Made by a program: the position numbers and the translations under genes
Notes under the pieces: generated by a model
The model's input: only the letters and a program-made list of their open reading frames with translations
Databases searched by the model: none
What the model was told of the DNA's origin: nothing
In this document: in pieces, positions 1 to 64,000 of the stretch
How the letters are laid out: every line of letters begins with the position of its first letter
How positions within the stretch are numbered: position 1 is the first letter of the stretch
Assembly: GCA_965197745.1 (NCBI GenBank)
Contig: CBDANS010000005.1
Location: 1 to 64,000 of the forward strand
DNA from: Opitutales bacterium
GTDB lineage: Bacteria; Verrucomicrobiota; Verrucomicrobiia; Opitutales; PNEW01
DNA length: 64,000 bases
Reading direction: 5' to 3'

Positions 1-1
1 T

Positions 2-190
2 CCACTACGCTACGGAGAGTTTACCTTCTTCCAAGCCGCTTTTGACAAGCAGACGGAGAAAAGTTCGATGTTTCAAGTAGTCAATAACCCCGGGTGGTTA
101 GTTCCTTACATCTCCTGTGGAATGATTGCCATCGGTTTGATCTATCAGTTCGGGTCTGGGCTTTTTACATTCAGGAGTAAGAGAAGATGA
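2..190 (+). CDS. Cytochrome c biogenesis ResB/CcsB-family protein, 3' end (partial)
   Basis: Own translation PLRYGEFTFFQAAF...VVNNPGWLVPYISCG...RR*; its TGA overlaps the ATG of the next gene (ATGA). Confidence 0.75.
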   Translation, partial: PLRYGEFTFFQAAFDKQTEKSSMFQVVNNPGWLVPYISCGMIAIGLIYQFGSGLFTFRSKRR

Positions 191-2046
191 TGAAAAAAGC
201 GGTAACTCTAAGTCTCATAACATTGGGCATTATTTACATCGGGTGCGGCTTGATGCCACCGCGATATGGTGGCGGCTATGCGGTCAAGCGATTTGCCCAA
301 CTCCCGATCCTCTATAAAGGACGGATTAAACCGATGGATACTACCGCTCGCAATGCGTTGCTCATCATTCATGGGAAACATAAAATAAAAAATGACAAGG
401 GCGAACGCATCAGTGCTATTGAATGGTTAATGGATCTCACGATGCGTTCGGATGTGGCTGATAATTACAAATTATTTTATATCTCCCATCCCGATGTTTT
501 AGGGCTTTTTAATATATCCCAGGAAGAAGCCGCCGATTTTAAATTTAATTTTTCTTTTAATGAACTTTCCCCCCATCTCGAAGAAATTGAAAGACAGTCA
601 CTACTCGCTAATCCTGAAGCTCAACTGCGCACCCCTTATGAACGCGCCATTCTCAAATTACGACAAGACGTTATACTCTATCACCAACTATCGCATAGTT
701 TAACAGCCCCCGAGTATGTATCCACTATCGAAGAGGAATATCAGGTTTACCTTGGATTAATGCCTGGAGGGATCAGGGCCTTTAATCAAAAACAAGCAGG
801 AGAAGATCATGATGAAGCAGCCCTCAACCATTTCCTGAGTTTTGCCCAACGTTATCGAAGTCTTTCGGAAACAGCAGCCTTCAGCACGATTCCACCAGGA
901 GAGGTAGTAATTGGTCCCGATGGCTGGAAAACCGTAGGACATAGTCTGGTCGAGACAATCATGTCTGGCCAAATCGATGACGTTGTTTTGGGCTATGCCC
1001 GATTGATCGACGCCTACCGTTCTGAAAACGAGGATTCGTTCAATACCGCGCTTACCGATCTGCAAACACTTATCGGCAAACGTAGCAATGCAGGGTGGGG
1101 AAGCTTAAGATTCGAATATATTTTTAATTATTTTTCACCATTTTATCTCAGTCTGACAATCTATGTATTTATTTTTATTATGGTGTGTATCTCCTGGCTT
1201 GTCTGGCCTGATACCCTCGGTCGTTCCGCATATTGGCTGCTGATCCTTGTCTTCGTTATGCATACCTTTGGACTGCTCGCGCGAATGTATATTCAAGGGA
1301 GACCACCAGTGACCAATCTTTACTCATCATCGGTGTTTGTCGGTTGGGGAGCTGTGTTATTAAGCATCATCCTTGAACATATTTACCGAAATGGAATTGG
1401 AAGCGCGGTTGCGGCATTACTTGGATTTTGCACCTTGCTTATTGCCCATCACCTCGGCGGAAGTGGCGATACACTCGAAATGATGCAGGCGGTTCTGGAT
1501 TCAAACTTCTGGCTGGCTACTCATGTTGTAGCAGTGACCATAGGTTATTCCGCTACATTTTTAGCAGGGTTTCTTGCTCTTATATTTGTCTGTCGTGGAC
1601 TGTTAACGAAGGGGCTTAATAAAACTACAGCAGATGCGATTAACAGAATGGTCTATGGGACCGTTTGCTTTGCCTTGCTCTTCAGTTTTGTCGGCACTGT
1701 TTTAGGAGGAATATGGGCGGACCAGTCATGGGGTCGTTTCTGGGGGTGGGATCCTAAAGAAAATGGTGCATTCCTGATTGTAATCTGGAACGCATTAGCG
1801 CTGCATGCTTACTGGGGAAAGATGGTGAAACATCGCGGTCTTATGGTCTTAGCGATTGCCGGTAATATTATCACCAGTTGGTCGTGGTTCGGAACCAACA
1901 TGCTTGGAGTAGGTTTACATTCATACGGTTTTATGGACAGCGCCTTTTATTGGTTGTTAGCTTTTTGGATAAGCCAGTTTATCGGTATCGCAGCGGGGTC
2001 GCTGCCTCTTGAATATTGGCGTAGCCGTGCGGGTATCAGTGGATAG
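187..2046 (+). CDS. ccsA: Cytochrome c biogenesis protein CcsA/ResC (system II)
   Basis: WADQSWGRFWGWDPKEN (WWD) motif, GLHSYG, many TM helices. Confidence 0.9.
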   Translation: MMKKAVTLSLITLGIIYIGCGLMPPRYGGGYAVKRFAQLPILYKGRIKPMDTTARNALLIIHGKHKIKNDKGERISAIEWLMDLTMRSDVADNYKLFYISHPDVLGLFNISQEEAADFKFNFSFNELSPHLEEIERQSLLANPEAQLRTPYERAILKLRQDVILYHQLSHSLTAPEYVSTIEEEYQVYLGLMPGGIRAFNQKQAGEDHDEAALNHFLSFAQRYRSLSETAAFSTIPPGEVVIGPDGWKTVGHSLVETIMSGQIDDVVLGYARLIDAYRSENEDSFNTALTDLQTLIGKRSNAGWGSLRFEYIFNYFSPFYLSLTIYVFIFIMVCISWLVWPDTLGRSAYWLLILVFVMHTFGLLARMYIQGRPPVTNLYSSSVFVGWGAVLLSIILEHIYRNGIGSAVAALLGFCTLLIAHHLGGSGDTLEMMQAVLDSNFWLATHVVAVTIGYSATFLAGFLALIFVCRGLLTKGLNKTTADAINRMVYGTVCFALLFSFVGTVLGGIWADQSWGRFWGWDPKENGAFLIVIWNALALHAYWGKMVKHRGLMVLAIAGNIITSWSWFGTNMLGVGLHSYGFMDSAFYWLLAFWISQFIGIAAGSLPLEYWRSRAGISG

Positions 2047-2191
2047 AATGGTCATGGGATTTGCATGGCTGTGATAAGATGGGGTAAGTGAAATTGCGGA
2101 ATTACATATAAGAGGTAATGGGGAAATTACCGGGATTATCCTGCAAAAAAATCTGAACTTTTGTCATTTTGTGGTGTTTAATATAAATACC

Positions 2192-2512
2192 ATGAAAACG
2201 TTAATTTACAGTGCGCTAATCGGGGCGGCTATAGCATTATTAAGCGGGTGTGAAACTTACGGACCCAATGCCAAAAGAGGGACTGCTTACGGAGGCACGG
2301 CGGGCGTCGTAGTCGGTGCAGTTATCGGACATCAAAGCGATGAAGCGGGAAATGGAGCACTCATCGGTGCCGCTGCAGGTGGAGCGATCGGAGCCCTCCT
2401 GGGCAGCGCTAAAGATCAGGAAGAAAATGAAAGGCAGGAGGAGATCAGTCAACGCCAAGCCTATGAAATCGATTCCTTATCACCAACTAAAGGTAGTGTG
2501 GTAATAGAGTAG
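2192..2512 (+). CDS. Glycine-zipper lipoprotein
   Basis: Lipobox LLSGC, GxxxGxxxG repeats. Confidence 0.8.
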   Translation: MKTLIYSALIGAAIALLSGCETYGPNAKRGTAYGGTAGVVVGAVIGHQSDEAGNGALIGAAAGGAIGALLGSAKDQEENERQEEISQRQAYEIDSLSPTKGSVVIE

Positions 2513-2522
2513 GTTTGTGAAA

Positions 2523-2627
2523 GGATGCAGGATGCAGGATGCGGGATACAGGATGCAGGATGCAGGATGCAGGATGCACGATACAGGATGCAGAATGTGG
2601 GATGCAGGATCCAGGATGCTGGATGAT
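2523..2627 (+). repeat. Heptamer tandem repeat (GGATGCA) x15, imperfect
   Basis: 15 in-phase 7-bp units between convergent genes. Confidence 0.95.
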
Positions 2628-2685
2628 GGGCATCGGCTTTACCGTTTAATCGCTTTCACGTATTCTTGCTCAATCGACAGTGGCA

Positions 2686-4347
2686 TTAGCGCAGCAGTAA
2701 TTCCTTTGCATGATCGAGTGCAGATTGCGAGTGGCGATCGCCAAGCATGCGCGCCAGTTCGATCTGTCGTTCCGACTCGTTTTCATGAATCGGCTTTATG
2801 GTGATGGAGGTAGAATTGTTTCCCTGGTCCTTAGTGACAATATAATGTCCACTGGCTTTTCCTGCCACCTGTGGAAGATGGGTAACACTGAAAACCTGGT
2901 GTTGATTACCAAGCGCAGCAAGTTCCGCTCCGACGACATTTGCGATTTCACCCCCGACATTAGCATCAGCTTCGTCAAAAACTAAAACAGGGGTATCGTC
3001 CACTTGAGCGAGGACAGCTTTAAGCGCAAGCATGACACGCGCGATCTCGCCGCTGGAGGCGATTTTATTCAACGGCAGCAAATCCTGACCCGGATTGGAA
3101 GAAAAAAGAAACTGGCATGAGTTATTTCCATATTCTTTTAAATCTGTTTCACGAACAACTTCGATTTTAATTGCGGCTTTTTTAAAGCCGAGTACTGCAA
3201 TAAGTTTATTTGCTTTTTTACTGAGTTCCCTGGACGCTTTCTGGCGTATTAATCGCAATGATTCTGCTTGTTTGATAAGTTTATTATGTATTTTGTTCGC
3301 CTCTTCTTCAATGCGTTCTATAGCTCCCTTCGATGTCACCTGCATTGAGATTTTGTGGGCCAGATTTTCGCGTTTTTGCAAAATTGTTTTTATGTTTTTG
3401 CTGTATTTACGACTGAGCTCGAGCCAAAGATTCATTTTTTCCTGGATATCATGTTCGGCTTCTTCATTAAAATCACAGTTGCGCGCTACCTGTTCATAAC
3501 TGTCACTCAAATCTTCCAATTCAATTATTGAAGACTCAAGACGGTCGACCAAGGTATGGGATTCCCCATCGATTTCAGCAAGCTCCTGCGCTGCCTGCAA
3601 AAGCATTCCAAGCTGTCCGATTATTCCATTATCACCTCTAAGCGTGGATTCAATTTGCGCACTGAGTTCGGTTAGCTCGCGCGCTTTAGACAAACGATTA
3701 AAATCGCGTTCCAATGCTTCAATAGAATCTTCACTCAAGTCTGCCTGGTCAATGAAGTGGATTTGATTTTGCATAAAATCAATTTCATCGGAACTGAGCC
3801 GTTCCTGATTTCGCAGTTCTTCCGCTTCCCGCGTTAACCGCTTCCACTCCCCGTAGTTTTTCCGATAGGTGTTCAATTCATCGCTCACGAGGGCATAGCG
3901 ATCGAGTAGTTCTCGTTGCCATTTTTCTTTTAATAATTTCTGAGGTTCGCCCGGACCATGGAAATCGATCCAGCATTCACCTAATTCCTGTAAATTTCCC
4001 AGGGTTGTGAGAACGCCATTGATCTGGATCTTAGGCATTTTTGAACGAACGATAGATCTACGCAGAATGAGGCTACCCTCATCACAGGGAGGCAGTCCAA
4101 GCGCTTCGAGTCGAGCGTCGAGCCGTGCAGACTCTTCAAAGTAAAGCCCCCCTTCCACCTCACAATTATCAGCTCCCTTACGAATAATCGATTTATCGAC
4201 CCGGGCTCCCGAGAGAAGTGCGAGGGCTCCAAGTAAAATACTTTTCCCCGCTCCTGTTTCCCCGGTTACGGCTATAAATTCGCGATCAAAATCAAGCTCC
4301 ACCTCATCCATGAGGGCCAGATTCTTAATCTTCAAATACTGCAACAT
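2686..4347 (-). CDS. recN: DNA repair protein RecN
   Basis: GETGAGKS Walker A, ASSGEIAR signature, VFDEAD Walker B, VTHLPQVA. Confidence 0.95.
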   Translation of the reverse strand: MLQYLKIKNLALMDEVELDFDREFIAVTGETGAGKSILLGALALLSGARVDKSIIRKGADNCEVEGGLYFEESARLDARLEALGLPPCDEGSLILRRSIVRSKMPKIQINGVLTTLGNLQELGECWIDFHGPGEPQKLLKEKWQRELLDRYALVSDELNTYRKNYGEWKRLTREAEELRNQERLSSDEIDFMQNQIHFIDQADLSEDSIEALERDFNRLSKARELTELSAQIESTLRGDNGIIGQLGMLLQAAQELAEIDGESHTLVDRLESSIIELEDLSDSYEQVARNCDFNEEAEHDIQEKMNLWLELSRKYSKNIKTILQKRENLAHKISMQVTSKGAIERIEEEANKIHNKLIKQAESLRLIRQKASRELSKKANKLIAVLGFKKAAIKIEVVRETDLKEYGNNSCQFLFSSNPGQDLLPLNKIASSGEIARVMLALKAVLAQVDDTPVLVFDEADANVGGEIANVVGAELAALGNQHQVFSVTHLPQVAGKASGHYIVTKDQGNNSTSITIKPIHENESERQIELARMLGDRHSQSALDHAKELLLR

Positions 4348-4649
4348 ATGTGTGGCTCGTTATTAAAGAGCTGAAGACACTTTTGGCAACAATTTGGTTC
4401 ATTACTCCAGCTTACCTTAGGTGCAGGTAGATTTTATAAAAAAGACCCTACTTTAGCGTTGGTACTTCCTTTTTCTCTCGTACGCTCGATATAGGCACAC
4501 AGAAATAAAACTATATTTACGTATCCTGACCCTGTTATTTTGTAATATTTCAGATCTATTACTGATTTTAATTGGAAAATTACACTCTGTAGCCCTATAG
4601 TAACATAGAATTTTAAATAGATACACTCACAATAAGAAAGGAATCTGAT

Positions 4650-6158
4650 ATGATCGCGACACAAGAACCCGCATTTCCCGAAATCGAATTTTCTCCTAAA
4701 GCAAAGGCTTTCCTGTCTTCACCCAAACAGATGTTGATTGATGGTCAATGGGTCGATGCTGCTTCCGGTAAAACGTTTGCGGTGTATAATCCGGCCACCG
4801 GGCAAGAGGTTACTCAAGTTGCCGAAGGTGAAAAGGAGGATATCGATCGCGCTGTGAATGCAGCGAGGAACTCTTTTGAGAAAGGTGTCTGGCGAAACTT
4901 AACGCCCTCAGAAAGAGGGAGAATCGTTTGGAAGATAGGGGATCTTATCGCAGAAAATGCTGATATGTTTGCAGAAATGGAATCGATCGATAATGGTAAA
5001 CCCAAAGCCGTAGCAAGTGTCGCTGATTTACCACTCGCCATCGATCTTTTTCATTATATGGCTGGATGGGCGACAAAAATTGAAGGCAATACCATTCCTA
5101 TTTCCGTAGCGGGAGCGCATTTTCATGCTTTTACGGTAAGAGAACCTGTCGGTGTTGTAGGGCAGATCATCCCCTGGAATTTCCCCCTGCTTATGGCTGC
5201 ATGGAAGCTGGGTCCCGCCCTGGTGACCGGCAATAGCATCGTTCTCAAACCCGCCGAGCAGACTCCATTGAGCGCTTTGCGTCTGGGTGAACTCTTAAGC
5301 GAGGCCGGTGTGCCCGATGGGGTGGTTAATATTGTCTCGGGATTTGGGGAAGCGGGCGCGGCCCTGGCCGCTCACGATGGGGTAGACAAAGTCGCTTTTA
5401 CCGGCTCCACAGAAGTAGGTAAACTGATCGTCCAAGCAGCGGCAGGGAATTTAAAGAAGGTCACGTTAGAATTAGGGGGAAAGTCACCCAATGTTCTCTA
5501 CAAAGATGTTCCCGATTTGGATGCCGCTATCGAAGGTGCGGCAAACGCCATCTTTTTCAACCATGGCCAATGCTGTTGTGCCGGTTCACGTTTATATGTC
5601 GAATCGGATGTATTCGATGAAGTACTCAATGGTGTCTCAAAACACGCCAATGATATTAAAGTAGGACCCGGTTTAGCGGAGGATACTGAAATGGGGCCGC
5701 TGGTCTCAGAAGAGCAATTAGACCGTGTTTGTGGCTACATGGCTTCCGGTGTTGGAGAAGGCGCTCAGCAAATTGTCGGTGGCAATCGTGTCGGTGAGTC
5801 CGGATATTTTGTACAACCCACGGTCTTTACCAAGACGAACCATGATATGAAAATCGTCAAAGAAGAAATATTCGGCCCGGTCGTGGTTGTTGAACCATTC
5901 AAAGAAGGTGAACCGCTAATGCAGCACGCAAATGATAGCGCATACGGATTGGCGGCCGCGGTGTGGACGAGTGATGTTTCTAAAGCACATCGGACAGCCG
6001 CTGAACTTCGCGCGGGCACGGTGTGGGTCAATTGCTACAATGTATTCGATGCAGCGTTACCCTTCGGCGGATACAAACAATCCGGGTGGGGCCGTGAAAT
6101 GGGTCACGAGGTTCTCAACAATTATACCCAAACCAAGGCTGTCGTCGTATCGCTATAA
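4650..6158 (+). CDS. NAD-dependent aldehyde dehydrogenase
   Basis: IPWNFP, FTGSTEVG, LELGGKSP, GQCCCAG, EEIFGPV. Confidence 0.95.
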   Translation: MIATQEPAFPEIEFSPKAKAFLSSPKQMLIDGQWVDAASGKTFAVYNPATGQEVTQVAEGEKEDIDRAVNAARNSFEKGVWRNLTPSERGRIVWKIGDLIAENADMFAEMESIDNGKPKAVASVADLPLAIDLFHYMAGWATKIEGNTIPISVAGAHFHAFTVREPVGVVGQIIPWNFPLLMAAWKLGPALVTGNSIVLKPAEQTPLSALRLGELLSEAGVPDGVVNIVSGFGEAGAALAAHDGVDKVAFTGSTEVGKLIVQAAAGNLKKVTLELGGKSPNVLYKDVPDLDAAIEGAANAIFFNHGQCCCAGSRLYVESDVFDEVLNGVSKHANDIKVGPGLAEDTEMGPLVSEEQLDRVCGYMASGVGEGAQQIVGGNRVGESGYFVQPTVFTKTNHDMKIVKEEIFGPVVVVEPFKEGEPLMQHANDSAYGLAAAVWTSDVSKAHRTAAELRAGTVWVNCYNVFDAALPFGGYKQSGWGREMGHEVLNNYTQTKAVVVSL

Positions 6159-6430
6159 GCAATAGTCAATAGAATCATTGATATTTTTCCTTTCGGCGCA
6201 ATCGTCCGCACGGGATTGCCTTGATTGAGCGTGAAGAGAAGAGGGATTTCAGCCTGGAAGATTATATATAGAGCGGTGCTTTGGTTCGCGCAATATATCG
6301 CTTTGGGCTGAAACATAATTTACCGGTGTTCACCGAAGGGCGAAGATTAGAATGCTTATATTATTAAATTCACCCATATTTAACTTGCCTCAAGGGTAAA
6401 GCTATTTTGGATTTTATTGTTTGACCTCAC

Positions 6431-6507
6431 GGGGGATTAGCTCAGTTGGTTAGAGCGCTTGCATGACACGCAAGAGGTCGCTGGTTCGAATCCAGTATCT
6501 CCCACCA
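6431..6507 (+). tRNA. tRNA-Val (anticodon GAC)
   Basis: Cloverleaf; acceptor GGGGGAT/ATCTCCC, anticodon stem CTTGC-ATGACAC-GCAAG, GTTCGAAT T-loop, encoded CCA. Confidence 0.97.
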
Positions 6508-6521
6508 TTATTTATCGACAT

Positions 6522-6553
6522 TTTGCCAAGATTTGCTAATTATGATTAGCAAA
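6522..6553. promoter_or_regulatory. Putative integrase arm-type sites (left end)
   Basis: TTTGCCAA 6522, TTTGCTAA 6532, inverted TTAGCAAA 6546; same octamer at 47996 and 48007. Confidence 0.55.
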
Positions 6554-6564
6554 TTTTAATATAA

Positions 6565-7794
6565 ATGGCAAAACAGAGATTTAAGATTACCAGGTTTATT
6601 AACCCTAGTGGCTCAGAAGCCTGGCGCTTATCCGGCACCTTAAATGGTAAGCAAATTCGGAAAAATTTCAAGTCCCGAAACGATGCTGTCGCCGAGCGTC
6701 AAAAGTTATCTATCCGTTATTTAAACGAACAATCCGAAGGGCAGACCGTTTGGACAACCCTGACCCACGGGCAGAACAAAGAGGCCATTTTAGCTATTAA
6801 TCGCCTCAACCAAGCCAAGTCCAATAAACCTCTCACCTTCGCTGTTAACTACTTTTTAGCACATTATAAAAAAGCTGCTGAGACAATGACTGTCGAAGAG
6901 GCTGTTCGAGAGTATTGCGATCATAAATACAAAGAATTAGAGCGCGGAATCATATCCTATCGCCAGAAGCACGCTATTGCCTTGGAGATGAAAAAGTTAA
7001 AGTACTATTTCGCAGGACGGATCGTTAATGAAATTCAAGCTGAAGAGCTTAATACTTACCTTGACACACGACACGGTCGCTCAAAAGCAACGCTCTCCCT
7101 TAAAAGTTGGAATAACTACCGTGGATACTTAAGTACATTTTTTAAGTACTGCATGTCGAAAAAATATGTGGGAGAAAACCCGATCCTGGAAGTTCCTCAG
7201 TATAAAATAAAGCAACGCAGGGGTACAGCGGAGATTCTCTCTGCTAATGAAGCAGCCGATCTGATGGAATGGCTGGAAACTTATAGTGGGAAGCAGAACA
7301 GGGACGGATCCTGGTGGGGCGTGCCCGGGTGCATGGTACCCTACTACTCATTATCCCTGTTTGCAGGAATCAGACCCGACTGGAAGCACGGTGAAATGAG
7401 TAAACTCAAACTCAAGCACATCCATACGGACACCGGGGTTATTCTTATCGAACCGGATGTCTCTAAAGTTAATGATAAACGTGCCATTAAAATCCAACCC
7501 AACTTAAGCCTCTGGCTGAAGAAGTATCCTCCTGCCCGCTACCCCATCATTCCAACAAGGAGGTTCAGAGACATGTGGGTCCATGTCCGTAAAGAGCGCA
7601 AGCTATCTCATAATGTCCTTCGTCATACCTATATTTCGATGACGGTGGGGTCCTTCCGTTCGGTGGGAGACGCCGCCCTTCAAGCGGGTAACTCTGAATC
7701 AGTGATCCGCAAATACTATCTCGACCTAGTGACTAAGGAGGAAGCGGATCACTTCTGGCAGATAGTCCCACTGAGCGATCAATTAGTTCGATAA
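6565..7794 (+). CDS. Tyrosine recombinase/integrase
   Basis: GIRP (catalytic R), HNVLRHT, GNS..IRKYY; directly downstream of tRNA. Confidence 0.92.
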   Translation: MAKQRFKITRFINPSGSEAWRLSGTLNGKQIRKNFKSRNDAVAERQKLSIRYLNEQSEGQTVWTTLTHGQNKEAILAINRLNQAKSNKPLTFAVNYFLAHYKKAAETMTVEEAVREYCDHKYKELERGIISYRQKHAIALEMKKLKYYFAGRIVNEIQAEELNTYLDTRHGRSKATLSLKSWNNYRGYLSTFFKYCMSKKYVGENPILEVPQYKIKQRRGTAEILSANEAADLMEWLETYSGKQNRDGSWWGVPGCMVPYYSLSLFAGIRPDWKHGEMSKLKLKHIHTDTGVILIEPDVSKVNDKRAIKIQPNLSLWLKKYPPARYPIIPTRRFRDMWVHVRKERKLSHNVLRHTYISMTVGSFRSVGDAALQAGNSESVIRKYYLDLVTKEEADHFWQIVPLSDQLVR

Positions 7795-7989
7795 GATTAA
7801 TAAAATAGAGGAATTGTGACTTGTTCGCTTAATCGCTTAAAACTGAACATAATAACGCTTGTACAGTCCACAAAGTTTGATCCTCTGTCTCTGATTCAGT
7901 AACAGAAGCATCATGGATTTAACTTTTCCCCAAGCAGCCCCTCTTTTGTCAAACGCACACAGACGCTGATCGCGTTGGTATACAAAGAA

Positions 7990-8345
7990 TGCACTTTGTC
8001 AATCCGGCGACAAACACATCCCTATTTGTGTAGCATCGTGACCCTTTTTGACTATTTACTTGTATTCTACTTCCTTGGCAAGGGCTTGAACTCATCTCCG
8101 CCAGGCCGATAAGCACACTAGCGCCGGATTCGTCAACTTTCAGCTCGCCATAGCGTGCATTCGAGTAGAGATCTGCATCGCCTTCCTGAAACATAAATGA
8201 TTCCGCACCGAGACGTAGGTCCCCTCGATAACGATATAAGAGAAGATGCTCGTCCGCATGCAAGCTAGCGCCCTGCTGGATTCTTACAAAGTTAGCGACT
8301 TTGTTTTCATCAAGTGAGACGACAATATACCCCTTGATCGTCCCC
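7990..8345 (-). pseudogene. C-terminal fragment of a GDYXXLXY-type membrane-anchored protein
   Basis: GAESFMFQEGDADLYSNARYGELKVDESGASVLIGL resembles the family C-terminus; no N-terminal part; boundaries approximate. Confidence 0.55.
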
Positions 8346-8416
8346 CGCTATTCGTACCAGTTTAAGAGAGAGTTGCCGGGTGTTAATGGTTTTAGGATTG
8401 CTGTATAGGATAGATC

Positions 8417-9133
8417 TTGGCCGCGTTCGGGCTACGTGCCGTTTTTCTTCTTTTCAGTGCGGTCTATGCTTTAATATTTATCATTGTCGTCGCCTTTGTT
8501 GCAAAAAGAGAATTACCAGCCTTCAAGTCTTCATCCCCGCGGGGTAACCCTTTATATTTAACGATAGCAACGCAGTACCGCATCCTCATAACTGCCGGAC
8601 TAGGGCAGATCTTTGGACAATTGATCCGTTCCGGGGTGGTGGTAATTATTCCTCTATACGCCGCTGAAGTTCTCGGCCTTAATGTAGAAGCCATTGGCTT
8701 AATCGTCAGTATCGCCGCAGCCGTTGACATGTCTTTATTTTATCCGGCCGGATTACTTATGGACCGGCGTGGGCGAAAACATGCGATAATTCCCTGTTTT
8801 TTTATCCAGACTATCGGTCTGGTTCTATTACCGTTCACTGATAGCTTTACTACGCTTTTATCGGTCGCTATCCTGATCAGTTTTGGAAACGGTCTTGGCT
8901 CAGGATCGATGCTGACTTTGGGGTCCGATCTTGCTCCTGAAGATTCTCGCGCTGAATTTCTCAGTCTCTGGCGGTTTATCGGTGATCTCGGAGGTACCAG
9001 CGCGCCCCTCATCGTGGGAGCAGTAGCGGCATTAGCTACGATGCAGGTAGCGACATGGGTGGTATCTTCCACCGGCCTTCTCGCGGTATTAATATTTGCC
9101 CTTCATGTTCCCGAGACCCTTAAAAGAAATTAA
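8417..9133 (+). pseudogene. MFS transporter, 5'-truncated
   Basis: GLLMDRRGRK motif A; only about 7 TM helices and 238 aa. Confidence 0.75.
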
Positions 9134-9203
9134 GGCATCAGGGCCTCTGCTTTTTATTTATAAAAATATATTTTAAAACCCTTGGAGTCTCGGAATCGTT
9201 GTC

Positions 9204-9587
9204 TCAATCTTCGATGATTTTTTCGTATTCAGAAGCGAAGAGAAGGGACTCGCATTCGACTTCATCCTGAATTTTTATTTTTATCAGCCACCCCATTTCA
9301 TAGGGTTCATCATTTACCAGTTCGGGAGCGCCTTCCAGTTCACTGTTAATTTCCTGGATTTCACCGCTGACCGGCATATAAAGATCGGAAGCCGCTTTAA
9401 CGGATTCAATTACTCCAAAAGTGTCTCCCCGTTTAAGTGAGTTTCCGGTTGATGGTAATTCGATAAAAGTTATATCGCCGAGACTTTCCTGAGCATAATC
9501 GGTAATTCCGATAATACCTGTTCCATTAACTATTCTTATCCATTCGTGCTCTTTGGTATATCTAAGTTCAGTAGGTATCTTGTTCAT
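9204..9587 (-). CDS. gcvH: Glycine cleavage system H protein
   Basis: YTKEHEW, GITDYAQESLGDI, lipoyl ESVKAASD. Confidence 0.97.
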   Translation of the reverse strand: MNKIPTELRYTKEHEWIRIVNGTGIIGITDYAQESLGDITFIELPSTGNSLKRGDTFGVIESVKAASDLYMPVSGEIQEINSELEGAPELVNDEPYEMGWLIKIKIQDEVECESLLFASEYEKIIED

Positions 9588-9612
9588 GTATTTGACAGTC
9601 TGGATTGATCAA

Positions 9613-10710
9613 TCAACTTTTCTCTTTATGCAAGGGTGGTTTAGCGCGTTCAAGTCTTATCTTGTTTCCGCGCAAATCGACATAGAGGTTATCGGTATCT
9701 ATTTCACTGACGTTGATGAGAGCTGATCCTATAGGGCGATTTATCATCGGTGACATCGTCCCGGATACGACTTCACCAATCTGCTTCCCCTCGAAGTAGA
9801 CCGGCGTGCCGTGACGTGCGATGCGCCGATCATTCAACTTGAAAAATATTATTTGTCTTCGAGAACCGTTACTTTTTTCTTTTTCGAGTGCGCTGCAGCC
9901 GATAAAATTATCAGTTTTAGAAAATTTAACGGTCCAACCCAGTCCAGCCTCCAAGGGAGAGATGTTCTCACTGATTTCGTGACCGTAGAGAGGCAATCCG
10001 GCTTCGAGGCGAAGGCTGTCGCGAGCCCCCAGACCGCAAAGCTTGAGCCCATAAACTTTACCTCTTTTATGCAGGGCGCGCGCTACGGTACCGGCATCCT
10101 TCATGGAGCAATAAATTTCGAATCCGTCTTCACCCGTGTATCCGGTTCGGCTTATCATTACTTCAACACCATCAACTTTGTCTTTAATAAAACAAAATCG
10201 TTTTAAATCATTAAGGTCACTTGTCGTGAGCGTATTTAATAATAATTCGGCCTCGGGACCTTGTAAGGCGAGGAGAGCGTATTGGAGTGAGACATCATTT
10301 ACTTCGCAACGATACTTCTCAGCATGTTGAAGCATCCACTTTACATCCTTTTCTGTATTGTCGGCATTGATACATAGAAAAAAAGCGTCCTTTTTGAAAC
10401 GGTAGATGATAACATCATCGACGACGTTACCGTTTTCATAACACAACATGCTGTAAAGCGCTTTACCGTCGATGAGCCGCGCGACATCATTGGTCGCAAG
10501 GTAATTTAAATATTTCTCCGCGTCTGCACCTGCTACCTTCACTTCACCCATATGGCTTACATCGAAAAGACCGACCGATTCGCGTACCGCGCGGTGTTCT
10601 TCGAGAATACTTGTGTACTGCACCGGCATTTCCCAACCCGCAAAGGGTACAAAACGCGCGCCATTTTCACCGTGAAATGAGTGGAGTGGAGATTTTTTCA
10701 GTTCAGTCAT
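9613..10710 (-). CDS. gcvT: Glycine cleavage system aminomethyltransferase T
   Basis: [41 protein letters not shown]. Confidence 0.97.
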
Positions 10711-11175
10711 CTCATCGCCTGTAAGTTTGGCCCTTTTAAAGGTGTCGGATATTCTGAGGTCAAGGATTAAGACCTTATAGCTGCATGATAATTGAATTTA
10801 ACTATTGATCTGAAAGTAATTCTTGAAATGTTCGGCTAATCATACATATTAAAAGCTTAGAAGATAGCCGATTTAATGAAAGATAACTGTTACCGACATC
10901 GTTTTAATGGCGGGTTCGGGTTACGGAAAAGCAACTCTGAGAGTCGTAATGGCTCCTTAATTTCTCAACTAAGAGGGATTGCTATCGTTTAGTCCTGATA
11001 ATACCCCTGGGGTGATTATACGTAGCGTTTGGCTTCTGCGTATAGTATCACTACCGCGGTTAATGAACACCATGCACCATTTTTACCTTAACATCGCATT
11101 ACTGGAGATCCTGATTCGCCGACGACGATGTAGGCGCATCCAGGGCTATGTCTCCCCCCGCATCGCGCCCATAGG

Positions 11176-12288
11176 GTGATGCAGAATGATATGACCACAT
11201 TGATAGTCGCCATAGCCTTTACTCTCGGAGTTTCCGCGTTTTGTTCTTTATTGGAAGCCTTTATCCTCAGTACTACTACTGCAGAAGTCGAAAACCTCAA
11301 GGTAAGTTATCCTAAACGAGGCCAACTCCTCGAAAAATTCAAGAATGATATCGAGGAGACAACATCGGCTCTTCTTACCCTCAATACCTTAGCCCATACC
11401 CTGGGTGCGGCGCTTGTTGGTATCTACGCAGCTAAATTATTTGATAAGTTCTGGGTAGGCGTTATCTCGGGTGGACTGGTCTTTGCGATTCTTATTTTTT
11501 CTGAAGTTATACCAAAGAATATGGGTATAATTTACCGTAAGCACCTGTCAAATCTTGTTTACCCCTTGCATTTTGTGCGCATTGTCATGATTCCATTATC
11601 CTTCTTATGTAAACTTTCAGTGCGCCTGATCGTTCGCAAAAAGCCGTCCATGAGCACCGCTGAACAGGAGCGGGAGATTATCCTCCTTGCTGAAAAAAGC
11701 GCGAAGGAAGGTTCCCTCTCTCGCAATGAGCGCGATATGATCCATAATGCTCTCAGCCTCGACGATATCCTGATTAGCGACATTATGACTCCGCGTACCG
11801 TGGTCACGGCCATGGATCAGAATCTTACCATCGAGGACGTCTTTAGTGACTATAGAAATATACCCTTTGCGCGTATCCCTGTTTACGATGAGACGATCGA
11901 TAATATCGTTGGTGTTGTTCGCAGGCGCGATCTTCTTCAGGCCCGTGCCGATGATCGTGATAGTGTGACCGTAGCCGAACTGAAAGGGGAAATCATCTTT
12001 GTCGCTGACACCGCAAACGCGGCAGATGCCCTGCAGCTGTTTCTAAAAAATCACCAACAGCTGGGAGTGGTTGTCGACGAGTTTGGATCTACTGCGGGTG
12101 TTGTTGCGATGGAAGATATCGTAGAGCATATTCTTGGTCGTGAAATATATGAAGAAACCGATATTGCTGTCGATATGCGGGCACTGGCGCGAAGCAAAGC
12201 GCAGAGTAATGAGCATAATACATCCGAAGAAAAAACACGTCTCTCCCGCAGTCCTAACCCCGCTACCGTGCGCCGCCCGGCATCTTAA
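11176..12288 (+). CDS. CNNM/DUF21-CBS domain membrane protein (hemolysin/CorB-like)
   Basis: SAFCSLLEA, FSEVIPK, DIMTPRT, VVDEFG. Confidence 0.9.
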   Translation: MMQNDMTTLIVAIAFTLGVSAFCSLLEAFILSTTTAEVENLKVSYPKRGQLLEKFKNDIEETTSALLTLNTLAHTLGAALVGIYAAKLFDKFWVGVISGGLVFAILIFSEVIPKNMGIIYRKHLSNLVYPLHFVRIVMIPLSFLCKLSVRLIVRKKPSMSTAEQEREIILLAEKSAKEGSLSRNERDMIHNALSLDDILISDIMTPRTVVTAMDQNLTIEDVFSDYRNIPFARIPVYDETIDNIVGVVRRRDLLQARADDRDSVTVAELKGEIIFVADTANAADALQLFLKNHQQLGVVVDEFGSTAGVVAMEDIVEHILGREIYEETDIAVDMRALARSKAQSNEHNTSEEKTRLSRSPNPATVRRPAS

Positions 12289-12312
12289 AAATCATTTTAA
12301 TTAAAGCATAGG

Positions 12313-12483
12313 GTGCCAGCGACAAGTCCAGAGGGAGCGCCGGATTACTGGGTGCATGATTTAGACCCTTTTATATTGCGTTTCAGCGAAAACTTTGGAC
12401 TTCGCTGGTATGGATTTTCCTATATCCTGGGTTTTATCGCGGCTTATTTTCTTTTGCGGCTATACTATCGTTACAACCGCTCG
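12313..12483 (+). pseudogene. lgt: Prolipoprotein diacylglyceryl transferase, N-terminal fragment
   Basis: HDLDPFILRFSENFGLRWYGFSYILGF typical Lgt start; sequence switches abruptly to hsdR at about 12480. Confidence 0.8.
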
Positions 12484-14798
12484 TCCTGGAAGCCAAGTCA
12501 GAGGACAAGAACCCGCTCGTTGGCAAGGAGCAAGCCCGCAAATACGCCAACGCGCAGAATTGCCGCTTTATCATCCTCTCAAACGGCAACCTGCATTACA
12601 TTTGGGATCTGAAGCGCGGCAACCCTTACATCATCACAGCATTCCCATCGCCGGGCTCGGTATCCGAGTACCGGAATGTTTCGCCCGATCCGCAACGGCT
12701 AATCAATGAGCGAGTCGGCGACGACTACATCGTCCTGACCCAGCGTCCAAACTATGCCTCTGAAGCTGCCTGGAAGAATGAGGTTGAACGACCCGGCTAT
12801 ATCCAAGCCAACAAATTACGCTTCCTGCGGGTCTATCAGCTTAAAGCAATCCACGCGTTGCAGCGGGCGGTGCAGGATGGCCACGACCGCTTCTTGTTCG
12901 AGATGGCGACAGGCACTGGCAAGACGCTTACCGCCGCTGCTGTGATCAAGTTGTTCTTGCGCTCGGCAAATGTCCGTCGTGTGCTCTTCTTAGTCGATCG
13001 ACTGGAACTGGAAGAACAGGCGCATAAAGTCTTAACCGATCTGCTTAGGGCAGACTTCAAGACGGTTATTTACAAGGAGAACCGTGACAATTGGAAGCAT
13101 GGCGTGATCGTCGTCACCACGGTTCAATCGCTTTTGTTCAACAACAAGTATCAGCAGCTGTTCTCGCCGACCGATTTCGACTTGGTGATTTCAGACGAAG
13201 CGCACCGCTCGATCGCCGGTAACGCCCGCGCGGTTTTCGACTTCTTTGTGGGCTACAAGCTTGGCCTGACCGCTACACCCCGCGATTATCTGAAAAATAC
13301 CAGCAATGATGTTCGCCCCGCGAGGCGTGACCCGCGTGAGGCCGAACGACGCCTTTTGCTCGACACCTATCGCACCTTTGGTTGTGAGAGCGGGCAGCCC
13401 ACGTTTCGCTATTCACTGCTAGACGGCGTAAAAGACGGTTTCTTGATCAATCCGACCGTCGTCGATGCTCGTACCGAGGTGACTACCCAACTCTTATCTG
13501 AAGAGGGATTCGTCGCTTCGTTCACCGACGATACAGGTGAGGATCAGGAGGAAACCTACAAGCAGCGTGAGTTTGAGAAGCGCTTCTTCTCTGAAGCCAC
13601 TAACCAGCTATTCTGTAGGAGCTTTCTTGAGAACGCGCTTCGTGACCCGATCAGCGGTGAGATCGGAAAGTCCCTTGTTTTCGCCGTCAGTCAGAACCAT
13701 GCCGCTAAGCTCGCGCAAATCTTCAACCAGATTGCAGATCGGATGTTTCCGGGCAAGTACCAGTCCGACTTTGCTGTGCAGGTGACCTCTCAAATCCAGG
13801 ATGCGCAGAAGTTCACAGTTAACTTCGCCAATAACAATCTTCTGGGCTCGGCCAACTTCCTGTCCGACTACCGGACTAGTAAAGCCCGGGTCTGCGTCAC
13901 GGTCGGCATGATGACCACCGGTTACGACTGTACTGATATTCTGAATCTCGGTCTGTTCCGTCCCATCTTCTCACCCACCGATTTTGTCCAGATCAAAGGA
14001 CGCGGGACCCGCAAGCACGACTTCCTGGACAACCTTCTTGATAATAGCCGCAAAGACAGTGTCCCCGAGCCGCAGAAGACCGCATTCAAGCTCTTCGACT
14101 TTTTTGGCAACTACGAGTATTTCGAGATCGATTACAACTATGACGAGCGTCTGAAGCTGCCCCGGTCTAAAACGACTGATAGGGACAACGGTAACGGACC
14201 AGTTGAATCTACAGGCGTTTACGAAAACCTCGGTGCTGACATCATCGCCTCAGTGCGCGTAGAGACTATCGGTTACGAAGGGATGAAAATCGACCGGATG
14301 TTTTTTGAGAAGTTCGAGGACACCGTGCGCAAGAACGAAACTATCGCGGATGCTGTGAAGGCCGGCCAGTGGGATCGTGTTATCGATTATGTCAACCGCG
14401 AGGTATTCGATAAACCCGAGGAGTACTACACGCTTAAAAAGTTGCGCCAAGCCGCTGCTGTGGACCGCCGTCTCACCTTGCGCGAGATTCTGGAGAAGGT
14501 CTTCGGTCTCATTCCCCATTTCAAATCCAAGGATGAGCTATTGGAAGAGGAATTCGCAAAGTTCGTAAACGATTACAAACCTGGCGAGGCCGATGCCATC
14601 CCGGCCATCAAGAGCTATTTCAAAGCCTATGCGACGAACAATCAGGTACGCGATATCATCGATGGCAAGCGACTCTCGGATCTGGCTACCAACCCGTCCT
14701 TTTCCTCAGGCGACTACCGCGCCGTGCCGGAGAAGTATCGCAACCTCATCCCGGAATACGTCAAAGATTACGTGTCCCTAAATCAATTCGCTGCGTAG
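12480..14798 (+). pseudogene. hsdR: Type I restriction subunit R (EcoEI-like), 5'-truncated
   Basis: Frame of ORF 12858 is open upstream (LVLEAKSEDKNPLVGKEQARKYA) with no start codon; MATGTGKT, DEAH, QIKGRGTR. Confidence 0.85.
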
Positions 14799-14808
14799 GG
14801 CCCTCTCC

Positions 14809-17328
14809 ATGCTGGATACCGAAACCAAGCGCCGCATCGATACCGCCCGCGATATTCTGGTCGGCAAGGTGCCGGATCCCAAGAGCCAAGTCGAGCAGAT
14901 CACCATCGCACTGATCTACAAGTTCATGTGTGACATAGATGCCGAAAGCGAGGAGTTGGGCGGAAAACGCAGCTTCTTCGCCGGTGACTTCGCCCGCTAC
15001 GGATGGCCCAAACTAATGCGTACCGGCCTCGGCGGCCACGAGACCTTGAACCTCTATGCGGAGGCTATCACCAGGATGCCGGAGAACCCCGGGATTCCAT
15101 CGCTGTTTCGAGACATCTTCAACAACGCTTACCTACCTTATCGCGACCCGGAGACTCTACGCTCCTTTCTCAAGATCATCGACGAGTTCACCTATGATCA
15201 CTCCGAGCGTCTAGGTGACGCCTTCGAGTATCTGCTATCCGTCCTCGGCTCACAGGGCGACGCCGGGCAGTTCCGTACCCCACGTCATATCATCGCCTTT
15301 ATCGTTTCGATTGTCGACCCGAAGAAGGAAGAGACGGTGCTGGATCCCGCGTGTGGCACGGCAGGATTCCTGATTTCATCCTATAAGCACATTCTCGCGG
15401 CCAACACCGATCCTCAAGGCGTTAGCACGCTAACACCGGACGACAAGGGCCAGCTAGCGGTAAACTTCAAGGGCTACGATATTTCGCCCGACATGGTGCG
15501 TTTATCGCTGGTGAACATGTACTTGCACGGATTTACTGCCCCGCATATCTTCGAATATGACACTCTGAACAGCGAGGATCGCTGGAACGAATACGCCGAC
15601 GTGATTCTCGCCAACCCCCCGTTCATGTCGCCGAAGGGTGGCATCCGTCCTCACAATCGGTTCACGGTGAAGTCCAAACGGAGCGAGGCGCTTTTTGTCG
15701 ACTACATCGCCGAGCACCTGATGCCCTCTTCTGGCCGCTCCGGCATCATCGTTCCCGAGGGAATCATCTTCAATAGCGAAAACGCTTACAAAAATTTACG
15801 CAAAAAACTCGTCGATGATTACCTGGTCGCCATCATTTCCCTTCCAGCAGGAGTGTTCAACCCTTATTCGGGTGTTAAAACCTCCATTCTCATCCTCGAC
15901 AAGTCGCTGGCGAAGAAGACTACCCGTATTGCCTTCTTTAAGGTAGAGAGCGACGGTTTCGATCTAGGAGCCCAGCGGCGGCCGGTTGAACAGAACGACC
16001 TACCAAAGGTCGTAGCTGAGATTGGTGAATATCTGTATAGATTACGGGCTCGCGAATCCGTGGACGATTTCCATCCGATAAATGGGCTCATCGTCGAAAA
16101 AGAAAAGATCGCGGCGAATGGGGAGTATAACCTGAGTGGGGAAAAATATCGGGAAAATGGCGTGCGCTCGTCACTCTTTCCAATTGTACCTTTAGGTGAA
16201 GTAGCAGACGTCATCGCTGGACAATCACCGCCTGGAAAGTCTTATAACAATGTCGGCATTGGAACGCCGTTCTATCAGGGCAAGGTTAAATTTGGTCGAA
16301 TGTTCATCGGCGAACCTATAAAGTGGACCAACGATGCACGGAGATTTGCCGAGAGAGACGACGTTCTTATGTCCGTACGTGCTCCTGTTGGTCCTGTCAA
16401 CCTTGCTACCCAGCGGATTTGTATAGGCAGAGGTCTCGCCGCAATCAGACCTACAAAGAACCGATTGCTTACCAGTTATGCCTTTTACATTTTGCGGGGC
16501 TTAGAAGCGGAGATAATTGGCAACACAGGAGCAGCGTTTACCTCAATCAACAAGGGTGACATTAATAAACTCCAAATCCCTCTCCCGCCGCTGGAGGTAC
16601 AGAAGGAGATAGTCGCCGAGATCGAGGGTTACCAGAAGGTCATCAACGGCGCTCGCGCCGTTATCGAAAACTATAGGCCGCATGTTGTTGTCAACCCCGA
16701 GTGGCCAATGGTGAAGATCGCAGAGTTTGTCCAAGAGATAAAGGCTGGTTTTGCAAGCGGCAAATCTAGACTTGACAATGAAGGCGTGCCCCACATTCGC
16801 CCTATGAATGTGACTGATAGAGGTTATTTCACTTGGGATGGTTTGAAACGTATTAGCGAGGATGAATTTCGAGGAAGAGAGAACTATGCACTCGTCCCCG
16901 GCGATGTACTATTCAACAACACTAACAGCAAGGAGCTTGTGGGGAAGACTTGTCTCATCACCGAGAAAATAGGGGGAGGCTTTTCCAACCACATGACTCG
17001 CATTCGTGTTCAAAGCGATAAGTGCGATCCACGTTTCCTTGCTCTGAGTCTTTATACCGCTTGGCGAGGTGGAAAATTTCTTGAACGAGCAAACAAGTGG
17101 ATTGGACAAGCTGGAATTAATAACAAGTCCCTTGGGGAGTTACAAATCCCCATCCCCCCCCTTGCTACGCAGCAAGACATCATGTCTGTGCTCGAAGCCG
17201 AGCATGCCCTAGTCACAGCCAACAGCGAATTAATCGAACGTTTTGAGGAAAAGATAAAGGGCACCATCGCTCGTGTGTGGGGCGAAAATAAAGCTGCCCC
17301 GTCGGAGTCGGAGAGGAGTGAAGCATGA
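14809..17328 (+). CDS. hsdM: Type I RM methyltransferase-specificity (HsdM-HsdS) fusion
   Basis: GQFRTP, DPACGTAG, NPPF; two TRD/conserved-helix repeats (IPLPPLEVQ, IPIPPLATQ). Confidence 0.9.
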   Translation: MLDTETKRRIDTARDILVGKVPDPKSQVEQITIALIYKFMCDIDAESEELGGKRSFFAGDFARYGWPKLMRTGLGGHETLNLYAEAITRMPENPGIPSLFRDIFNNAYLPYRDPETLRSFLKIIDEFTYDHSERLGDAFEYLLSVLGSQGDAGQFRTPRHIIAFIVSIVDPKKEETVLDPACGTAGFLISSYKHILAANTDPQGVSTLTPDDKGQLAVNFKGYDISPDMVRLSLVNMYLHGFTAPHIFEYDTLNSEDRWNEYADVILANPPFMSPKGGIRPHNRFTVKSKRSEALFVDYIAEHLMPSSGRSGIIVPEGIIFNSENAYKNLRKKLVDDYLVAIISLPAGVFNPYSGVKTSILILDKSLAKKTTRIAFFKVESDGFDLGAQRRPVEQNDLPKVVAEIGEYLYRLRARESVDDFHPINGLIVEKEKIAANGEYNLSGEKYRENGVRSSLFPIVPLGEVADVIAGQSPPGKSYNNVGIGTPFYQGKVKFGRMFIGEPIKWTNDARRFAERDDVLMSVRAPVGPVNLATQRICIGRGLAAIRPTKNRLLTSYAFYILRGLEAEIIGNTGAAFTSINKGDINKLQIPLPPLEVQKEIVAEIEGYQKVINGARAVIENYRPHVVVNPEWPMVKIAEFVQEIKAGFASGKSRLDNEGVPHIRPMNVTDRGYFTWDGLKRISEDEFRGRENYALVPGDVLFNNTNSKELVGKTCLITEKIGGGFSNHMTRIRVQSDKCDPRFLALSLYTAWRGGKFLERANKWIGQAGINNKSLGELQIPIPPLATQQDIMSVLEAEHALVTANSELIERFEEKIKGTIARVWGENKAAPSESERSEA

Positions 17329-17485
17329 AAAAAGACGTGCCTTGGGTCAACCTTGCGTGCCTGGAGCATGCAAATAGGCATGAGGAACAGACAGGAATGG
17401 TCCGAAGTGTTGCCCTTACTTATGGGATCAATAACAATTGCGTGGGCCGGAGAGCGTTTTCAAGTCGTTGCAAGCAGCTTTTGTT

Positions 17486-18647
17486 GTGTCTTTAGATTTC
17501 AATCTCCTAGAACAGTTACTCCACGGAGAGGAGGGGCCTACACTCGATTTTAAGCGAGATCAGTACGCGTTTGAAGGAGCAAGCGACGACGACAAGGGTG
17601 AATTACTCAAGGACGTCCTCGCTTTTGCTAATACCGGACGTCAGACAACTGCGTACATACTGATCGGAGTGGACGAGGTCAAGGGGAGACGCAGTAAGGT
17701 CATTGGAGTAAATGCACACCTGGACGACGCCCAATTACATCAATTTGTAAACTCGAAGACCCAGCGGCCAGTCGAATTTTCATACTCACCGTTCCCCACC
17801 AATGACGGTGAAATTGGCGTCATTGAAATACCAGTTCAAGCATGCCCAATCTACCTAAAGAAAGGGTTTGGCAATCTTTACGCCAATGCCGTCTACAAGA
17901 GAGACAGTAGCAGCACGGCGGTCGCCACTCCCGATGAGATCGCGCGAATGGGTGAAATGCGAGTCTCGAGCGGCACACCCCAACTTGTTCTTGAGTGGGC
18001 GGACTTAGATAGGCGTACGGTACTTCCTTCGCCTCACTCTGTACACACATTAATTCTTAATCCACCACTCCCTGATAGCACATTTGAAGAACCTCGACCC
18101 ACCGTTAGAATGGGCCTGGCTGACTACCGGGACTACTACAGGAATGATAACTACTCTAAGGATGCTATTAACTACATTTTTGAGAGGGCTTTTTTAAAGC
18201 CTCTGGGCCTCCGGTTACGCAACTGCAGTGGGACGGTTGGGAAACGGATCCTTTTCGTCGGTTCAGTGACTAAAGCCAACGCCGATTGCGTCTGGGATTG
18301 TACCCATCAACCGAAGCGCCCATATCGTGACCGTATGGCTAAAATCTCTGCATCAATCGTCCCGCTTTGCATCACAGCTTCAAATAAGCTCAGAACCTCG
18401 CGTAAAAGAGCTCGACGACCGGTGGGAGATCACCATTGATTTCGGAGATGTGCGTCCTTGTGACGAAGTCTGGACGACCAGTGAGCTATTCATTGGATCA
18501 ATGAGCGACAGGATCACAAGACTGGAAGGCGAGCTACGGGGCGATAATATACAGCAGCCTTCCCTGTCCGCCCTAGAGATCCGTTTTGAGGTCGAGCAAA
18601 GACCAATGGAGCGAGCGGATGTCAAAAAATACTTGGATGACTGTTGA
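17486..18647 (+). pseudogene. AlbA_2/Schlafen-domain protein, frameshifted near 18360
   Basis: EGPTLDFKR, LLKDVLAFAN, ILIGVDE; C-terminus continues in ORF 18327-18647. Confidence 0.75.
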
Positions 18648-19014
18648 AACCGATATTCGCATCCCAGTCGATAGGAATGTCCCTGGCCATTGGCCGAACA
18701 GCATACTACCTCCGATCTCTCGACTAGGAGACGAGGAAGATCGATGCTCTCATCACCAAGAGCTGCGAGGCCATCCATCGATCGATAAGTCGCAATGGCA
18801 ACAGGTGAGACACCGCCCCAATAGATAGCTTGATGGTCACGCTTAAAAATGGACTGATCCATAGCAGAAGGCAGAGCGTAACTAGGCAACTGCTCTACGC
18901 ACGTCCAATCCCTTCGTCATATTACTTATCATCATTACGGTATATGAACCCAAACCACCGCAATGGATAACACCGATTTAAAGGAGACAATCGACATGAA
19001 ATGCAGTATTGAAG

Positions 19015-20241
19015 TGTATTAGTAACGATAAGATCTGACAGAAGCAAGAGAAGGGTTACTCTGTGTGGGAAGTTAAACAACAACAACAGCCCCCTAGGGG
19101 GCTGCCCCAAACAGGAGTAACCCCAATGAGAATAAACGAAAAAATGATCAGAAATAAAGTAGGATTATTAAATTTAGCTGAAGAGCCAGGCAACGTTTCA
19201 AAGGCCTGTCAGGTGATGGGCTTCAGTGGCGATACCTTTTAGCGGTATAAAGCGGCGGTCGAGGAAGGGGGAATCGAGAATCTGCTGGATAAAAGTCGCA
19301 GCCAGTCGAACCTCAAAAACCGCGTTGACGAGAGCATTGAAAAGCGGGTGGTCACGCTCGCGAAGGAAACCCGGCGCTGGGACAACAGCGGGTGGCCAAC
19401 GAACTGAGGAAAGAGGGGTTGGTGATCTCACCGGCCGGAGTGCGTTATGTGTGGATCAGCCATCAATTGCAAACCTTCCCGTTGCGGTTGAAGGCCTTGG
19501 AAAAGAAAATGGCCGAAGAAGGGTTGGTCTTAACCGAGAGACAGTTGGCGGCCCTGGAGAAGAAGAAAGAGCGTGATCAGTTGCACGGGGAGATTGAGAC
19601 CGCCCATCCCGGCTATCTGGGTGCCCAGGATACCTTCTATGTTGGCACGCTTAAAGGGGTCGACGCATCTATCAGCAAACCTTCCTCGACACTTATGCGA
19701 AAGTGGCTTACGCGAAGTTGTATACGATGAAAACCCCGCTCACCGCCGCAGAGTTGCTTAACGATCAGGTCTTGCCCTTTTTCGAGCAACACGCGATGGG
19801 ACTGTTGCGGGTGCTTACCGATCGTGGAACCGAGTATTGCCGACGACATGACAGTCACCCTTACGAGCTGTATCTGGCGATCAATAATATTGATCACACC
19901 AAAACCAAAGCGAAGCATCCCCAGACCAATGGCATCTGTGAGCGCTTCCATAAAACGGTTCTCCAGGAGTTTTATCAGGTAACCTTCCGTAAGAAGATCT
20001 ACCGTACTTTAGGGCAGTTACAAAAAGATCTCGACGAGTGGCTGTATCACTATAACCATGAACGCACTCAACAGGGTAAAATGTGCTGTGGGCCTACCCC
20101 CATGCAGACCATCCTTGAGGACAAGGTGCTTTGGACGCAAAAAGTTGATCACCTTAACCAGGACAATGAAGAACCAATAGCTAGCTGACATTTTATACTT
20201 CCTCACAGGGTAACCTGTAAAATCAAGTCGTTGCTAGTACA
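19015..20241 (+). mobile_element. IS481-family element with degraded transposase (19126-20188)
   Basis: TGT...ACA ends, imperfect 27-bp TIR, ATTGAAG duplicated on both flanks; GAQDTFYVG, LTDRGTEY, NGICERF; internal stop and frameshifts. Confidence 0.9.
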
Positions 20242-20303
20242 ATTGAAGGAGACCCTCGAGATCACGGAGATAGGTTTCGGTGCCCTGCACGCAATGCTTC
20301 GAT

Positions 20304-21620
20304 CTATGGCTCTAGACCCTTGAAACGGCCTATCAACTCTTTGAATAATGCCTCCGCCTTATTCAGAATCTCTTCCGGCACCTCCTGCGGCTCAGTTGTT
20401 GACCATGTCACCACGATCCAGCGAGCGACCTCCGGCTTCCAGCCATCTGTCAACTTGACGCTATGCCGTCCCGCGGCGCTCTCGATTTTATCCACCAGAC
20501 CGCCTTTGCTGCGATCATCCTGATTAAGACTGATTTTATTGCTAACGACATTCTTCAGCAAGGGTAGAATTGTCGCTTCACCAATGAGATCCTCAATTGT
20601 GAATTCCTCCTGCCCAAGCACCTCGTTCAACATTAACATGGCATTTTCATGGCCTGCATATAATTCCTTCATCAGTGCATCCTGCCGTGCTCTACCTGCA
20701 TCGTCACCGTATAGCAAGACAACCGGCTGCACTTCCTGCCCGAGAAACAATGACGCGATGTGTCCAACGAGCTTCGTTCCCCTGCAAGCCGTTATGTAGA
20801 TATCTTTAGCTAAATCTTGTCGCCTTAGCGCGTGACAGTGGAGATTCAGGCTGTGCAGATACAGGTAATCTGATATCCCCTTCACCAGCACATTTTTTGT
20901 GTTGGAATAGCCCGTGTACCATCGCGTAACCCGCTGCTGCTTGCAAAGGGAAGATTGTCTCCCAGTCTTTAGGCCAGCTATCGACGCTGATCATCGAATG
21001 CCCGGTGTTATCTTCCGTAACTGGACGAACACGGTGGATGTGCTTACCATCAATCAAAAACGGCGAGTGCGTGGTGTAAATCATCGGATTGTTCTCAGCC
21101 AGATTCTCGAAGAACGATATAAGCTCCTGCTGCGTCGTTGGGTGCAAGTGCAAACCCGACTCGTCGAGTAGCAGGATCGCATCCTTGTGTCCCTCATCCG
21201 ACTCCACCAGAAAGACCATTGGAATCCCTTACTGAGGCTATCCAACTCGATATCAACATCGGGCCTACGATCATCCGACACCCATATGCGGAAATATTGG
21301 GCATCCACCTGGTACCTGATCTTGTGCTGTCTTTGTCCGATCCAATGACTGAACTTCATTGAGATGTCGATCGACGCCGAATTCAGCTTCACACTCCGCA
21401 ATTCCTTGTTTTGCTGGTAGCGCTGTATCATGTCCTCTGTAACTTGCTGACCCTTTGCTCTCGCCTACGTCGCTTCCTCTTACCCTAAATTCGCGATCTC
21501 ATCAGCGGTCAACTGCACATGTTTGAACATGGCATAGATCATATGAATACGCGGGCCCTACGGATCTGCTTCAAGGGCTTCCAAAAAGCGCTGGCACTTA
21601 CGAGGGTGACGATGGCACTT
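20304..21620 (-). pseudogene. OLD-like ABC ATPase-TOPRIM nuclease remnant
   Basis: LSKGFQW, LLLDESGLHLHP, YTTHSPF, (E)GISDYLYL, GDDAG; several frameshifts and stops; no Walker A seen. Confidence 0.75.
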
Positions 21621-21639
21621 TCTCATCGGCGACGATCCG

Positions 21640-21955
21640 CGACCTGGGAACAGGGGATAAAACGGGTAATACAGGGACTTTTCCCAGTATCGGGACGGCT
21701 GCAAAAAGTATTATGGAGGGATCGGATTCGATCACACGTGATATTCTAATTCCTTTGGATACAGCACTTGGTGCCTACACCTTCAGGACCGATGTCGTCG
21801 ATTCCGCTTCAATCGCTGTCCCCAATAACAATCCCATGGTGAGTTTAACCGTTTCACCTACAGAGATCACCGACGGGGTATCGGTGAGGTTGGACGCCAT
21901 CACATCCGATAACGACAGAATGGGTGAGCGGGGCTCGTTTATACATAGTAAGTAA
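21640..21955 (+). pseudogene. Fragment of a secreted Ig/PKD-like protein
   Basis: NNNPMVSLTVSPTEITDGVSVRLDAITSDND beta-rich pattern. Confidence 0.35.
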
Positions 21956-22064
21956 GGTCTTAGCGATCGACAACAATCATCCCTATACTTACACTTACAC
22001 TTCCGTGAGAACAGGACAACACGACTTTCGAGCCTATGCCGTTGACAATGACTGGTGAACGACC

Positions 22065-22583
22065 ACTTTGGACCCCCTACTACTTTCACGGTCATTGCTG
22101 CGACTCCTGTCGTCGCGGTAGTCTCTCCAGTTCGGCGTCCGTCATTTCGCTTCGCAGTTCAGTGACCCTAGACACCGAAGTCAATCAAGAGGGTACACCC
22201 TATACGCATAGGGGGCAACGGTGCAGCCGAAATTACCGGCACCCCGCTCGCATCGAACACCAGCCCCGAGCCACAAGTTTCTCTGCCGCTTGCCGGCTGG
22301 TAACCGATGCTTACTACCGAGCGTAAGCGGCGACATCTGCCATTTTTATCGGGTGTCTCCTGCCAGGATCTCTATTCCCAGCATCTTCTCCGTCAGCATC
22401 CGGTTTAAACGTACGTTCTCTTTCATAGAGCTCCTTCAACCCCTTGGCTTGGTTGACATCAATCATCCCAATCTCTCGCTACCAGCAGTGGAAGGTCTGT
22501 TCGCTTAGGTTGTTCTCGCAGCATGCTTCCAAGATCGTTTTCCCTTTGTCCGTCCGTCCTTTTAACTCTATTAGGGGCAGGTG
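22065..22583 (-). mobile_element. Internally deleted IS3-family remnant
   Basis: Degraded orfA (EQTFHCW...AKGLKEL), interrupted AAAAATG..GTAAGC orfA/B junction, GGGGGTCCA end resembling the other IS3 copies; ends approximate. Confidence 0.6.
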
Positions 22584-22737
22584 GACGCACGGACGAATCT
22601 AAAATAAAGAGAGAAAGCGTTCGTCCGGGAAAAACCTCCTTTGAAAAAGAAACAAAAATAATAAAAGACCATAAGAATAGAGAGAGTATATTCTCTTCTT
22701 CTTATAACTGTTCATCTGCCCCACTAGCTATTCAAGC

Positions 22738-23889
22738 TCACTCTTCAAATACGTTTGGGAGAGCATTTAATGCTTTCTTCTTCGCATTCGTCCCAACATG
22801 GTTATAAATCGCAGACACCGCCGAACTTGCGTGGCCTATAACATCCCTGACCACACTTTCCGGTATGCCCGCATCTTTCATCAAAGTTGTAGCAGTATGT
22901 CGTAGGCTATGAAACGATAATTCGTTAGTCTTACGTCTTACAGATTTACCACGACTAAGCGGGTTTTTGCTTCGGGCTTTAGCTAAACCTGCACTCACAA
23001 GAATATCGTAGAATTGCTGAGATAACCCTACCACGTTCCCATGTCTTTCAGCTTTTTCGTATGCCCTTTTAAAAAGGGCCGAACTGGGTTTATCAGAAGC
23101 GGGAAGTCTCAGCAAATAATCCCTCAAGGGGTGCGCTATTGGTAAAACTATACGTCTTCCTGTCTTTGCAGTGGTGAGGGCTAATTCCTCACGCTGCAAG
23201 TCAATTGATGCCCATGTGAGGCGGGCTATATCTCCCAGTCGCTGACCTGTATACAAACCGGCAATGATGATGCCCCTCCATTCTTCATTTGCAGCGGTGA
23301 GTACTTTTTTTAATTCACTTATCGTAAAACCACGTCGTGTGGTCGATCGGACTGTCCTTTTTATAGTGGCCACACGTGCTGCCGGGTTATCCTGCATAAG
23401 CTCATCTTTCCAGGCTTGATGAAGGGCCGATCTTAATATTTTCAGGTGTTGATTGGCGGTAGCTGCGGTCAGGTCTTCTGCAACATTGTCTCGAAAATTA
23501 ACAATTTCGGTTTTTGAAAGATATGAAAGATCACGTGAAGATTTCTCGGGCCCTAAGAAGGTGAGAAACTTTTTAACCGTTCCTTGGTAGTGGAGATAGG
23601 TGCTACGTGCGTTCTCAATCTCCTTTCCTGACAACCAGGATTTAAAATAATCCTCAATACTGACCTTTAGCAAGTGTTCACCGTGAATATCCTTGTAAAT
23701 ATCAGAAAGGACACGCCTGGCCTGGCTTTCGGTCAATGTCCGCTTATAAGCTGATTCATACTGATCAGCAATTTTCTGCGCCTTCTTTCGATCCGTCTGT
23801 TTGGTGGATCTTTGACGTTGCCTGGACGTATGGTCAGTGTAACAGGCAATCCAGTATTTTGAGTTAGGAAGTTTCCGTACTGAGGCCAT
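22738..23889 (-). CDS. Tyrosine recombinase/integrase (second)
   Basis: GQRLGDI, FHSLRHT, IGH..Y; ATTACAAT twice upstream at 23892 and 23904. Confidence 0.92.
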   Translation of the reverse strand: MASVRKLPNSKYWIACYTDHTSRQRQRSTKQTDRKKAQKIADQYESAYKRTLTESQARRVLSDIYKDIHGEHLLKVSIEDYFKSWLSGKEIENARSTYLHYQGTVKKFLTFLGPEKSSRDLSYLSKTEIVNFRDNVAEDLTAATANQHLKILRSALHQAWKDELMQDNPAARVATIKRTVRSTTRRGFTISELKKVLTAANEEWRGIIIAGLYTGQRLGDIARLTWASIDLQREELALTTAKTGRRIVLPIAHPLRDYLLRLPASDKPSSALFKRAYEKAERHGNVVGLSQQFYDILVSAGLAKARSKNPLSRGKSVRRKTNELSFHSLRHTATTLMKDAGIPESVVRDVIGHASSAVSAIYNHVGTNAKKKALNALPNVFEE

Positions 23890-24488
23890 AGATTACAATC
23901 TAAATTACAATGACGTCGAGCGTCAAGGAAAACGTAGAGTTTATAAGTAGTTTAAAATCAACATAAGTTGCTTTAACATCAATAGGGTAATATAATTAAC
24001 TGTAACAATCGGTAACTTCTGGATGTTAGTCCTAAATACAATGAAGATTCAATTGCAAGTATCATTAACCAGTGCCCGAGTTCAAGAATTTGCATATATA
24101 ACTCTTAGTCTGAATTCTCAGTAGACAGCATTCTTATTTTATTTGTTTGTGACGGCTATCATCGCGGACCGCTCTGTAATCTTATGGTGCGCATCACGTT
24201 TAGCACCGACTTTGTTCGCCTGCCGTTCGATCGGGGTAAAGCCCGTTTACCTGTACAACGAGTCTCGGCCGAACAGACTACAAGACATGCTCTACGAAAT
24301 TCATCACCCACGACGAGGTAAACTAGCAAAAACCCAGCTTATCGGATCCCGTATCCCAATTGGGCTAAAAGCATAAGACCTCACCAAGATTAAGTTCTCA
24401 AGTGGCTCAGTTCCCGTGGTCTTGACCAGTGAAAGAACGTAGATAATATAAATTTGAACCTTTTAGTAATATATAGCTATTAATGCAA

Positions 24489-24763
24489 TTAATTTGGACT
24501 ACCTACTATTCCACCTATTAATTCACCAGTATATGCATCCAAAACAAGTTGTGCAGCAAAATCTGGCCCTTCTACTCCTTCAGGTATATTTATTCCAAAT
24601 GTTACAGTTTTTCTATCCCAAACACTCTTAACGTCTATCTTTATGTTTTCTTGGAGTTTCACACGGCCTTCAATTATCTTTTTAGCAAACCTTATTGCTT
24701 CTTCGTTCGAAATAAATTCCTTTTTATTCATGTCATTTTCTATTGGCGCCATTTTTTTAGATT
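24489..24763 (-). pseudogene. Hypothetical protein, probably 5'-truncated by IS3
   Basis: AT-rich ORF ending VLDAYTGELIG (PepSY-like), abuts the IS end. Confidence 0.4.
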
Positions 24764-26192
24764 TGGAGTGATCCCCAAAAATGGTGTCATTTACAGAGAG
24801 AGGTTATCGGGATAACCCGATAACCTCAATGAAAAGAAAACGATCCACAACAGAACAGATAATCGCAATACTGCGGCAAGCCGATACCGGTAAAACGGTA
24901 GAGGAAATCTGCCGAGGCAACAATCTAAGTGAACAGACCTTCTATCGCTGGGGTAAAAAGTATGGCAACTTGGAACTGGCCGATGCGAAGCGATGTAAAG
25001 AGCTGGAAAAAGAAAACACCGAGCTGAAGAAGCTGCTCGCTGATCAAATGCTCAAGAATCAGGTAATGGAGGAAACGTTGTCAAAAAAGTGGTGAGCCCA
25101 AAGCAGAAGAAGCGAGTAGTAAAAGATGCGGCTGAGAGAGGGCTGTGCTCGTTTTAGAGGGCTTGTGCCTATCTCAGCCTCAGTTGGTCAACGTACAGCC
25201 AACCGGCCCAAGCAGGCCGGTAGGAAAGCTCAGCGGTTGGCCGAGCGGATTGTAACCCTGTCCTGGGAACATCCCCGCTACGGTTACCGGCGCATCCGTG
25301 CCTTGCTGGTGAAGGAAGGCTGGACAACAAGCAGGAAGTTTATTCGGGCGGTACAACGTTCAGAAGGGCTGCAGGTAAAGCCACCGAAAAAGCGTAGACC
25401 CCGTCAAGGAGTCTCTACGGGGTCGCCTACTAAAGCAACCGGTCGCAATCACCTTTGGTCCTGGGACTTTATCCATGATCGCACAGACCATGGCGGTCCA
25501 TTAAAGATGATGACTCTGATCGATGTACCGAGGAGCTGAAAGCGACGACACTCAAGCGAAGCGAAGACATATACGCGTGAATGTCTGGATATCCGGGTAG
25601 CTCGTGAACTCACCTCATCGGATGTCCTCTCTGTGCTTAGCGAGGCCATTGAAGAGGAGGGAGCTCCCAGCTATATCCGTAGTGACAACGGCAGTGTTCC
25701 GAGGAGCGAAGTGACGACATGCGAAGCCATTCATCGCTCATCAGGTGCAGCAGTGGTTGTCCGACAAAAACATCAAGGCGATCTATATCGATCCGGGCAG
25801 TCCCTGGCTACCGAGCGAAGCGACACCTCAACGAGCCAAAGTGAGAATAACAAATGGTTTCATCGAGTCGTTTCACAACCGCTTACGCGATGTACCGAGG
25901 AACGTAGTGACGACATAGCGAAGCGCTCATGTTTGAACCGTGAAGTGTTGCTCAGCGTAGCTGAAGCCCAAGTGGTAATCGAACAATGGCGTCATAATTA
26001 CAATAATGAACATCCTCATAGTCATTTAGGCTTTAAAAGTCCACTGGAGTTTGTCAGTATCCTTTCAGATCTTGGCCGTGTTCGAGCTACGCCCTCACTT
26101 CGCCATGATCTCTCCTATACATCAATCCTAAAACCATTGATACTCGGTAACTCTCACACTTAAAAATTGGTACGAATAACGGGGTCCGATCA
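24764..26192 (+). mobile_element. IS3-family element copy 1 (orfA 24829-25095; orfB disrupted by four micro-insertions)
   Basis: TG...CA ends shared with copy 2, AAAAAAG frameshift site, WSWDF, IRSDNGS, CLNRE. Confidence 0.92.
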
Positions 26193-26194
26193 GG

Positions 26195-26479
26195 TTGGTT
26201 AACTTCGATCAAGATTTTATGCCGTCCGAACTCGAACAGCAGATCAACGGAGAACGTTCTGTGTATCTCTTCCGCTCTTATACGCAGACAAACAGCGACG
26301 TATACCTTGAGAATATCCAACTTGACCGTGTGGGTATCACCGAAGACATCATTGGACTTTGGATGCGCGGCTTGTTCCATGACGAATTCAGACTTGTCCG
26401 TGACACAACGTGGAGTGACGATCTCCGAAAATTGCTTGACTGCGTCGTCAAACTGCCTACATTTTCATCTTCAACATAG
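26195..26479 (+). pseudogene. Hypothetical gene fragment truncated by IS3
   Basis: Protein-like frame begins at the IS boundary. Confidence 0.35.
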
Positions 26480-26849
26480 CTGGGGAGACAGACGATATTC
26501 ATCTCTGCGATTACTGCGGTCATTACAGCTATCGCGGCGTTTCATTTGCAGGAAAAAAACTCAAGTGGGAGCTAAGAACTGAATTCATGGCGGAACAGGC
26601 CCTGTTGCAACATAAGAAATGATAGAAACGCAGTTTTCAAAAGATAAGCAAACGCCTCGGCGGCTTCAAAGAAGATGAACTCCGAAAGATTTTGGTGCGC
26701 GCCGGAGCTGCAAGATTTGAACACGAGGACAGTCTGGAGCTGTGGGGACTGGTTATCAGAAACAAGCTTGATCTTTGATTGAGCTACCACCGAATGAAGC
26801 TCTCGTACCTTGGCAGTTCTCTCCGCCCATTCCACAATGGCCTCCGCGC

Positions 26850-29800
26850 ATGACCCTACAAGATGCTATTTCCAGCTTCGGCCGTGAAGCTAAATCTAAG
26901 CTTGCAAACCCCAGCGCGACCGGCTCACCGGAGGACCAACTCCGCGCACCGCTGGAATCCCTCTTTGCAGACCTTGCCGCACTCTCTGGCCTCTCTGCGA
27001 GCGACGTTGTGGCCGTCGGCGAAACGTCCCTTGCCGATCTCAAGACCCGCCCGGATTACGCCATTACCCTGAAAGAAGCCCTCGTAGGGTTTGTCGAAGT
27101 CAAGGCACCCGGGAAAGAAGCCGACCCGCGTCGGTTCCAAGACTCACACGACAAGGATCAATGGGAAAAGCTTCAGACACTGCCCAACTTGATCTATACG
27201 GATGGAAATGAATTCAGTCTTTGGCGTGACGGCAAACTTTCCGGTCAGATCGTTCGTTTGAACGGCGACATTGCAACGTCGGGCAGCAAACTGGCGTCTC
27301 CAGATAGCCTCGTGTCACTCTTCGCCGATTTTTTCCAGTGGCATCCACAGGCACCCCGTTCCGTCGCACAACTCGCTGTGGTTACCGCTCGCCTCTGTCG
27401 TCTACTTCGTGAAGAGGTTGCGGAACAATTGGCGAGAGGGTCCGCGCCACTTACCAATCTTGCAACGGATTGGCGGAAGCTCCTTTTTCCCAGTGCAACT
27501 GACGAAGCATTCGCGGATGGCTACGCTCAAGCGGTCACCTTTGGTCTGCTGATGGCTCGAGCACGCAATATTTCCCTTATGGACGGCCTCAGTCGAGTGG
27601 CTCTGGAACTTCGCCAGACCAATACGCTCATCGGTTCTGCCCTTCGGCTCCTCACTGACGCCGCCGACCATGAGAAAACTCTAAAGACATCTCTCGCCAC
27701 GCTCGTGCGCGTGCTTGACGTCGTTGACTGGTCTGCGGTTAGCAAAGACAATCCGGAGGCTTGGCTGTATTTTTACGAGCACTTTCTGAGCGTCTACGAC
27801 AATGAATTGCGCAAGAAGACGGGTTCGTACTACACGCCTCCGGAAGTGGTCCGCGCCATGGTGAGGCTGGTCGACGACGCACTGCAGTCGGATCGAAGGT
27901 TCGGTATCTGGGAGGGTATCGCCTCCCCCGACGTAACCGTGGCGGACCCCGCCGCTGGAACAGGCACGTATCTGCTTGGCGTCCTTCACCGCATTGCGGA
28001 AACGACCGAAGCTGATCAGGGACCTGGGGCTGTACCTGCGGTTATAGAAGCTGCCGTATCCCGTCTCATAGGGTTTGAACTCCAATTCGGCCCCTTCGCC
28101 GTAGCACAGTTACGCATCCATGCGGAATTGCTCTCGCTCATCGACAACCGCAACGCGACACCCGCGATCCGGCTTTTTGTGACCGACACGCTTGGAAACG
28201 CGTACGCCGAAGAGGAGTATCTCCCGCAGATACTCTTGCCTATAGGCGAGTCTCGCAGACGCGCGAACGAGATCAAACGTCAAGAAAAAATTACTGTCGT
28301 CATCGGCAACCCTCCATACAAGGAAAAAACGAAAGGGCTCGGCGGCTGGATTGAGAGCGGCACAAGGGGTAGCGAGGCCACCGCACCGTTGCACGAGTGG
28401 ATGCCCCCAACGAGCTGGAAGCTTGGCGTGCACACCAAGCATCTTCGTAACCTATATATCTACTTCTGGCGCTGGGCCACCTGGAAGGTCTTCGGTGATG
28501 CCGAACCGTCAAGAATTGAGGGACGAAACCCTGACCGTAAGGGCATCGTCTGCTTTATCTCCGTTGCGGGTTTTTTGAACGGACCAGGCTTTCAAAAAAT
28601 GCGCGCAGATCTCCGCCGCGACGCAGATGAGATTTGGGTGATCGATTGTTCGCCGGAGGGGCACCAGCCAAAGGTATCCACAAGAATTTTCCAGGGTGTA
28701 CAACAAACCATCTGCATCGTCATGGCACTTAGGAAAACAAACCAAGGTTCCCCTGACCCGGCCCGAGTCTGTTACCGCGTGTTGCCGGCAGGTAACCGGA
28801 ATGGCAAGTTTAAAGCGCTAGCTGCGATCTCGCTCGACGACGACCAGTGGAACGACTGCCCCTCTGATCCCCGTGCTCCTTTCTTGCCCAAAGCCACTGG
28901 ACAATGGGCCGTATACGCCCCTCTTGCCGACCTGTTCAACTACGACGGCTCCGGTGTCATGCCAGGGCGAACTTGGATTATTGCGCCGGATCGGTCTTCG
29001 CTAGAGCAGCGATGGGAGCTGCTCCGATCCGAAGCCGATCCGGAGACGAAACAATCCCTTTTTCATCCCCATCTCATAGACGGCAAGCCGGGAGACAAGC
29101 ACGTTAACAAGCCCCTTCTACAAGGTCTATTCGGTCATGAGTATCGCTCCGTGTCTGTTGCATCCGACACCGCGGCAGTTATCTGCCCCATTCGCTACGC
29201 TTACCGCTCCTTCGATCGACAATGGATCATTCCGGACGGGCGAGTTATCAATCGGCCCAATCCAACTCTTTGGGAAAACCACTCGGCCCAACAGGTATAC
29301 ATGACCGCACTGCAGCAAAGTCCGATAACCGCCGGTCCGGGCGTCACATTCTCTGCAGCGATCCCAGACTTATGCCACTATAAGGGATCATTTGGAGGTC
29401 GTGTATTTCCTCTTTGGGCAGATAGAACAGCACAACAGCCGAACATCAAGACCGCATTACTTCAAGAGCTGGCTCAATCTCTAGACATCAAGATCAAAGC
29501 CCCGGACCTTATGGCCTACTTCGCAGCCATCGCCGCACATCCCTCATACACGACTTGCTTCCGGTCGGATCTCCTTCGGCCCGGTATACGCTTCCCAATG
29601 ACAGCTGACGCTTCACTGTTCCGGGAAGCGATAAGCATTGGGCGCGAAGTCATTTGGCTCCACTGTTTCGGAGAACGCTTCTCCGATTCCAGCGAGGGAC
29701 GGCCTAAGAAAGCTCCCCGCCTGTTATCAGAGGACGAACGCCCTGTTGTACCGAAGGCCGGCCGCATTCCAACCGAACCGGCCCGATTTGCGAACAGTAT

Positions 29801-30224
29801 CAACTATGATGCCGCCACCCGTGAACTGCACATAGGACAAGGGTTCGTCAAGAACGTCCCGAACGAAGTATGGGAGTATCAGGTATCCGGCAAACAAGTG
29901 CTCATCCAATGGTTCAGCTATCGGCGCTTTGACCGTTCCAGACCCATCATGGGTGATCGTAGAACACCGTCTCGCCTTAACAACATCAAGCCCGACGCAT
30001 GGCTCGCAGAGTACACGACGGAACTCTTGAACCTGCTCAACGTCCTCGGTCGCTTGGTCAAACTCGAACCACGTCAAGCAAATCTCCTGGACCGAATTTG
30101 TGATAGCCCTGTGTTGCACGTCGATGATCTGCACGCGAATGGAGCATTCGTCGGCACCACCAGAAGACGTCCACGCCGTGCCGATGAGCGCCAGCAAGAC
30201 TTCGTCAATGATGCTCTAGATTAG
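26850..30224 (+). CDS. Single-polypeptide restriction-modification enzyme (type IIG/ISP-like, no helicase domain)
   Basis: RPDYA...FVEVK nuclease, GSYYTP, DPAAGTG, GNPPY, YAYRSFDRQW C-terminal domain. Confidence 0.88.
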   Translation: MTLQDAISSFGREAKSKLANPSATGSPEDQLRAPLESLFADLAALSGLSASDVVAVGETSLADLKTRPDYAITLKEALVGFVEVKAPGKEADPRRFQDSHDKDQWEKLQTLPNLIYTDGNEFSLWRDGKLSGQIVRLNGDIATSGSKLASPDSLVSLFADFFQWHPQAPRSVAQLAVVTARLCRLLREEVAEQLARGSAPLTNLATDWRKLLFPSATDEAFADGYAQAVTFGLLMARARNISLMDGLSRVALELRQTNTLIGSALRLLTDAADHEKTLKTSLATLVRVLDVVDWSAVSKDNPEAWLYFYEHFLSVYDNELRKKTGSYYTPPEVVRAMVRLVDDALQSDRRFGIWEGIASPDVTVADPAAGTGTYLLGVLHRIAETTEADQGPGAVPAVIEAAVSRLIGFELQFGPFAVAQLRIHAELLSLIDNRNATPAIRLFVTDTLGNAYAEEEYLPQILLPIGESRRRANEIKRQEKITVVIGNPPYKEKTKGLGGWIESGTRGSEATAPLHEWMPPTSWKLGVHTKHLRNLYIYFWRWATWKVFGDAEPSRIEGRNPDRKGIVCFISVAGFLNGPGFQKMRADLRRDADEIWVIDCSPEGHQPKVSTRIFQGVQQTICIVMALRKTNQGSPDPARVCYRVLPAGNRNGKFKALAAISLDDDQWNDCPSDPRAPFLPKATGQWAVYAPLADLFNYDGSGVMPGRTWIIAPDRSSLEQRWELLRSEADPETKQSLFHPHLIDGKPGDKHVNKPLLQGLFGHEYRSVSVASDTAAVICPIRYAYRSFDRQWIIPDGRVINRPNPTLWENHSAQQVYMTALQQSPITAGPGVTFSAAIPDLCHYKGSFGGRVFPLWADRTAQQPNIKTALLQELAQSLDIKIKAPDLMAYFAAIAAHPSYTTCFRSDLLRPGIRFPMTADASLFREAISIGREVIWLHCFGERFSDSSEGRPKKAPRLLSEDERPVVPKAGRIPTEPARFANSINYDAATRELHIGQGFVKNVPNEVWEYQVSGKQVLIQWFSYRRFDRSRPIMGDRRTPSRLNNIKPDAWLAEYTTELLNLLNVLGRLVKLEPRQANLLDRICDSPVLHVDDLHANGAFVGTTRRRPRRADERQQDFVNDALD

Positions 30225-30254
30225 GTTGTTTCTCACCAAGATCTGCCCTCTACT

Positions 30255-30293
30255 TGTCAATCAGCATTGAATATTGACCCATTATCGGCGTTG
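30255..30293 (+). mobile_element. Probable IS21-family terminal remnant
   Basis: TGTCAATCAGCATTGAATATTGACCCATTATCGGCGTTG resembles IS21 ends; interrupted by the next IS. Confidence 0.45.
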
Positions 30294-31457
30294 ACCTGCT
30301 CCCGTTTACTGTACCAGGGCCAGTGTTAGATCCGGCAGGGCGGTAAGATCTTTGAGTATTATAATCAAGCCGTCAAGCCTCAAGTTTTTCTCTCACTTCA
30401 GACAGCGTATAAAATACCTCCGTGTTAAGAAGTTCATCGCGTAAGCGTCTATTAAAGCTTTCGATATAGCCATTTTCTACGGGTTTGCCTGGCCGGATCA
30501 AATCCATCTCGATGCCATGGCCATAAGCCCATTCATCCATTACTTTGCCTGCAAACTCGGGGCCATTATCGACGGTAATGGTTTGATGAAGTCCGATTCC
30601 TTCAGAGATTTTCGCAAGTGCTGCAGCGATTTTGCTCCCACCGACGGAGGTATCGGCCAGAAGCAGTGGGCAAGCTCGGGTATACTGATCGACCACGGTG
30701 AGAATACGGAAGGAGCGTCCGTTGGCCAGTCGATCGCTCATAAATTCCATCGACCAGCGCTCCTGGGCAGCTGAAGTCGCGGGTAGTGAGACCCCCCTTT
30801 GCGCGGCACGCTTCTTACGTTTCTTGGTGCGCACTTTCAGCCCTTCGGCCTTGTAGAGACGATAAACACGTTTCTTTCCTACCGACCAGCCTTCCCGCTT
30901 TAACAACATCGTGATTCGCCTATACTCGTAGCGTACCCGCGCGGCGGCGAGGTCACGGATGCGCATGATCAGCGTGCGTGCGTCCTTCTTCACAGGCTCG
31001 TAATTATAACTCGACCAAGACAACTGCATCAGCCTGCACACCAGGCGTTTGCTCACCTCATAGGCTTCCACTCAGCAATCACCTTCTTGCGCACAGGCTT
31101 TACAACTTTTTTGCGATTACTTCCTACAGCATGTGCTTGTCCAGACTCAGATCAGCTACCCATTTCTTCAAACTAGTGTTCTCTTCGCCAAGTTGTTTCA
31201 GCCGTATTAATTGACTGATTCCTAGGCCCGCGTCTTTACCCTTCCAATGGTGAAAGGTTTGTTCGCTCACCCTTAACTCTCGGCACCCATCGACGATTCT
31301 TCGACCGCCTTCAACCTGCCTTAGGGCATCGTTGATCGGTCCTTTATGATAGCGTTGTCCTTTGCTTTTCATTGGTTGTTCTTCCTCCAATTTTTATCAG
31401 AGTTTCCACCCATGTATGACTAATTCTTTACGGGTTCAGTTCTTCGGGTAAAGGTAA
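30292..31457 (-). mobile_element. IS3-family element, distinct lineage, degraded (orfA 31124-31372, orfB ending at premature stop 30373)
   Basis: WSMEFMSD, TVDNGPEF, NGYIESFN; ends approximate. Confidence 0.85.
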
Positions 31458-31485
31458 AATACTATTGATATGAATACTACTACAT

Positions 31486-32164
31486 CTAAGAATTTATTTC
31501 TATCAACAGTTCGGGGCCTTCATTTTTTGGACTGTTCACAAGAGTCGAGACAGGGTAGCAAATCAATGGCTCACTCGGGTAAGGTCTATACAGTGACTTC
31601 AGCTTTTCCGGATGATTCTCTCCAGGACCGAGCCAGGAGTCATAGTTATCTTCGTCAATAATCACCGGCATACGGTGATGAATCGGGGTCATGATTTCAT
31701 TAGCCGAGGTGGTAAGAATACTGCACGACACAATACTCGATCCTACTGGGTTTTTCCAGGATTCCCATAACCCCGCCATGACCAAGAGTTCACCCGAAGC
31801 CATCGCAATATAATAAGGCTGTTTATGCCGGCTCTTTTCCACTCGCCGCCACTCGTAGAAACCGCTCGGCGGGATTTTATCGCTGCACGGTAGGCAGGTT
31901 TTCCGCCACCGTTTCGGAACGGGCATTTATCATTTTGTAACCGATCTTTGGATCTTTAGCCCAAAAGGGCACAAGCCCCCAGTTGAACGCCGCTAATTCC
32001 CGCTCACCGTGCTCCGGTGATTGCCTCACCGCCAGCATCTTTTGGCTCGGGGCAATGTTGTAGCGAAGCTTCAGCTCTTTCATCAGTTCTTCTGCTATCT
32101 GCTTGAGAAGAAATCTTTGCCCCAACTCTTCCTGCTTCGCAGTCAAGGTGTAGCTTCCGCACAT
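31486..32164 (-). pseudogene. SOS response-associated peptidase (SRAP/YedK), frameshifted
   Basis: MCG.Y, RYNIAPSQ, WGLVPFW, INARSET / GFYEW, IHHRMPV split across two frames. Confidence 0.85.
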
Positions 32165-32233
32165 GGTGGGGACTGTGTCTTGCCAGCAAGGTGAAGTCCA
32201 GACTCAACTCGAATTCGCTACACCGCCATTCCC

Positions 32234-32395
32234 TCATTCATGGAAAATCATCGGATCTTCTATTTCGATAACCAGCCACCAGGTAATTTTTGGGGCATCA
32301 AAAACGATGTTGAAGTAGCGTTGATCCCTCGTTTGCACGACAAAGTACACATACTGACTATTGCCCACTTTGTCGGTATAACTTCTGCGGATCGC
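32234..32395 (-). pseudogene. C-terminal half of a small Y-polymerase-associated protein
   Basis: Own translation YTDKVGNSQYVYFVVQTRDQRYFNIVFDAPKITWWLVIEIEDPMIFHE*. Confidence 0.5.
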
Positions 32396-33264
32396 CGGGA
32401 AATCGTCGACTTCAGCCTACGGGTAAAGAATGAAATTTACCGCATAACAAAACTGACCGCCTCGGTGGGGATCGCTTATTCAAAGACTTACGCCAAGCTC
32501 GCCTCGATCTTCGGAAACCAAACGGGCTGATGGTGGTGGTGAACACCGAAGAGGCAGCCCGTTTTCTCTACCCGATTTCCTTGAATGAAGTCTGGGGGAT
32601 CGGTCGCAGGCGTTTTGAAAAACTTAAGCATGAAGGGGTGGAAACCATCTACGACGCTTTAAAACGGGGACCGGGAGTTTTCCAAAAGCTCTTTGGGGCT
32701 TACTTTGGGCAGATGCTTTTTGAAACGGTCTGTGGTAAGGATTGCGCAAAGGTGACGGATAGAACCGATCACGTTCCCCAGGAGATTACCTACATGCACA
32801 CCTTCTCTGGCTGGACGATCGAGAACTCAAGATTAAGAGGAGAAATCGCTAAGGCTGTAGCGCAATTATGTTACCGGATGCGGGGCTATAACCGGAAGGC
32901 ACAGAAGTATGGAGGCTATATTCGCTTTCAGGACAACACCTGGGAGGGGATCCCTTTCACCTTTGTGACCGAAGGGCTGACCAACCTTGATGCTTATGTA
33001 TTGAAAGCGTGCTTGGAAATCGCTGAGCCGCTGCTTTTACGGTTTCTACAGGAAGGGCAAAAAATACGTGGGATCGGGCTGCACACCGTTGAAATGGATG
33101 CCAACAACCATCTCGAACTCTTTTTTCGCGAAGATGAGAAGTTGGCGCGACTGCATTTCGCGATGGACAAAATCAACAACCGTTTTGGCTTCGACACTAT
33201 CAGTCAGGCCTCCACGAAATATGCGGTTGAGGGTAAAACCCATTTCCTGGAGCGCAATGGTTAA
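32395..33264 (+). pseudogene. dinB: Y-family DNA polymerase (DinB-like), 5'-truncated and frameshifted
   Basis: TASVGIAYSKTYAKLAS, VWGIG, MDKINNRFG; catalytic N-terminus absent. Confidence 0.8.
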
Positions 33265-33536
33265 GGTAATGATCAATGAGCTAACCGAAGATATGCTAGG
33301 GCAGTTTTTTGTTGTGTCTGATTGATACTGTCAGCTGTGAGTATTACCCTTTTTCTTCGGCTTGCTGCTTCCTGTACGCTGGTTGTAAGAAACGGATCCT
33401 CCCTGTAAAGTACTAACACACAATAGGAGAGGGAGTTTAAGTATTTTTTGGCATTTAATCGCCATGAATAATTCCAATTATAGATCTCGCTTATAATTTG
33501 ATGATGGTTAGGTTGGAGAACCAACCACCCAGGTGA

Positions 33537-36500
33537 GTGATGCTTCATAAGCGCATATTTTTCACTGCGATTGCTTTAATCGTATCAGTCTCAAGCATAC
33601 TGCAGTGTCTGTACGCACATGATGTGTCCTTTCCTTTACCCAGTGATAAGATCAATGAATACCCTTTTAACATGGTGGGAAAAGTTTCTTCAGGAAGTAA
33701 GATAGGCTCAGGTGTGGCAATATCGCAAAAGGTCGTTCTCTCCGCTGCACACTCGTTTTTCAATTATAAGACTCTGGATTGGCAAACGGGCCTTTTCCAA
33801 TGGAACTTACGCCATTCTCCATCAAATCAATCATATGATATGAGTGCGCGGTCATACCAGTATTTTAGCGAATATGCAGAAGCCAAAAAAAAGTTCAAAA
33901 ACAGTGAAAGATTCTCTTCAGGAGAAGAATTAAATCGCGATGTCATTACACTTATATTTTATGAAGATGTCGCCGATGGGGGTCATGCGAGATGGGGCAG
34001 GAGCCGAATTACCGATAACTCTGACAAAATGATCGTCGGTTATCCTGACCTTGACTACAGCGGTTTTGATCCAAGAAAACAAACAATGCATACAACCAGT
34101 ATCGAAGGGAGCTCTGCTGTCTTCTATATATTCGGAAACCCAACCCGATTAACGGATCGATTACATAATACCATACGCACTTATGAAACATTTGATCTTT
34201 CCACCGGTCCGGGAAATAGTGGTGGCCCAGTATACGGGTTAATTACATTGGCAGATGGAACCGTTGATTGGGATGTAGTCGGCATTCAGGTAGCTGGCGT
34301 AAATGGATATAATGCTGTTGCTCTAGCCATTGATGGTGCTGTTTATGATTTAATCAAGGCAGCGGAATCCACTTCTGATTCTACCTCACCCGATGACCAT
34401 GGAGATACCCGCGCCACTGCGACCACGGTAGAACTTAGTCGCCCTATTACGGGCGACTTAGAAACACAATGGGATATTGATTATTTTCGTTTTGAACTAA
34501 ATAGCGCTGGAAAAATAACTGCATTTACAACCGGTGATACCGATACCCTTGGAACATTACAGAATGATTCAGGAAACTTACAGAATAATTCAGGTAACGT
34601 TGTTGCGACAAATGATGACAGTGGTTCGAGGAGAAATTTCTTAATTACGAGGGACCTCAATCCAGGAACATATTACATCGCCGTCAGCAATTTCCTTAAT
34701 AAAGTAACAGGTTCTTATTACTTACGCGTTGATTTTTCTGAGACCGCTAAATTACCAGACTTAGCCGTTGATTTTGTTGGCGCAGACAGAAAGTCAGTAG
34801 CAGCAGGCGAAACGATCCGTGTTGATTTCGATAGAAGTAACCAGGGGGATAAAGACTCCGGTGAATTCGTTCACGGGCTCTATTTATCGAAGGATGAAAT
34901 TATTACAACTTTAGATAAACAATTGATACACTTTACAAGTGCAAGCATAAGTGCGGGTTCCTCAGAAGAATCCTATTTTGAATTAACTATACCGAAAAAT
35001 ACAATTCCAAGTATTTATTACCTGGGATATATTCTCGACTTTAATGTTCAAATTGCAGAATCCGATAAAACTAACAACACAGGGTTTGCTGAAATTACGG
35101 TAGTGGGACCCATTTCTGATTCTACCTCACCCGATGACCATGGAGATACGCGCGACACTGCGACCACGATAAAACTTGGTCGTTATATTTCGGGTCACAT
35201 TGAGACAAGAGAGGATCTTGATTATTTTCGTTTTGAACTAGATAGCGCTGGAACAATAACTGTATTTACAACAGGTGCTATCAATACCGCTGGAATATTA
35301 AAGGGTGATACATCAAGGGGCCCTGAACTCTCAAGCATAGATGGCGGGTTAGGGGATAATTTCTTAATTACGTGGGTACTCGATCCAGGAACATATACCG
35401 TCCTCGTCTACCCTTATGCTTATAGAGATACAGGTCATTATTACTTACGCGTTGATTTTTCTGAGACAATCAAATTACCAGACTTAGCTGTTGGTTTTGT
35501 TGGTGCAGACAGTGAGTCAGTAGTAGCAGGTGAATTACTCCGTGTTGATTACCACAGAAGTAACTCGGGGGATAAAGACTCTGGCCCATTCTCTCACGGG
35601 TTTTATTTATCGAAGGATGAAATTATTACAACTTCAGATACTCAATTAATATATTTTACAAGTGCAAGCATGAGTGCGGGTGCCTCAGAAAGATCCTATT
35701 ATGAATTAATTATATCAGAGAATACAATTCCAGGTATTTATTACATGGGATATATTCTCGACTTTGATAAGCAGATTGAAGAATACGATGAGACTAACAA
35801 CACGGATTATGCTGTAATTACAGTAGAAGACCCCCGTTCAGATGATGAAGCCTTAGTGCTTGATAGATTACCAGACTTGGCCGTTGATTTTGTTGGTGTA
35901 GACAGAAAGTCAGTAATAGCGGGTAAAACGATCCATGTTGATTTCGATAGAAGTAACAGGGGAGGTGAAGACACCGGTAAATTCATTCACGGGTTCTATT
36001 TATCAAAGGATGAAAATATTACAATTGGAGATACACAATTGGTATATTCTAAAGCAAATAGCATGAGTGCGGGTTCCTCAGAAGGATCCTTTTATGAATT
36101 AATTATACCAAAGAATACAATCCCAGGTATTTATTACCTGGGATATATTCTCGACTCAAATAAGCAGATTGAAGAATACGATGAGACTAACAACACGGAT
36201 TATGCTGTAATTACAGTAGAGAAATTCATTCCATACAATATTAGAGACATAGTGCTTGGTGGTTCAGGTATGTTTTATAGCCCGAGTATTCGCCACCCTA
36301 GTGGTAATATCTTCGACCAGGTATTGCTCTTCGGACCATCCATTAAGCTCAAGGCGAAGCCGGGGCACATCACGAGAACCTCCTTTATGGATGAAGATGA
36401 GGATATTGTGCAGGTGGAGTTTTCTGGTGCTGGTACCATTACAGTAACTTTAGACCCGGCTACTTTTTTACCTCCCGCTTTGCCCCCACGCTATAACCAG

Positions 36501-37079
36501 GAAGTAGAGTATGTGACCGGCAAACCAAGCGTGGTGATAGAGGGAGCAGACTCCACGACCTTCTTTAGTATCTTTACGGTGGGAAGGATCAACGCGACTT
36601 TACAGGAATTATTTCCCGAAGGGCAGGTTTATGATGCAGAAGCGGACGTAAAACTGGTGGAAGTAATCAACTCCACGGGAATCGGAGGGATGCAGTTGTC
36701 GAACACGGTCTTCAGTGGAAGCACGGGCAACGTCGGGGTGATTGCAAGAGGAGTGCCGGTGGCAGTACGTTTAACGGTCGGTGATATCGATGCTGATGGC
36801 GATGCGGTGCCGTACCTCTTGTTTGGAGAAGGTTCGTTCACGGTGCCAGCAAGCAATCCCGGGGTGCGGATCACCGGAGGAGACTTGAAGCAAACAAACA
36901 GTGCTTCGATCGTGGTCGCTGATGGTGGATCGACGGTTCCCGCGTTTGAGACCCTGATATCGCAGAACAACTTCAAGTCCGATGGAACCCCTCAGCCCAC
37001 TCAAAGTATCGATGCTGTTTTCGTCAATGAGGACGGAGTTGTGATTCCTGTAACTTTGGAAAATATAACAATAGAATAA
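33537..37079 (+). CDS. Secreted modular protein: trypsin-like serine protease + 2 PPC + 3 CARDB-like domains
   Basis: Signal peptide, VLSAAH, GNSGGP, DDHGDT x2, LPDLAV...E.D.TNN x3. Confidence 0.85.
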   Translation: MMLHKRIFFTAIALIVSVSSILQCLYAHDVSFPLPSDKINEYPFNMVGKVSSGSKIGSGVAISQKVVLSAAHSFFNYKTLDWQTGLFQWNLRHSPSNQSYDMSARSYQYFSEYAEAKKKFKNSERFSSGEELNRDVITLIFYEDVADGGHARWGRSRITDNSDKMIVGYPDLDYSGFDPRKQTMHTTSIEGSSAVFYIFGNPTRLTDRLHNTIRTYETFDLSTGPGNSGGPVYGLITLADGTVDWDVVGIQVAGVNGYNAVALAIDGAVYDLIKAAESTSDSTSPDDHGDTRATATTVELSRPITGDLETQWDIDYFRFELNSAGKITAFTTGDTDTLGTLQNDSGNLQNNSGNVVATNDDSGSRRNFLITRDLNPGTYYIAVSNFLNKVTGSYYLRVDFSETAKLPDLAVDFVGADRKSVAAGETIRVDFDRSNQGDKDSGEFVHGLYLSKDEIITTLDKQLIHFTSASISAGSSEESYFELTIPKNTIPSIYYLGYILDFNVQIAESDKTNNTGFAEITVVGPISDSTSPDDHGDTRDTATTIKLGRYISGHIETREDLDYFRFELDSAGTITVFTTGAINTAGILKGDTSRGPELSSIDGGLGDNFLITWVLDPGTYTVLVYPYAYRDTGHYYLRVDFSETIKLPDLAVGFVGADSESVVAGELLRVDYHRSNSGDKDSGPFSHGFYLSKDEIITTSDTQLIYFTSASMSAGASERSYYELIISENTIPGIYYMGYILDFDKQIEEYDETNNTDYAVITVEDPRSDDEALVLDRLPDLAVDFVGVDRKSVIAGKTIHVDFDRSNRGGEDTGKFIHGFYLSKDENITIGDTQLVYSKANSMSAGSSEGSFYELIIPKNTIPGIYYLGYILDSNKQIEEYDETNNTDYAVITVEKFIPYNIRDIVLGGSGMFYSPSIRHPSGNIFDQVLLFGPSIKLKAKPGHITRTSFMDEDEDIVQVEFSGAGTITVTLDPATFLPPALPPRYNQEVEYVTGKPSVVIEGADSTTFFSIFTVGRINATLQELFPEGQVYDAEADVKLVEVINSTGIGGMQLSNTVFSGSTGNVGVIARGVPVAVRLTVGDIDADGDAVPYLLFGEGSFTVPASNPGVRITGGDLKQTNSASIVVADGGSTVPAFETLISQNNFKSDGTPQPTQSIDAVFVNEDGVVIPVTLENITIE

Positions 37080-37515
37080 GACCGACACTGATTAACGAAG
37101 CTGCGGTTCTTCGGGATTAATGCAGGATTAAACCCCAGACGCTATGCAGCTGCAGTATATCGCCTGTTTTTAAAACAGCGATTATGTTCGCGTATAGAAC
37201 GTGCGCAGAATGGCTGAAGGATTCGTTTTGATGGTGTGGCCTATAGGCAGTGGTTAAGTTTTGAAAATATTGAGTTTCCACCGCGACGATTTTCTATCAT
37301 AATTTTTGCCGTGAAAGTGAGAGCAAAACGCAAGTGCGTCGTGGTCGTGGATGCGGGCGAGCAGAAAGAGTTAAGCCATAAGGTTGAACCGGTGCATAAA
37401 TTTTCACACCATGGCGGGGTTAAGGGCGAAGCCTCGTGAGTAAGGAAACTTTTCTTCACTGTTTGTGGTTTAATCCGGCGGTGATAGGGGGACCGAGAAG
37501 CGCATCAACTCGAGA

Positions 37516-37542
37516 GCGGTTATGCGTGACCGCCGTTTTTTT
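37516..37542 (+). terminator. Putative intrinsic terminator
   Basis: GCGGTTA-TGCG-TGACCGC followed by a T7 run. Confidence 0.5.
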
Positions 37543-37618
37543 GTCCGCTTCCCGTTTGGGGATGGTAAAGAAAAATGGCGTTGCTATTCTCATAAGAGAG
37601 AAAGTAATTAATTATACC

Positions 37619-38347
37619 ATGTTTAACGGTTATTGGTATTGGATTGTGATAGCAGGATTTCTCTTAACCGGCTGCTATGAGACCACCCGGCAGATTACTC
37701 CGTTTGCCGACAGGGAATACCAAAAAAGTTATAAGCAAGGAGAAAATCACTGCCGTGTAGTGTCCCAGGGCGCGCACAAGGTATCAATGGTCAGTTTACA
37801 AAAAGCGGCAGGTTCAAGAGTGGGATTTACGATAGAAGTCGAGAACGGGTCTACGGCCCCCATTGTGTTTGGGTTTGACCATGTAACCGCGGTTACCGCG
37901 GACGAGTTGAATTTGTATATTAATACGTTAGGGGATTTAAACAAGGAGGTTGCTGACCGGGAGCGATTCCGTGAATTTTGGAATAGTATAGCTACTATCC
38001 TCGCAGTGGCTGGTGCTCAAGGAATGACGGTCCATTATGGTAGCGTTAATACCATTTATGGGAGCAGAACTTACTCGGGGGTAACGTATGATCCCAGAGT
38101 CGCTGCAATACAACGGAGGATAGCACAGGTTGAAGGCCAGCAACGATCAAGTAACATCAGGAATCAAGCTGATGAGTCTAGGCATCAATATGCCTCGAAG
38201 ATATTGAAAGCCAGAGAGCTTAACCCGGGTGAAAAGGTGAGGGGCTCTTTATGGATAGAAATTCCGTATGAACGATCAGGGATGGTTTATTTTAATGTCC
38301 ATGCAGGCAGTGAGAGGCACCGGCTTGCGTTTAAAGTGGGCGATTAA
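37619..38347 (+). CDS. Hypothetical lipoprotein
   Basis: MFNGYWYWIVIAGFLLTGC lipobox; ATG 37619 preferred over the upstream start. Confidence 0.7.
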   Translation: MFNGYWYWIVIAGFLLTGCYETTRQITPFADREYQKSYKQGENHCRVVSQGAHKVSMVSLQKAAGSRVGFTIEVENGSTAPIVFGFDHVTAVTADELNLYINTLGDLNKEVADRERFREFWNSIATILAVAGAQGMTVHYGSVNTIYGSRTYSGVTYDPRVAAIQRRIAQVEGQQRSSNIRNQADESRHQYASKILKARELNPGEKVRGSLWIEIPYERSGMVYFNVHAGSERHRLAFKVGD

Positions 38348-38421
38348 ACGGGTTGCGACAGGATTTGTTTTGGGAAGTGTGAACGCTCCACGCGGGGAGT
38401 TCATTAGACGATAATTAGAAT

Positions 38422-38829
38422 ATGTCAGAGAAGGGAAAACAACCTAGTATTACCAGGAGGAAATGGGAAAACGTGTATAACCCGAAGCAGGTAAGCCCAC
38501 AGTTCCGGGCACTCGAAATAGCAAAATACTTAGGCGGGGAAAAGTTCGCCATACCCATCCAACAGGCAGTCGGCGGGATAAAATCTGAAGCGGTAGCGAC
38601 GGATCTCATGGTGGCACTCGGAATTGCCTTTCATTTGAGACCCTGGATTCCCACATCCGGCCGTACGGCATTCGACATGGCAAAAGCTGAAAAGGCCGCG
38701 ACTGATTTCATTGCGGAACGGGAAAAGATGCACAATCTGGATATGGCAGACCGAAGGTTGCTGGTGACCGAATTGGCCGCGAGATTGAGCGGGGTAACGC
38801 TCGAAAGGGCCGTGCAGTTGACTGGGTAA
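38422..38829 (+). CDS. Hypothetical protein
   Basis: 135-aa ORF with plausible composition. Confidence 0.55.
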   Translation: MSEKGKQPSITRRKWENVYNPKQVSPQFRALEIAKYLGGEKFAIPIQQAVGGIKSEAVATDLMVALGIAFHLRPWIPTSGRTAFDMAKAEKAATDFIAEREKMHNLDMADRRLLVTELAARLSGVTLERAVQLTG

Positions 38830-39330
38830 GACTCTCGGCGGGCAATTGCCTAAGCTTCATATTTCGAATTGCAGGACTTTGGGTGGACAACGGGGGATCG
38901 TTTTTCTGCCGTCAGATTGAAACTGTCAAAACTATACATTTTTCTTCGGCTTGCCGTTTCCTGGGACTGCTGACATACTGCCAGTTCACAGTTGTTGCCT
39001 GCCTATTCCACGCACAGGGTTCTTGAGCTTTCTGAATCTGAGGGGGCGTTTTTTTTGTGTTTAACATTGATGCTGTCAGCTGTCTAAAAATTACCTTAAT
39101 CTCACTTTTGAAAAGTAGATCAATAAAAAAGAGTAGGACGATTGCCACGACCCTCTTTTATCGATCTACCCTTTGATTAAGGGTTGTTTTAGCTTGTCCA
39201 CAATGAAGGCCAACCTGCGGACACATAAAAAAAGAGTGACTGGTCGTTCGAAGGTTGCCTGAGCAGACCGTTATTGGCGGCAGTGTACGCGGACATAAAG
39301 GGACGGCCCTAAAAGGAGATATTAGAAGGT

Positions 39331-39358
39331 GAACCGCACAATCGTCATTATGTCCAGT
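39331..39358 (+). other. dif-like (XerC/XerD) recombination site
   Basis: GAACCGCACAA-TCGTCA-TTATGTCCAGT, 11-6-11 layout; 7/11 and 8/11 matches to the E. coli dif arms. Confidence 0.5.
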
Positions 39359-39654
39359 TGATTTGTAAATAATTGATATTCAACATATTAAATTTATACA
39401 TAAAATTCCTAACGGTCTTAAACAAACGCTAATTAAGGGGTAAGCCCCAGTTTAAAACTCTATTAAGGCGAACCAAACATACTATTGCTATACGCACTGC
39501 GCCCTATAATTCAGAGTATCCCTATCAAGAAAACATTCACCGTCTGACATCGCCGGTGTCCGCTAATTTGGGAATAAACCAATCTGGGAGCAAATCAGCT
39601 TACAGGGGGCGGGGGGGGTGCGATCAGAAGACCGACCCCCTAGTCCATATATCG

Positions 39655-39837
39655 ATTTACTCACCGGAAAATATATTTACAAAGGGCAAAGTTTGGCAGC
39701 AAAACAATTTAAAACGAACACTTTTAAATTGGCTCTAAAATGTACGATCACCTTTGTTATGAAACAAATTCCCCTGCCTTAAGATGCAAACGCCCTTTCT
39801 CGAGGCGCTCAGACCCCTTCACGGGCAAATCAAATCA
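39655..39837 (+). repeat. Non-coding direct repeat, copy 1 of 3
   Basis: Shared blocks ATTTAAAACGAA, GGCTCTAAA, GTTATGAAAC, CCCTGCCTTAAGATG, CTCAGACCCCTT. Confidence 0.9.
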
Positions 39838-39962
39838 TTGGTGATGCTTCAAAAAATTCACCCCGCAAAGAGTAAACCAGCCAGCACTATGACAGGGCTC
39901 TCAATTGTTCTCAGGGAGAGTTTATGAGTTCCCGGTGTTATCGCGCAAGCTTGCCCGGCCTC

Positions 39963-40934
39963 TTACGGACCCTCATCCAGGTAATAGCCCGCCCCGATCA
40001 GAATCGGCAGTCCAAAGGATACGATCCTTTTAACGAAAGTCACCTTGCGCTCCTCCATTGCACTCGCCGGATTGCGCTTCGTGTAATACAGGAAGCTTTC
40101 TCCGAAAGCCTCTGCAACGCTCACTAAATCATGCTCTTCGACCGTTCCTTTCAATTCAGATACACCCGACCCCTGGCTGTATGGATCTCCGCTAAACAGC
40201 GTGTAGCCATAAGTATCAATGGCAAATAAGTAGATTGATTCGTGTTTCCATCGCGGATCCGTGGTCAAAGTGTTGATCGCAAAATAGCCTTTCATTTCAA
40301 GCTCCATCGCGGCGCAGCGAACAAACTCCTTGAGTCTCTCGTTGGATGGATCGTTATCGAGCAACATGGCGTTGACCTCTTCACTGTTGCACGTGCCCGG
40401 GATGTCGCGCCGGTAGATCCCCGCGCCAATTACAGCGGGAGTCCCGTTCCAGTCTATGCTCTTGACGTAGGAAGCCTTCGGCTCATCGTAGCCGGTGTCC
40501 GGATTGCGGAAGGAGTAGTAGAGCCAACCCTCACCGAAGTGGGTCGCGATACGATAGGCTTCCAGGTCGATGTTGTTACCGAAGGAGTCGATGAAAAAGC
40601 CCAAAGGCTGCCCTTCTCTCGAAGGGTCGGGCGGGAAGACAAAGCTTCGAGGCTGATCGCTCACCACTGTCACTTCGTCGACAAAAACATAGATTGGACC
40701 GCTTTTCCAACGAACGTCCTCGTGAAAGGCCCGACGGGCTTCATCAAATCCCACTTCCTGGACAAACTCGTAAGCACATTGCACGAACGCCTGAATGTCT
40801 TCCGGTGTGCGTACGGCACGAGCTTTGATAGAGTGGTCTTCACAAGACAGAACTTCAGCAGTGCCGAACGTTGACGACACCGCGCACATTGAGATTAGCG
40901 CAATCAGAAAGGGTAAGACACTTCGGTTCATCAT
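39963..40934 (-). CDS. Secreted tandem Cache-domain protein
   Basis: Signal peptide; two repeats of RWK..IYxF...Y...NP....E.K..(Y/F)VK...IGAG.Y. Confidence 0.8.
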   Translation of the reverse strand: MMNRSVLPFLIALISMCAVSSTFGTAEVLSCEDHSIKARAVRTPEDIQAFVQCAYEFVQEVGFDEARRAFHEDVRWKSGPIYVFVDEVTVVSDQPRSFVFPPDPSREGQPLGFFIDSFGNNIDLEAYRIATHFGEGWLYYSFRNPDTGYDEPKASYVKSIDWNGTPAVIGAGIYRRDIPGTCNSEEVNAMLLDNDPSNERLKEFVRCAAMELEMKGYFAINTLTTDPRWKHESIYLFAIDTYGYTLFSGDPYSQGSGVSELKGTVEEHDLVSVAEAFGESFLYYTKRNPASAMEERKVTFVKRIVSFGLPILIGAGYYLDEGP

Positions 40935-41133
40935 TTAAAAATATTCGGGGTAGTTCGCTTTTGGAAACAACGGGAAATCATATTGTATGATTTGATAAAA
41001 TCTGTCAATGGGGCCAAAAAGGTTTCAAACTTAGACGTACCCCGGAAGCTTGGGTAAAGCAATCTACAACTCCTGAGATAGACAGTGATCGGTAAAGCGT
41101 ACGATAAATACATGGGCTTGGTGATCGTAAGAA

Positions 41134-41277
41134 TTGGCAGCAACAATGATTTAAAACGAAACGCATTTTATTGGCTCTAAAATGTACGATCACCCATCGT
41201 TATGAAACTTACCCTGCCTTAAGATGTAACTGCCCTTTCTCAAGGCTCTCAGACCCCTTCACAGGCAAGTCAAATCA
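41134..41277 (+). repeat. Non-coding direct repeat, copy 2 of 3
   Basis: Same blocks as copy 1. Confidence 0.9.
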
Positions 41278-41522
41278 AGCTTCGAAGTTTCAAAAAGTTC
41301 CCCCCAGCCTTGATAACATGCAATCGAGCGTAGAAATGTAAGCATTATCTTTTAGAATATTTTGCCGCGGTAAAATCTGTTCCTTAAAGATATTGTCTGT
41401 GTCTGCTTGGGACAGCTCATTTCAAATATTAAAATGATCATAGATCAAAAGCATGCTGATTACCTTTGAGGTTTTTATTATTATGTTTTTAATCACCAGA
41501 TCGACCGGTGGTCTCACTATTA

Positions 41523-41686
41523 ATTTACTCACCAGAAAATATATTTACAATCGAGCAACGCTTAACAGCAAAACAATTTAAAACGAACACTTTTAAATGG
41601 GCTCTAAAGGAACGATTACTCTTCGTTATGAAACCATTCCCTGCCTTAAGATGCAAACGGCCTTTCTCGAGGCTCTCAGACCCCTT
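41523..41686 (+). repeat. Non-coding direct repeat, copy 3 of 3
   Basis: Same blocks, plus ATTTACTCACC.GAAAATATATTTACAA shared with copy 1. Confidence 0.9.
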
Positions 41687-41796
41687 AAAAGACTTTGCTT
41701 GATGAATTCATGATCCCTTATCTTTTTATGCAACATCCATTGCATCTATTTGATTTCAAATATTTACCTCCCAGATAAAAAAGAATAATTTAGCCG

Positions 41797-42075
41797 TCAT
41801 AAAAATCCCTTAAGATCTATATCCCGACAAAGCTCTATAATATCGACTTCACAATCGGCCTCCAAGGCCTCGACAATGTCGTCCTTTTCACCGCCTTCTC
41901 TTAAATAGTCTGCGATCAGTGATAGCCGTATTCTCTTTTCTTTATCTGTCGGTTCAAAGTTTGCACAATACTCAATCCAGACCTCTTTGATTGCATTAAT
42001 TGCTAGCACATTAATGAATTTTTTCCGCAGTTGTCGGCCACGACAACCCTTATTATTAAATCTATCTTTATTCAT
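41797..42075 (-). CDS. Hypothetical protein (mobile element)
   Basis: 92-aa ORF co-oriented with the putative rep module. Confidence 0.5.
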   Translation of the reverse strand: MNKDRFNNKGCRGRQLRKKFINVLAINAIKEVWIEYCANFEPTDKEKRIRLSLIADYLREGGEKDDIVEALEADCEVDIIELCRDIDLKGFL

Positions 42076-42182
42076 AGTATCTTTATGCGTACAATCTCTA
42101 TTAAGAATATCTCTATTAAAGTTGCCCTCAACTTTCCCCTATGATGCCCGTATGTTGCCCATCAGTTGCCCTTATGTTAACC
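42063..42182. repeat. Putative replication origin: iteron-like phased repeats
   Basis: GTTGCCC-like units at 42121, 42132, 42143, 42154, 42165, 42176 (11-bp period); (T/A)ATCT(T/C)TAT at 42063, 42078, 42093, 42108 (15-bp period). Confidence 0.65.
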
Positions 42183-42270
42183 GCTTAAAATGGATAAAGG
42201 ATTTCACGAAAATATTGCTTCTTTTATTTAAAAGTTATCGCGTTGGATTCATTAAAAGGGGGTTAAAATT

Positions 42271-43047
42271 CTATCCCATTTTTAATTTCATTATTTTTTT
42301 ATTTATTGCCGCATCCTTAGCCTTGATGGATTTTTTCTTCCTCATTCGGTTTGTTCTCATTTCGAAAACTTTTTCTCTTAACTCATCTTCACTAAGTTTG
42401 TGAGAATAATAGGTCTCACGATTCCGATAAGTAAATCTGCCAAAAAAACCTTTTAAAAAAAGATCTTCGACAGTCTTTCGTACTTGTTTAATTGAAGAAG
42501 GCTCCGGTCGCTCTTCAAAAGTGTCAAAAATCTCTTTTGATCGGCAACCTGTTGCACGGCACTGAATTTCATCACTGGTGATTCGGCGGTAATCATTTTG
42601 CCCCAGGCAGGAATAAATAGCTGAAAGAATAGCAAATTCACGAGGATTGAGCGCACCTCTGTCTCTTACATCTATGCACAAAGCTTTCTTGTGTCTGACT
42701 AAAGCGTCATTTCCAAATTTTACCTCAAAATCATCGATAAACTCCTGGTATTCCCTGATCTCTTTTTCACTACCTTCCATTGAAGATAATATTAGCCCTG
42801 ACATACATGCAGCAGCGCAAAGCAATTGATGTTCTCGATTGGTGTTATCATGATCCTTAGGTAAATGCTCATTATCCGGTAATTCATAATGTTGCTCAGG
42901 ATTTTTAGATAAAAAAAGGCGAGCCCTATGGATCCCAATGTATAGCATGCCATTAATAATGTCGTACAAACTGCCTGGGTACGCCAATAAGCATAAAGGG
43001 GCCTGGATATATTTCTCGTTATTTTCTTTTGTTTGATCTTCTGACAT
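42271..43047 (-). CDS. Hypothetical protein, possible winged-helix replication initiator
   Basis: LNPREFAILSAIYS...ITSDEIQ...SIKQVRKTVEDL pattern; lies between the HTH gene and the iterons. Confidence 0.5.
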   Translation of the reverse strand: MSEDQTKENNEKYIQAPLCLLAYPGSLYDIINGMLYIGIHRARLFLSKNPEQHYELPDNEHLPKDHDNTNREHQLLCAAACMSGLILSSMEGSEKEIREYQEFIDDFEVKFGNDALVRHKKALCIDVRDRGALNPREFAILSAIYSCLGQNDYRRITSDEIQCRATGCRSKEIFDTFEERPEPSSIKQVRKTVEDLFLKGFFGRFTYRNRETYYSHKLSEDELREKVFEMRTNRMRKKKSIKAKDAAINKKIMKLKMG

Positions 43048-43061
43048 TTTAAATTATCACA

Positions 43062-43316
43062 TTAACGGGGAACTACCGTATTTCTCTCCTCTAGGGCCTC
43101 CCGTACTAGAGCTGGATTAAATCTTACCAGATGCCCTATCTTGATATAGGGTATGGTTCTCCTTCTTTGCTGTTCTCGAAGCCAGCGTAAGCTCGGACGG
43201 GACCTTTCATCGAAGAGGATTTCCAGGAGCCTTGCAGCATCTACCAACTGATCATTATGATGATGAGTATACACAATCGTTTTTGTTATCAAACGATAGG
43301 AGCGTATCTTGATCAT
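43062..43316 (-). CDS. Excisionase/AlpA-like small DNA-binding protein
   Basis: PSLRWLREQQRRRTIPYIKIGHLVRFNPALV (HTH_17-like). Confidence 0.75.
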   Translation of the reverse strand: MIKIRSYRLITKTIVYTHHHNDQLVDAARLLEILFDERSRPSLRWLREQQRRRTIPYIKIGHLVRFNPALVREALEERNTVVPR

Positions 43317-43432
43317 CTAATCGACATCTTAAAGTAAAGTCCCCGCTTTTTATTTAAAACATCCAATATATTCTTCTAATGTATCTAAAGTCCCCACTAA
43401 GGAATCACTGAAGAAATATTATTAGAGCTCCA

Positions 43433-44320
43433 TCAGTTAATAGGTAGAATGTGTGGAAAAGGTACAATTCCAGAAGTCTCTTTTATATGTTCTAGATCTT
43501 TAAGCCACGCGTCTTTACAGCCAGGTAATTTCGCATGGATTATGCTTCTAAATTTTTCCTTCAGTTTTTCGTCACCATCACCATAGTGTAATTGTCTTAA
43601 TAATTCCACACCTAATTGGCAGCGCAGCCCTGCTTTACCCGGTTGTTTTATTTTTCTTTTTTTATTAACTGGAAAACTTTCTTTCAGTGTATTAACTGTA
43701 AGCCAACCCGGTTTAGTAAGCCATGCTTTAAAAATCTCAAGTCCTACAGTAGGTGAATATTGCTGAGCATAAGGACCTCGGGCAGGTGTGGAAGGTTTCG
43801 CAGTTATTGATTTTAAAAACCTTTCAATCGTTTTAAAATTAACAGCAATTGCATCCGCATATTCATAAATAGTATGGGGTTCCAACCAATTAAAATCTGA
43901 ATCCACAGTGGTTACTCTATGATATCTTCGATTTCTTTTATACTTAGAATCTAATACGGCAGCTATTAATTTCTTCCTTATATTTTTATAATATTCATCC
44001 TTCCATTCAGGACAGATAGAATTAAGGTTTCTTCGCTCTCTTTCTTGAATTTCGCAAATAAGCATTCCATACAAGAAAGTCCGCCAGATTGTTTCATTTT
44101 GTCTCCGCAAAGTTTTAACAGCTTTCCAGGTCTGATTTTCGAATTGCTTTATTGGAGTAAGTTTTTCAATAAGAAATTCTAATTTGTCATCACTTAATCC
44201 AGTTTGTTCCCAGGGTTTTTTTGAACGGTCTATCTTTGATAATAATTTACTTATTTTTCTCTCATCTTTTGTTAGGACTGCTACTGGTTGACGCTTTGCT
44301 TTTGACTTATTTTTGGGCAT
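43433..44320 (-). CDS. Hypothetical basic protein (mobile element)
   Basis: 295-aa ORF, AT-rich. Confidence 0.65.
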   Translation of the reverse strand: MPKNKSKAKRQPVAVLTKDERKISKLLSKIDRSKKPWEQTGLSDDKLEFLIEKLTPIKQFENQTWKAVKTLRRQNETIWRTFLYGMLICEIQERERRNLNSICPEWKDEYYKNIRKKLIAAVLDSKYKRNRRYHRVTTVDSDFNWLEPHTIYEYADAIAVNFKTIERFLKSITAKPSTPARGPYAQQYSPTVGLEIFKAWLTKPGWLTVNTLKESFPVNKKRKIKQPGKAGLRCQLGVELLRQLHYGDGDEKLKEKFRSIIHAKLPGCKDAWLKDLEHIKETSGIVPFPHILPIN

Positions 44321-44457
44321 CGTTTTGCTGAATTTTATAATTTAGTTTCAAGATAACCTAATCACACCGGTTACTTTTAGAGTAAAAAGCCTATTAAACG
44401 AGGGGACAATGGGCCAATCAAATAGGTTATTTGAAGTGCAACGACTAAAAAATGGGA

Positions 44458-45754
44458 ATTATATACAATAGTGCCGAGGACACCCCAAGGCTTTGGGGCT
44501 CTATTGTACCCAGTTATGGTTGCGTAAGGACCTACGAAAGAGTGTGTTACGATGATTTGGAATTGGATAGTGCAAAATAGCAGTGTTATACGGGACTTGG
44601 GATCGATTCTATTGGGCATCTTCGGCATAGGATTTCTAGCATGGCGGTCAAGGAGCGCTGATCGCCAAGCGGAGGCATCGCAGATGCAAGCTGATGTTGC
44701 TCAGAAGCAGGTGTCTTTGGCGCGACGGGACTCACTAGTTGACCGCTACCAGAAGGGTTCCGATATGCTCGGTAACGAGACGATGTCGACACGTCTGGGC
44801 GGTATGTACTCGCTGAAGCGGCTTGCGGAAGACCACCCAAAACAGTTTCACATCCAGGTCATGGAGTTACTTTGCGCCTTTGTAAGGAATCCGCCACCCC
44901 TGAAGACTAACCCGGAACGGGTGCTTCGAGAAGACATACAGACCGCTTTGGATATCATCATTCACCGTAGCGACGAGAGTATCGAAATCGAGAACGCTTC
45001 TTGTCCTATGCTTAACAAAAGTGAAAAAAGGTTTCGTTTGGATCTTCACGGTGCAAACCTGGGATGGGCCGTCATCTCTCAGGCTAAACTTCAAGGAGCT
45101 CTTCTGGACAATGTAAATTTGGCGTATTCCGCTGGTAACGGTGCAGACTTTTCAGGTGCGTCGATGGTTGGGTCGAAAGTGAATAGCAAGTCGCATTTTA
45201 TCGGAGCAATCTTCGACAAGGCCATTATGAACAGTGCCGACATGTCACAAGCTATATTTCAAAATACGAGTTTCGTAAACACTCAACTCCTCGGCGTTGA
45301 CATGTCGGATTCCCTCTTCGAGCAGGCAAATATGTCCAAGTCAATTATCGGGACAGCCAATCTGACGAAGGCAAGACTAGATAGGGCGGACCTTTCTGGA
45401 GCCAAGTTTGGTGGAGGGATACGAAGTACACAAAACCGGTCAACTGGTGTTTGGACCAGAAAGGAGATATTCTGCGCGGTGACGCAACGCCAATTGGATT
45501 TGGCGATAGCTGATCCAGACGATCCTACCTCCATCGAAGAGGGCACTACTGACACGGAGACGGGTGAACAGATAGTCTGGAACCATCAGTTGTGCGGCGA
45601 TAAATGGGTGGAGCACCAGAAGCTATTGAGTTCACTAAGATAAAGGGAATGTTGCATTTAGTACATCGCCCGACGTACAGTCGCTTGTGCTCCATAGCCA
45701 GCATCCCCGTAGTGTGGTAACCTCTGCACTCGGTTGGGCACTATTGTATATAAT
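44458..45754. repeat. 18-bp perfect inverted repeats (44458-44475 and 45737-45754) bracketing the pentapeptide gene
   Basis: ATTATATACAATAGTGCC and GGCACTATTGTATATAAT. Confidence 0.85.
44552..45643 (+). CDS. Membrane-anchored pentapeptide repeat protein
   Basis: N-terminal TM, RLGGMYSL, LCAFVR, A(N/D)L pentapeptides. Confidence 0.9.
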   Translation: MIWNWIVQNSSVIRDLGSILLGIFGIGFLAWRSRSADRQAEASQMQADVAQKQVSLARRDSLVDRYQKGSDMLGNETMSTRLGGMYSLKRLAEDHPKQFHIQVMELLCAFVRNPPPLKTNPERVLREDIQTALDIIIHRSDESIEIENASCPMLNKSEKRFRLDLHGANLGWAVISQAKLQGALLDNVNLAYSAGNGADFSGASMVGSKVNSKSHFIGAIFDKAIMNSADMSQAIFQNTSFVNTQLLGVDMSDSLFEQANMSKSIIGTANLTKARLDRADLSGAKFGGGIRSTQNRSTGVWTRKEIFCAVTQRQLDLAIADPDDPTSIEEGTTDTETGEQIVWNHQLCGDKWVEHQKLLSSLR

Positions 45755-45884
45755 CCCCCAAAAAAATCGTCCCATTTACAAAGGTAGAATATCGGGATAT
45801 GATCTGCTCCCATTTTTTACTAGATCTGAGACAGCAGTGTTAGAGAAACCAGTTGAAAGTAGATGCATGCAGGTGAACGATACA

Positions 45885-46385
45885 AACAGGTTACGCTGAC
45901 GCAACCCTTGCTTGTGCTCACGGCCGCGCTTCTTAGAAGGTATGTGTACCGTTACGATAAAGTTACCGCGCAACAGTTCAGCCAGTTTGCGGGCATCGAG
46001 CCCGGTCATTCTTGATTTGCACTTTGGCAATCAGATGCATCTTGTAGGGATCGGCCAACACCACCCGTTCAACTACCTCCATTTCTTCCAACAGATCATA
46101 CAAGCGGTCTCAATTCCAGTAGCACTCCAACACCACTTCCCCAGGGTTACTCAGTGAGTCGAAGAACCGTTCAAAGCCAACTGCAGAGTTGCTTACGATC
46201 TTTGGCTCTTTCAGTTGCTCTCCTTCAGTGCTTACGGCACTTGCAATCGAATAACGTTTGTGGTAATCTATTCCCACATATATTTTATTTTTCATCTTTA
46301 GGGGTTCCTTCGGTTAGGTATTGTTACAGTCTTTTCTATTATACCAGATTGATGGGTTTCCCTTTCATGTTACCTGACCCCTTCT
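45885..46385 (-). mobile_element. IS110-family remnant (N-terminal transposase 46295 to about 45885, with upstream end)
   Basis: YVGIDYHK, VVLE, KND..DARKLAELLR; internal stop and frameshift; truncated. Confidence 0.8.
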
Positions 46386-46469
46386 TACTATCACCCACGG
46401 CTTAACATTCTCAATCGACAGCGATTGTTAAGAACTTTTTATGAGCTGGGTTAGACCGATTTGTTTATT

Positions 46470-47483
46470 ATGTCTCAAACAATTCCAATTAATACATCTA
46501 TATTATCTAGTGATGCCTTGCTTGAAGGAGTGTTAAATAGATATGCATTTAAAGGGAAAATCGAGTGCCATCTCTTTTGTTCTCGCGTAAATGACACTTA
46601 TGTTGTCAAGACTGATTCGTTAACTTACTACCTTCGTGTATATATTCACAGATGGCGATCGAGAAAAGAGATCGATGCAGAAATTGATCTTTTACGCTAT
46701 CTCAAGAAAAACGAGATTTCGGTCTCTGTCCCCATACAAAGAGAGGATGGATCATATATTACTGAGATAAATGCCCCTGAGGGCATTCGATACGCTGTGT
46801 TATTTACAGGTGCTGATGGTAATGTACCTCGTAATATGAACGACAAGCGCAGTTCATTATATGGTCGTTTAGCAGGTAGAATACATAATGTGACAGATAA
46901 GTTGGATAAAAAATATGAAAGATTCCACATTGATCTAATACATTTAATTGATGATCCACTGTGCCACATAGAACCATTACTCAAACACCGAGAAAAAGAT
47001 TTTAATTATCTATGTAAAATTGGGCAATCGCTGAAGCTTGAAATTGAAAAGTTGCTACCTCAAACCAAACCACAATATGGAATATGTCATGGCGACCATT
47101 ATGGTGGTAATGTTTTCTTTAACAAAAACGATGAAATGACGTTATTTGATTTTGATTGTTTTGGATATGGATGGAGAGCTTATGATATTGCTGTTTTTCT
47201 GTGTACTAGAACAACGATTGGCAATTGGAGTAAAGAAGCGAATTCAAAAAGGACAAAACGTTGGAACGCTTTTTTGAAAGGTTATACTCAGGAACGAGAG
47301 CTAAGTGACGAAGAGCTTGCAGCAACAAAGATATTCGTTCCGATTAGACATATATGGCTTTTAGGCGTGCAATCACAAAGTACCGAAAGACTCGGAAGAA
47401 TGTGGATGGACGATGCATATTTCGACCAGCATATTAATTTCATTAAAGATTGGATTAAAATAAAGCACTTAAAAATATCATAG
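46470..47483 (+). CDS. Aminoglycoside/homoserine kinase type II-like phosphotransferase
   Basis: YYLRVY, ICHGDHYGGN, LFDFD, YDIA. Confidence 0.85.
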   Translation: MSQTIPINTSILSSDALLEGVLNRYAFKGKIECHLFCSRVNDTYVVKTDSLTYYLRVYIHRWRSRKEIDAEIDLLRYLKKNEISVSVPIQREDGSYITEINAPEGIRYAVLFTGADGNVPRNMNDKRSSLYGRLAGRIHNVTDKLDKKYERFHIDLIHLIDDPLCHIEPLLKHREKDFNYLCKIGQSLKLEIEKLLPQTKPQYGICHGDHYGGNVFFNKNDEMTLFDFDCFGYGWRAYDIAVFLCTRTTIGNWSKEANSKRTKRWNAFLKGYTQERELSDEELAATKIFVPIRHIWLLGVQSQSTERLGRMWMDDAYFDQHINFIKDWIKIKHLKIS

Positions 47484-47518
47484 AACTTTGACCTCTTGCT
47501 CCCACTTCGATAATTATT

Positions 47519-47831
47519 ATGAATTCCCAAGAAGCTCTTAAGTCGGAAAAACCGGATAAACGTGCATTTAAGGTACAAGAGTCTTACAAGGCACTTGGCG
47601 GAGCGGGTAATGTAGCGGCTAATCTTGCATCGTTAGGTGTTAACGCGTCTTTGGTGGGTGTTACGGGAAATATATCTCAATATTGGACATTTTATTATTC
47701 GTGATTCTTCCAGACCTACTACCGCTAAGATACGTCTTTACGTAAATAACGAGTACCTTCTACGACGTGACCATGAAGCGATACATAAATTGGATAAGGA
47801 ACCATCTGCTTCAGCTGTGTCAAATGGATGA
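47519..47831 (+). pseudogene. RfaE/HldE-like PfkB sugar kinase fragment
   Basis: LGGAGNVAANLASLG, DSSRPTTAKIR in two frames. Confidence 0.7.
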
Positions 47832-48138
47832 TATGCAGTTGAGCGATTACTAATACATAATGCATCATTTGATGTTGGGCGATCTTACAAAATAGAAAGA
47901 AAAAATGATAGAAAAGTTAATCGATGATAAATTTTAATATACATTACTTTTGGTTACTCAGATATATAATTCCCTTCTAAAATAAAAAGTAAAGGTTTGC
48001 TAAATATTTGCTAATTATCATTCATTTTGCTGTATTTAATTGCATTTAAGCGCATTTTAAAAATTTCGTAAAGTGCTTAAAGATAACGACTAGAGAAACC
48101 AGATGAAAGTAGATGAATGCAGATGCACGCTCTAAACA

Positions 48139-48163
48139 GGTTCGAATCCAGTATCTCCCACCA
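48139..48163 (+). other. attR: duplicated 3' end of tRNA-Val(GAC)
   Basis: Identical to 6483-6507. Confidence 0.92.
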
Positions 48164-48289
48164 GCCTTCGCCCCCGCGGTGGCGGGACTGGCAGGCCAGC
48201 TATCAGCAATCGAAATCCATTAAATATTCAATCGCTCTATTGCCTGGGCGAAGGCTGCGCGCTGTAGTCCCGCGACTGCGGGACGGAGG
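48162..48289 (+). repeat. tRNA-3'-associated palindromic element (copy D)
   Basis: CAGCCTTCGCCC...GGGCGAAGGCTG inverted repeat followed by the GTCCCGCGACTGCGGGAC hairpin. Confidence 0.9.
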
Positions 48290-48313
48290 TGGAAATATCG
48301 ATAATGCTTATTT

Positions 48314-48931
48314 TTACCCGTTCGCTAGGGTGAGCAGGTCGCGGGTGCTCATAAAGGGTTTTGCTTTTTCAAGGAAGGTCTTAACGAGTTGATCAGGTGG
48401 CAAGTCGGAGGTGTCGATCTCCAGTTTCTGCTTAATCCAGGATTTTTGAACTTCTTCACGGAAACGTTCGAGGATCATCGGGATGTCATCTTTTTTGACT
48501 ATTGGATAATCATGAGGTTGAGCGTCCATGCGTGCCTCGATTACTTCCGGTCTGGCTGTAAAATGGACGAGAATACTATTATCGGGCATTTCCACCTCAA
48601 ATTGCCGAGAACCGTTTACCGGTAATCCTGGATAGTGATAGAGTGGGCCGTAGACTTCTTCTTCAATGTGAAATCCCCCTAATAATATATGGTCGATCAT
48701 ATTTATAAGGCGGACATGGTAAACAATCTGCATCTGCTGCCACCGCTGTTTAAGGGATGGGGACAGGGTCACTATGGTTGCTCGATCTTCAGGAGATAAG
48801 TGTTGACGATCGGGGATTGTAAAATGGTCATCGAGATGAAAATTAATTCCTCTGTCATTGCCCCATGCGATGAGACCATCACATAAAGTAGTCACACCTG
48901 TATATTCACATCCAACAGCAATAATTTTCAT
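48314..48931 (-). CDS. Hypothetical protein, nucleotide-kinase-like fold
   Basis: IIAVGCEYTGVTT degenerate P-loop, LVHFTARPEVIEARM, IDTS. Confidence 0.6.
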   Translation of the reverse strand: MKIIAVGCEYTGVTTLCDGLIAWGNDRGINFHLDDHFTIPDRQHLSPEDRATIVTLSPSLKQRWQQMQIVYHVRLINMIDHILLGGFHIEEEVYGPLYHYPGLPVNGSRQFEVEMPDNSILVHFTARPEVIEARMDAQPHDYPIVKKDDIPMILERFREEVQKSWIKQKLEIDTSDLPPDQLVKTFLEKAKPFMSTRDLLTLANG

Positions 48932-49290
48932 TATATTCTCCTCAGTATAGGTTAAAAGTTAAGTTTTCATTCATTGAAATGACAGGATTTGTCCTTGGCA
49001 AATAATTAATATCTCCTGTCATTTGGGGCTCAGAAAATCAGGGGTAAATCAAGGGGCATTGTAAATACGGCAATGTATTATTATGGGGATCACCCTAAGA
49101 TAGCTGAATTCCTTAAATTTTAGCTCATATAATAATAAATTAAACGAATATCAACGAAACATTGACATTCTAATCATTGTCTAAAATATGTGCCATACTC
49201 AAAAAATAGCATCACTTTAGATATTATTGTAATATTACTTACTGAACTAAGGTTAACCCTATATAGCTCAAGAGATTAAGCTTAATTATA

Positions 49291-49839
49291 ATGATGAAGA
49301 GCTGGATTTTATATAGTTCCATTTTATTAATCGCGGCAACGGCGTTTGGTGCAAAGAATGAGCGATATTCTAACCTTAAAGCGAGCGCCGATAAGGGGAA
49401 TGTCGAATCCCAATACCAGCTCGCCGTGATGTGCGAAAAAGGCGATGGCGTTACTCAAAGTTATATGAAAGCCATTAAATGGTACAAAAAAGCGGCTAAA
49501 CAGGGACACGCGCAGGCGCAGACAAATCTGGGCGTGATGTACGCTTCAGGCCAGGGGGTACTGGTCGATAATGTCGAGTCGATCAGGTGGACCACCCAGG
49601 CAGCGGAGCAGGGACACGCCCCAGCTCAATCCTATCTGGGATCCATGTATGCCGAAGGCTATGTGATTGAAAAAGATTATGTTAAAGCTTATATGTGGTT
49701 GAGAATTGCTTATTTATCCGGTGAAACGGATGTGGTTAGTGACATTGAAAAAATTAAAAGAAGTATGACTGCAGCCCAAATTGCCGAAGCTGATCGGAAT
49801 ATAAAATCCTGGCGAACGAAGCACAAAAAAAGCAGTTAA
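49291..49839 (+). CDS. Sel1-like repeat protein, secreted
   Basis: KWYKKAAKQGHAQAQTNLGVMY repeats. Confidence 0.92.
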   Translation: MMKSWILYSSILLIAATAFGAKNERYSNLKASADKGNVESQYQLAVMCEKGDGVTQSYMKAIKWYKKAAKQGHAQAQTNLGVMYASGQGVLVDNVESIRWTTQAAEQGHAPAQSYLGSMYAEGYVIEKDYVKAYMWLRIAYLSGETDVVSDIEKIKRSMTAAQIAEADRNIKSWRTKHKKSS

Positions 49840-50005
49840 GTTTGTAAGGGTTAAACAGGATTCAGGACAGAAATCGGGATCAGAAAATCTTAATGATAGA
49901 TTTTACATCATTCTCATAATCTTAACCGATAAACCGCTCAAACTATCAATCTGCTAAGACGGATTGTGCCCTTCCGGCAGTTACACCCCGAAACCTGCCT
50001 GGAGC

Positions 50006-50842
50006 TTATCGCTTAAATAATTCCCAACTGCGGCCGGACGATTCAGCGCGGAAACACTCAATATTTCCGCGATCTGCTACGGTCACATAGCAAGTCTGCC
50101 CATCTGCCCCACCAAATGCGATGTTGGTACATTCCTTGCCGGCGAGTTGAATCTCCTCAACGACTTCACCTTGTGGCGAAACTTTGGCTACCGTTCCTTT
50201 GCCATGACGTGTGACGTATATATTACCTTCGCTATCGCAGCGCATTCCGTCCATTCCAAAGTCAGAAAATTGAATCAACAACCGCTTGTTGCTGATTTCA
50301 CCTCCGGGTGAGAGGTCATATGCCCAGATATTACGCTGTACCGTCTCATTAACATAGAGAATACTTTCGTCCGGGCTTACCTCAATACCGTTCGTTGTCC
50401 CCATTGACGTTTCCAGCAATTTTACTTTCCCCTCATTATCTATACGCCATATCTGTCCCCAGGATTCACTCCAGTTAGGATCGCTGGCGTAGACAATATC
50501 ATTCGCTCCAATGGCAATATCATTGGGTTGATTCATATTCGGCTCATGCGCGTAAACTGATATCTCCCGCGTCACGCTATCAACTTTTAGAATGTTATGA
50601 TTTGTATAATCGGCAATTAGCATTTCACCTGCCTGATTAAAGCGGATACCGTTGCCGATGCTGCTGTCGGAAAGTTCGACGAAAATACTGCACTCACCCG
50701 TCGGTGTGACACACCCAATAGTATGCTCACGGGCATAGTTAACGGCATAGAGATTACCCTTGCAGTCACAGGCAGGTCCCTCAATACCGTGAGTAAATCC
50801 ATGGAGTGGAGTGAATGCTTTACTAACGTAATATTCGTTCAT
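50006..50842 (-). CDS. SMP-30/gluconolactonase family protein
   Basis: EGP, PND, NGIEVSPDE, DGMRCDSEGN, TNIAFGG. Confidence 0.9.
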   Translation of the reverse strand: MNEYYVSKAFTPLHGFTHGIEGPACDCKGNLYAVNYAREHTIGCVTPTGECSIFVELSDSSIGNGIRFNQAGEMLIADYTNHNILKVDSVTREISVYAHEPNMNQPNDIAIGANDIVYASDPNWSESWGQIWRIDNEGKVKLLETSMGTTNGIEVSPDESILYVNETVQRNIWAYDLSPGGEISNKRLLIQFSDFGMDGMRCDSEGNIYVTRHGKGTVAKVSPQGEVVEEIQLAGKECTNIAFGGADGQTCYVTVADRGNIECFRAESSGRSWELFKR

Positions 50843-51951
50843 CAGGCTACAAGTGAAGCACGGTTTAAGGATAGTTTGTCCAATGCTTCTGCTTTGGGTT
50901 CAGTGCCGATACCCGGATTCATGGTGGCTTGAAATTGAGAAGGAGCGGAATGCACCATTTCCGGTTCACCTAAATCGTCATGATAAAATCGGTCAGTAGG
51001 AAATATATCCGATGGATATTTCATGTTAGGCAGTGTCGCGAGAGCGACGCAATGGGCAGCGCCTACTGCCGACTCGAGCATACCGCCTATCCAGCAGGGA
51101 ATGTCAGCATCCAGACAAATTTTATTAATTGCTACAGCATTAGTAATTCCACCCACTCTACCGGGTTTTATATTAATCCATTGGCAAGCTCCACATTCAA
51201 TAGCCTGTCGCGCACTATTTGTTGAAACAATACTTTCGTCCAGACAGACTGGAGTTTTAATTTCTGCCTGCAGCTTGGCATGATCGAGCAAGTCGTCATG
51301 CATGAGCGGTTGTTCGATCATCGCGAGATTATAGTGATCCAGTTCTTTAAAGATATCGAGATCATCTAATGTATAGGCGCTGTTGCAATCGACATGAATG
51401 ATGGTATCGGGAAATTCTTTACGCACCGCTTCAATCATCCAGAGATCCCACCCGGGGCGAAATTTCAATTTCACGCGTTTGTATCCATGTCCCTGAGCAG
51501 AATGCATTTCCTGAAACAATTCATCGATCGTCTCCATGACACCTAAATCAGCCCCGGCCTCAATGGTCGCGTTCTTCCCGCCAATCATTTGCCAAAGAGG
51601 GATCCCTTGCATTTTCGCGTGCAAATCCCACCAGGCGAGATCAAATCCAGCTTTAGCAAAGTAATTTCCCTTTAATCCTGATAAATGGTGCTGAAGGTCG
51701 TCACCGGATTCTATCTCTTTTCCCAATAATAAGGGGGCCATGATATCACGGGAAATTAGAAATTGAGCGCTACAGCACTCAGGGGAATAAGCAGGTAATT
51801 TCCAGGGAGAGGATTCCCCCCAACCATAATGCTCCCCGGATGAAAGCCGGACAAAAACGGAATCGATGGTGTCGTTATTCCCAAAGGCTGTCCTGAAGGG
51901 GTAGATCAGAGGCATGGCGACATGCGCCATTTCAATCGCATCAATTTTCAT
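50842..51951 (-). CDS. menC: o-succinylbenzoate synthase / N-acylamino acid racemase (enolase superfamily)
   Basis: RVKLK, VDCNSAY, IEQP, CLDES, NIKPGRVGG, GGMLES. Confidence 0.8.
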   Translation of the reverse strand: MKIDAIEMAHVAMPLIYPFRTAFGNNDTIDSVFVRLSSGEHYGWGESSPWKLPAYSPECCSAQFLISRDIMAPLLLGKEIESGDDLQHHLSGLKGNYFAKAGFDLAWWDLHAKMQGIPLWQMIGGKNATIEAGADLGVMETIDELFQEMHSAQGHGYKRVKLKFRPGWDLWMIEAVRKEFPDTIIHVDCNSAYTLDDLDIFKELDHYNLAMIEQPLMHDDLLDHAKLQAEIKTPVCLDESIVSTNSARQAIECGACQWINIKPGRVGGITNAVAINKICLDADIPCWIGGMLESAVGAAHCVALATLPNMKYPSDIFPTDRFYHDDLGEPEMVHSAPSQFQATMNPGIGTEPKAEALDKLSLNRASLVA

Positions 51952-53162
51952 AGCGCAAAAATCTGGAGGCAGTGAAACAAAGAAATTTTCAAGCAATGGG
52001 CAGGATCAGGGAACGTCAGCCATGGCTTCAAGTTTCGCAAGAAGATCTTTCGCTTTCCTGCGTTTAGCCGGATCATATCCCATTTTTTCCAATAATATTG
52101 AAAGTCCTTAGTTGGCCAATCAGCATAGATATCCTCCCATTCAGCTAATCCCCCATGAGGGACCAGGGTTTTGGGCGAAATGGGATCGCTGACTTTTTGG
52201 TATCTGCCATCATTATCGCGTGCGATGATTCGTTGCAATGTGGAGACTGCTTGTGGATCACCATTTTCAGCCATCTCAAAAGCCATTACATCACGTTTAT
52301 GATGATAGCTATAGTCGTATTCCTTGATTTTCATATCCCATTTTTTCCAATAATATTGAAAGTCCTTAGTTGGCCAATCAGCATAGATATCCTCCCATTC
52401 AGCTAATCCCCCATGAGGGACCAGGGTTTTGGGCGAAATGGGATCGCTGACTTTTTGGTATCTGCCATCTAATGACAAGCGCAATTGGTCCGATTGGTTC
52501 GGCAAACCTTTATGCACGACCATACTGTGAAATATAAGGAGATCCGACTGTTTGAATGGGTTACTTACCCATGTGCCTTCGAGGGGATCAATTACCTCCA
52601 TTCCACCCGCGCCGAGCGAAGGGCGATGTTCATAAACTCCATGACGATGAGAACCCGACGCAATCTGAAGCCCACCCATTTTTTCCGGGATGTCAGACAA
52701 AGGTATCCACGCGGTATAAGTATCGGGACTGCCTTGAATGGGAATGAAATCCTGGTGCGCTGGTGTCGTAAAGGCATTCCGTTGAGGAAAGATCGTTCGG
52801 CCGATTACACTCGGGTGTAAGAAAACGGTGTCGTCTAAGAGTCTTTCAAATAAAGCGATTAATTCGGGACAGTGATAGATTGCTTGAAACTCCTGAAGTT
52901 TATACATTTGAAGATAAACTTCATTATACTTAGTTTCCGGCTCGACACAAAATCCATTGAGGTCGGCAATGGCCTGATCCAGTGGCGCGTCTTTTTTAAC
53001 CCACCCCGCATGGCGCGCAATTTCCAACAGTTTTAGTCTCAGGCTTTCGAGCTTGTTTGTAGGCATCAATCCGCGAATAAATAAATAACCGTCGCGCTCC
53101 ATGCGATTGCGCAGCTCAAGTCCATTATCAGCTACATCTGTAGAATCAAGAAATGGGTTCAT
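51948..53162 (-). CDS. Phytanoyl-CoA dioxygenase (PhyH) family protein with a 3' duplication altering the C-terminus
   Basis: TPAHQD, GSH, HKGLPN, RLSLD; 52073-52211 duplicates 52331-52469. Confidence 0.85.
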   Translation of the reverse strand: MNPFLDSTDVADNGLELRNRMERDGYLFIRGLMPTNKLESLRLKLLEIARHAGWVKKDAPLDQAIADLNGFCVEPETKYNEVYLQMYKLQEFQAIYHCPELIALFERLLDDTVFLHPSVIGRTIFPQRNAFTTPAHQDFIPIQGSPDTYTAWIPLSDIPEKMGGLQIASGSHRHGVYEHRPSLGAGGMEVIDPLEGTWVSNPFKQSDLLIFHSMVVHKGLPNQSDQLRLSLDGRYQKVSDPISPKTLVPHGGLAEWEDIYADWPTKDFQYYWKKWDMKIKEYDYSYHHKRDVMAFEMAENGDPQAVSTLQRIIARDNDGRYQKVSDPISPKTLVPHGGLAEWEDIYADWPTKDFQYYWKKWDMIRLNAGKRKIFLRNLKPWLTFPDPAHCLKISLFHCLQIFAL

Positions 53163-53263
53163 ATAGTATCGGATTTAGAGGTGATAGAGAAAATGTTCGC
53201 AGGACTGAATACTGTATCAATAATTCATGCTATGGTTCAAGTAAAGAAGCAAACATGCCGCTT

Positions 53264-55965
53264 TTAAGTGGATGATCCGAGCAGCCCTCTTGTCATTTGA
53301 AAATCGGTATTCCCATGCGAAAATAAAGTTGGAGTGAATTCTCTCGAGGCAACAGCAATGATAAGGTTCAGCAGAGCCTCCGCATTGCGCGTATGATTAT
53401 TATCGAATGTTAAATGGACATCTTCTGCAAACTGAGCATGAATTTCCTTTTTATCAGTAACTTGAATCACGGGAATCATGGGGTGCCCTTGCATAGGATG
53501 TTCTCCGATGCAAGCGACAATAATTTCAACACCGGTGCCACCCAAACCGGTTAAAGATTCCACCCAGTGATTCGTCGGGCATTCGAGAAGGTGAAAACCC
53601 GGGTTCTCAACTTTTTGCCCATAGGCGAGGGAAGGATTCAGCGGTTGATCGCTCAGAATCATTTCACGAAACGTATCATTTTTAATGAATGCAGCATTTT
53701 CAGGTACGACTACTGTGGATCCTGCTCCGACGAGATTTTGAATTAAATTGGCGACGCCCATTGCGGAATTTTCAGATACGGGACCCGAACTGAGAAATCC
53801 TATGCTCAATGCGTCCAGTCCGACCTGCTCATAAGCGAGTGAATTGTCAGATGATATTTTCGAGGTAAACCAGTCCTCCACTTTCTTTAATACATTTTCC
53901 ATACCGCCATCTAGTTGAATACTGGCCCAACCAAAATTATCACTGTCGAGATTGCGTTGATGGAGTGAGTGACGCATAAAATCGTTATGTGTTTTCTCGC
54001 ATCCATGTTCGAGTAAAAGTCCGAATTTAACGAAAGGGTGGGTGAGATAGCCAATCAGTGTTCTTTTGTAGAGGTTAATCGCAGATTCACCACCTAAACC
54101 ACAACCCTCGGTGTGGACGAGCGAGACAAATCGCGATAATCCTTTGTCGAAGCCAAACTGTTTTTTTGTTAACTGCACAGCGGCAATTTTGGCAATTTGC
54201 CCGGCGCAAAGACTGGTGGGGAGAATAAGACCAATATTATCGATGGTAAATCCATCTCCAGAGCGAATGCCGTTAAAATATGAGGGTGCCATTTTATCAT
54301 TTGTCCTGATGGGAATCGGCTTACCATCGGGTGAAGGACGATGAAGCAGTTGATCAAGATTACTTCCGTCCACTTGTTGCCAGTTTCTCCAGAAAGAAAC
54401 CTGGGAGTGTCCGGCTAATTCCCCTTTACTCAATCTTCCCGAGGCAATCTCCACGGTATAATTCAACATTTGACGTCCCAGTTCATCCATTGAGCTACCG
54501 TCCAGATAAGCTCCGGCATTTACATCCATTTCGTGTGACAAAAGTTCATAACGTTTGGTCGTGGTAATGATTTTTATGGTTGGGACAAATGGAAAATTAG
54601 TAATCGAACCATTGCCGGTGACGAAAAATATCATGTTGCAGCCCGAGGCGACTTGACCTGCGACACTTTCGAGATCATTGCCCGGGCTGTTCATAAAGTA
54701 ATAACCCGGAGCGTTCATCCTCTCACTGTAGTCTATAACTTCATCTAAACGGACATCCGGATGCAGTTTATTAGCGGCACCGATAGATTTTAGGTAAATA
54801 TTATAGAGCCCTCTCAACTTATTGCCTCCGGTGGTATTATCCTCTACCGAATTCCCGTGCCAGGAAGAGAATTCTTTGTATTTCTCAAGCATTTCAAGAA
54901 AACGTCGCGCGATTACCATGTCCTTTACATTTTTCAGGACATAGGATTCTGCTCCGATCAATTCCGGTGTTTCCGCCAGTTGAGCTGATCCTCCATATTG
55001 AATGATTTCACGCGCGACCCAGGCGGCGAGGGGGTTACCGGAGATTCCTGAAAAGGCGTCCGACCCTCCGCACTGAAGAGCAATTTTTAAATGTTCTGCC
55101 GATTCCTCGGTACGGGTAGTATCATTTACCTGGGGTAACCATGCCCGGATTATCGCTTCACCATTATCCAGGTTTTTCTGGAAGCTTCCCTTAATCGTTA
55201 AAAATTCATGGGCACTTCATGGAAAGGATAATTTTCTGATACCATATACTTTTCAAGCATCTGATTAGTGAGTGATTCAGTGCCGTAGTCGACAGCAAGG
55301 ACAGCGCCGACATTAGGGTGGACAATGAGACCCGCCAGGGTACGCAATAGAAGGTCGAGATTATTAGGGCGTGAAGGGGTGCCCCCTTCGGTGTGAGCGA
55401 CAGCGACTATCCTATCGATATTCTTAAACTTATCGGATAAACCATGCAAACGGTCAGCTAACTGTCGGGCATAGCTCGCAGAACGTGATGTCGTTCCCAG
55501 GATTACAATGTTGTTTCTTGTGCCTACACCTCTAGCATGAGATCGTCGGTAACCATGGAAAGTGAGTGATTGAGTGTGACGACTTATCTGAATGCCAGGT
55601 TTAAATTGGCTTTCGCTAAGAACGTAAGGAGCATCTTCATCCTTAAAATTGGGTTTCTCAGGAAGTTTTATACCGAGGTTTCTTATTTCAAGTTCTACAA
55701 GGATCTTTGCGTTACACACGTAATCGCCGGGGGCAAGATCCCTGGCCGCAATTCCAAAAGAGAGACCCCATGAAAGTAATGGCTCTCCCACGGCAATCTT
55801 TTCTACCGCAAAACGATGGCCGAGAAGAACAGAATATTCGAGGGAAAACGACTCACCCTTATGGGTAATTATGGATCCAGCTTCCAGATTTCTGGTAGCA
55901 ATCGCTACATTGTCTCCCGGCGATGGAAGCCGGGCTATTTTATGGAATTCAATTGATTGAGACAT
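53264..55965 (-). pseudogene. UxaA-family (altronate/galactarate dehydratase) protein with SAF domain, single frameshift near 55210
   Basis: DNVAIA, GVGTRN, QCGGSDAFSG, FVTGNG; one extra C gives continuous EVPHEFLTIKG. Confidence 0.85.
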
Positions 55966-56042
55966 GGGGAAGAAGAAATAATTAATCTATTTATTTAATA
56001 TATCCAATAGTGATCAATATAAGAAGCGATGTTTTTCCTGAA

Positions 56043-56071
56043 TTGACGCATCAGAAAGTATGCGGCATAAA
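56043..56071 (+). promoter_or_regulatory. Putative sigma70 promoter of tRNA-Val(CAC)
   Basis: TTGACG-17 bp-CATAAA. Confidence 0.4.
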
Positions 56072-56087
56072 TACCGTCCCATATTAT

Positions 56088-56164
56088 GGGGGATTAGCTC
56101 AGTTGGTTAGAGCGCTTGCTTCACACGCAAGAAGTCGGCAGTTCGAGTCTGCCATCTCCCACCA
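56088..56164 (+). tRNA. tRNA-Val (anticodon CAC)
   Basis: Cloverleaf; CTTGC-TTCACAC-GCAAG anticodon arm, GTTCGAGT T-loop, CCA. Confidence 0.96.
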
Positions 56165-56300
56165 GCCTTCGCCCCGTGGGCTACGGCTGGCAGGCCAGCT
56201 ATCAGTAATCGAGACTCAATAGAGCTTCAAACGTTCTATTGCCTGGGCGAAGGCTGCGCGCTGTAGTCCCGCGACTGCGGGACGGAGGCGGGCATTTCGT
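56163..56300 (+). repeat. tRNA-3'-associated palindromic element (copy A)
   Basis: Same layout as copy D; starts at the CA of the tRNA CCA. Confidence 0.92.
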
Positions 56301-56353
56301 GTAAAAATGGAGGGAAAATTTCATCTATGTTAGTTTTCAATATTCATCAACGC

Positions 56354-56483
56354 GCCCGTTGGGCTACGGCTGGCAAGCCAGCAATCAGCAGACGAACTCC
56401 ATTAAATATTCGATCGCTCCATTGCCTGGGCGAAGGCTGCGCGCTGTAGTCCCGTGACTGCGGGACGGAGGCGGGCATTTCGT
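56354..56483 (+). repeat. Palindromic element (copy B)
   Basis: GGGCTACGGCTGGCAAGCCAGC...ATTGCCTGGGCGAAGGCTG...GGACGGAGGCGGGCATTTCGT. Confidence 0.9.
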
Positions 56484-56610
56484 TTACATCGTAGCTTTAA
56501 TTTATCGAATTAATGCCGATCGTACAATTAGATCTGATTGGCGTCATAAATGATCTAGGATATAACTTTAAAGGATTTAATTTTCTATCGCTTATACGAA
56601 AACGAGATAT

Positions 56611-56859
56611 TTGTCTGTGACTTACATCTACATAATCGAAAGCATATATAATCGAAAACAGCATTATGTTGGTCTTACTGATGACTTAAAATCCCGTTTA
56701 CGCGATCATAATTCGGGTAAGTCGTCACACACCGCACGATTCAAACCATGGCACCTAGTTTGCTACTTCGCGTTTGCGGAAGAAAAGACAGCAAGAGTCT
56801 TTGAAAAGTATTTAAAATCCGGATCCGGTAAGTCGTTCTTGAAACGTCATTTCATTTAA
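56611..56859 (+). CDS. Small stand-alone GIY-YIG nuclease
   Basis: YIYIIES...HYVGLT..L..RL..HNSG...KPW...FEKYLKSG. Confidence 0.9.
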   Translation: MSVTYIYIIESIYNRKQHYVGLTDDLKSRLRDHNSGKSSHTARFKPWHLVCYFAFAEEKTARVFEKYLKSGSGKSFLKRHFI

Positions 56860-56952
56860 CTTCGCCCCCCGCGGTGGCGGGACTGGCAGGCCAGCAAACA
56901 GCAATCGAATCGCCATAGAACTTCAGGCACTCTATTGCCTGGGCGAAGGCTG
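56860..56952 (+). repeat. Palindromic element (copy C, lacks the second hairpin)
   Basis: CTTCGCCC...GGGCGAAG directly after the nuclease stop codon. Confidence 0.88.
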
Positions 56953-57003
56953 GCAGGTCGGCTATCTAACTAGCTATTCTAAATTCCCCGAAGGTGAGGC
57001 AAC

Positions 57004-57886
57004 TTAAAGTTTTTCCGGCGGTTCTTCAATATCTTCTTCGGGATTGGCACTTGGCACAGACACTCCCTTGGATTCCAGTTCGGCCGCGAGTTGCTCTAAT
57101 TCTGTCTCTCTTTCCTGCAGGCCTTGCGCCTTATCGAACAGCGTGTTTTCACTCGCTTCGAGAAAATCTTCCCGCTCCTTTACCATCGCTTCCATTTCCT
57201 GCATCGACTGTTCCCGGGCATCCAATTCCTCTTTTAACTTTAACAATTCGGGTTCTATATCCTTCGACATCTGTATATCGCTTGAAGCCCCTTCCTCACT
57301 TTGTTGACCTTCTTTTGCTTTCTCTAATTCGTCTCTGAGCTATTCCAGTTCAGTTTCTTTTTCCTGCAAACTCTGTGATTTATCCAGCAAAGTGTTTTCA
57401 CTTGTTTCCAAAAATTCCTCTTTTTCCTTTAAAGCATTTTCGCGCTCATCAAATTCAGCCTGAAGCTGCTGCAATGCCTTTTCCGTTCCCTCTTCCATTT
57501 TCCCTTCTTCCTGCATGCTGCTTTGTTGTGATCCAAGGAGCTTTTCTCGTGCCGTTAAAAGGGCCTGGGATTCTCGTAAATTCATCTCGCGGGCCAAGAG
57601 CAAAGCTTCATTCTCTTTCAATGTTCTTTCGCCATCTTCGAGGGCTGCTTGAGATTCCTGTAATGACCGCTCACGTTCATCCAAATGGACTTCTTTTTCC
57701 TGTAAAGATTTCTCCCGTTCGTCTATTTCAGTACGGAATTTTTCTTCATGACTCTCTTTGGATTGCTTTGTTCTGGAGAGGATGGAATCTATGCTCATTC
57801 CCCCCTGACTCTGAACAGCTCCGGGACTTCCCGCTTCTCCGGGACTTACCGCTTCTCCGGGACGTCTGAGGCTCAATTGAGGGTAT
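57004..57886 (-). pseudogene. Acidic coiled-coil protein, IS-truncated at 5', in-frame TAG at 57340-57342
   Basis: Two FLE.SENTL.DK.Q.LQE.ETELE repeats in one frame; 18-bp SPGEA tandem repeat near 57820-57863. Confidence 0.7.
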
Positions 57887-59236
57887 TGATTGGACCCCGT
57901 TTTTCGTACCAATTATTAAGTGAGAGAGTTCCCGGGTATTAATGGTTTTAGGATTGATGTATATGAGAGATCTTGGCGAAGTGAGGGCGTAGCCCGAACG
58001 CGGCCAAGATCTGAAAGGAATGTGACAAACTCTTGTGGGCTTTTAAAGCCTAAACGACTGTGGGGATGATCATGGTTATAGGTCTGGCGCCATTGTTCGA
58101 TTACAACTTGTGCTTCAGCCACGCTGAGCAACACTTCACGGTTCAAACACTCATCGCGTAAGCGGTTGTGAAACGACTCGATGAAACCGTTTTGCCAGGG
58201 ACTGCCCGGATCGATATATATCGCCTTGATCTTTTTGTCGGACAACGACTGCTGCACTTGATGAGCAATGAATGGCTTCGCATGTCGTCGCTTCGCTCCT
58301 CGGAACACTGCCGTTGTCACTACGGATATAGCTGGGAGCTCCCTCCTTTTCAATGGCCTCGCTAAGCACAGAGAGGACATCCGATGAGGGGAGTTCACGA
58401 GCGACCCGGATATCCAGACATTCACGCGTATATGTCTTCGCTTCGCTTGAGTGTCGTCGCTTTCAGCTCCTCGGTACATCGATCAGAGTCATCATCTTTA
58501 ATGGACCGCCATGGTCTGTGCGATCATGGACAAAGTCCCAGGACCAAAGGTGATTGCGACCGGTTGCTTTAGTAGGCGACCCCGTAGAGACCCCTTGACG
58601 GTGTCTACGCTTTTTAGGTGGCTTTACCTGCAACCCTTCTGAACGTCGTACCGCCTGAACAAACTTCCTGTTTGTTGTCCAGCCTTCCTTTACGAGCAAG
58701 GCACGGATGCGCCGGTAACCGTAGCAGGGATGTTCCCAGGACAGGGTTATAATCCGCTCGGCCAACCGCTGAGCTTTCTTACTGGCCTGCTTGGGCTGGT
58801 AGCTGAAAGTTGACCAACTGAGGCTGAGGTAGGAACAAGCCCTTCGCAACGAGCACAGCCCTCTCTCAGCCGCATCTTTTACTACTCGCTTCTTCTGCTT
58901 GGGGCTCACCACTTTTTTGACAGCGTTTCCTCCATTACCTGATTCTTAAGCATTTGATCAGCGAGCATCTTCTTCAACTCGGTGTTTTCTTTTTCCAGCT
59001 CTTTAAATCGCTTCGCATCGGCTAGTTCCAAATTGCCATACTTTTTACCCCAGCGATAGAAGGTCTGTTCACTCACGTTGTTGCCTCGGCAGATTTCCTC
59101 TACCGTTTTTCCGGTATCGGCTTGCCGCAGTATTGCGATGATCTGTTCTGTTGTGTATCTTTTTCTTTTCATGAGGTTATCTGTTTATCCCGATAACCTC
59201 TCTCTGTTAATGATACCATTTTTGGGGGTCACTCCA
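57887..59236 (-). mobile_element. IS3-family element copy 2 (orfA 58906-59172; orfB disrupted by two micro-insertions)
   Basis: Closely related to 24764-26192, same ends, inverted orientation. Confidence 0.92.
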
Positions 59237-59329
59237 GGGGTGATCCTGTTAAAAGGACTTGCGCAAATCGTTTGCCAGCGTGTTCGTGAAGCAAATTCAA
59301 CCCTTTCAGAATTTCTGGAACCCATTTAA
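59237..59329 (+). pseudogene. 3' fragment of a cNMP-binding protein paralog
   Basis: VREANSTLSEFLEPI* versus VREANASLADFLEPI* in the next gene. Confidence 0.8.
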
Positions 59330-59462
59330 TCCTTTGTCGGTTACGGGATATTGTTAAGTTCTCATAGCATTGCCCGAATTTATCCTTATTCTTAATTCAG
59401 GGAGCTGCTATTAAGAGAGAGAATTTAATTGAACCCATTCTAAATTTTAATAGTATATAATC

Positions 59463-59927
59463 ATGTCTGATAAATTTTTAATTGATCGATTATCCAATGT
59501 CTCTTTTTTCTCAGAATTGAATAAAGAACAACTGGCTGTTGTCTCTGAGCATGTTGAGCTGATTAATCTCGCACCGGAAACCACGGTTTTTTCAGAGGGA
59601 GACATTGGCGATTCTCTATACTATATTATCAAAGGGTCGCTGGGCGTGGTAAAAGATTCTGATTGGGGTGAAGATGTAAAACTGGCCACTTTGTCTGAAG
59701 GTTATTCTTTCGGGGAAATGTCCCTTATCGACGATTTTCCACGCTCTGCCAGTGTTGTATCACAAACTGATGCGATTATTATAAAGTTAAAAAAGACTGA
59801 TTTTGATTATATCGTTGATAAGCATCTGGAGATTGGGTTGGTGATGCTAAAGAAAATATCCAAATTTCTTTGTCGTCATGTTCGAGAAGCCAATGCGTCT
59901 CTTGCCGATTTTCTGGAACCGATTTGA
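59463..59927 (+). CDS. Cyclic nucleotide-binding domain protein
   Basis: EGDIGDSLYYI, FGEMSL, PRSASV. Confidence 0.92.
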   Translation: MSDKFLIDRLSNVSFFSELNKEQLAVVSEHVELINLAPETTVFSEGDIGDSLYYIIKGSLGVVKDSDWGEDVKLATLSEGYSFGEMSLIDDFPRSASVVSQTDAIIIKLKKTDFDYIVDKHLEIGLVMLKKISKFLCRHVREANASLADFLEPI

Positions 59928-60009
59928 CTGAATTCTCTAAATAGAATTCAGGGTTCCAGCAGTCGATAGTTTCAATAATACCGGCGAAAACCGGAATTTT
60001 GAAATCAAT

Positions 60010-60876
60010 TTAACCGGTGATGCCAAATTCGCGCATCCGTTCTATCCAACTGGCACGGAGTTGTCTGTTTCCACTATTTAAAAACCATTCATTTCGATAA
60101 CCGGGCTTGGCATTTTTATCATCAGTGCGGTCTTTCATCATCTCTTGAGACCATTTAACCTGGCCTCGAATTTGCTCAATATGATCGGAGGATTTGGGGT
60201 AGTCATAATATACAACCTCCAGCATAGTCCGGCCCGCTTTCCCTCCACGGCTGGCATGCCAACAGCTGAGATTAAAAAGAACAACATCACCCGGTTCGCT
60301 TTCACATGCATGGCCCGGGAAATTTTCGATGTTATCGGGATTACTGATACCTGGCATTTTCTTCAGGTCTCCATAGTAAGGCTGCTTGTGGCTACGGGGA
60401 ATAATACGCAGCGCGCCGGAATCAGCGGTAAGGGTATCGGTATAGATCCCAAATTTGCTACCGAAACGGTGATTAGGATAAGGGTTAATGGGGGGCTGAT
60501 CGGGATGCCAGCGCGTATCTCCGACAAATAAACTGGCATGACATTGATGGCCAATGAGCTCCTCACCATAAAGCTGTTTTGCCATTCCGTAAAATCGTTC
60601 GTCTTCTGAAAGGTTAAAAAGAAAGGGGGAATAGGAATTGGAAAGTTGAATCGTCTGCAGATGTTCACTTGAAGGAAGTGATGGATCAAATTGGAGCTCT
60701 GAAAAAGTAACTTCCTTTGCCTTTTCAAGTTCCTCGTTGAGGGTCTTAAACTCATCTTCAGAGAATAGTTGTTTGAGAACAACAAATCCAAATAAATCAA
60801 GAAACTGAATTTCGTCACTGTTCAGGGATGCGCGTGGGCCCGTCTGCGGGGTGGGAAATATCGTTGGTTGTATCAT
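60010..60876 (-). CDS. Phytanoyl-CoA dioxygenase family protein
   Basis: WHPD, GALRIIPRSH, PGDV, WHAS. Confidence 0.85.
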   Translation of the reverse strand: MIQPTIFPTPQTGPRASLNSDEIQFLDLFGFVVLKQLFSEDEFKTLNEELEKAKEVTFSELQFDPSLPSSEHLQTIQLSNSYSPFLFNLSEDERFYGMAKQLYGEELIGHQCHASLFVGDTRWHPDQPPINPYPNHRFGSKFGIYTDTLTADSGALRIIPRSHKQPYYGDLKKMPGISNPDNIENFPGHACESEPGDVVLFNLSCWHASRGGKAGRTMLEVVYYDYPKSSDHIEQIRGQVKWSQEMMKDRTDDKNAKPGYRNEWFLNSGNRQLRASWIERMREFGITG

Positions 60877-60889
60877 TAATTAATATCCT

Positions 60890-61834
60890 TTAAACCGTTT
60901 TTAATTCTTCTTCCAGGGATCCACTTTCACAGTCATAGTAGCCAAACTCCCGCTTGTATTCCAGCCATTTTGCGCGCAGGGGGCTTTGAATGGGGTTCTT
61001 ATCATATTCCGATTTAGGCTCAGGTTCCTTTCCTTCTTTAGAATAATTTTTGCTCAGGACTTTACTATGCATGTAAGTTTCACGAAGTTCCTGGGCCTGA
61101 TCCTCGGTGCGTGGATAAGCATAGTATCCAGCGGCAATCATCGGTCTTCCGCTCTTGCCACCGAAACTGGCATGCCAGCAACTGTGGTTAAAAATCAGGA
61201 CATCCCCCGGCTCTGTGGCGCAGACAAATCCTGGAAGGTTGCGAACATTTTCTGCTTCGGTAATTCCCGGTATTTTTCGGAGCTCTCCATAAAAGGGTTG
61301 TCTATGACTTCTTGGAAGAACGCGAAGGGCTCCCGTGTCACTATCAACTTTTTCTAAATACAAGGCGAACTTACACCCAAAATTGTGATTTGAATACCGG
61401 CTGTATTCCATTGGCTTATCAATCACCGCCGTTTTATACCGACCATCGGGAACCCGGTCGGGGTGCCAACGCGTATCACCTACGTAGAGGCACCCTCCAC
61501 ATTGGTTTCCTATAACTTTACCGCTCAAGAGTTGCTCAGCTATTTTATAATAACGCGGGTCCTCAGATAATACTGATATAGTAGGCGTGGTTGAATCTGA
61601 GAACGATAGGCACTGGGCGCGTTCACTAGTAAGAAGATCTTTTTCAAAAGGTTTATCTTTAAATTCCAACTCTACAGCGTGGTCGAATTCACTTTTGATT
61701 GTCTTCATCTCATCCTGAGTAAAATGCTTTCTCAGGATGAGAAACCCGAAGGTATCATAATACTGAACTTCGCTTCGGGTTAAAGCTGTTCTCTCGCTGC
61801 CCTGCTCTGAGGAATCTGCTATTTTATGAATCAT
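60890..61834 (-). CDS. Phytanoyl-CoA dioxygenase family protein (tandem paralog)
   Basis: WHPD, GALRVLPRSH, PGDV, WHAS. Confidence 0.85.
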   Translation of the reverse strand: MIHKIADSSEQGSERTALTRSEVQYYDTFGFLILRKHFTQDEMKTIKSEFDHAVELEFKDKPFEKDLLTSERAQCLSFSDSTTPTISVLSEDPRYYKIAEQLLSGKVIGNQCGGCLYVGDTRWHPDRVPDGRYKTAVIDKPMEYSRYSNHNFGCKFALYLEKVDSDTGALRVLPRSHRQPFYGELRKIPGITEAENVRNLPGFVCATEPGDVLIFNHSCWHASFGGKSGRPMIAAGYYAYPRTEDQAQELRETYMHSKVLSKNYSKEGKEPEPKSEYDKNPIQSPLRAKWLEYKREFGYYDCESGSLEEELKTV

Positions 61835-62487
61835 AATATAAACAACTGCTAATATGTATAATGAAATGATGGACCTAATTAAATTATCAAATGCATAGTA
61901 GTCCTATTAATTTATATATTCAAACCAATTAGCACGTATCCTCAATTACATATAAGCAGGTTATACCTTCACCGCGCTCACCGAATATTATTAAATTCCG
62001 ATATCTCTTAGAGCCTTCTGAGATTAACATAATGGGTCATTTCTGTGGCTCGTGGTACTCATTACATAGTTTTATAAATATTTAATAGATATGCTCTTAT
62101 ATAAATATCATGACAGCACAGTGGATGCGGATAATTTTTTATTGCCATAAGCACTTAAGTCTTTGAGAGGAATGCCGTATAGCTATATAGACTGTCGAAT
62201 TATCCAATAGCTATTACATGAATCGCAAGGCGCCAGCGTCAATTGACGGAGAATCTGATATTGGGGCAGGTTTAAATTATTCATTGGAATCGTCTTCCGG
62301 AAATAAAATAAGCAATTACTACCCCTTTATCTTGATACGCCCGGGAAAAGTAGAATCAGGAATTGAGTTATCGGGGGATCCAGATTATCCCGACGCAACG
62401 GTAATTAATAAATTAGCACTGTATTTTACCGAAAAGTTATTTACCGAGGAGAGCGATCCTGTTTAGGGTGAAAAAAGACGCCTCTTT

Positions 62488-62982
62488 TTATTTTAAGGTG
62501 AGTAGAGTTTTTCCGCGGGTCAAGGTTCCTTCGCTGTGTATACGCGCGCGCAAACCGCCTTCACCTTTCAAGCTTAATTCAGCGCCGGGGGCAACGGCTT
62601 TATCCATCCAATAACAGGGAGCACATTCTTCACTGCCAGTAAAATTCACTCCCTGAATGCTGAACTCCTGCCCAATAAGGGTGTTTAAATTTATACCCTT
62701 TAAAATTAGATTTCGACGAAAGATACTGGAAGGAAGATCGGGTTTATCAAATTCATGGCGTATCCGTTCATATATCGCCCAGTTGAAAAAAGTGATTTGA
62801 CCCTTATAACTTTCACGAAAGTCGAAATAGCGGTCTCCTATCAGCCCTTTTTCGGCAACACAGTCTACACTTTCTACGGAATGAACTGGATTCTCATTTC
62901 TCTCCATACCATGTCGCCCCTTGAAGTCATGGTCTGGTGAAATATAAATAGCAATAATTTCGATGGGGATGTCTTCAGCCAT
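62488..62982 (-). CDS. MOSC domain protein
   Basis: GLIGDRY, FRRN, CAPC, GGLRARI. Confidence 0.9.
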   Translation of the reverse strand: MAEDIPIEIIAIYISPDHDFKGRHGMERNENPVHSVESVDCVAEKGLIGDRYFDFRESYKGQITFFNWAIYERIRHEFDKPDLPSSIFRRNLILKGINLNTLIGQEFSIQGVNFTGSEECAPCYWMDKAVAPGAELSLKGEGGLRARIHSEGTLTRGKTLLTLK

Positions 62983-63115
62983 TAGTGTGTATATATTAAT
63001 AAATATGAGAATTACAATGGCACTGTGAAATTGGGTCTGTGCTTATCGCGTATACTTTTCTACAGCTTACACTAGCTGACAAAGCCTTGAGCACTATCAT
63101 TTATTCTCGTTATGG

Positions 63116-63997
63116 TTAAGACCAGTGTTGGCTGATTTTTTTTCGCAAAAAAGCGGCACTCCGATGCATTTGATCCATTCCATCAACCCCATCTTCTATA
63201 CTGATCCACCCGTCGAATCCAGCATCGTGCAGCATTGAAAATATCTTATCATAGTCATTTAGCCCCTCACCAATTTCACCATGTCGCATACGACTGGCAT
63301 AACCTTCAACATTTTCTTCTTTGCGAAGGTCTTCCAATGTGCCTTCCGCGACATAACGGTCACTCGCATGCATGGTCACGACACGGTGTTTAACACGATC
63401 AAGCAGTTCCAAGGGATCTTCACCGGCGATGAGGGTATTGCTCGGGTCGTAATTGACCCCAAACTGAGGTGAGTCAATAAGATCGACGAGATCGCAAAAT
63501 ACATCGATATACTGGGCAAACTCAGGGTAGGTCCAGTAATTATCCTTATAATGATTTTCAAGAATAAGGGTAACACCGCGTTCTGAGGCATGCGGGATGC
63601 ATGCATTAACGGCGTCTGCCGTATAGCGCAATCCGTCTTCACGTGATACTTCGGGACGTCGTTGGCCGGAGAGAACGCGGCAGTAGGAGCCACCAAATTC
63701 AGCACACATATCAATCCAGCCTTTTTCCAGATTTATTTGTTTTTCTCTAAATGCTTTGTCGTGATGCGTGAAGTCGGGTGAGCAGCACATCATTGGAATC
63801 TCCAACGAATGGTCCTCAACCATTTTCCGGTAGTCGGCCCACTTTTTCGGATCCTTCAAGTCGATAATTCCTGTATAGAATTCCAATCCATCGACATCGA
63901 GTGTCGCTGCTAAATCGATCCATTCATTGAGCGACATTTTACCATTGATACACAACTCGTCCAAATACGCTTTGGGGAATGCTGCTAGTTTGGGCAT
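63116..63997 (-). CDS. Sugar phosphate isomerase/epimerase (xylose isomerase-like TIM barrel)
   Basis: LENH, NYDPSN, MHASD, ISIE. Confidence 0.9.
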   Translation of the reverse strand: MPKLAAFPKAYLDELCINGKMSLNEWIDLAATLDVDGLEFYTGIIDLKDPKKWADYRKMVEDHSLEIPMMCCSPDFTHHDKAFREKQINLEKGWIDMCAEFGGSYCRVLSGQRRPEVSREDGLRYTADAVNACIPHASERGVTLILENHYKDNYWTYPEFAQYIDVFCDLVDLIDSPQFGVNYDPSNTLIAGEDPLELLDRVKHRVVTMHASDRYVAEGTLEDLRKEENVEGYASRMRHGEIGEGLNDYDKIFSMLHDAGFDGWISIEDGVDGMDQMHRSAAFLRKKISQHWS

Positions 63998-64000
63998 ATT

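Follow-up and report, generated by a model that had tools for sequence, protein, structure and literature searches.

Short inserts in the IS3 transposase genes of an Opitutales bacterium are members of a genome-wide family of small hairpin elements

The window analysed here is a stretch of 64,000 nucleotides from an Opitutales bacterium (assembly GCA_965197745.1, contig CBDANS010000005.1, positions 1 to 64,000). It harbours an IS3-family element, copy 1, at 24764..26192 (+), with the ends TGGAGTGATCCC...GGGGTCCGATCA and ORF pieces that match the Pfam families HTH_Tnp_1, HTH_21 and rve_3. Copy 1 belongs to a lineage that we call IS-A, and its orfB gene carries four inserts on the + strand, each followed by a terminal A. 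The first, ins1 (25526..25569; 43 nt plus A), stands in place of the AA of the GAA codon in the region coding for the motif IDEYTRE, adds a net 42 nt and contains an in-frame TGA. For ins2 (25697..25729; 32 nt plus A), the AR of a GAR codon in DNGSEF is affected, with a net gain of 31 nt, and for ins3 (25809..25852; 43 nt plus A) it is the AA of a CAA codon in PWQNGF, with 42 nt gained and the frame left open. Lastly, ins4 (25893..25929; 36 nt plus A) stands for the AG of a GAG codon in RDECLN, adds 35 nt and brings a TAG in frame. Two of the inserts, ins2 and ins4, thus shift the reading frame because of their net sizes.

A second IS-A element, copy 2, is found at 57887..59236 (-) and belongs to a burst of some 10 near-identical copies. 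Alignment of positions 24760-26200 (+) with 57880-59240 (-) showed that ins1 (58433..58476, -; 0/43 differences from copy 1) and ins2 (58273..58305, -; 1/32) are present in copy 2; at sites 3 and 4 it shows gaps of 42 and 35 columns, respectively. These sites are empty and read CTGGC-AA-AACGG (58192..58193, -) and GATG-AG-TGTTTG (58150..58151, -), respectively. An earlier note on this DNA had placed the inserts at 25526-25568, 25697-25728, 25809-25851 and 25893-25928, with the same occupancy in copy 2, no terminal inverted repeats, no target duplication and a TGAAT target at three of the four sites. All of this is borne out by the sequence and the alignment; two other claims, the replacement of one base and the confinement to IS3, had to be revised, as described below. 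The inserts are not an assembly artefact, since ins1, ins2 or ins4 was recovered in contigs of four public runs.

The four inserts are long, two-hairpin members of a genome-wide family of hairpin elements of 23-44 bases, which we named 'T elements'. These consist of T(A/T)CCGA, a variable hairpin, GACA, a short tail and CA. The hairpin has a co-varying stem and usually a G-N-A loop and is bracketed by GA/GA, and the tail is TCTTC in the simple form and a second mini-hairpin, GCGAAGC, in the IS3 forms. The earlier note had seen none outside IS3 DNA, which proved wrong. About 120 T elements are in IS3-family genes, and 96 simple elements lie outside the four IS3 sites. One of the latter, the one-hairpin element TACCGAGCGTAAGCGGCGACATCTGCCA, is in the window (22315..22339, +), within a remnant of a second IS3 element; its site, AC-AG-TTTT, adjoins an A-run frameshift signal. 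A loose pattern had 283 matches in this genome, against 42-68 in three shuffles. The 96 simple copies represent 89 distinct contexts, and in 75 of these the stretch from TWCCGA to GACA is closed by at least two Watson-Crick pairs, where 9/89 were expected from shuffles. They have 59 distinct stems of 2-7 bp, with GCA, GAA, AAA or GTA loops.

As the earlier note had proposed, we ran a pattern search over the genome and its relatives. The strict pattern was found 57 times in this genome, 100 and 104 times in two genomes of the same family, 37 and 27 times in genomes of two other families, and 0-5 times in each of the remaining 116 genomes (reversed control, 0-2). In a search of the simple pattern against genome contigs, only Opitutales records had many copies among the matches listed; unrelated phyla had single matches at chance level, which we estimated at ~65. 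The T family is thus confined to few lineages of sponge-associated Opitutales.

The same ends and a co-varying hairpin occur in unrelated contexts, namely Ssn-type repeats, heptamer arrays, other repeats and duplicates of tRNA 3' ends, and a single variant, such as that with the stem GGACGAAGTCC, can be present in several of these. Filled and empty alleles were found in five repeat or IS contexts, and across all contexts the element follows C or G and A-R is lost from the site. These features support the proposal of the earlier note that the inserts are non-autonomous micro-elements. Simple elements are absent from host ORFs; only 2 of the 96 matches are flanked on either side by 80 or more open codons, and both look like chance matches. 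Between neighbouring T elements we found only ordinary metabolic genes. No replication-strand bias was detected in the G>C part of the largest contig (C7; 19 vs 19). Nesting in other mobile repeats could blur such a bias.

In the earlier note, each insert was said to replace a single base. A better description counts the following A as part of the element, which is then 44, 33, 44 or 37 nt long and takes the place of two bases, A-R, since filled alleles always read ...CA while empty alleles show AG or AA. AG was found at site 4 in 26/27 empty copies and at site 2 in two of the three empties of this genome and 17/17 of those in relatives. The printed empty forms of the second IS3 element (IS-B) also have AG, and contigs of run X19 show 37 letters, i.e. 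ins4, in place of the two letters 58150-58151. Among the 89 simple copies in distinct contexts, the preceding base is C or G in 80 and the final base is A in 86. Insertion occurs in one orientation, after C or G, with the next two bases A-R swapped, mostly at S^AAT, and without duplication.

The insert-free IS has four TGAAT on the sense strand, three of them occupied, and one on the antisense strand. Because TGAAT falls in xxT-GAA-Txx codons, hits in conserved motifs are a by-product of this target. Each IS3 site holds strictly one insert variant over ~120 copies in three genomes. The short target cannot be the cause of this rule, since sites 1 and 4 have CGATG^AAT in common. Nor does pairing or identity of the inserts with their own flanks explain it, as none was found beyond non-cognate controls; the longest match, 9 identical nt, is between ins4 and the flank to the left of site 2.

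We determined the occupancy of the four sites in the 37 full IS-A copies of this genome. Site 1 is filled in 30 and empty in seven (GATG-AA-TAT), site 2 is filled in 34 and empty in three, and ins3 and ins4 are present in 11 and nine copies, respectively. None of the 37 is free of inserts, and every one has at least two. Over three genomes, the sites assort independently in all combinations, including copies with a single insert. The identical 32-mer of ins2 was also found at the homologous DNGSEF site of IS-B, whose copies were located by tblastn and which has ~50% protein identity to IS-A. Altogether, ins2 is present in 73 copies in this genome and occurs in 3/121 Opitutales genomes; the exact sequence had no match in plasmids and 0 matches in JGI metagenome contigs. 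A relative has undergone a burst of ~30 copies with ins1 and a fifth insert.

Taken together, these analyses lead us to favour, with a probability of about 60%, the view that the inserts are non-autonomous micro-elements of few lineages, defined by their hairpin anatomy and by A-R replacement, which colonised IS3 elements and then spread among them. Points against this view are the strict one-variant rule, the lack of insert-free IS-A copies, the extra base in the Ssn-repeat variant that hosts T elements, their even orientation, and the uneven match between T elements and the candidate enzymes described below. A possible but distinctly less probable account is that each IS3 insert arose once and is now an immobile fossil scar, spread passively by IS transposition, descent, and recombination or gene conversion. 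The strict relation between site and variant would be expected in that case. Recombination between IS copies is also evident, as ~250 nt to the right of ins2 are nearly identical between the two burst clades, IS-B/IS-A chimeras have their junction at ins2, and in one copy the module from ins2 to ins3 resembles IS-B. Nevertheless, the inserts differ sharply from the DNA around them. Between the two clades there are 0/75 differences in ins1 and ins2 and 135/1204 elsewhere, and the 80-nt flanks of ins1 have 10 and 19 differences (12-24% divergence). ins1 thus forms a 43-nt island of identity, with the nearest differences 10-11 nt off on both sides. Based on these comparisons, the inserts are younger than their host IS elements. 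Around ins2, IS-A and IS-B share ~20 nt on the left and 8 nt on the right, the adjacent 5 nt differ, and no co-conversion was seen. Such short stretches are too little for RecA-type exchange, which argues against passive spread.

Doubtful, in our judgement, is the possibility that the inserts can be removed, in the manner of introns or ciliate IESs, by DNA excision, RNA removal or translational bypass, so that IS copies with inserts would go on producing transposase and the inserts would act as a throttle on IS activity. When each insert was replaced with one A in silico, five of six diverged lineages had an orfB open over 263 codons (dN/dS 0.14-0.36; dS up to 0.49). Such removal would also suit the presence of at least two inserts in all IS-A copies alongside recent multiplication: the 25 copies that carry ins1 and ins2 differ by 0.6-1%, many with 4-bp duplications, and the two clades, with 14 and nine aligned copies, are 1% and 0.6% diverged. 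The burst in the relative and the conservation of the inserts, far above that of the surrounding DNA, point the same way. However, the intact frames are also explained by a recent arrival of the inserts, and the lack of simple elements in host genes is expected if such insertions do harm.

Evidence from RNA libraries speaks against removal as well. RNA-library contigs (X19 records 21 and 22; X20 record 26) run through ins1 and ins2 without splicing; they gave no sign of removal at the RNA level, though rare joined forms would not show in contigs. In the contigs of DNA runs X1 and X10, which likewise would not reveal rare joined forms, we found no joint that skips ins1 or ins2. Run contigs also have joints of 84, 113 and 87 letters, for which the intervening sequence is not given. 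The single empty allele in the RNA-library contigs reads AG, a sequence that could not arise from a filled allele by simple excision. An Rfam scan of positions 24000-27000 and of two Ssn loci, with E values up to 1, returned nothing relevant; a match to a snoRNA model (E 0.65) was attributed to chance. The absence of an Rfam match and the retention of the inserts in RNA-library contigs speak against a self-splicing or enzyme-spliced intron. RNA and DNA folds of the four inserts were no better than those of shuffles (z from +1.6 to -0.95) under an energy model in which sheared G-A pairs and GNA mini-hairpins go unscored.

In translational bypass elements such as T4 gene 60 and the yeast mitochondrial byps, matching take-off and landing codons restore the frame. 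Here the codons before the sites (GAT, AGT, TGG and GAT) do not match by eye the last in-frame codons (ACA, CCA, ACA and TCA). Judging from the sequence, translational rescue would require shifts of +1 and -1 as well as readthrough, each at a different insert. We regard as similarly improbable the more specific proposal that the inserts are conditional, precisely removable spacers, comparable in bacteria to ciliate IESs or mitochondrial bypass elements, which would be moved by a ssDNA nuclease of the Ssn kind and would keep IS3 copies off until excised or skipped. If true, it would explain why all 37 copies carry inserts and yet show purifying selection and bursts, and it would represent a new layer of control of transposons or hyper-parasitism on them.

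Least of all do we expect a host-encoded defence that deliberately inserts sequences into IS3 transposase genes to silence them, as suggested by the inserts in 37/37 IS-A and most IS-B copies and by their location in DNA coding for conserved motifs of two IS3 families, because ~96 related elements follow the same target rule in non-IS DNA, the scarcity of TGAAT explains the motif hits, copies with inserts still multiplied, and no dedicated gene was found. The broken frames do fit the suggestion of the earlier note that the inserts parasitise or inactivate IS3; that they are aimed at transposase motifs need not be assumed, since TGAAT specificity accounts for the hits.

For mobile micro-elements that spread in IS3, an enzyme would have to be supplied in trans, and the earlier note had pointed to a nearby GIY-YIG gene. 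This gene (56623..56832, +; a 92-aa open frame) is of a subfamily other than that of the Ssn-type genes; direct copies of another hairpin repeat are on its flanks, and no T elements flank it. The product of the Ssn-type genes, one of which is at 1541992-1542282 of contig C7, is a single-domain protein of 97 aa with PF01541 as the sole Pfam match, in line with the ~94 aa of Ssn. The genes have TGTCATTGC...GCAATCCAG on both sides, in inverted orientation, at four loci here and at 5/5 loci in four other genomes. The repeat that brackets them, (T)GTC-ATTGC...GCAAT-CCAGG, is also the host of many T elements, which are nested in it in a variant with one extra base (CA[ACT]TCCAG, 59 copies; CATCCAG, three). 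Both repeat and T elements have the inner module CGAG-GA-GCGAAGC-GA-CGA in common. The idea of a GIY-YIG enzyme thus receives indirect support, for the Ssn-type family rather than for the nearby gene, because the T-hosting repeat brackets Ssn-type genes; one of the five T-rich genomes has neither an Ssn homologue nor a small GIY-YIG gene. RAYT-like genes are present in all five T-rich genomes and also in 41 genomes where T elements are few or absent. The single Y1_Tnp gene of this genome is split by a frameshift and has no T element beside it, and in genome G038 a T element is near one of six RAYT-like loci.

The repeat hosting many T elements is the known Ssn/SRM system, which has the layout NTS-ssnA-NTS and the NTS consensus CGTCATT...AATCYRG in the parts of the description consulted (Chenal et al., Nat Commun 2025, PMC11893778). 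The repeat and its GIY-YIG gene agree with this in the inverted flanking copies and in the fit to CGTC-ATT...AAT-CYRG. T elements resemble Ssn/SRM repeats in their strand-specific hairpins and common inner module. Nevertheless, they have no ATT...AAT arms and no CYRG tail, with TCGG(T/A)A as their own tail; TGTC is found on their reverse strand only, and they do not flank the nuclease gene itself. Ssn is a hydrolytic nuclease for which we know of no joining activity. In the consulted parts of the same article, neither gene insertion with loss of two bases nor T-like elements are described (PMC11893778). The titles and opening lines of abstracts on GIY-YIG proteins hold nothing on these inserts, and literature searches for a 16-nt insert core and for small dispersed repeats with cyanobacteria and heptamers gave no match.

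REPs and REPINs, associated with RAYT, are short hairpin repeats with an unpaired tag, according to the parts consulted of Bertels and Rainey 2011 (PMC3116915) and of PMC3733652. In the latter, most intragenic GTAG repeats are from Opitutus terrae (Di Nocera et al. 2013, PMC3733652), and CGTC families 1 to 4 have a stem of 8-9 bp starting from A-T pairs, a loop of 4-5 nt and a CCA tail. The opposite strand of T elements starts with TGTC, a stated variant of the CGTC tag (PMC3733652). Unlike CGTC REPs, T elements have stems of 2-7 bp and mostly 3-nt G-N-A loops, and, unlike in REP/RAYT systems (REPtrons), they do not flank the RAYT-like gene. To our knowledge, REPs neither replace target bases nor occupy homologous sites in transposase genes.

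The small dispersed repeats (SDRs) of Nostoc reported by Elhai and colleagues in 2008 are said to be mobile repeats of 21-27 nt, with a structure kept by compensatory changes, and reportedly occur within other repeats and within tandem heptamers. T elements show all of these traits, i.e. size, compensatory structure, nesting and heptamer arrays; they differ in phylum and sequence. The Nostoc work is not known to concern transposase genes. Rickettsia palindromic elements (RPEs) are small palindromes within protein-coding genes (as cited in PMC3733652). They are longer, in frame and translated, whereas here two of the four inserts shift the frame and two contain stop codons. IS200/IS605 elements are strand-specific, have subterminal hairpins but no terminal inverted repeats, insert 3' of a short fixed motif, a tetra- or pentanucleotide, without duplication or loss of target bases, with a lagging-strand bias. 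T elements share the non-inverted ends, the absence of duplication, the strand specificity, the short motif and the hairpins; they differ in the loss of two bases and in their even orientation. A MITE mobilised by a DDE transposase was rejected, because TWCCGA at one end and ...CA at the other do not form inverted repeats, and because 2 nt of the target are lost. T elements are thus a kind of small hairpin repeat, like REP, SRM and SDR.

If the inserts are micro-elements of this kind, they may move as single-stranded DNA that an enzyme acting in trans cuts and rejoins. Movement in this form is suggested by the strand-specific ends and the conserved hairpin structure, and the candidate enzymes would be an Ssn-type GIY-YIG ssDNA nuclease acting with host repair or a RAYT-like Y1 transposase. 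Each IS3 site would have been colonised by one variant, which then would have passed from one IS copy to another, also across IS3 families, with its flanking DNA left behind. The inserts break orfB and the carrier copies go on multiplying, most simply because transposase comes in trans. In addition, shared inserts could act as recombination joints between diverged IS families.

At 23-44 nt, T elements would lie at the lower size limit of mobile DNA. The chemistry of the mobilisation route is constrained by their two-base swap, by a defined target (S^AR, for the most part S^AAT) and by alleles that are unusually clean, whether filled or empty. The colonisation of homologous codons in two IS3 families, and the identity of the inserts despite host divergence, would make them parasites of parasites, and the inserts would provide portable homology that reshuffles IS modules. 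The bursts of 'broken' IS copies are directly testable. A further link is that to the Ssn/SRM system, described in 2025: should hairpins of this sort be moved or processed by Ssn-type nucleases, this nuclease family would have a function in mobile DNA.

The window is part (contig C5, positions 1-64000) of a 4.45 Mb genome assembly in seven contigs. It contains two copies of the IS3-family element IS-A, copy 1 at 24764-26192 (+ strand) and copy 2 at 57887-59236 (- strand), and the Pfam domains HTH_Tnp_1, HTH_21 and rve_3 were found on the IS3 ORF pieces. The four short inserts of orfB (ins1 to ins4, at sites 1 to 4) are real, as is their distribution in the earlier note: ins1 and ins2 are common to both copies, while ins3 and ins4 are confined to copy 1, and in the alignment they face gaps in copy 2 that are 42 and 35 columns wide. 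The inserts are not assembly artefacts, since they are also present in contigs from four public runs. We aligned the 37 full IS-A copies of the genome and scored sites 1 to 4 as filled (F) or empty (e). The patterns were FFee (24 copies), FFFF (5), eFFe (3), eeFF (3), eFeF (1) and FFe? (1), with no insert-free copy among the 37. Copy 1 sits within a defence and integration island (14809-31071) with type I and type ISP restriction-modification genes, a Schlafen/AlbA_2 protein, an AbiEii-like AAA fragment, a tyrosine integrase (22738-23889) and more IS3 remnants.

The empty alleles read GATG-AA-TAT at site 1, GTG-AG/AA-TTC at site 2, TGGC-AA-AAC at site 3 and GATG-AG-TGT at site 4, and the right flank of filled alleles is always preceded by ...C-A. 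AG predominates in empty alleles where filled ones have A, at site 4 (26 of 27 empties) and likewise at site 2, in this genome and relatives, and in the second IS3 element, IS-B. On the simplest reading, the element includes the terminal A and swaps out a dinucleotide A-R. The swap of a single base described earlier is, on the evidence of the AG alleles, better read as one of two bases; in a comparison of public-run contigs, two letters were exchanged for 37, exactly as A-R replacement reads. The net lengths added by ins1 to ins4 are +42, +31, +42 and +35.

The insert-free IS contains TGAAT four times on the sense strand, three of which are occupied, and once on the antisense strand; the remaining occupied site is GCAAA. 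In frame, TGAAT falls as xxT-GAA-Txx, the codon pattern behind IDEYTRE, DNGSEF and RDEC(L). Because TGAAT is this scarce and three of four sense sites are occupied, target choice suffices for the motif pattern, and aiming at transposase motifs is not required.

A genome search with a loosened version of the initial pattern yielded 283 matches, versus 42-68 in shuffled sequence. They comprised 96 simple, one-hairpin elements, which correct the initial impression, gained by eye, of none outside IS3 DNA, 70 ins2, 30 ins1, 13 ins4, 8 ins3, 3 in tRNA-end duplicates and 63 others, the last at about chance level. The inserts are members of this wider family of hairpin elements of 23-44 bases (T elements). 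Simple T elements are laid out as TWCCGA, hairpin, GACA, TCTTC-like tail and CA. At least two Watson-Crick pairs close the middle stretch in 75 of the 89 distinct-context copies (9 of 89 in shuffles), with 59 distinct stems and GCA, GAA, AAA or GTA loops, and C or G directly precedes the element in 80 of 89. We found no simple T elements inside host ORFs and no replication-strand bias of T elements. Read from the sequence, ins1 to ins4 have the T 5' module, CCGA-G-GA-[2-bp stem, GNA-type loop]-GA-C-GACA, in which ins4 has AC/GT instead of GC/GC; beyond it they bear a second mini-hairpin, GCGAAGC, that simple T lacks.

Five genomic contexts were distinguished. Simple elements occur in the host repeat H (...GC^AATCCAGG), in heptamer arrays, in the host repeat K, where a filled copy has one A fewer than an empty one, and in the A-run frameshift region of IS-B (AC-AG-TTTT to AC-[25 nt]-TTTT), including the element at window 22315-22339. 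In the fifth context, tRNA-Gln and tRNA-Asn are each followed downstream by a partial duplicate of the tRNA 3' end (G000, this genome, C5:236500-236620 and C6:355520-355700), and each duplicate harbours a two-hairpin element in its T-loop (TTCG^AATCC), the true tRNA genes being untouched. The T element TACCGAGTTGAAAACGACATC of G012, which belongs to another Opitutales family, lies within a different repeat of ~70 nt (loci L144-L146), again after CGG and before AAT. At window 2508-2647, a repeat search also detected 7-nt units in tandem (AGGATGC and variants), with a 14-nt spacing.

Between two recently expanded IS-A clades, ins1 and ins2 show 0 differences in 75 positions, versus 135 in 1204 elsewhere; the 80-nt flanks of ins1 have 10 and 19 differences, the closest 10-11 nt away. 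Two relatives harbour the patterns Feee, eFee, eeeF, eFFe, FFFe and FFee, and one all-empty, 5'-truncated IS-A copy. Given the clade identity and these occupancy patterns, the inserts are younger than the IS lineages and assort independently. IS-B (40 full copies) is ~48-50% identical to IS-A in protein sequence. At its DNGSEF codons, at least 31 of the 34 copies listed also carry the 32-mer of ins2, and three are empty. As the two elements share only ~20 nt to the left of ins2 and 8 nt to the right, the adjoining 5 nt differing, inserts pass from one IS family to another without co-conversion of their flanks. At up to 3 mismatches, this genome has 73 occurrences of ins2, and two sister-genus genomes have 12 and 14; it is absent from the 118 other Opitutales genomes sampled and had no match in JGI metagenome contigs or plasmids. 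In the relative G060, a burst of ~30 near-identical IS-A copies (L107-L129) carries, besides ins1, a fifth insert of the T kind, located in orfA (net +27, in-frame TGA).

Each site always holds its own variant, even where the target is the same (CGATG^AAT at sites 1 and 4), and pairing between inserts and flanks does not account for this rule. Within ins4, CGTAGTGAC (25903-25911) is identical to 9 nt of the site 2 left flank (25676-25684), which is borderline for chance given 32 comparisons. Shared inserts act as recombination joints. In the IS-B/IS-A mosaics L093 and L099 of the genome G032, left and right parts from different IS3 families are joined exactly at ins2; in a mosaic of this genome (C7:1673279-1674707), the interval from ins2 to ins3 is an IS-B-like module, and the identity tract between clades begins at ins2.

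In orfB, ins1 introduces an in-frame TGA, ins2 a +1 shift and ins4 a +2 shift with TAG, while ins3 is open. When each insert was replaced in silico by A in six diverged lineages, orfB was open across 263 codons in five of them, with dN/dS of 0.14-0.36 and dS up to 0.49. Divergence within the two FFee clades is 1% (14 copies aligned) and 0.6% (9 copies aligned), and many IS-A copies at separate loci are flanked by 4-bp target duplications; copies with ins1 and ins2 therefore did transpose. Spanning RNA-library contigs keep ins1 and ins2 unspliced and give no evidence of removal at the RNA level. In the public run X19, one empty site 2 carries AG, most readily explained as an allele in the DNA of a different strain. 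We favour trans-mobilisation of the broken copies and a recent arrival of the inserts; that the inserts are removable spacers is improbable.

As to candidate mobilisers, a 97-aa GIY-YIG gene is bracketed by inverted H repeats (TGTCATTGC...GCAATCCAG) at four loci here (C7:1541900-1542400, C7:1545560-1545990, C7:483560-483990 and C6:787850-788260) and at all five loci examined in four other genomes. In two of the four units here, one arm contains a T element; one copy of the gene bears stop codons. Ssn proteins are described as single-domain GIY-YIG nucleases whose binding to their own hairpin repeat, NTS (consensus CGTCATT...AATCYRG), is restricted to ssDNA and which cleave a few nucleotides upstream of it, in an NTS-ssnA-NTS layout (Chenal et al. 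2025, PMC11893778). Since H fits NTS as described there, H and the 97-aa gene belong to the known Ssn/SRM system. T elements nest in H and have an inner module in common with it. Homologues of the nuclease are found in 8 of 121 Opitutales genomes, including four of the five T-rich ones, three of those four being close kin; any small GIY-YIG gene is absent from the fifth. A RAYT-like Y1 gene is present in 46 of the 121, including all five. The sole Y1_Tnp gene of this genome (L001, C6:163149-163742) is frameshifted (198-aa and 171-aa frames) and has no flanking T elements; its G032 counterpart, 93% identical, is open over 347 aa, and half an H repeat lies directly against its start. The nearby GIY-YIG gene first named as candidate enzyme (56623-56832) is of another subfamily. 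That gene (region 56170-56952) closely follows tRNA-Val (56088-56164) and lies between repeats of 87-134 nt that bear a hairpin and are in direct orientation (56170, 56353 and 56866; also 48171), with which it may form a second nuclease/repeat pair.

In the portions of the literature consulted, the closest kinds to T elements are SRM/NTS repeats with Ssn, REP/REPIN with RAYT, CGTC-tagged REPs and Rickettsia RPEs. Elhai's small dispersed repeats, by their reported traits, are also among them. Each sequence-defined family that could be tested has defining features that T elements lack, but in their behaviour they resemble members of the general small-repeat class. Many intragenic REPs are described in Opitutus terrae (Di Nocera et al., PMC3733652). 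What is new is that an element replaces two target bases, that 'broken' IS copies multiply, without explanation, that site-specific variants colonise homologous codons in two IS3 families and remain identical while their host ISs diverge, and that inserts serve as recombination joints.

Follow-up and report, generated by a model that had tools for sequence, protein, structure and literature searches.

A hairpin repeat joined to tRNA 3' ends and paired with a small GIY-YIG nuclease gene in an Opitutales genome and across bacterial phyla

The genome of an Opitutales bacterium carries, behind its tRNA-Val(CAC) gene, a cassette of about 400 bp in which a palindromic repeat of about 130 bases, here called the leader, begins within the CCA end of the tRNA and is followed by the gene for a stand-alone GIY-YIG nuclease. 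An earlier note on this DNA had proposed a repeat-plus-nuclease system of this kind tied to tRNA 3' ends, and we find that the association holds genome-wide and across phyla. The features of the window, by which we mean the whole stretch of 64,000 nucleotides analysed, are collected in Table 1.

Table 1. Features of the cassette at tRNA-Val(CAC) and of the related site at tRNA-Val(GAC), in window coordinates.
Feature	Position	Strand	Remarks
tRNA-Val(GAC)	6431..6507	+	likely original anchor of leader D
Perfect 25-bp duplicate of tRNA-Val(GAC) 3' end	48139..48163	+	probable right island junction
Leader D	48161..48292	+	gene-less; behind displaced tRNA-Val(GAC) end
tRNA-Val(CAC)	56088..56164	+	anchor; CCA 56162-56164 doubles as foot of hairpin unit U1
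Leader A	56162..56300	+	starts in CCA of tRNA-Val(CAC), zero gap
Leader A, U1 hairpin	56162-56190		read on minus strand
Leader A, centre palindrome	56187-56198		
Leader A, 42-nt spacer	56200-56241		
Leader A, 3' arm of U2	56245-56256		
Leader A, U3 hairpin	56257-56291		plus strand
Leader B	56347..56487	+	tandem copy 183 nt on; 5' arm decayed
GIY-YIG gene, stand-alone, Slx1/UPF0213-like	56617..56859	+	probably 80 aa from GTG; frame open from TTG 56611
Leader C	56860..56952	+	begins at base after TAA; without first bases of 5' arm, without U3

The order given in the note, namely tRNA-Val(CAC), leader A without a gap, leader B, the nuclease gene and leader C after its stop codon, is present as described, and the 12-bp inverted repeat that was said to use the CA of the tRNA's CCA is perfect (56163-56174 / 56245-56256). 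Leaders A and B, offset by 183 nt, are 84% identical over 134 nt, and one A/B unit is absent from a contig of a public run, as a skip of 183 nt. The complete 5' arm is missing from leaders B and C. When folded, leader A scored better than 200 of 200 shuffles (z -3.46). Within the window, only the two tRNAs reached an Rfam gathering score and the leader had no match; no terminator-like site was found between tRNA-Val(CAC) and the GIY-YIG gene.

Comparison with related genomes revealed that the segment between the two tRNA-Val genes (window 48308-57800) is inverted relative to G001 (locus L131), and that the downstream neighbours of Val-CAC and Val-GAC are exchanged relative to G001-G003. One breakpoint coincides with leader C or falls close to it, and leaders may therefore mediate rearrangement. 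Elsewhere in the window, an IS3-like element (57916-59172) has a transposase frame broken near 58280-58300 and 58430-58480 by short hairpin-like inserts, and an ORF at 51948-53162 has a stretch of about 45 residues duplicated internally towards its C-terminal end, the corresponding DNA of G001 being single.

The leader can be resolved into copies of one hairpin, unit U, which consists of a stem, a 3x3 purine internal loop (GNA/GNA) and a variable tip. One such hairpin is formed by the reverse strand of 56162-56190 (z -3.5), where CCA/TGG makes up the foot and the internal loop is GTA/GAA; another of this type, on the plus strand, is formed by 56257-56291. Given these two folds, the leader reads as U1 (minus strand), a central palindrome, a U2 kept as its 3' arm, and U3; it is a REPIN-like head-to-head doublet plus a third copy. 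A strict parser applied to 134 anchored leaders detected a minus-strand U in 89 and a plus-strand U in 58, the loops being mostly GAA/GAA or GTA/GAA. The arms covary: in 13 of the 19 leaders whose first triplet is other than GCC, the partner arm is altered to match (six triplets). In addition, the tip stems of U1 contain 362 Watson-Crick pairs, with one G-T and three A-C pairs.

Two elements of the earlier description had to be modified. Between GCCAGC and CCTGGGCGAAGG, all four copies (A-D) do have a segment of exactly 42 nt, but this had been described as diverged, and 26-36 of the 42 bases are identical in pairwise comparisons, which makes it one homologous, diverging sequence. Since the spacer measures 42 nt at tRNA-Arg(CCG), 44 nt at tRNA-Arg(CCT) and anything between a few and about 45 nt in other phyla, its length is lineage-specific and was rejected as a fixed feature of the family. 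Similarly, the second hairpin (GTCCCG) is present in A, B and D, as noted, and absent from C, but it is the tip of a larger hairpin and has 72 copies in the genome, and was therefore rejected as specific to this system.

The left junction of the leader is exact, while its right end is variable, and the usual layout is tRNA, leader, gene. The suggestion that repeats flank the gene is borne out upstream, where a leader is usual, but a duplicate of at least 14 nt follows the gene at just 10 of the 78 homologue loci listed (0 of 73 in a control region), and is a tRNA end in two of those 10. A two-ended transposon layout was accordingly rejected as the rule. Tandem arrangements were also observed, with three leader-plus-gene units at locus L291 and four leaders at Arg-CCT in G001. 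In 5 of 59 loci with homologues, the CCA that precedes the junction forms 3-4 nt ahead of A76. The 3' arm extends into the tRNA beyond the CA by at least 5 nt in 4 of 100 leaders, three of them kin, and this count equals the shuffle maximum; a guide-like extension into the tRNA was thus rejected as a general rule, the cases being mostly of one lineage. In a few Verrucomicrobiota leaders (L003, L004, L078 and L028), the 3' arm runs on with bases complementary to the final 5-7 nt of the tRNA.

To map the family within the genome we used a covariance model built from six family copies, with a cut-off of E<=0.01. Each of the nine matches is located at a tRNA end or belongs to an array that follows one, so that the lack of tRNA association which the earlier note had allowed for did not occur. 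The sites are Val-CAC (three matches: A, B and C), the displaced Val-GAC end (D), Arg-CCG, Arg-CCT, Gly-CCC, Ala-GGC and Ala-CGC; the Gly-CCC copy is truncated at its 5' side, and in both Ala copies the two arms have changed together. A cross-phylum profile found one further array, of three units, at C5:435332 behind a perfect 25-bp duplicate of the tmRNA 3' end. The genome therefore has eight anchored sites in total, one with an intact gene.

Leader D adjoins the 25-bp copy of the tRNA-Val(GAC) end, and so is also tRNA-anchored. The intact tRNA-Val(GAC) and tmRNA genes are each followed by the near-identical start of another ORF, and leaders directly behind both genes are still present in relatives G001 and G002. 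These observations suggest that islands entered the tRNA-Val(GAC) and tmRNA genes, displacing older leaders. In the window, the probable island in tRNA-Val(GAC) spans 41.7 kb (6507-48163), with the 25-bp end duplicated at 48139-48163. Inside it, a 409-aa ORF (6565-7794) has no Pfam match and is presumably a tyrosine integrase, which it resembles by its motifs. ORF starts near-identical to that of the island also follow tRNA-Leu(CAG) and tmRNA.

Unit U also occurs alone and dispersed, with 74 common-loop copies in this genome, five of them within 1 kb of a tRNA, and 105 copies in all as compared with 26.5 in shuffles. Its 16-bp tip (TCCCGC-NNNN-GCGGGA, e.g. window 56267-56282) accounts for the 72 genome copies mentioned above; 9 of the 72 lie within 1 kb of a tRNA (shuffle mean 3), and the GTCCCG tip is also found inside CGTC-type repeats, having been swapped into the loops of several unrelated repeat families. 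A loose pattern run over 401 genomes failed to recover the copies of this genome, produced many chance matches and is informative for solo units only: of 30 loci from it, 8 were at tRNAs, six of those with the gene, and solo hairpins lay elsewhere without either. Anchoring to tRNAs is thus a property of the composite leader only, and not of the solo unit.

Other repeats occupy comparable positions. Directly behind the CCA of tRNA-Gln(CTG), Asn, Lys(CTT), Leu(CAA), Ala(TGC) and Ser(GCT/CGA) of this genome we observed further repeat families, in several cases with the last 14-20 nt of the tRNA repeated after them. Furthermore, tRNA-Ser(GGA) and tRNA-Ser(TGA) (C7:1460569 and C7:2027742) share an identical downstream flank of 170 nt.

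The ORF at 56611/56617-56859 matches the Pfam GIY-YIG family (E 1.6e-16). The earlier note had given the gene 82 aa; the assignment stands, but GTG at 56617, preferred because it aligns with the ATG of both orthologues, is probably the start codon in place of TTG at 56611, leaving 80 codons. The protein is a single GIY-YIG domain with the catalytic Tyr/Tyr/Arg/Glu, its best 150 representatives measure 78-166 aa, and Y7, Y19, G21, R29, H33 and E65 (numbered from the TTG) are at least 90% conserved in 69 sequences. NCBIfam yielded a sub-threshold match to a group I intron endonuclease only. A structure model (pLDDT 96.8) has UPF0213 and Slx1 as its first fold matches, and by sequence and fold together the protein is nearest to Slx1/UPF0213, rather than to UvrC or I-TevI. 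With dN/dS of about 0.23-0.35 (0.23 against both orthologues), the gene is, as judged from its sequence, under purifying selection. Its clade, which we take to be the one labelled cd10449 in CDD, comprises 4,230 clusters (50% identity) at E<=1e-10, sister clades included. Other small GIY-YIG clades (C7:1846143-1846500 in this genome; L093-L097 and L107-L109) are accompanied by duplicated stretches of tRNA-Met or tRNA-Asn, some of them in tandem, whose tRNA sequence is partly replaced by a CCCGC hairpin.

The association was then assessed outside this genome in two samples. The best 80 of at least 532 homologue loci, many of them kin (14 at Ala-GGC), come from at least eight phylum-level groups: Verrucomicrobiota, Pseudomonadota, Acidobacteriota, Planctomycetota, Patescibacteria, Dependentiae, Omnitrophota and others. 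Among these best 80, 61 have an intact tRNA or tmRNA within 450 nt upstream on the same strand, representing 23 anticodon types plus tmRNA, while four have a 3' tRNA fragment, three run off the contig and 12 are without a tRNA; an upstream tRNA on the opposite strand was found at none of the 80. The DNA that follows the CCA at homologue loci is the same element. An independent sample of at least 120 metagenome loci was gathered with a DNA pattern that omits the CCA itself; the pattern was derived from tRNA-anchored leaders, and its GGCTGG implies a CCA partner, though not a tRNA. CCA precedes 110 of the 120 loci listed, and 73 of the 120 sit directly on an intact tRNA or tmRNA (28 types including SeC, plus tmRNA), with a gap of zero in all 73. 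The other loci listed comprise 13 on a fragment of T-arm plus CCA, two later copies, one that is cut and 31 without a tRNA. The gene lies behind the leader at 22 of the 120 loci listed; among the 55 whose flank extends for at least 450 nt it does so at 10, so that gene-less copies outnumber those with the gene.

Gene and leader also co-occur by genome, a check that the earlier note had proposed. The gene is present in 12 of 61 genomes of the order, and the cross-phylum model matches in 9 of these 12 as against 6 of the 49 without it (Fisher p 5e-5, or 0.0015 without the genome's own family, kin not being independent); the absence of flanking repeats from orthologous genes, likewise allowed for in that note, did not occur either. 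Of the 21 model loci inspected outside this family, 16 lie on a tRNA or tmRNA end or fragment and five are unanchored. The tRNA-Val(CAC) site is filled in G001 and G002 and empty in G003, a genome that is 82% complete and in which the GIY-YIG gene was not found. The same tRNA is thus occupied in three genomes at 78% protein identity, and Ala-GGC is the tRNA at 14 of the 61 anchored homologue loci; such long residence implies that mobility is slow or past. Acidobacteriota homologues form one group but are located at Ile, Val, Arg and Ala tRNAs. Searches of IMG/VR, with both the protein and the DNA pattern, and of phage and plasmid records found no relatives, and hence no vehicle for spread; together with residence across 22% protein divergence, this indicates that movement is rare.

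The cassette would work like either of two published kinds of system but is a member of neither. The earlier note had drawn an analogy to REP repeats and their RAYT enzymes, which captures the design of repeat plus nuclease, but the published system most like ours is that of the Ssn family (SsnA, cd10448) and its NTS/SRM hairpin repeats, as presented in the main text of Chenal et al. 2025 (PMC11893778). According to that text, SsnA cuts a few bases upstream of its own repeat and ignores dsDNA and RNA. Both systems place a single-domain GIY-YIG protein of <100 aa beside its own hairpin repeats, with many gene-less copies and, in the main-text account of Ssn, a proposed mobile origin. However, the hairpin of our cassette differs, is fused exactly to the tRNA CCA and is mostly one-sided. 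The word 'tRNA' has no occurrence in the main text of PMC11893778, though its supplements may list tRNA neighbours or the present clade. The published SRM pattern lies within 500 nt of 1 of 80 homologues and was not found near our gene, a comparison tempered by the insensitivity of the pattern, which in its strict form matched only 1 of 7 Ssn-type loci. Moreover, GTCAT hairpins flank the Ssn-type loci, as seen by eye, and these have no tRNA, whereas the flanks of our gene are without GTCAT hairpins.

The protein likewise falls outside the Ssn-type clade in a quick tree of 122 rows and 82 columns, with support below 95, in which the Ssn side was represented by seven stand-ins, SsnA itself not among them: our protein belongs to a group of 102 rows (SH-aLRT 87), and the seven Ssn-type proteins stand apart (93). 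The label was assigned from GTCAT-hairpin flanks plus a C-terminal motif that we take to mark such proteins. Identity to them is 29-36%, compared with 49% to own-clade controls. Two intact Ssn-type genes and one broken one occur in the same genome (C7:1542004, C7:1545668 and C7:483652), each between inverted CGTC-type repeats of its own, and two nuclease-repeat pairs therefore coexist there.

REP, REPIN and BIME repeats with a RAYT gene (REPtrons), and the GTAG- and CGTC-tagged repeats of Di Nocera et al. 2013 (PMC3733652), resemble the leader, as far as the available text describes them, in having head-to-head hairpin dimers whose spacers are comparable in length and variable in sequence, in clustering in tandem and in lying next to the gene of a dedicated enzyme. 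Dispersed gene-less copies are a further likeness. Many of our units contain a GTAG-like tetramer that may correspond to the published tag; it is degenerate (GNAG, ATAG), being GTAG in part of the units, with GAAG, ATAG and GGAG common, and lies inside the internal loop, enclosed by an outer stem. The differences are that our enzyme is a hydrolytic GIY-YIG nuclease and not an HUH tyrosine transposase, the one Y1_Tnp match lying elsewhere, and that composite copies are tied to tRNA ends. In the available text of PMC3733652, GIY is not mentioned and the four mentions of tRNA concern tRNA enzymes. The protein itself has the minimal GIY-YIG domain, lacking a C-terminal Asn region, that is found in the Slx1-like/UPF0213 proteins (PDB 1ZG2, 1YWL), its best sequence and fold matches. 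A survey of the Dunin-Horkawicz type (PMC1564403) recorded prokaryotic Slx1-like proteins of the stand-alone kind and predicted that they act in repair; its available text gives no tRNA or repeat context for them.

Among mobile DNA more generally, integrative elements that target tRNA genes land at the tRNA 3' end, and free-standing GIY-YIG homing endonucleases have genes that spread by host repair. Our cassette differs in having no integrase, in showing no restored att duplication in most copies, in measuring about 400 bp, in using more than 28 tRNA types plus tmRNA and in having no DNA-binding domain appended. No published description of a tRNA-end GIY-YIG cassette was found in the freely accessible literature searched.

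The reading to which we give a slightly better than even chance is that leader and gene form a selfish DNA module: the nuclease would attach to the hairpin in its single-stranded form and nick the DNA, and host repair would paste a copy behind a tRNA end. The left junction is exact, the orientation is fixed and the arms covary; gene-less copies are in excess, units amplify in tandem, both filled and empty sites exist, one protein subgroup uses different tRNAs, and the enzyme is intact. Together these observations point to such a module at the DNA level. The tRNA promoter may drive the nuclease gene by read-through, in keeping with the lack of a terminator-like site. By analogy with SsnA, the nuclease would recognise unit U as its own repeat and nick single-stranded DNA near the hairpin. 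The target may be chosen by a feature common to all tRNA and tmRNA genes, the T-arm plus CCA, with the CCA/TGG pairing at the hairpin foot acting as microhomology; guide pairing in IS200/IS605 provides an analogy. Hydrolytic GIY-YIG enzymes perform no strand transfer, so host polymerase and ligase would complete the insertion. The leader-gene-leader layout would then arise from tandem duplication or from recombination between leaders, rather than from two defined ends. A bolder version, which we put forward tentatively as clearly less probable than not, would be an autonomous class of mobile DNA of about 400 bp in which an 80-residue GIY-YIG domain alone, without recombinase, transposase or reverse transcriptase, reads the single-stranded shape of T-arm and CCA while the hairpin foot guides base-exact insertion behind any tRNA, and which also seeds the solo repeats.

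Three other explanations have to be weighed against a selfish module. The leader might act as RNA, either as a pre-tRNA 3' trailer carrying a processing or termination signal or as a tRNA-primed RNA intermediate, with the nuclease gene as co-transcribed cargo. Its fixed orientation to the tRNA fits this, as does the absence of a terminator-like site before the gene, and when the transcript is folded as RNA the cloverleaf stays intact and the leader forms a separate domain (z -4.06). The near absence of G-U from the U1 tip stems (1 of 366 counted pairs) nevertheless leans, weakly, to DNA, the same purine-loop unit occurs on both strands, and the early CCA junctions (5 of 59) fit DNA microhomology better than priming by mature tRNA, though weakly, as slippage can remove one CCA; we consider an RNA role unlikely. 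We likewise see little probability in a once-mobile module that is now kept by the host, for instance to guard tRNA integration sites or to resolve secondary structure at highly transcribed genes. The dN/dS of 0.23-0.35, occupancy of the same tRNA in three genomes and an Slx1-like fold speak for it, Slx1 being described in the available text of PMC1564403 as a structure-specific repair nuclease in eukaryotes. But the gene is patchy (12 of 61 genomes of the order, and not found in G003, 82% complete) and always tied to the repeat, and islands have invaded two of the eight anchored sites here, displacing the leader.

We consider it similarly improbable that the leaders are plain REP-type repeats mobilised by a different enzyme, whether a Y1 transposase or the genome's own Ssn-type nucleases, with the GIY-YIG gene persisting behind tRNA promoters as a passenger. 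In favour of this, the genome has about 70 dispersed solo units, their tip module is common to CGTC-type repeats, two intact Ssn-type genes and one Y1_Tnp match are at hand, and leader matches occur in 6 of 49 genomes without the gene. However, the single Y1_Tnp gene has no U repeat in the flanks examined, the Ssn-type genes come with inverted TGTCATTGC repeats of their own and lack a tRNA, the GIY-YIG gene is found behind the leader in many phyla and tends to share genomes with it, and selection for safe sites is not expected to produce a base-exact fusion to the CCA.

The design of repeat plus small nuclease, shown for Ssn only in 2025, is extended here to a second large clade of unannotated GIY-YIG proteins, with a property that has not been reported for Ssn or REP systems, namely base-exact attachment to nearly any tRNA or tmRNA gene end. 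The leader provides a candidate cognate substrate for a family that has so far had a predicted repair role only, and the pairing suggests an explanation, open to experiment, of how short palindromic repeats that have no known transposase originate and spread. Such cassettes could supply very small sequence- or structure-specific single-strand nucleases, together with a universal safe landing site.
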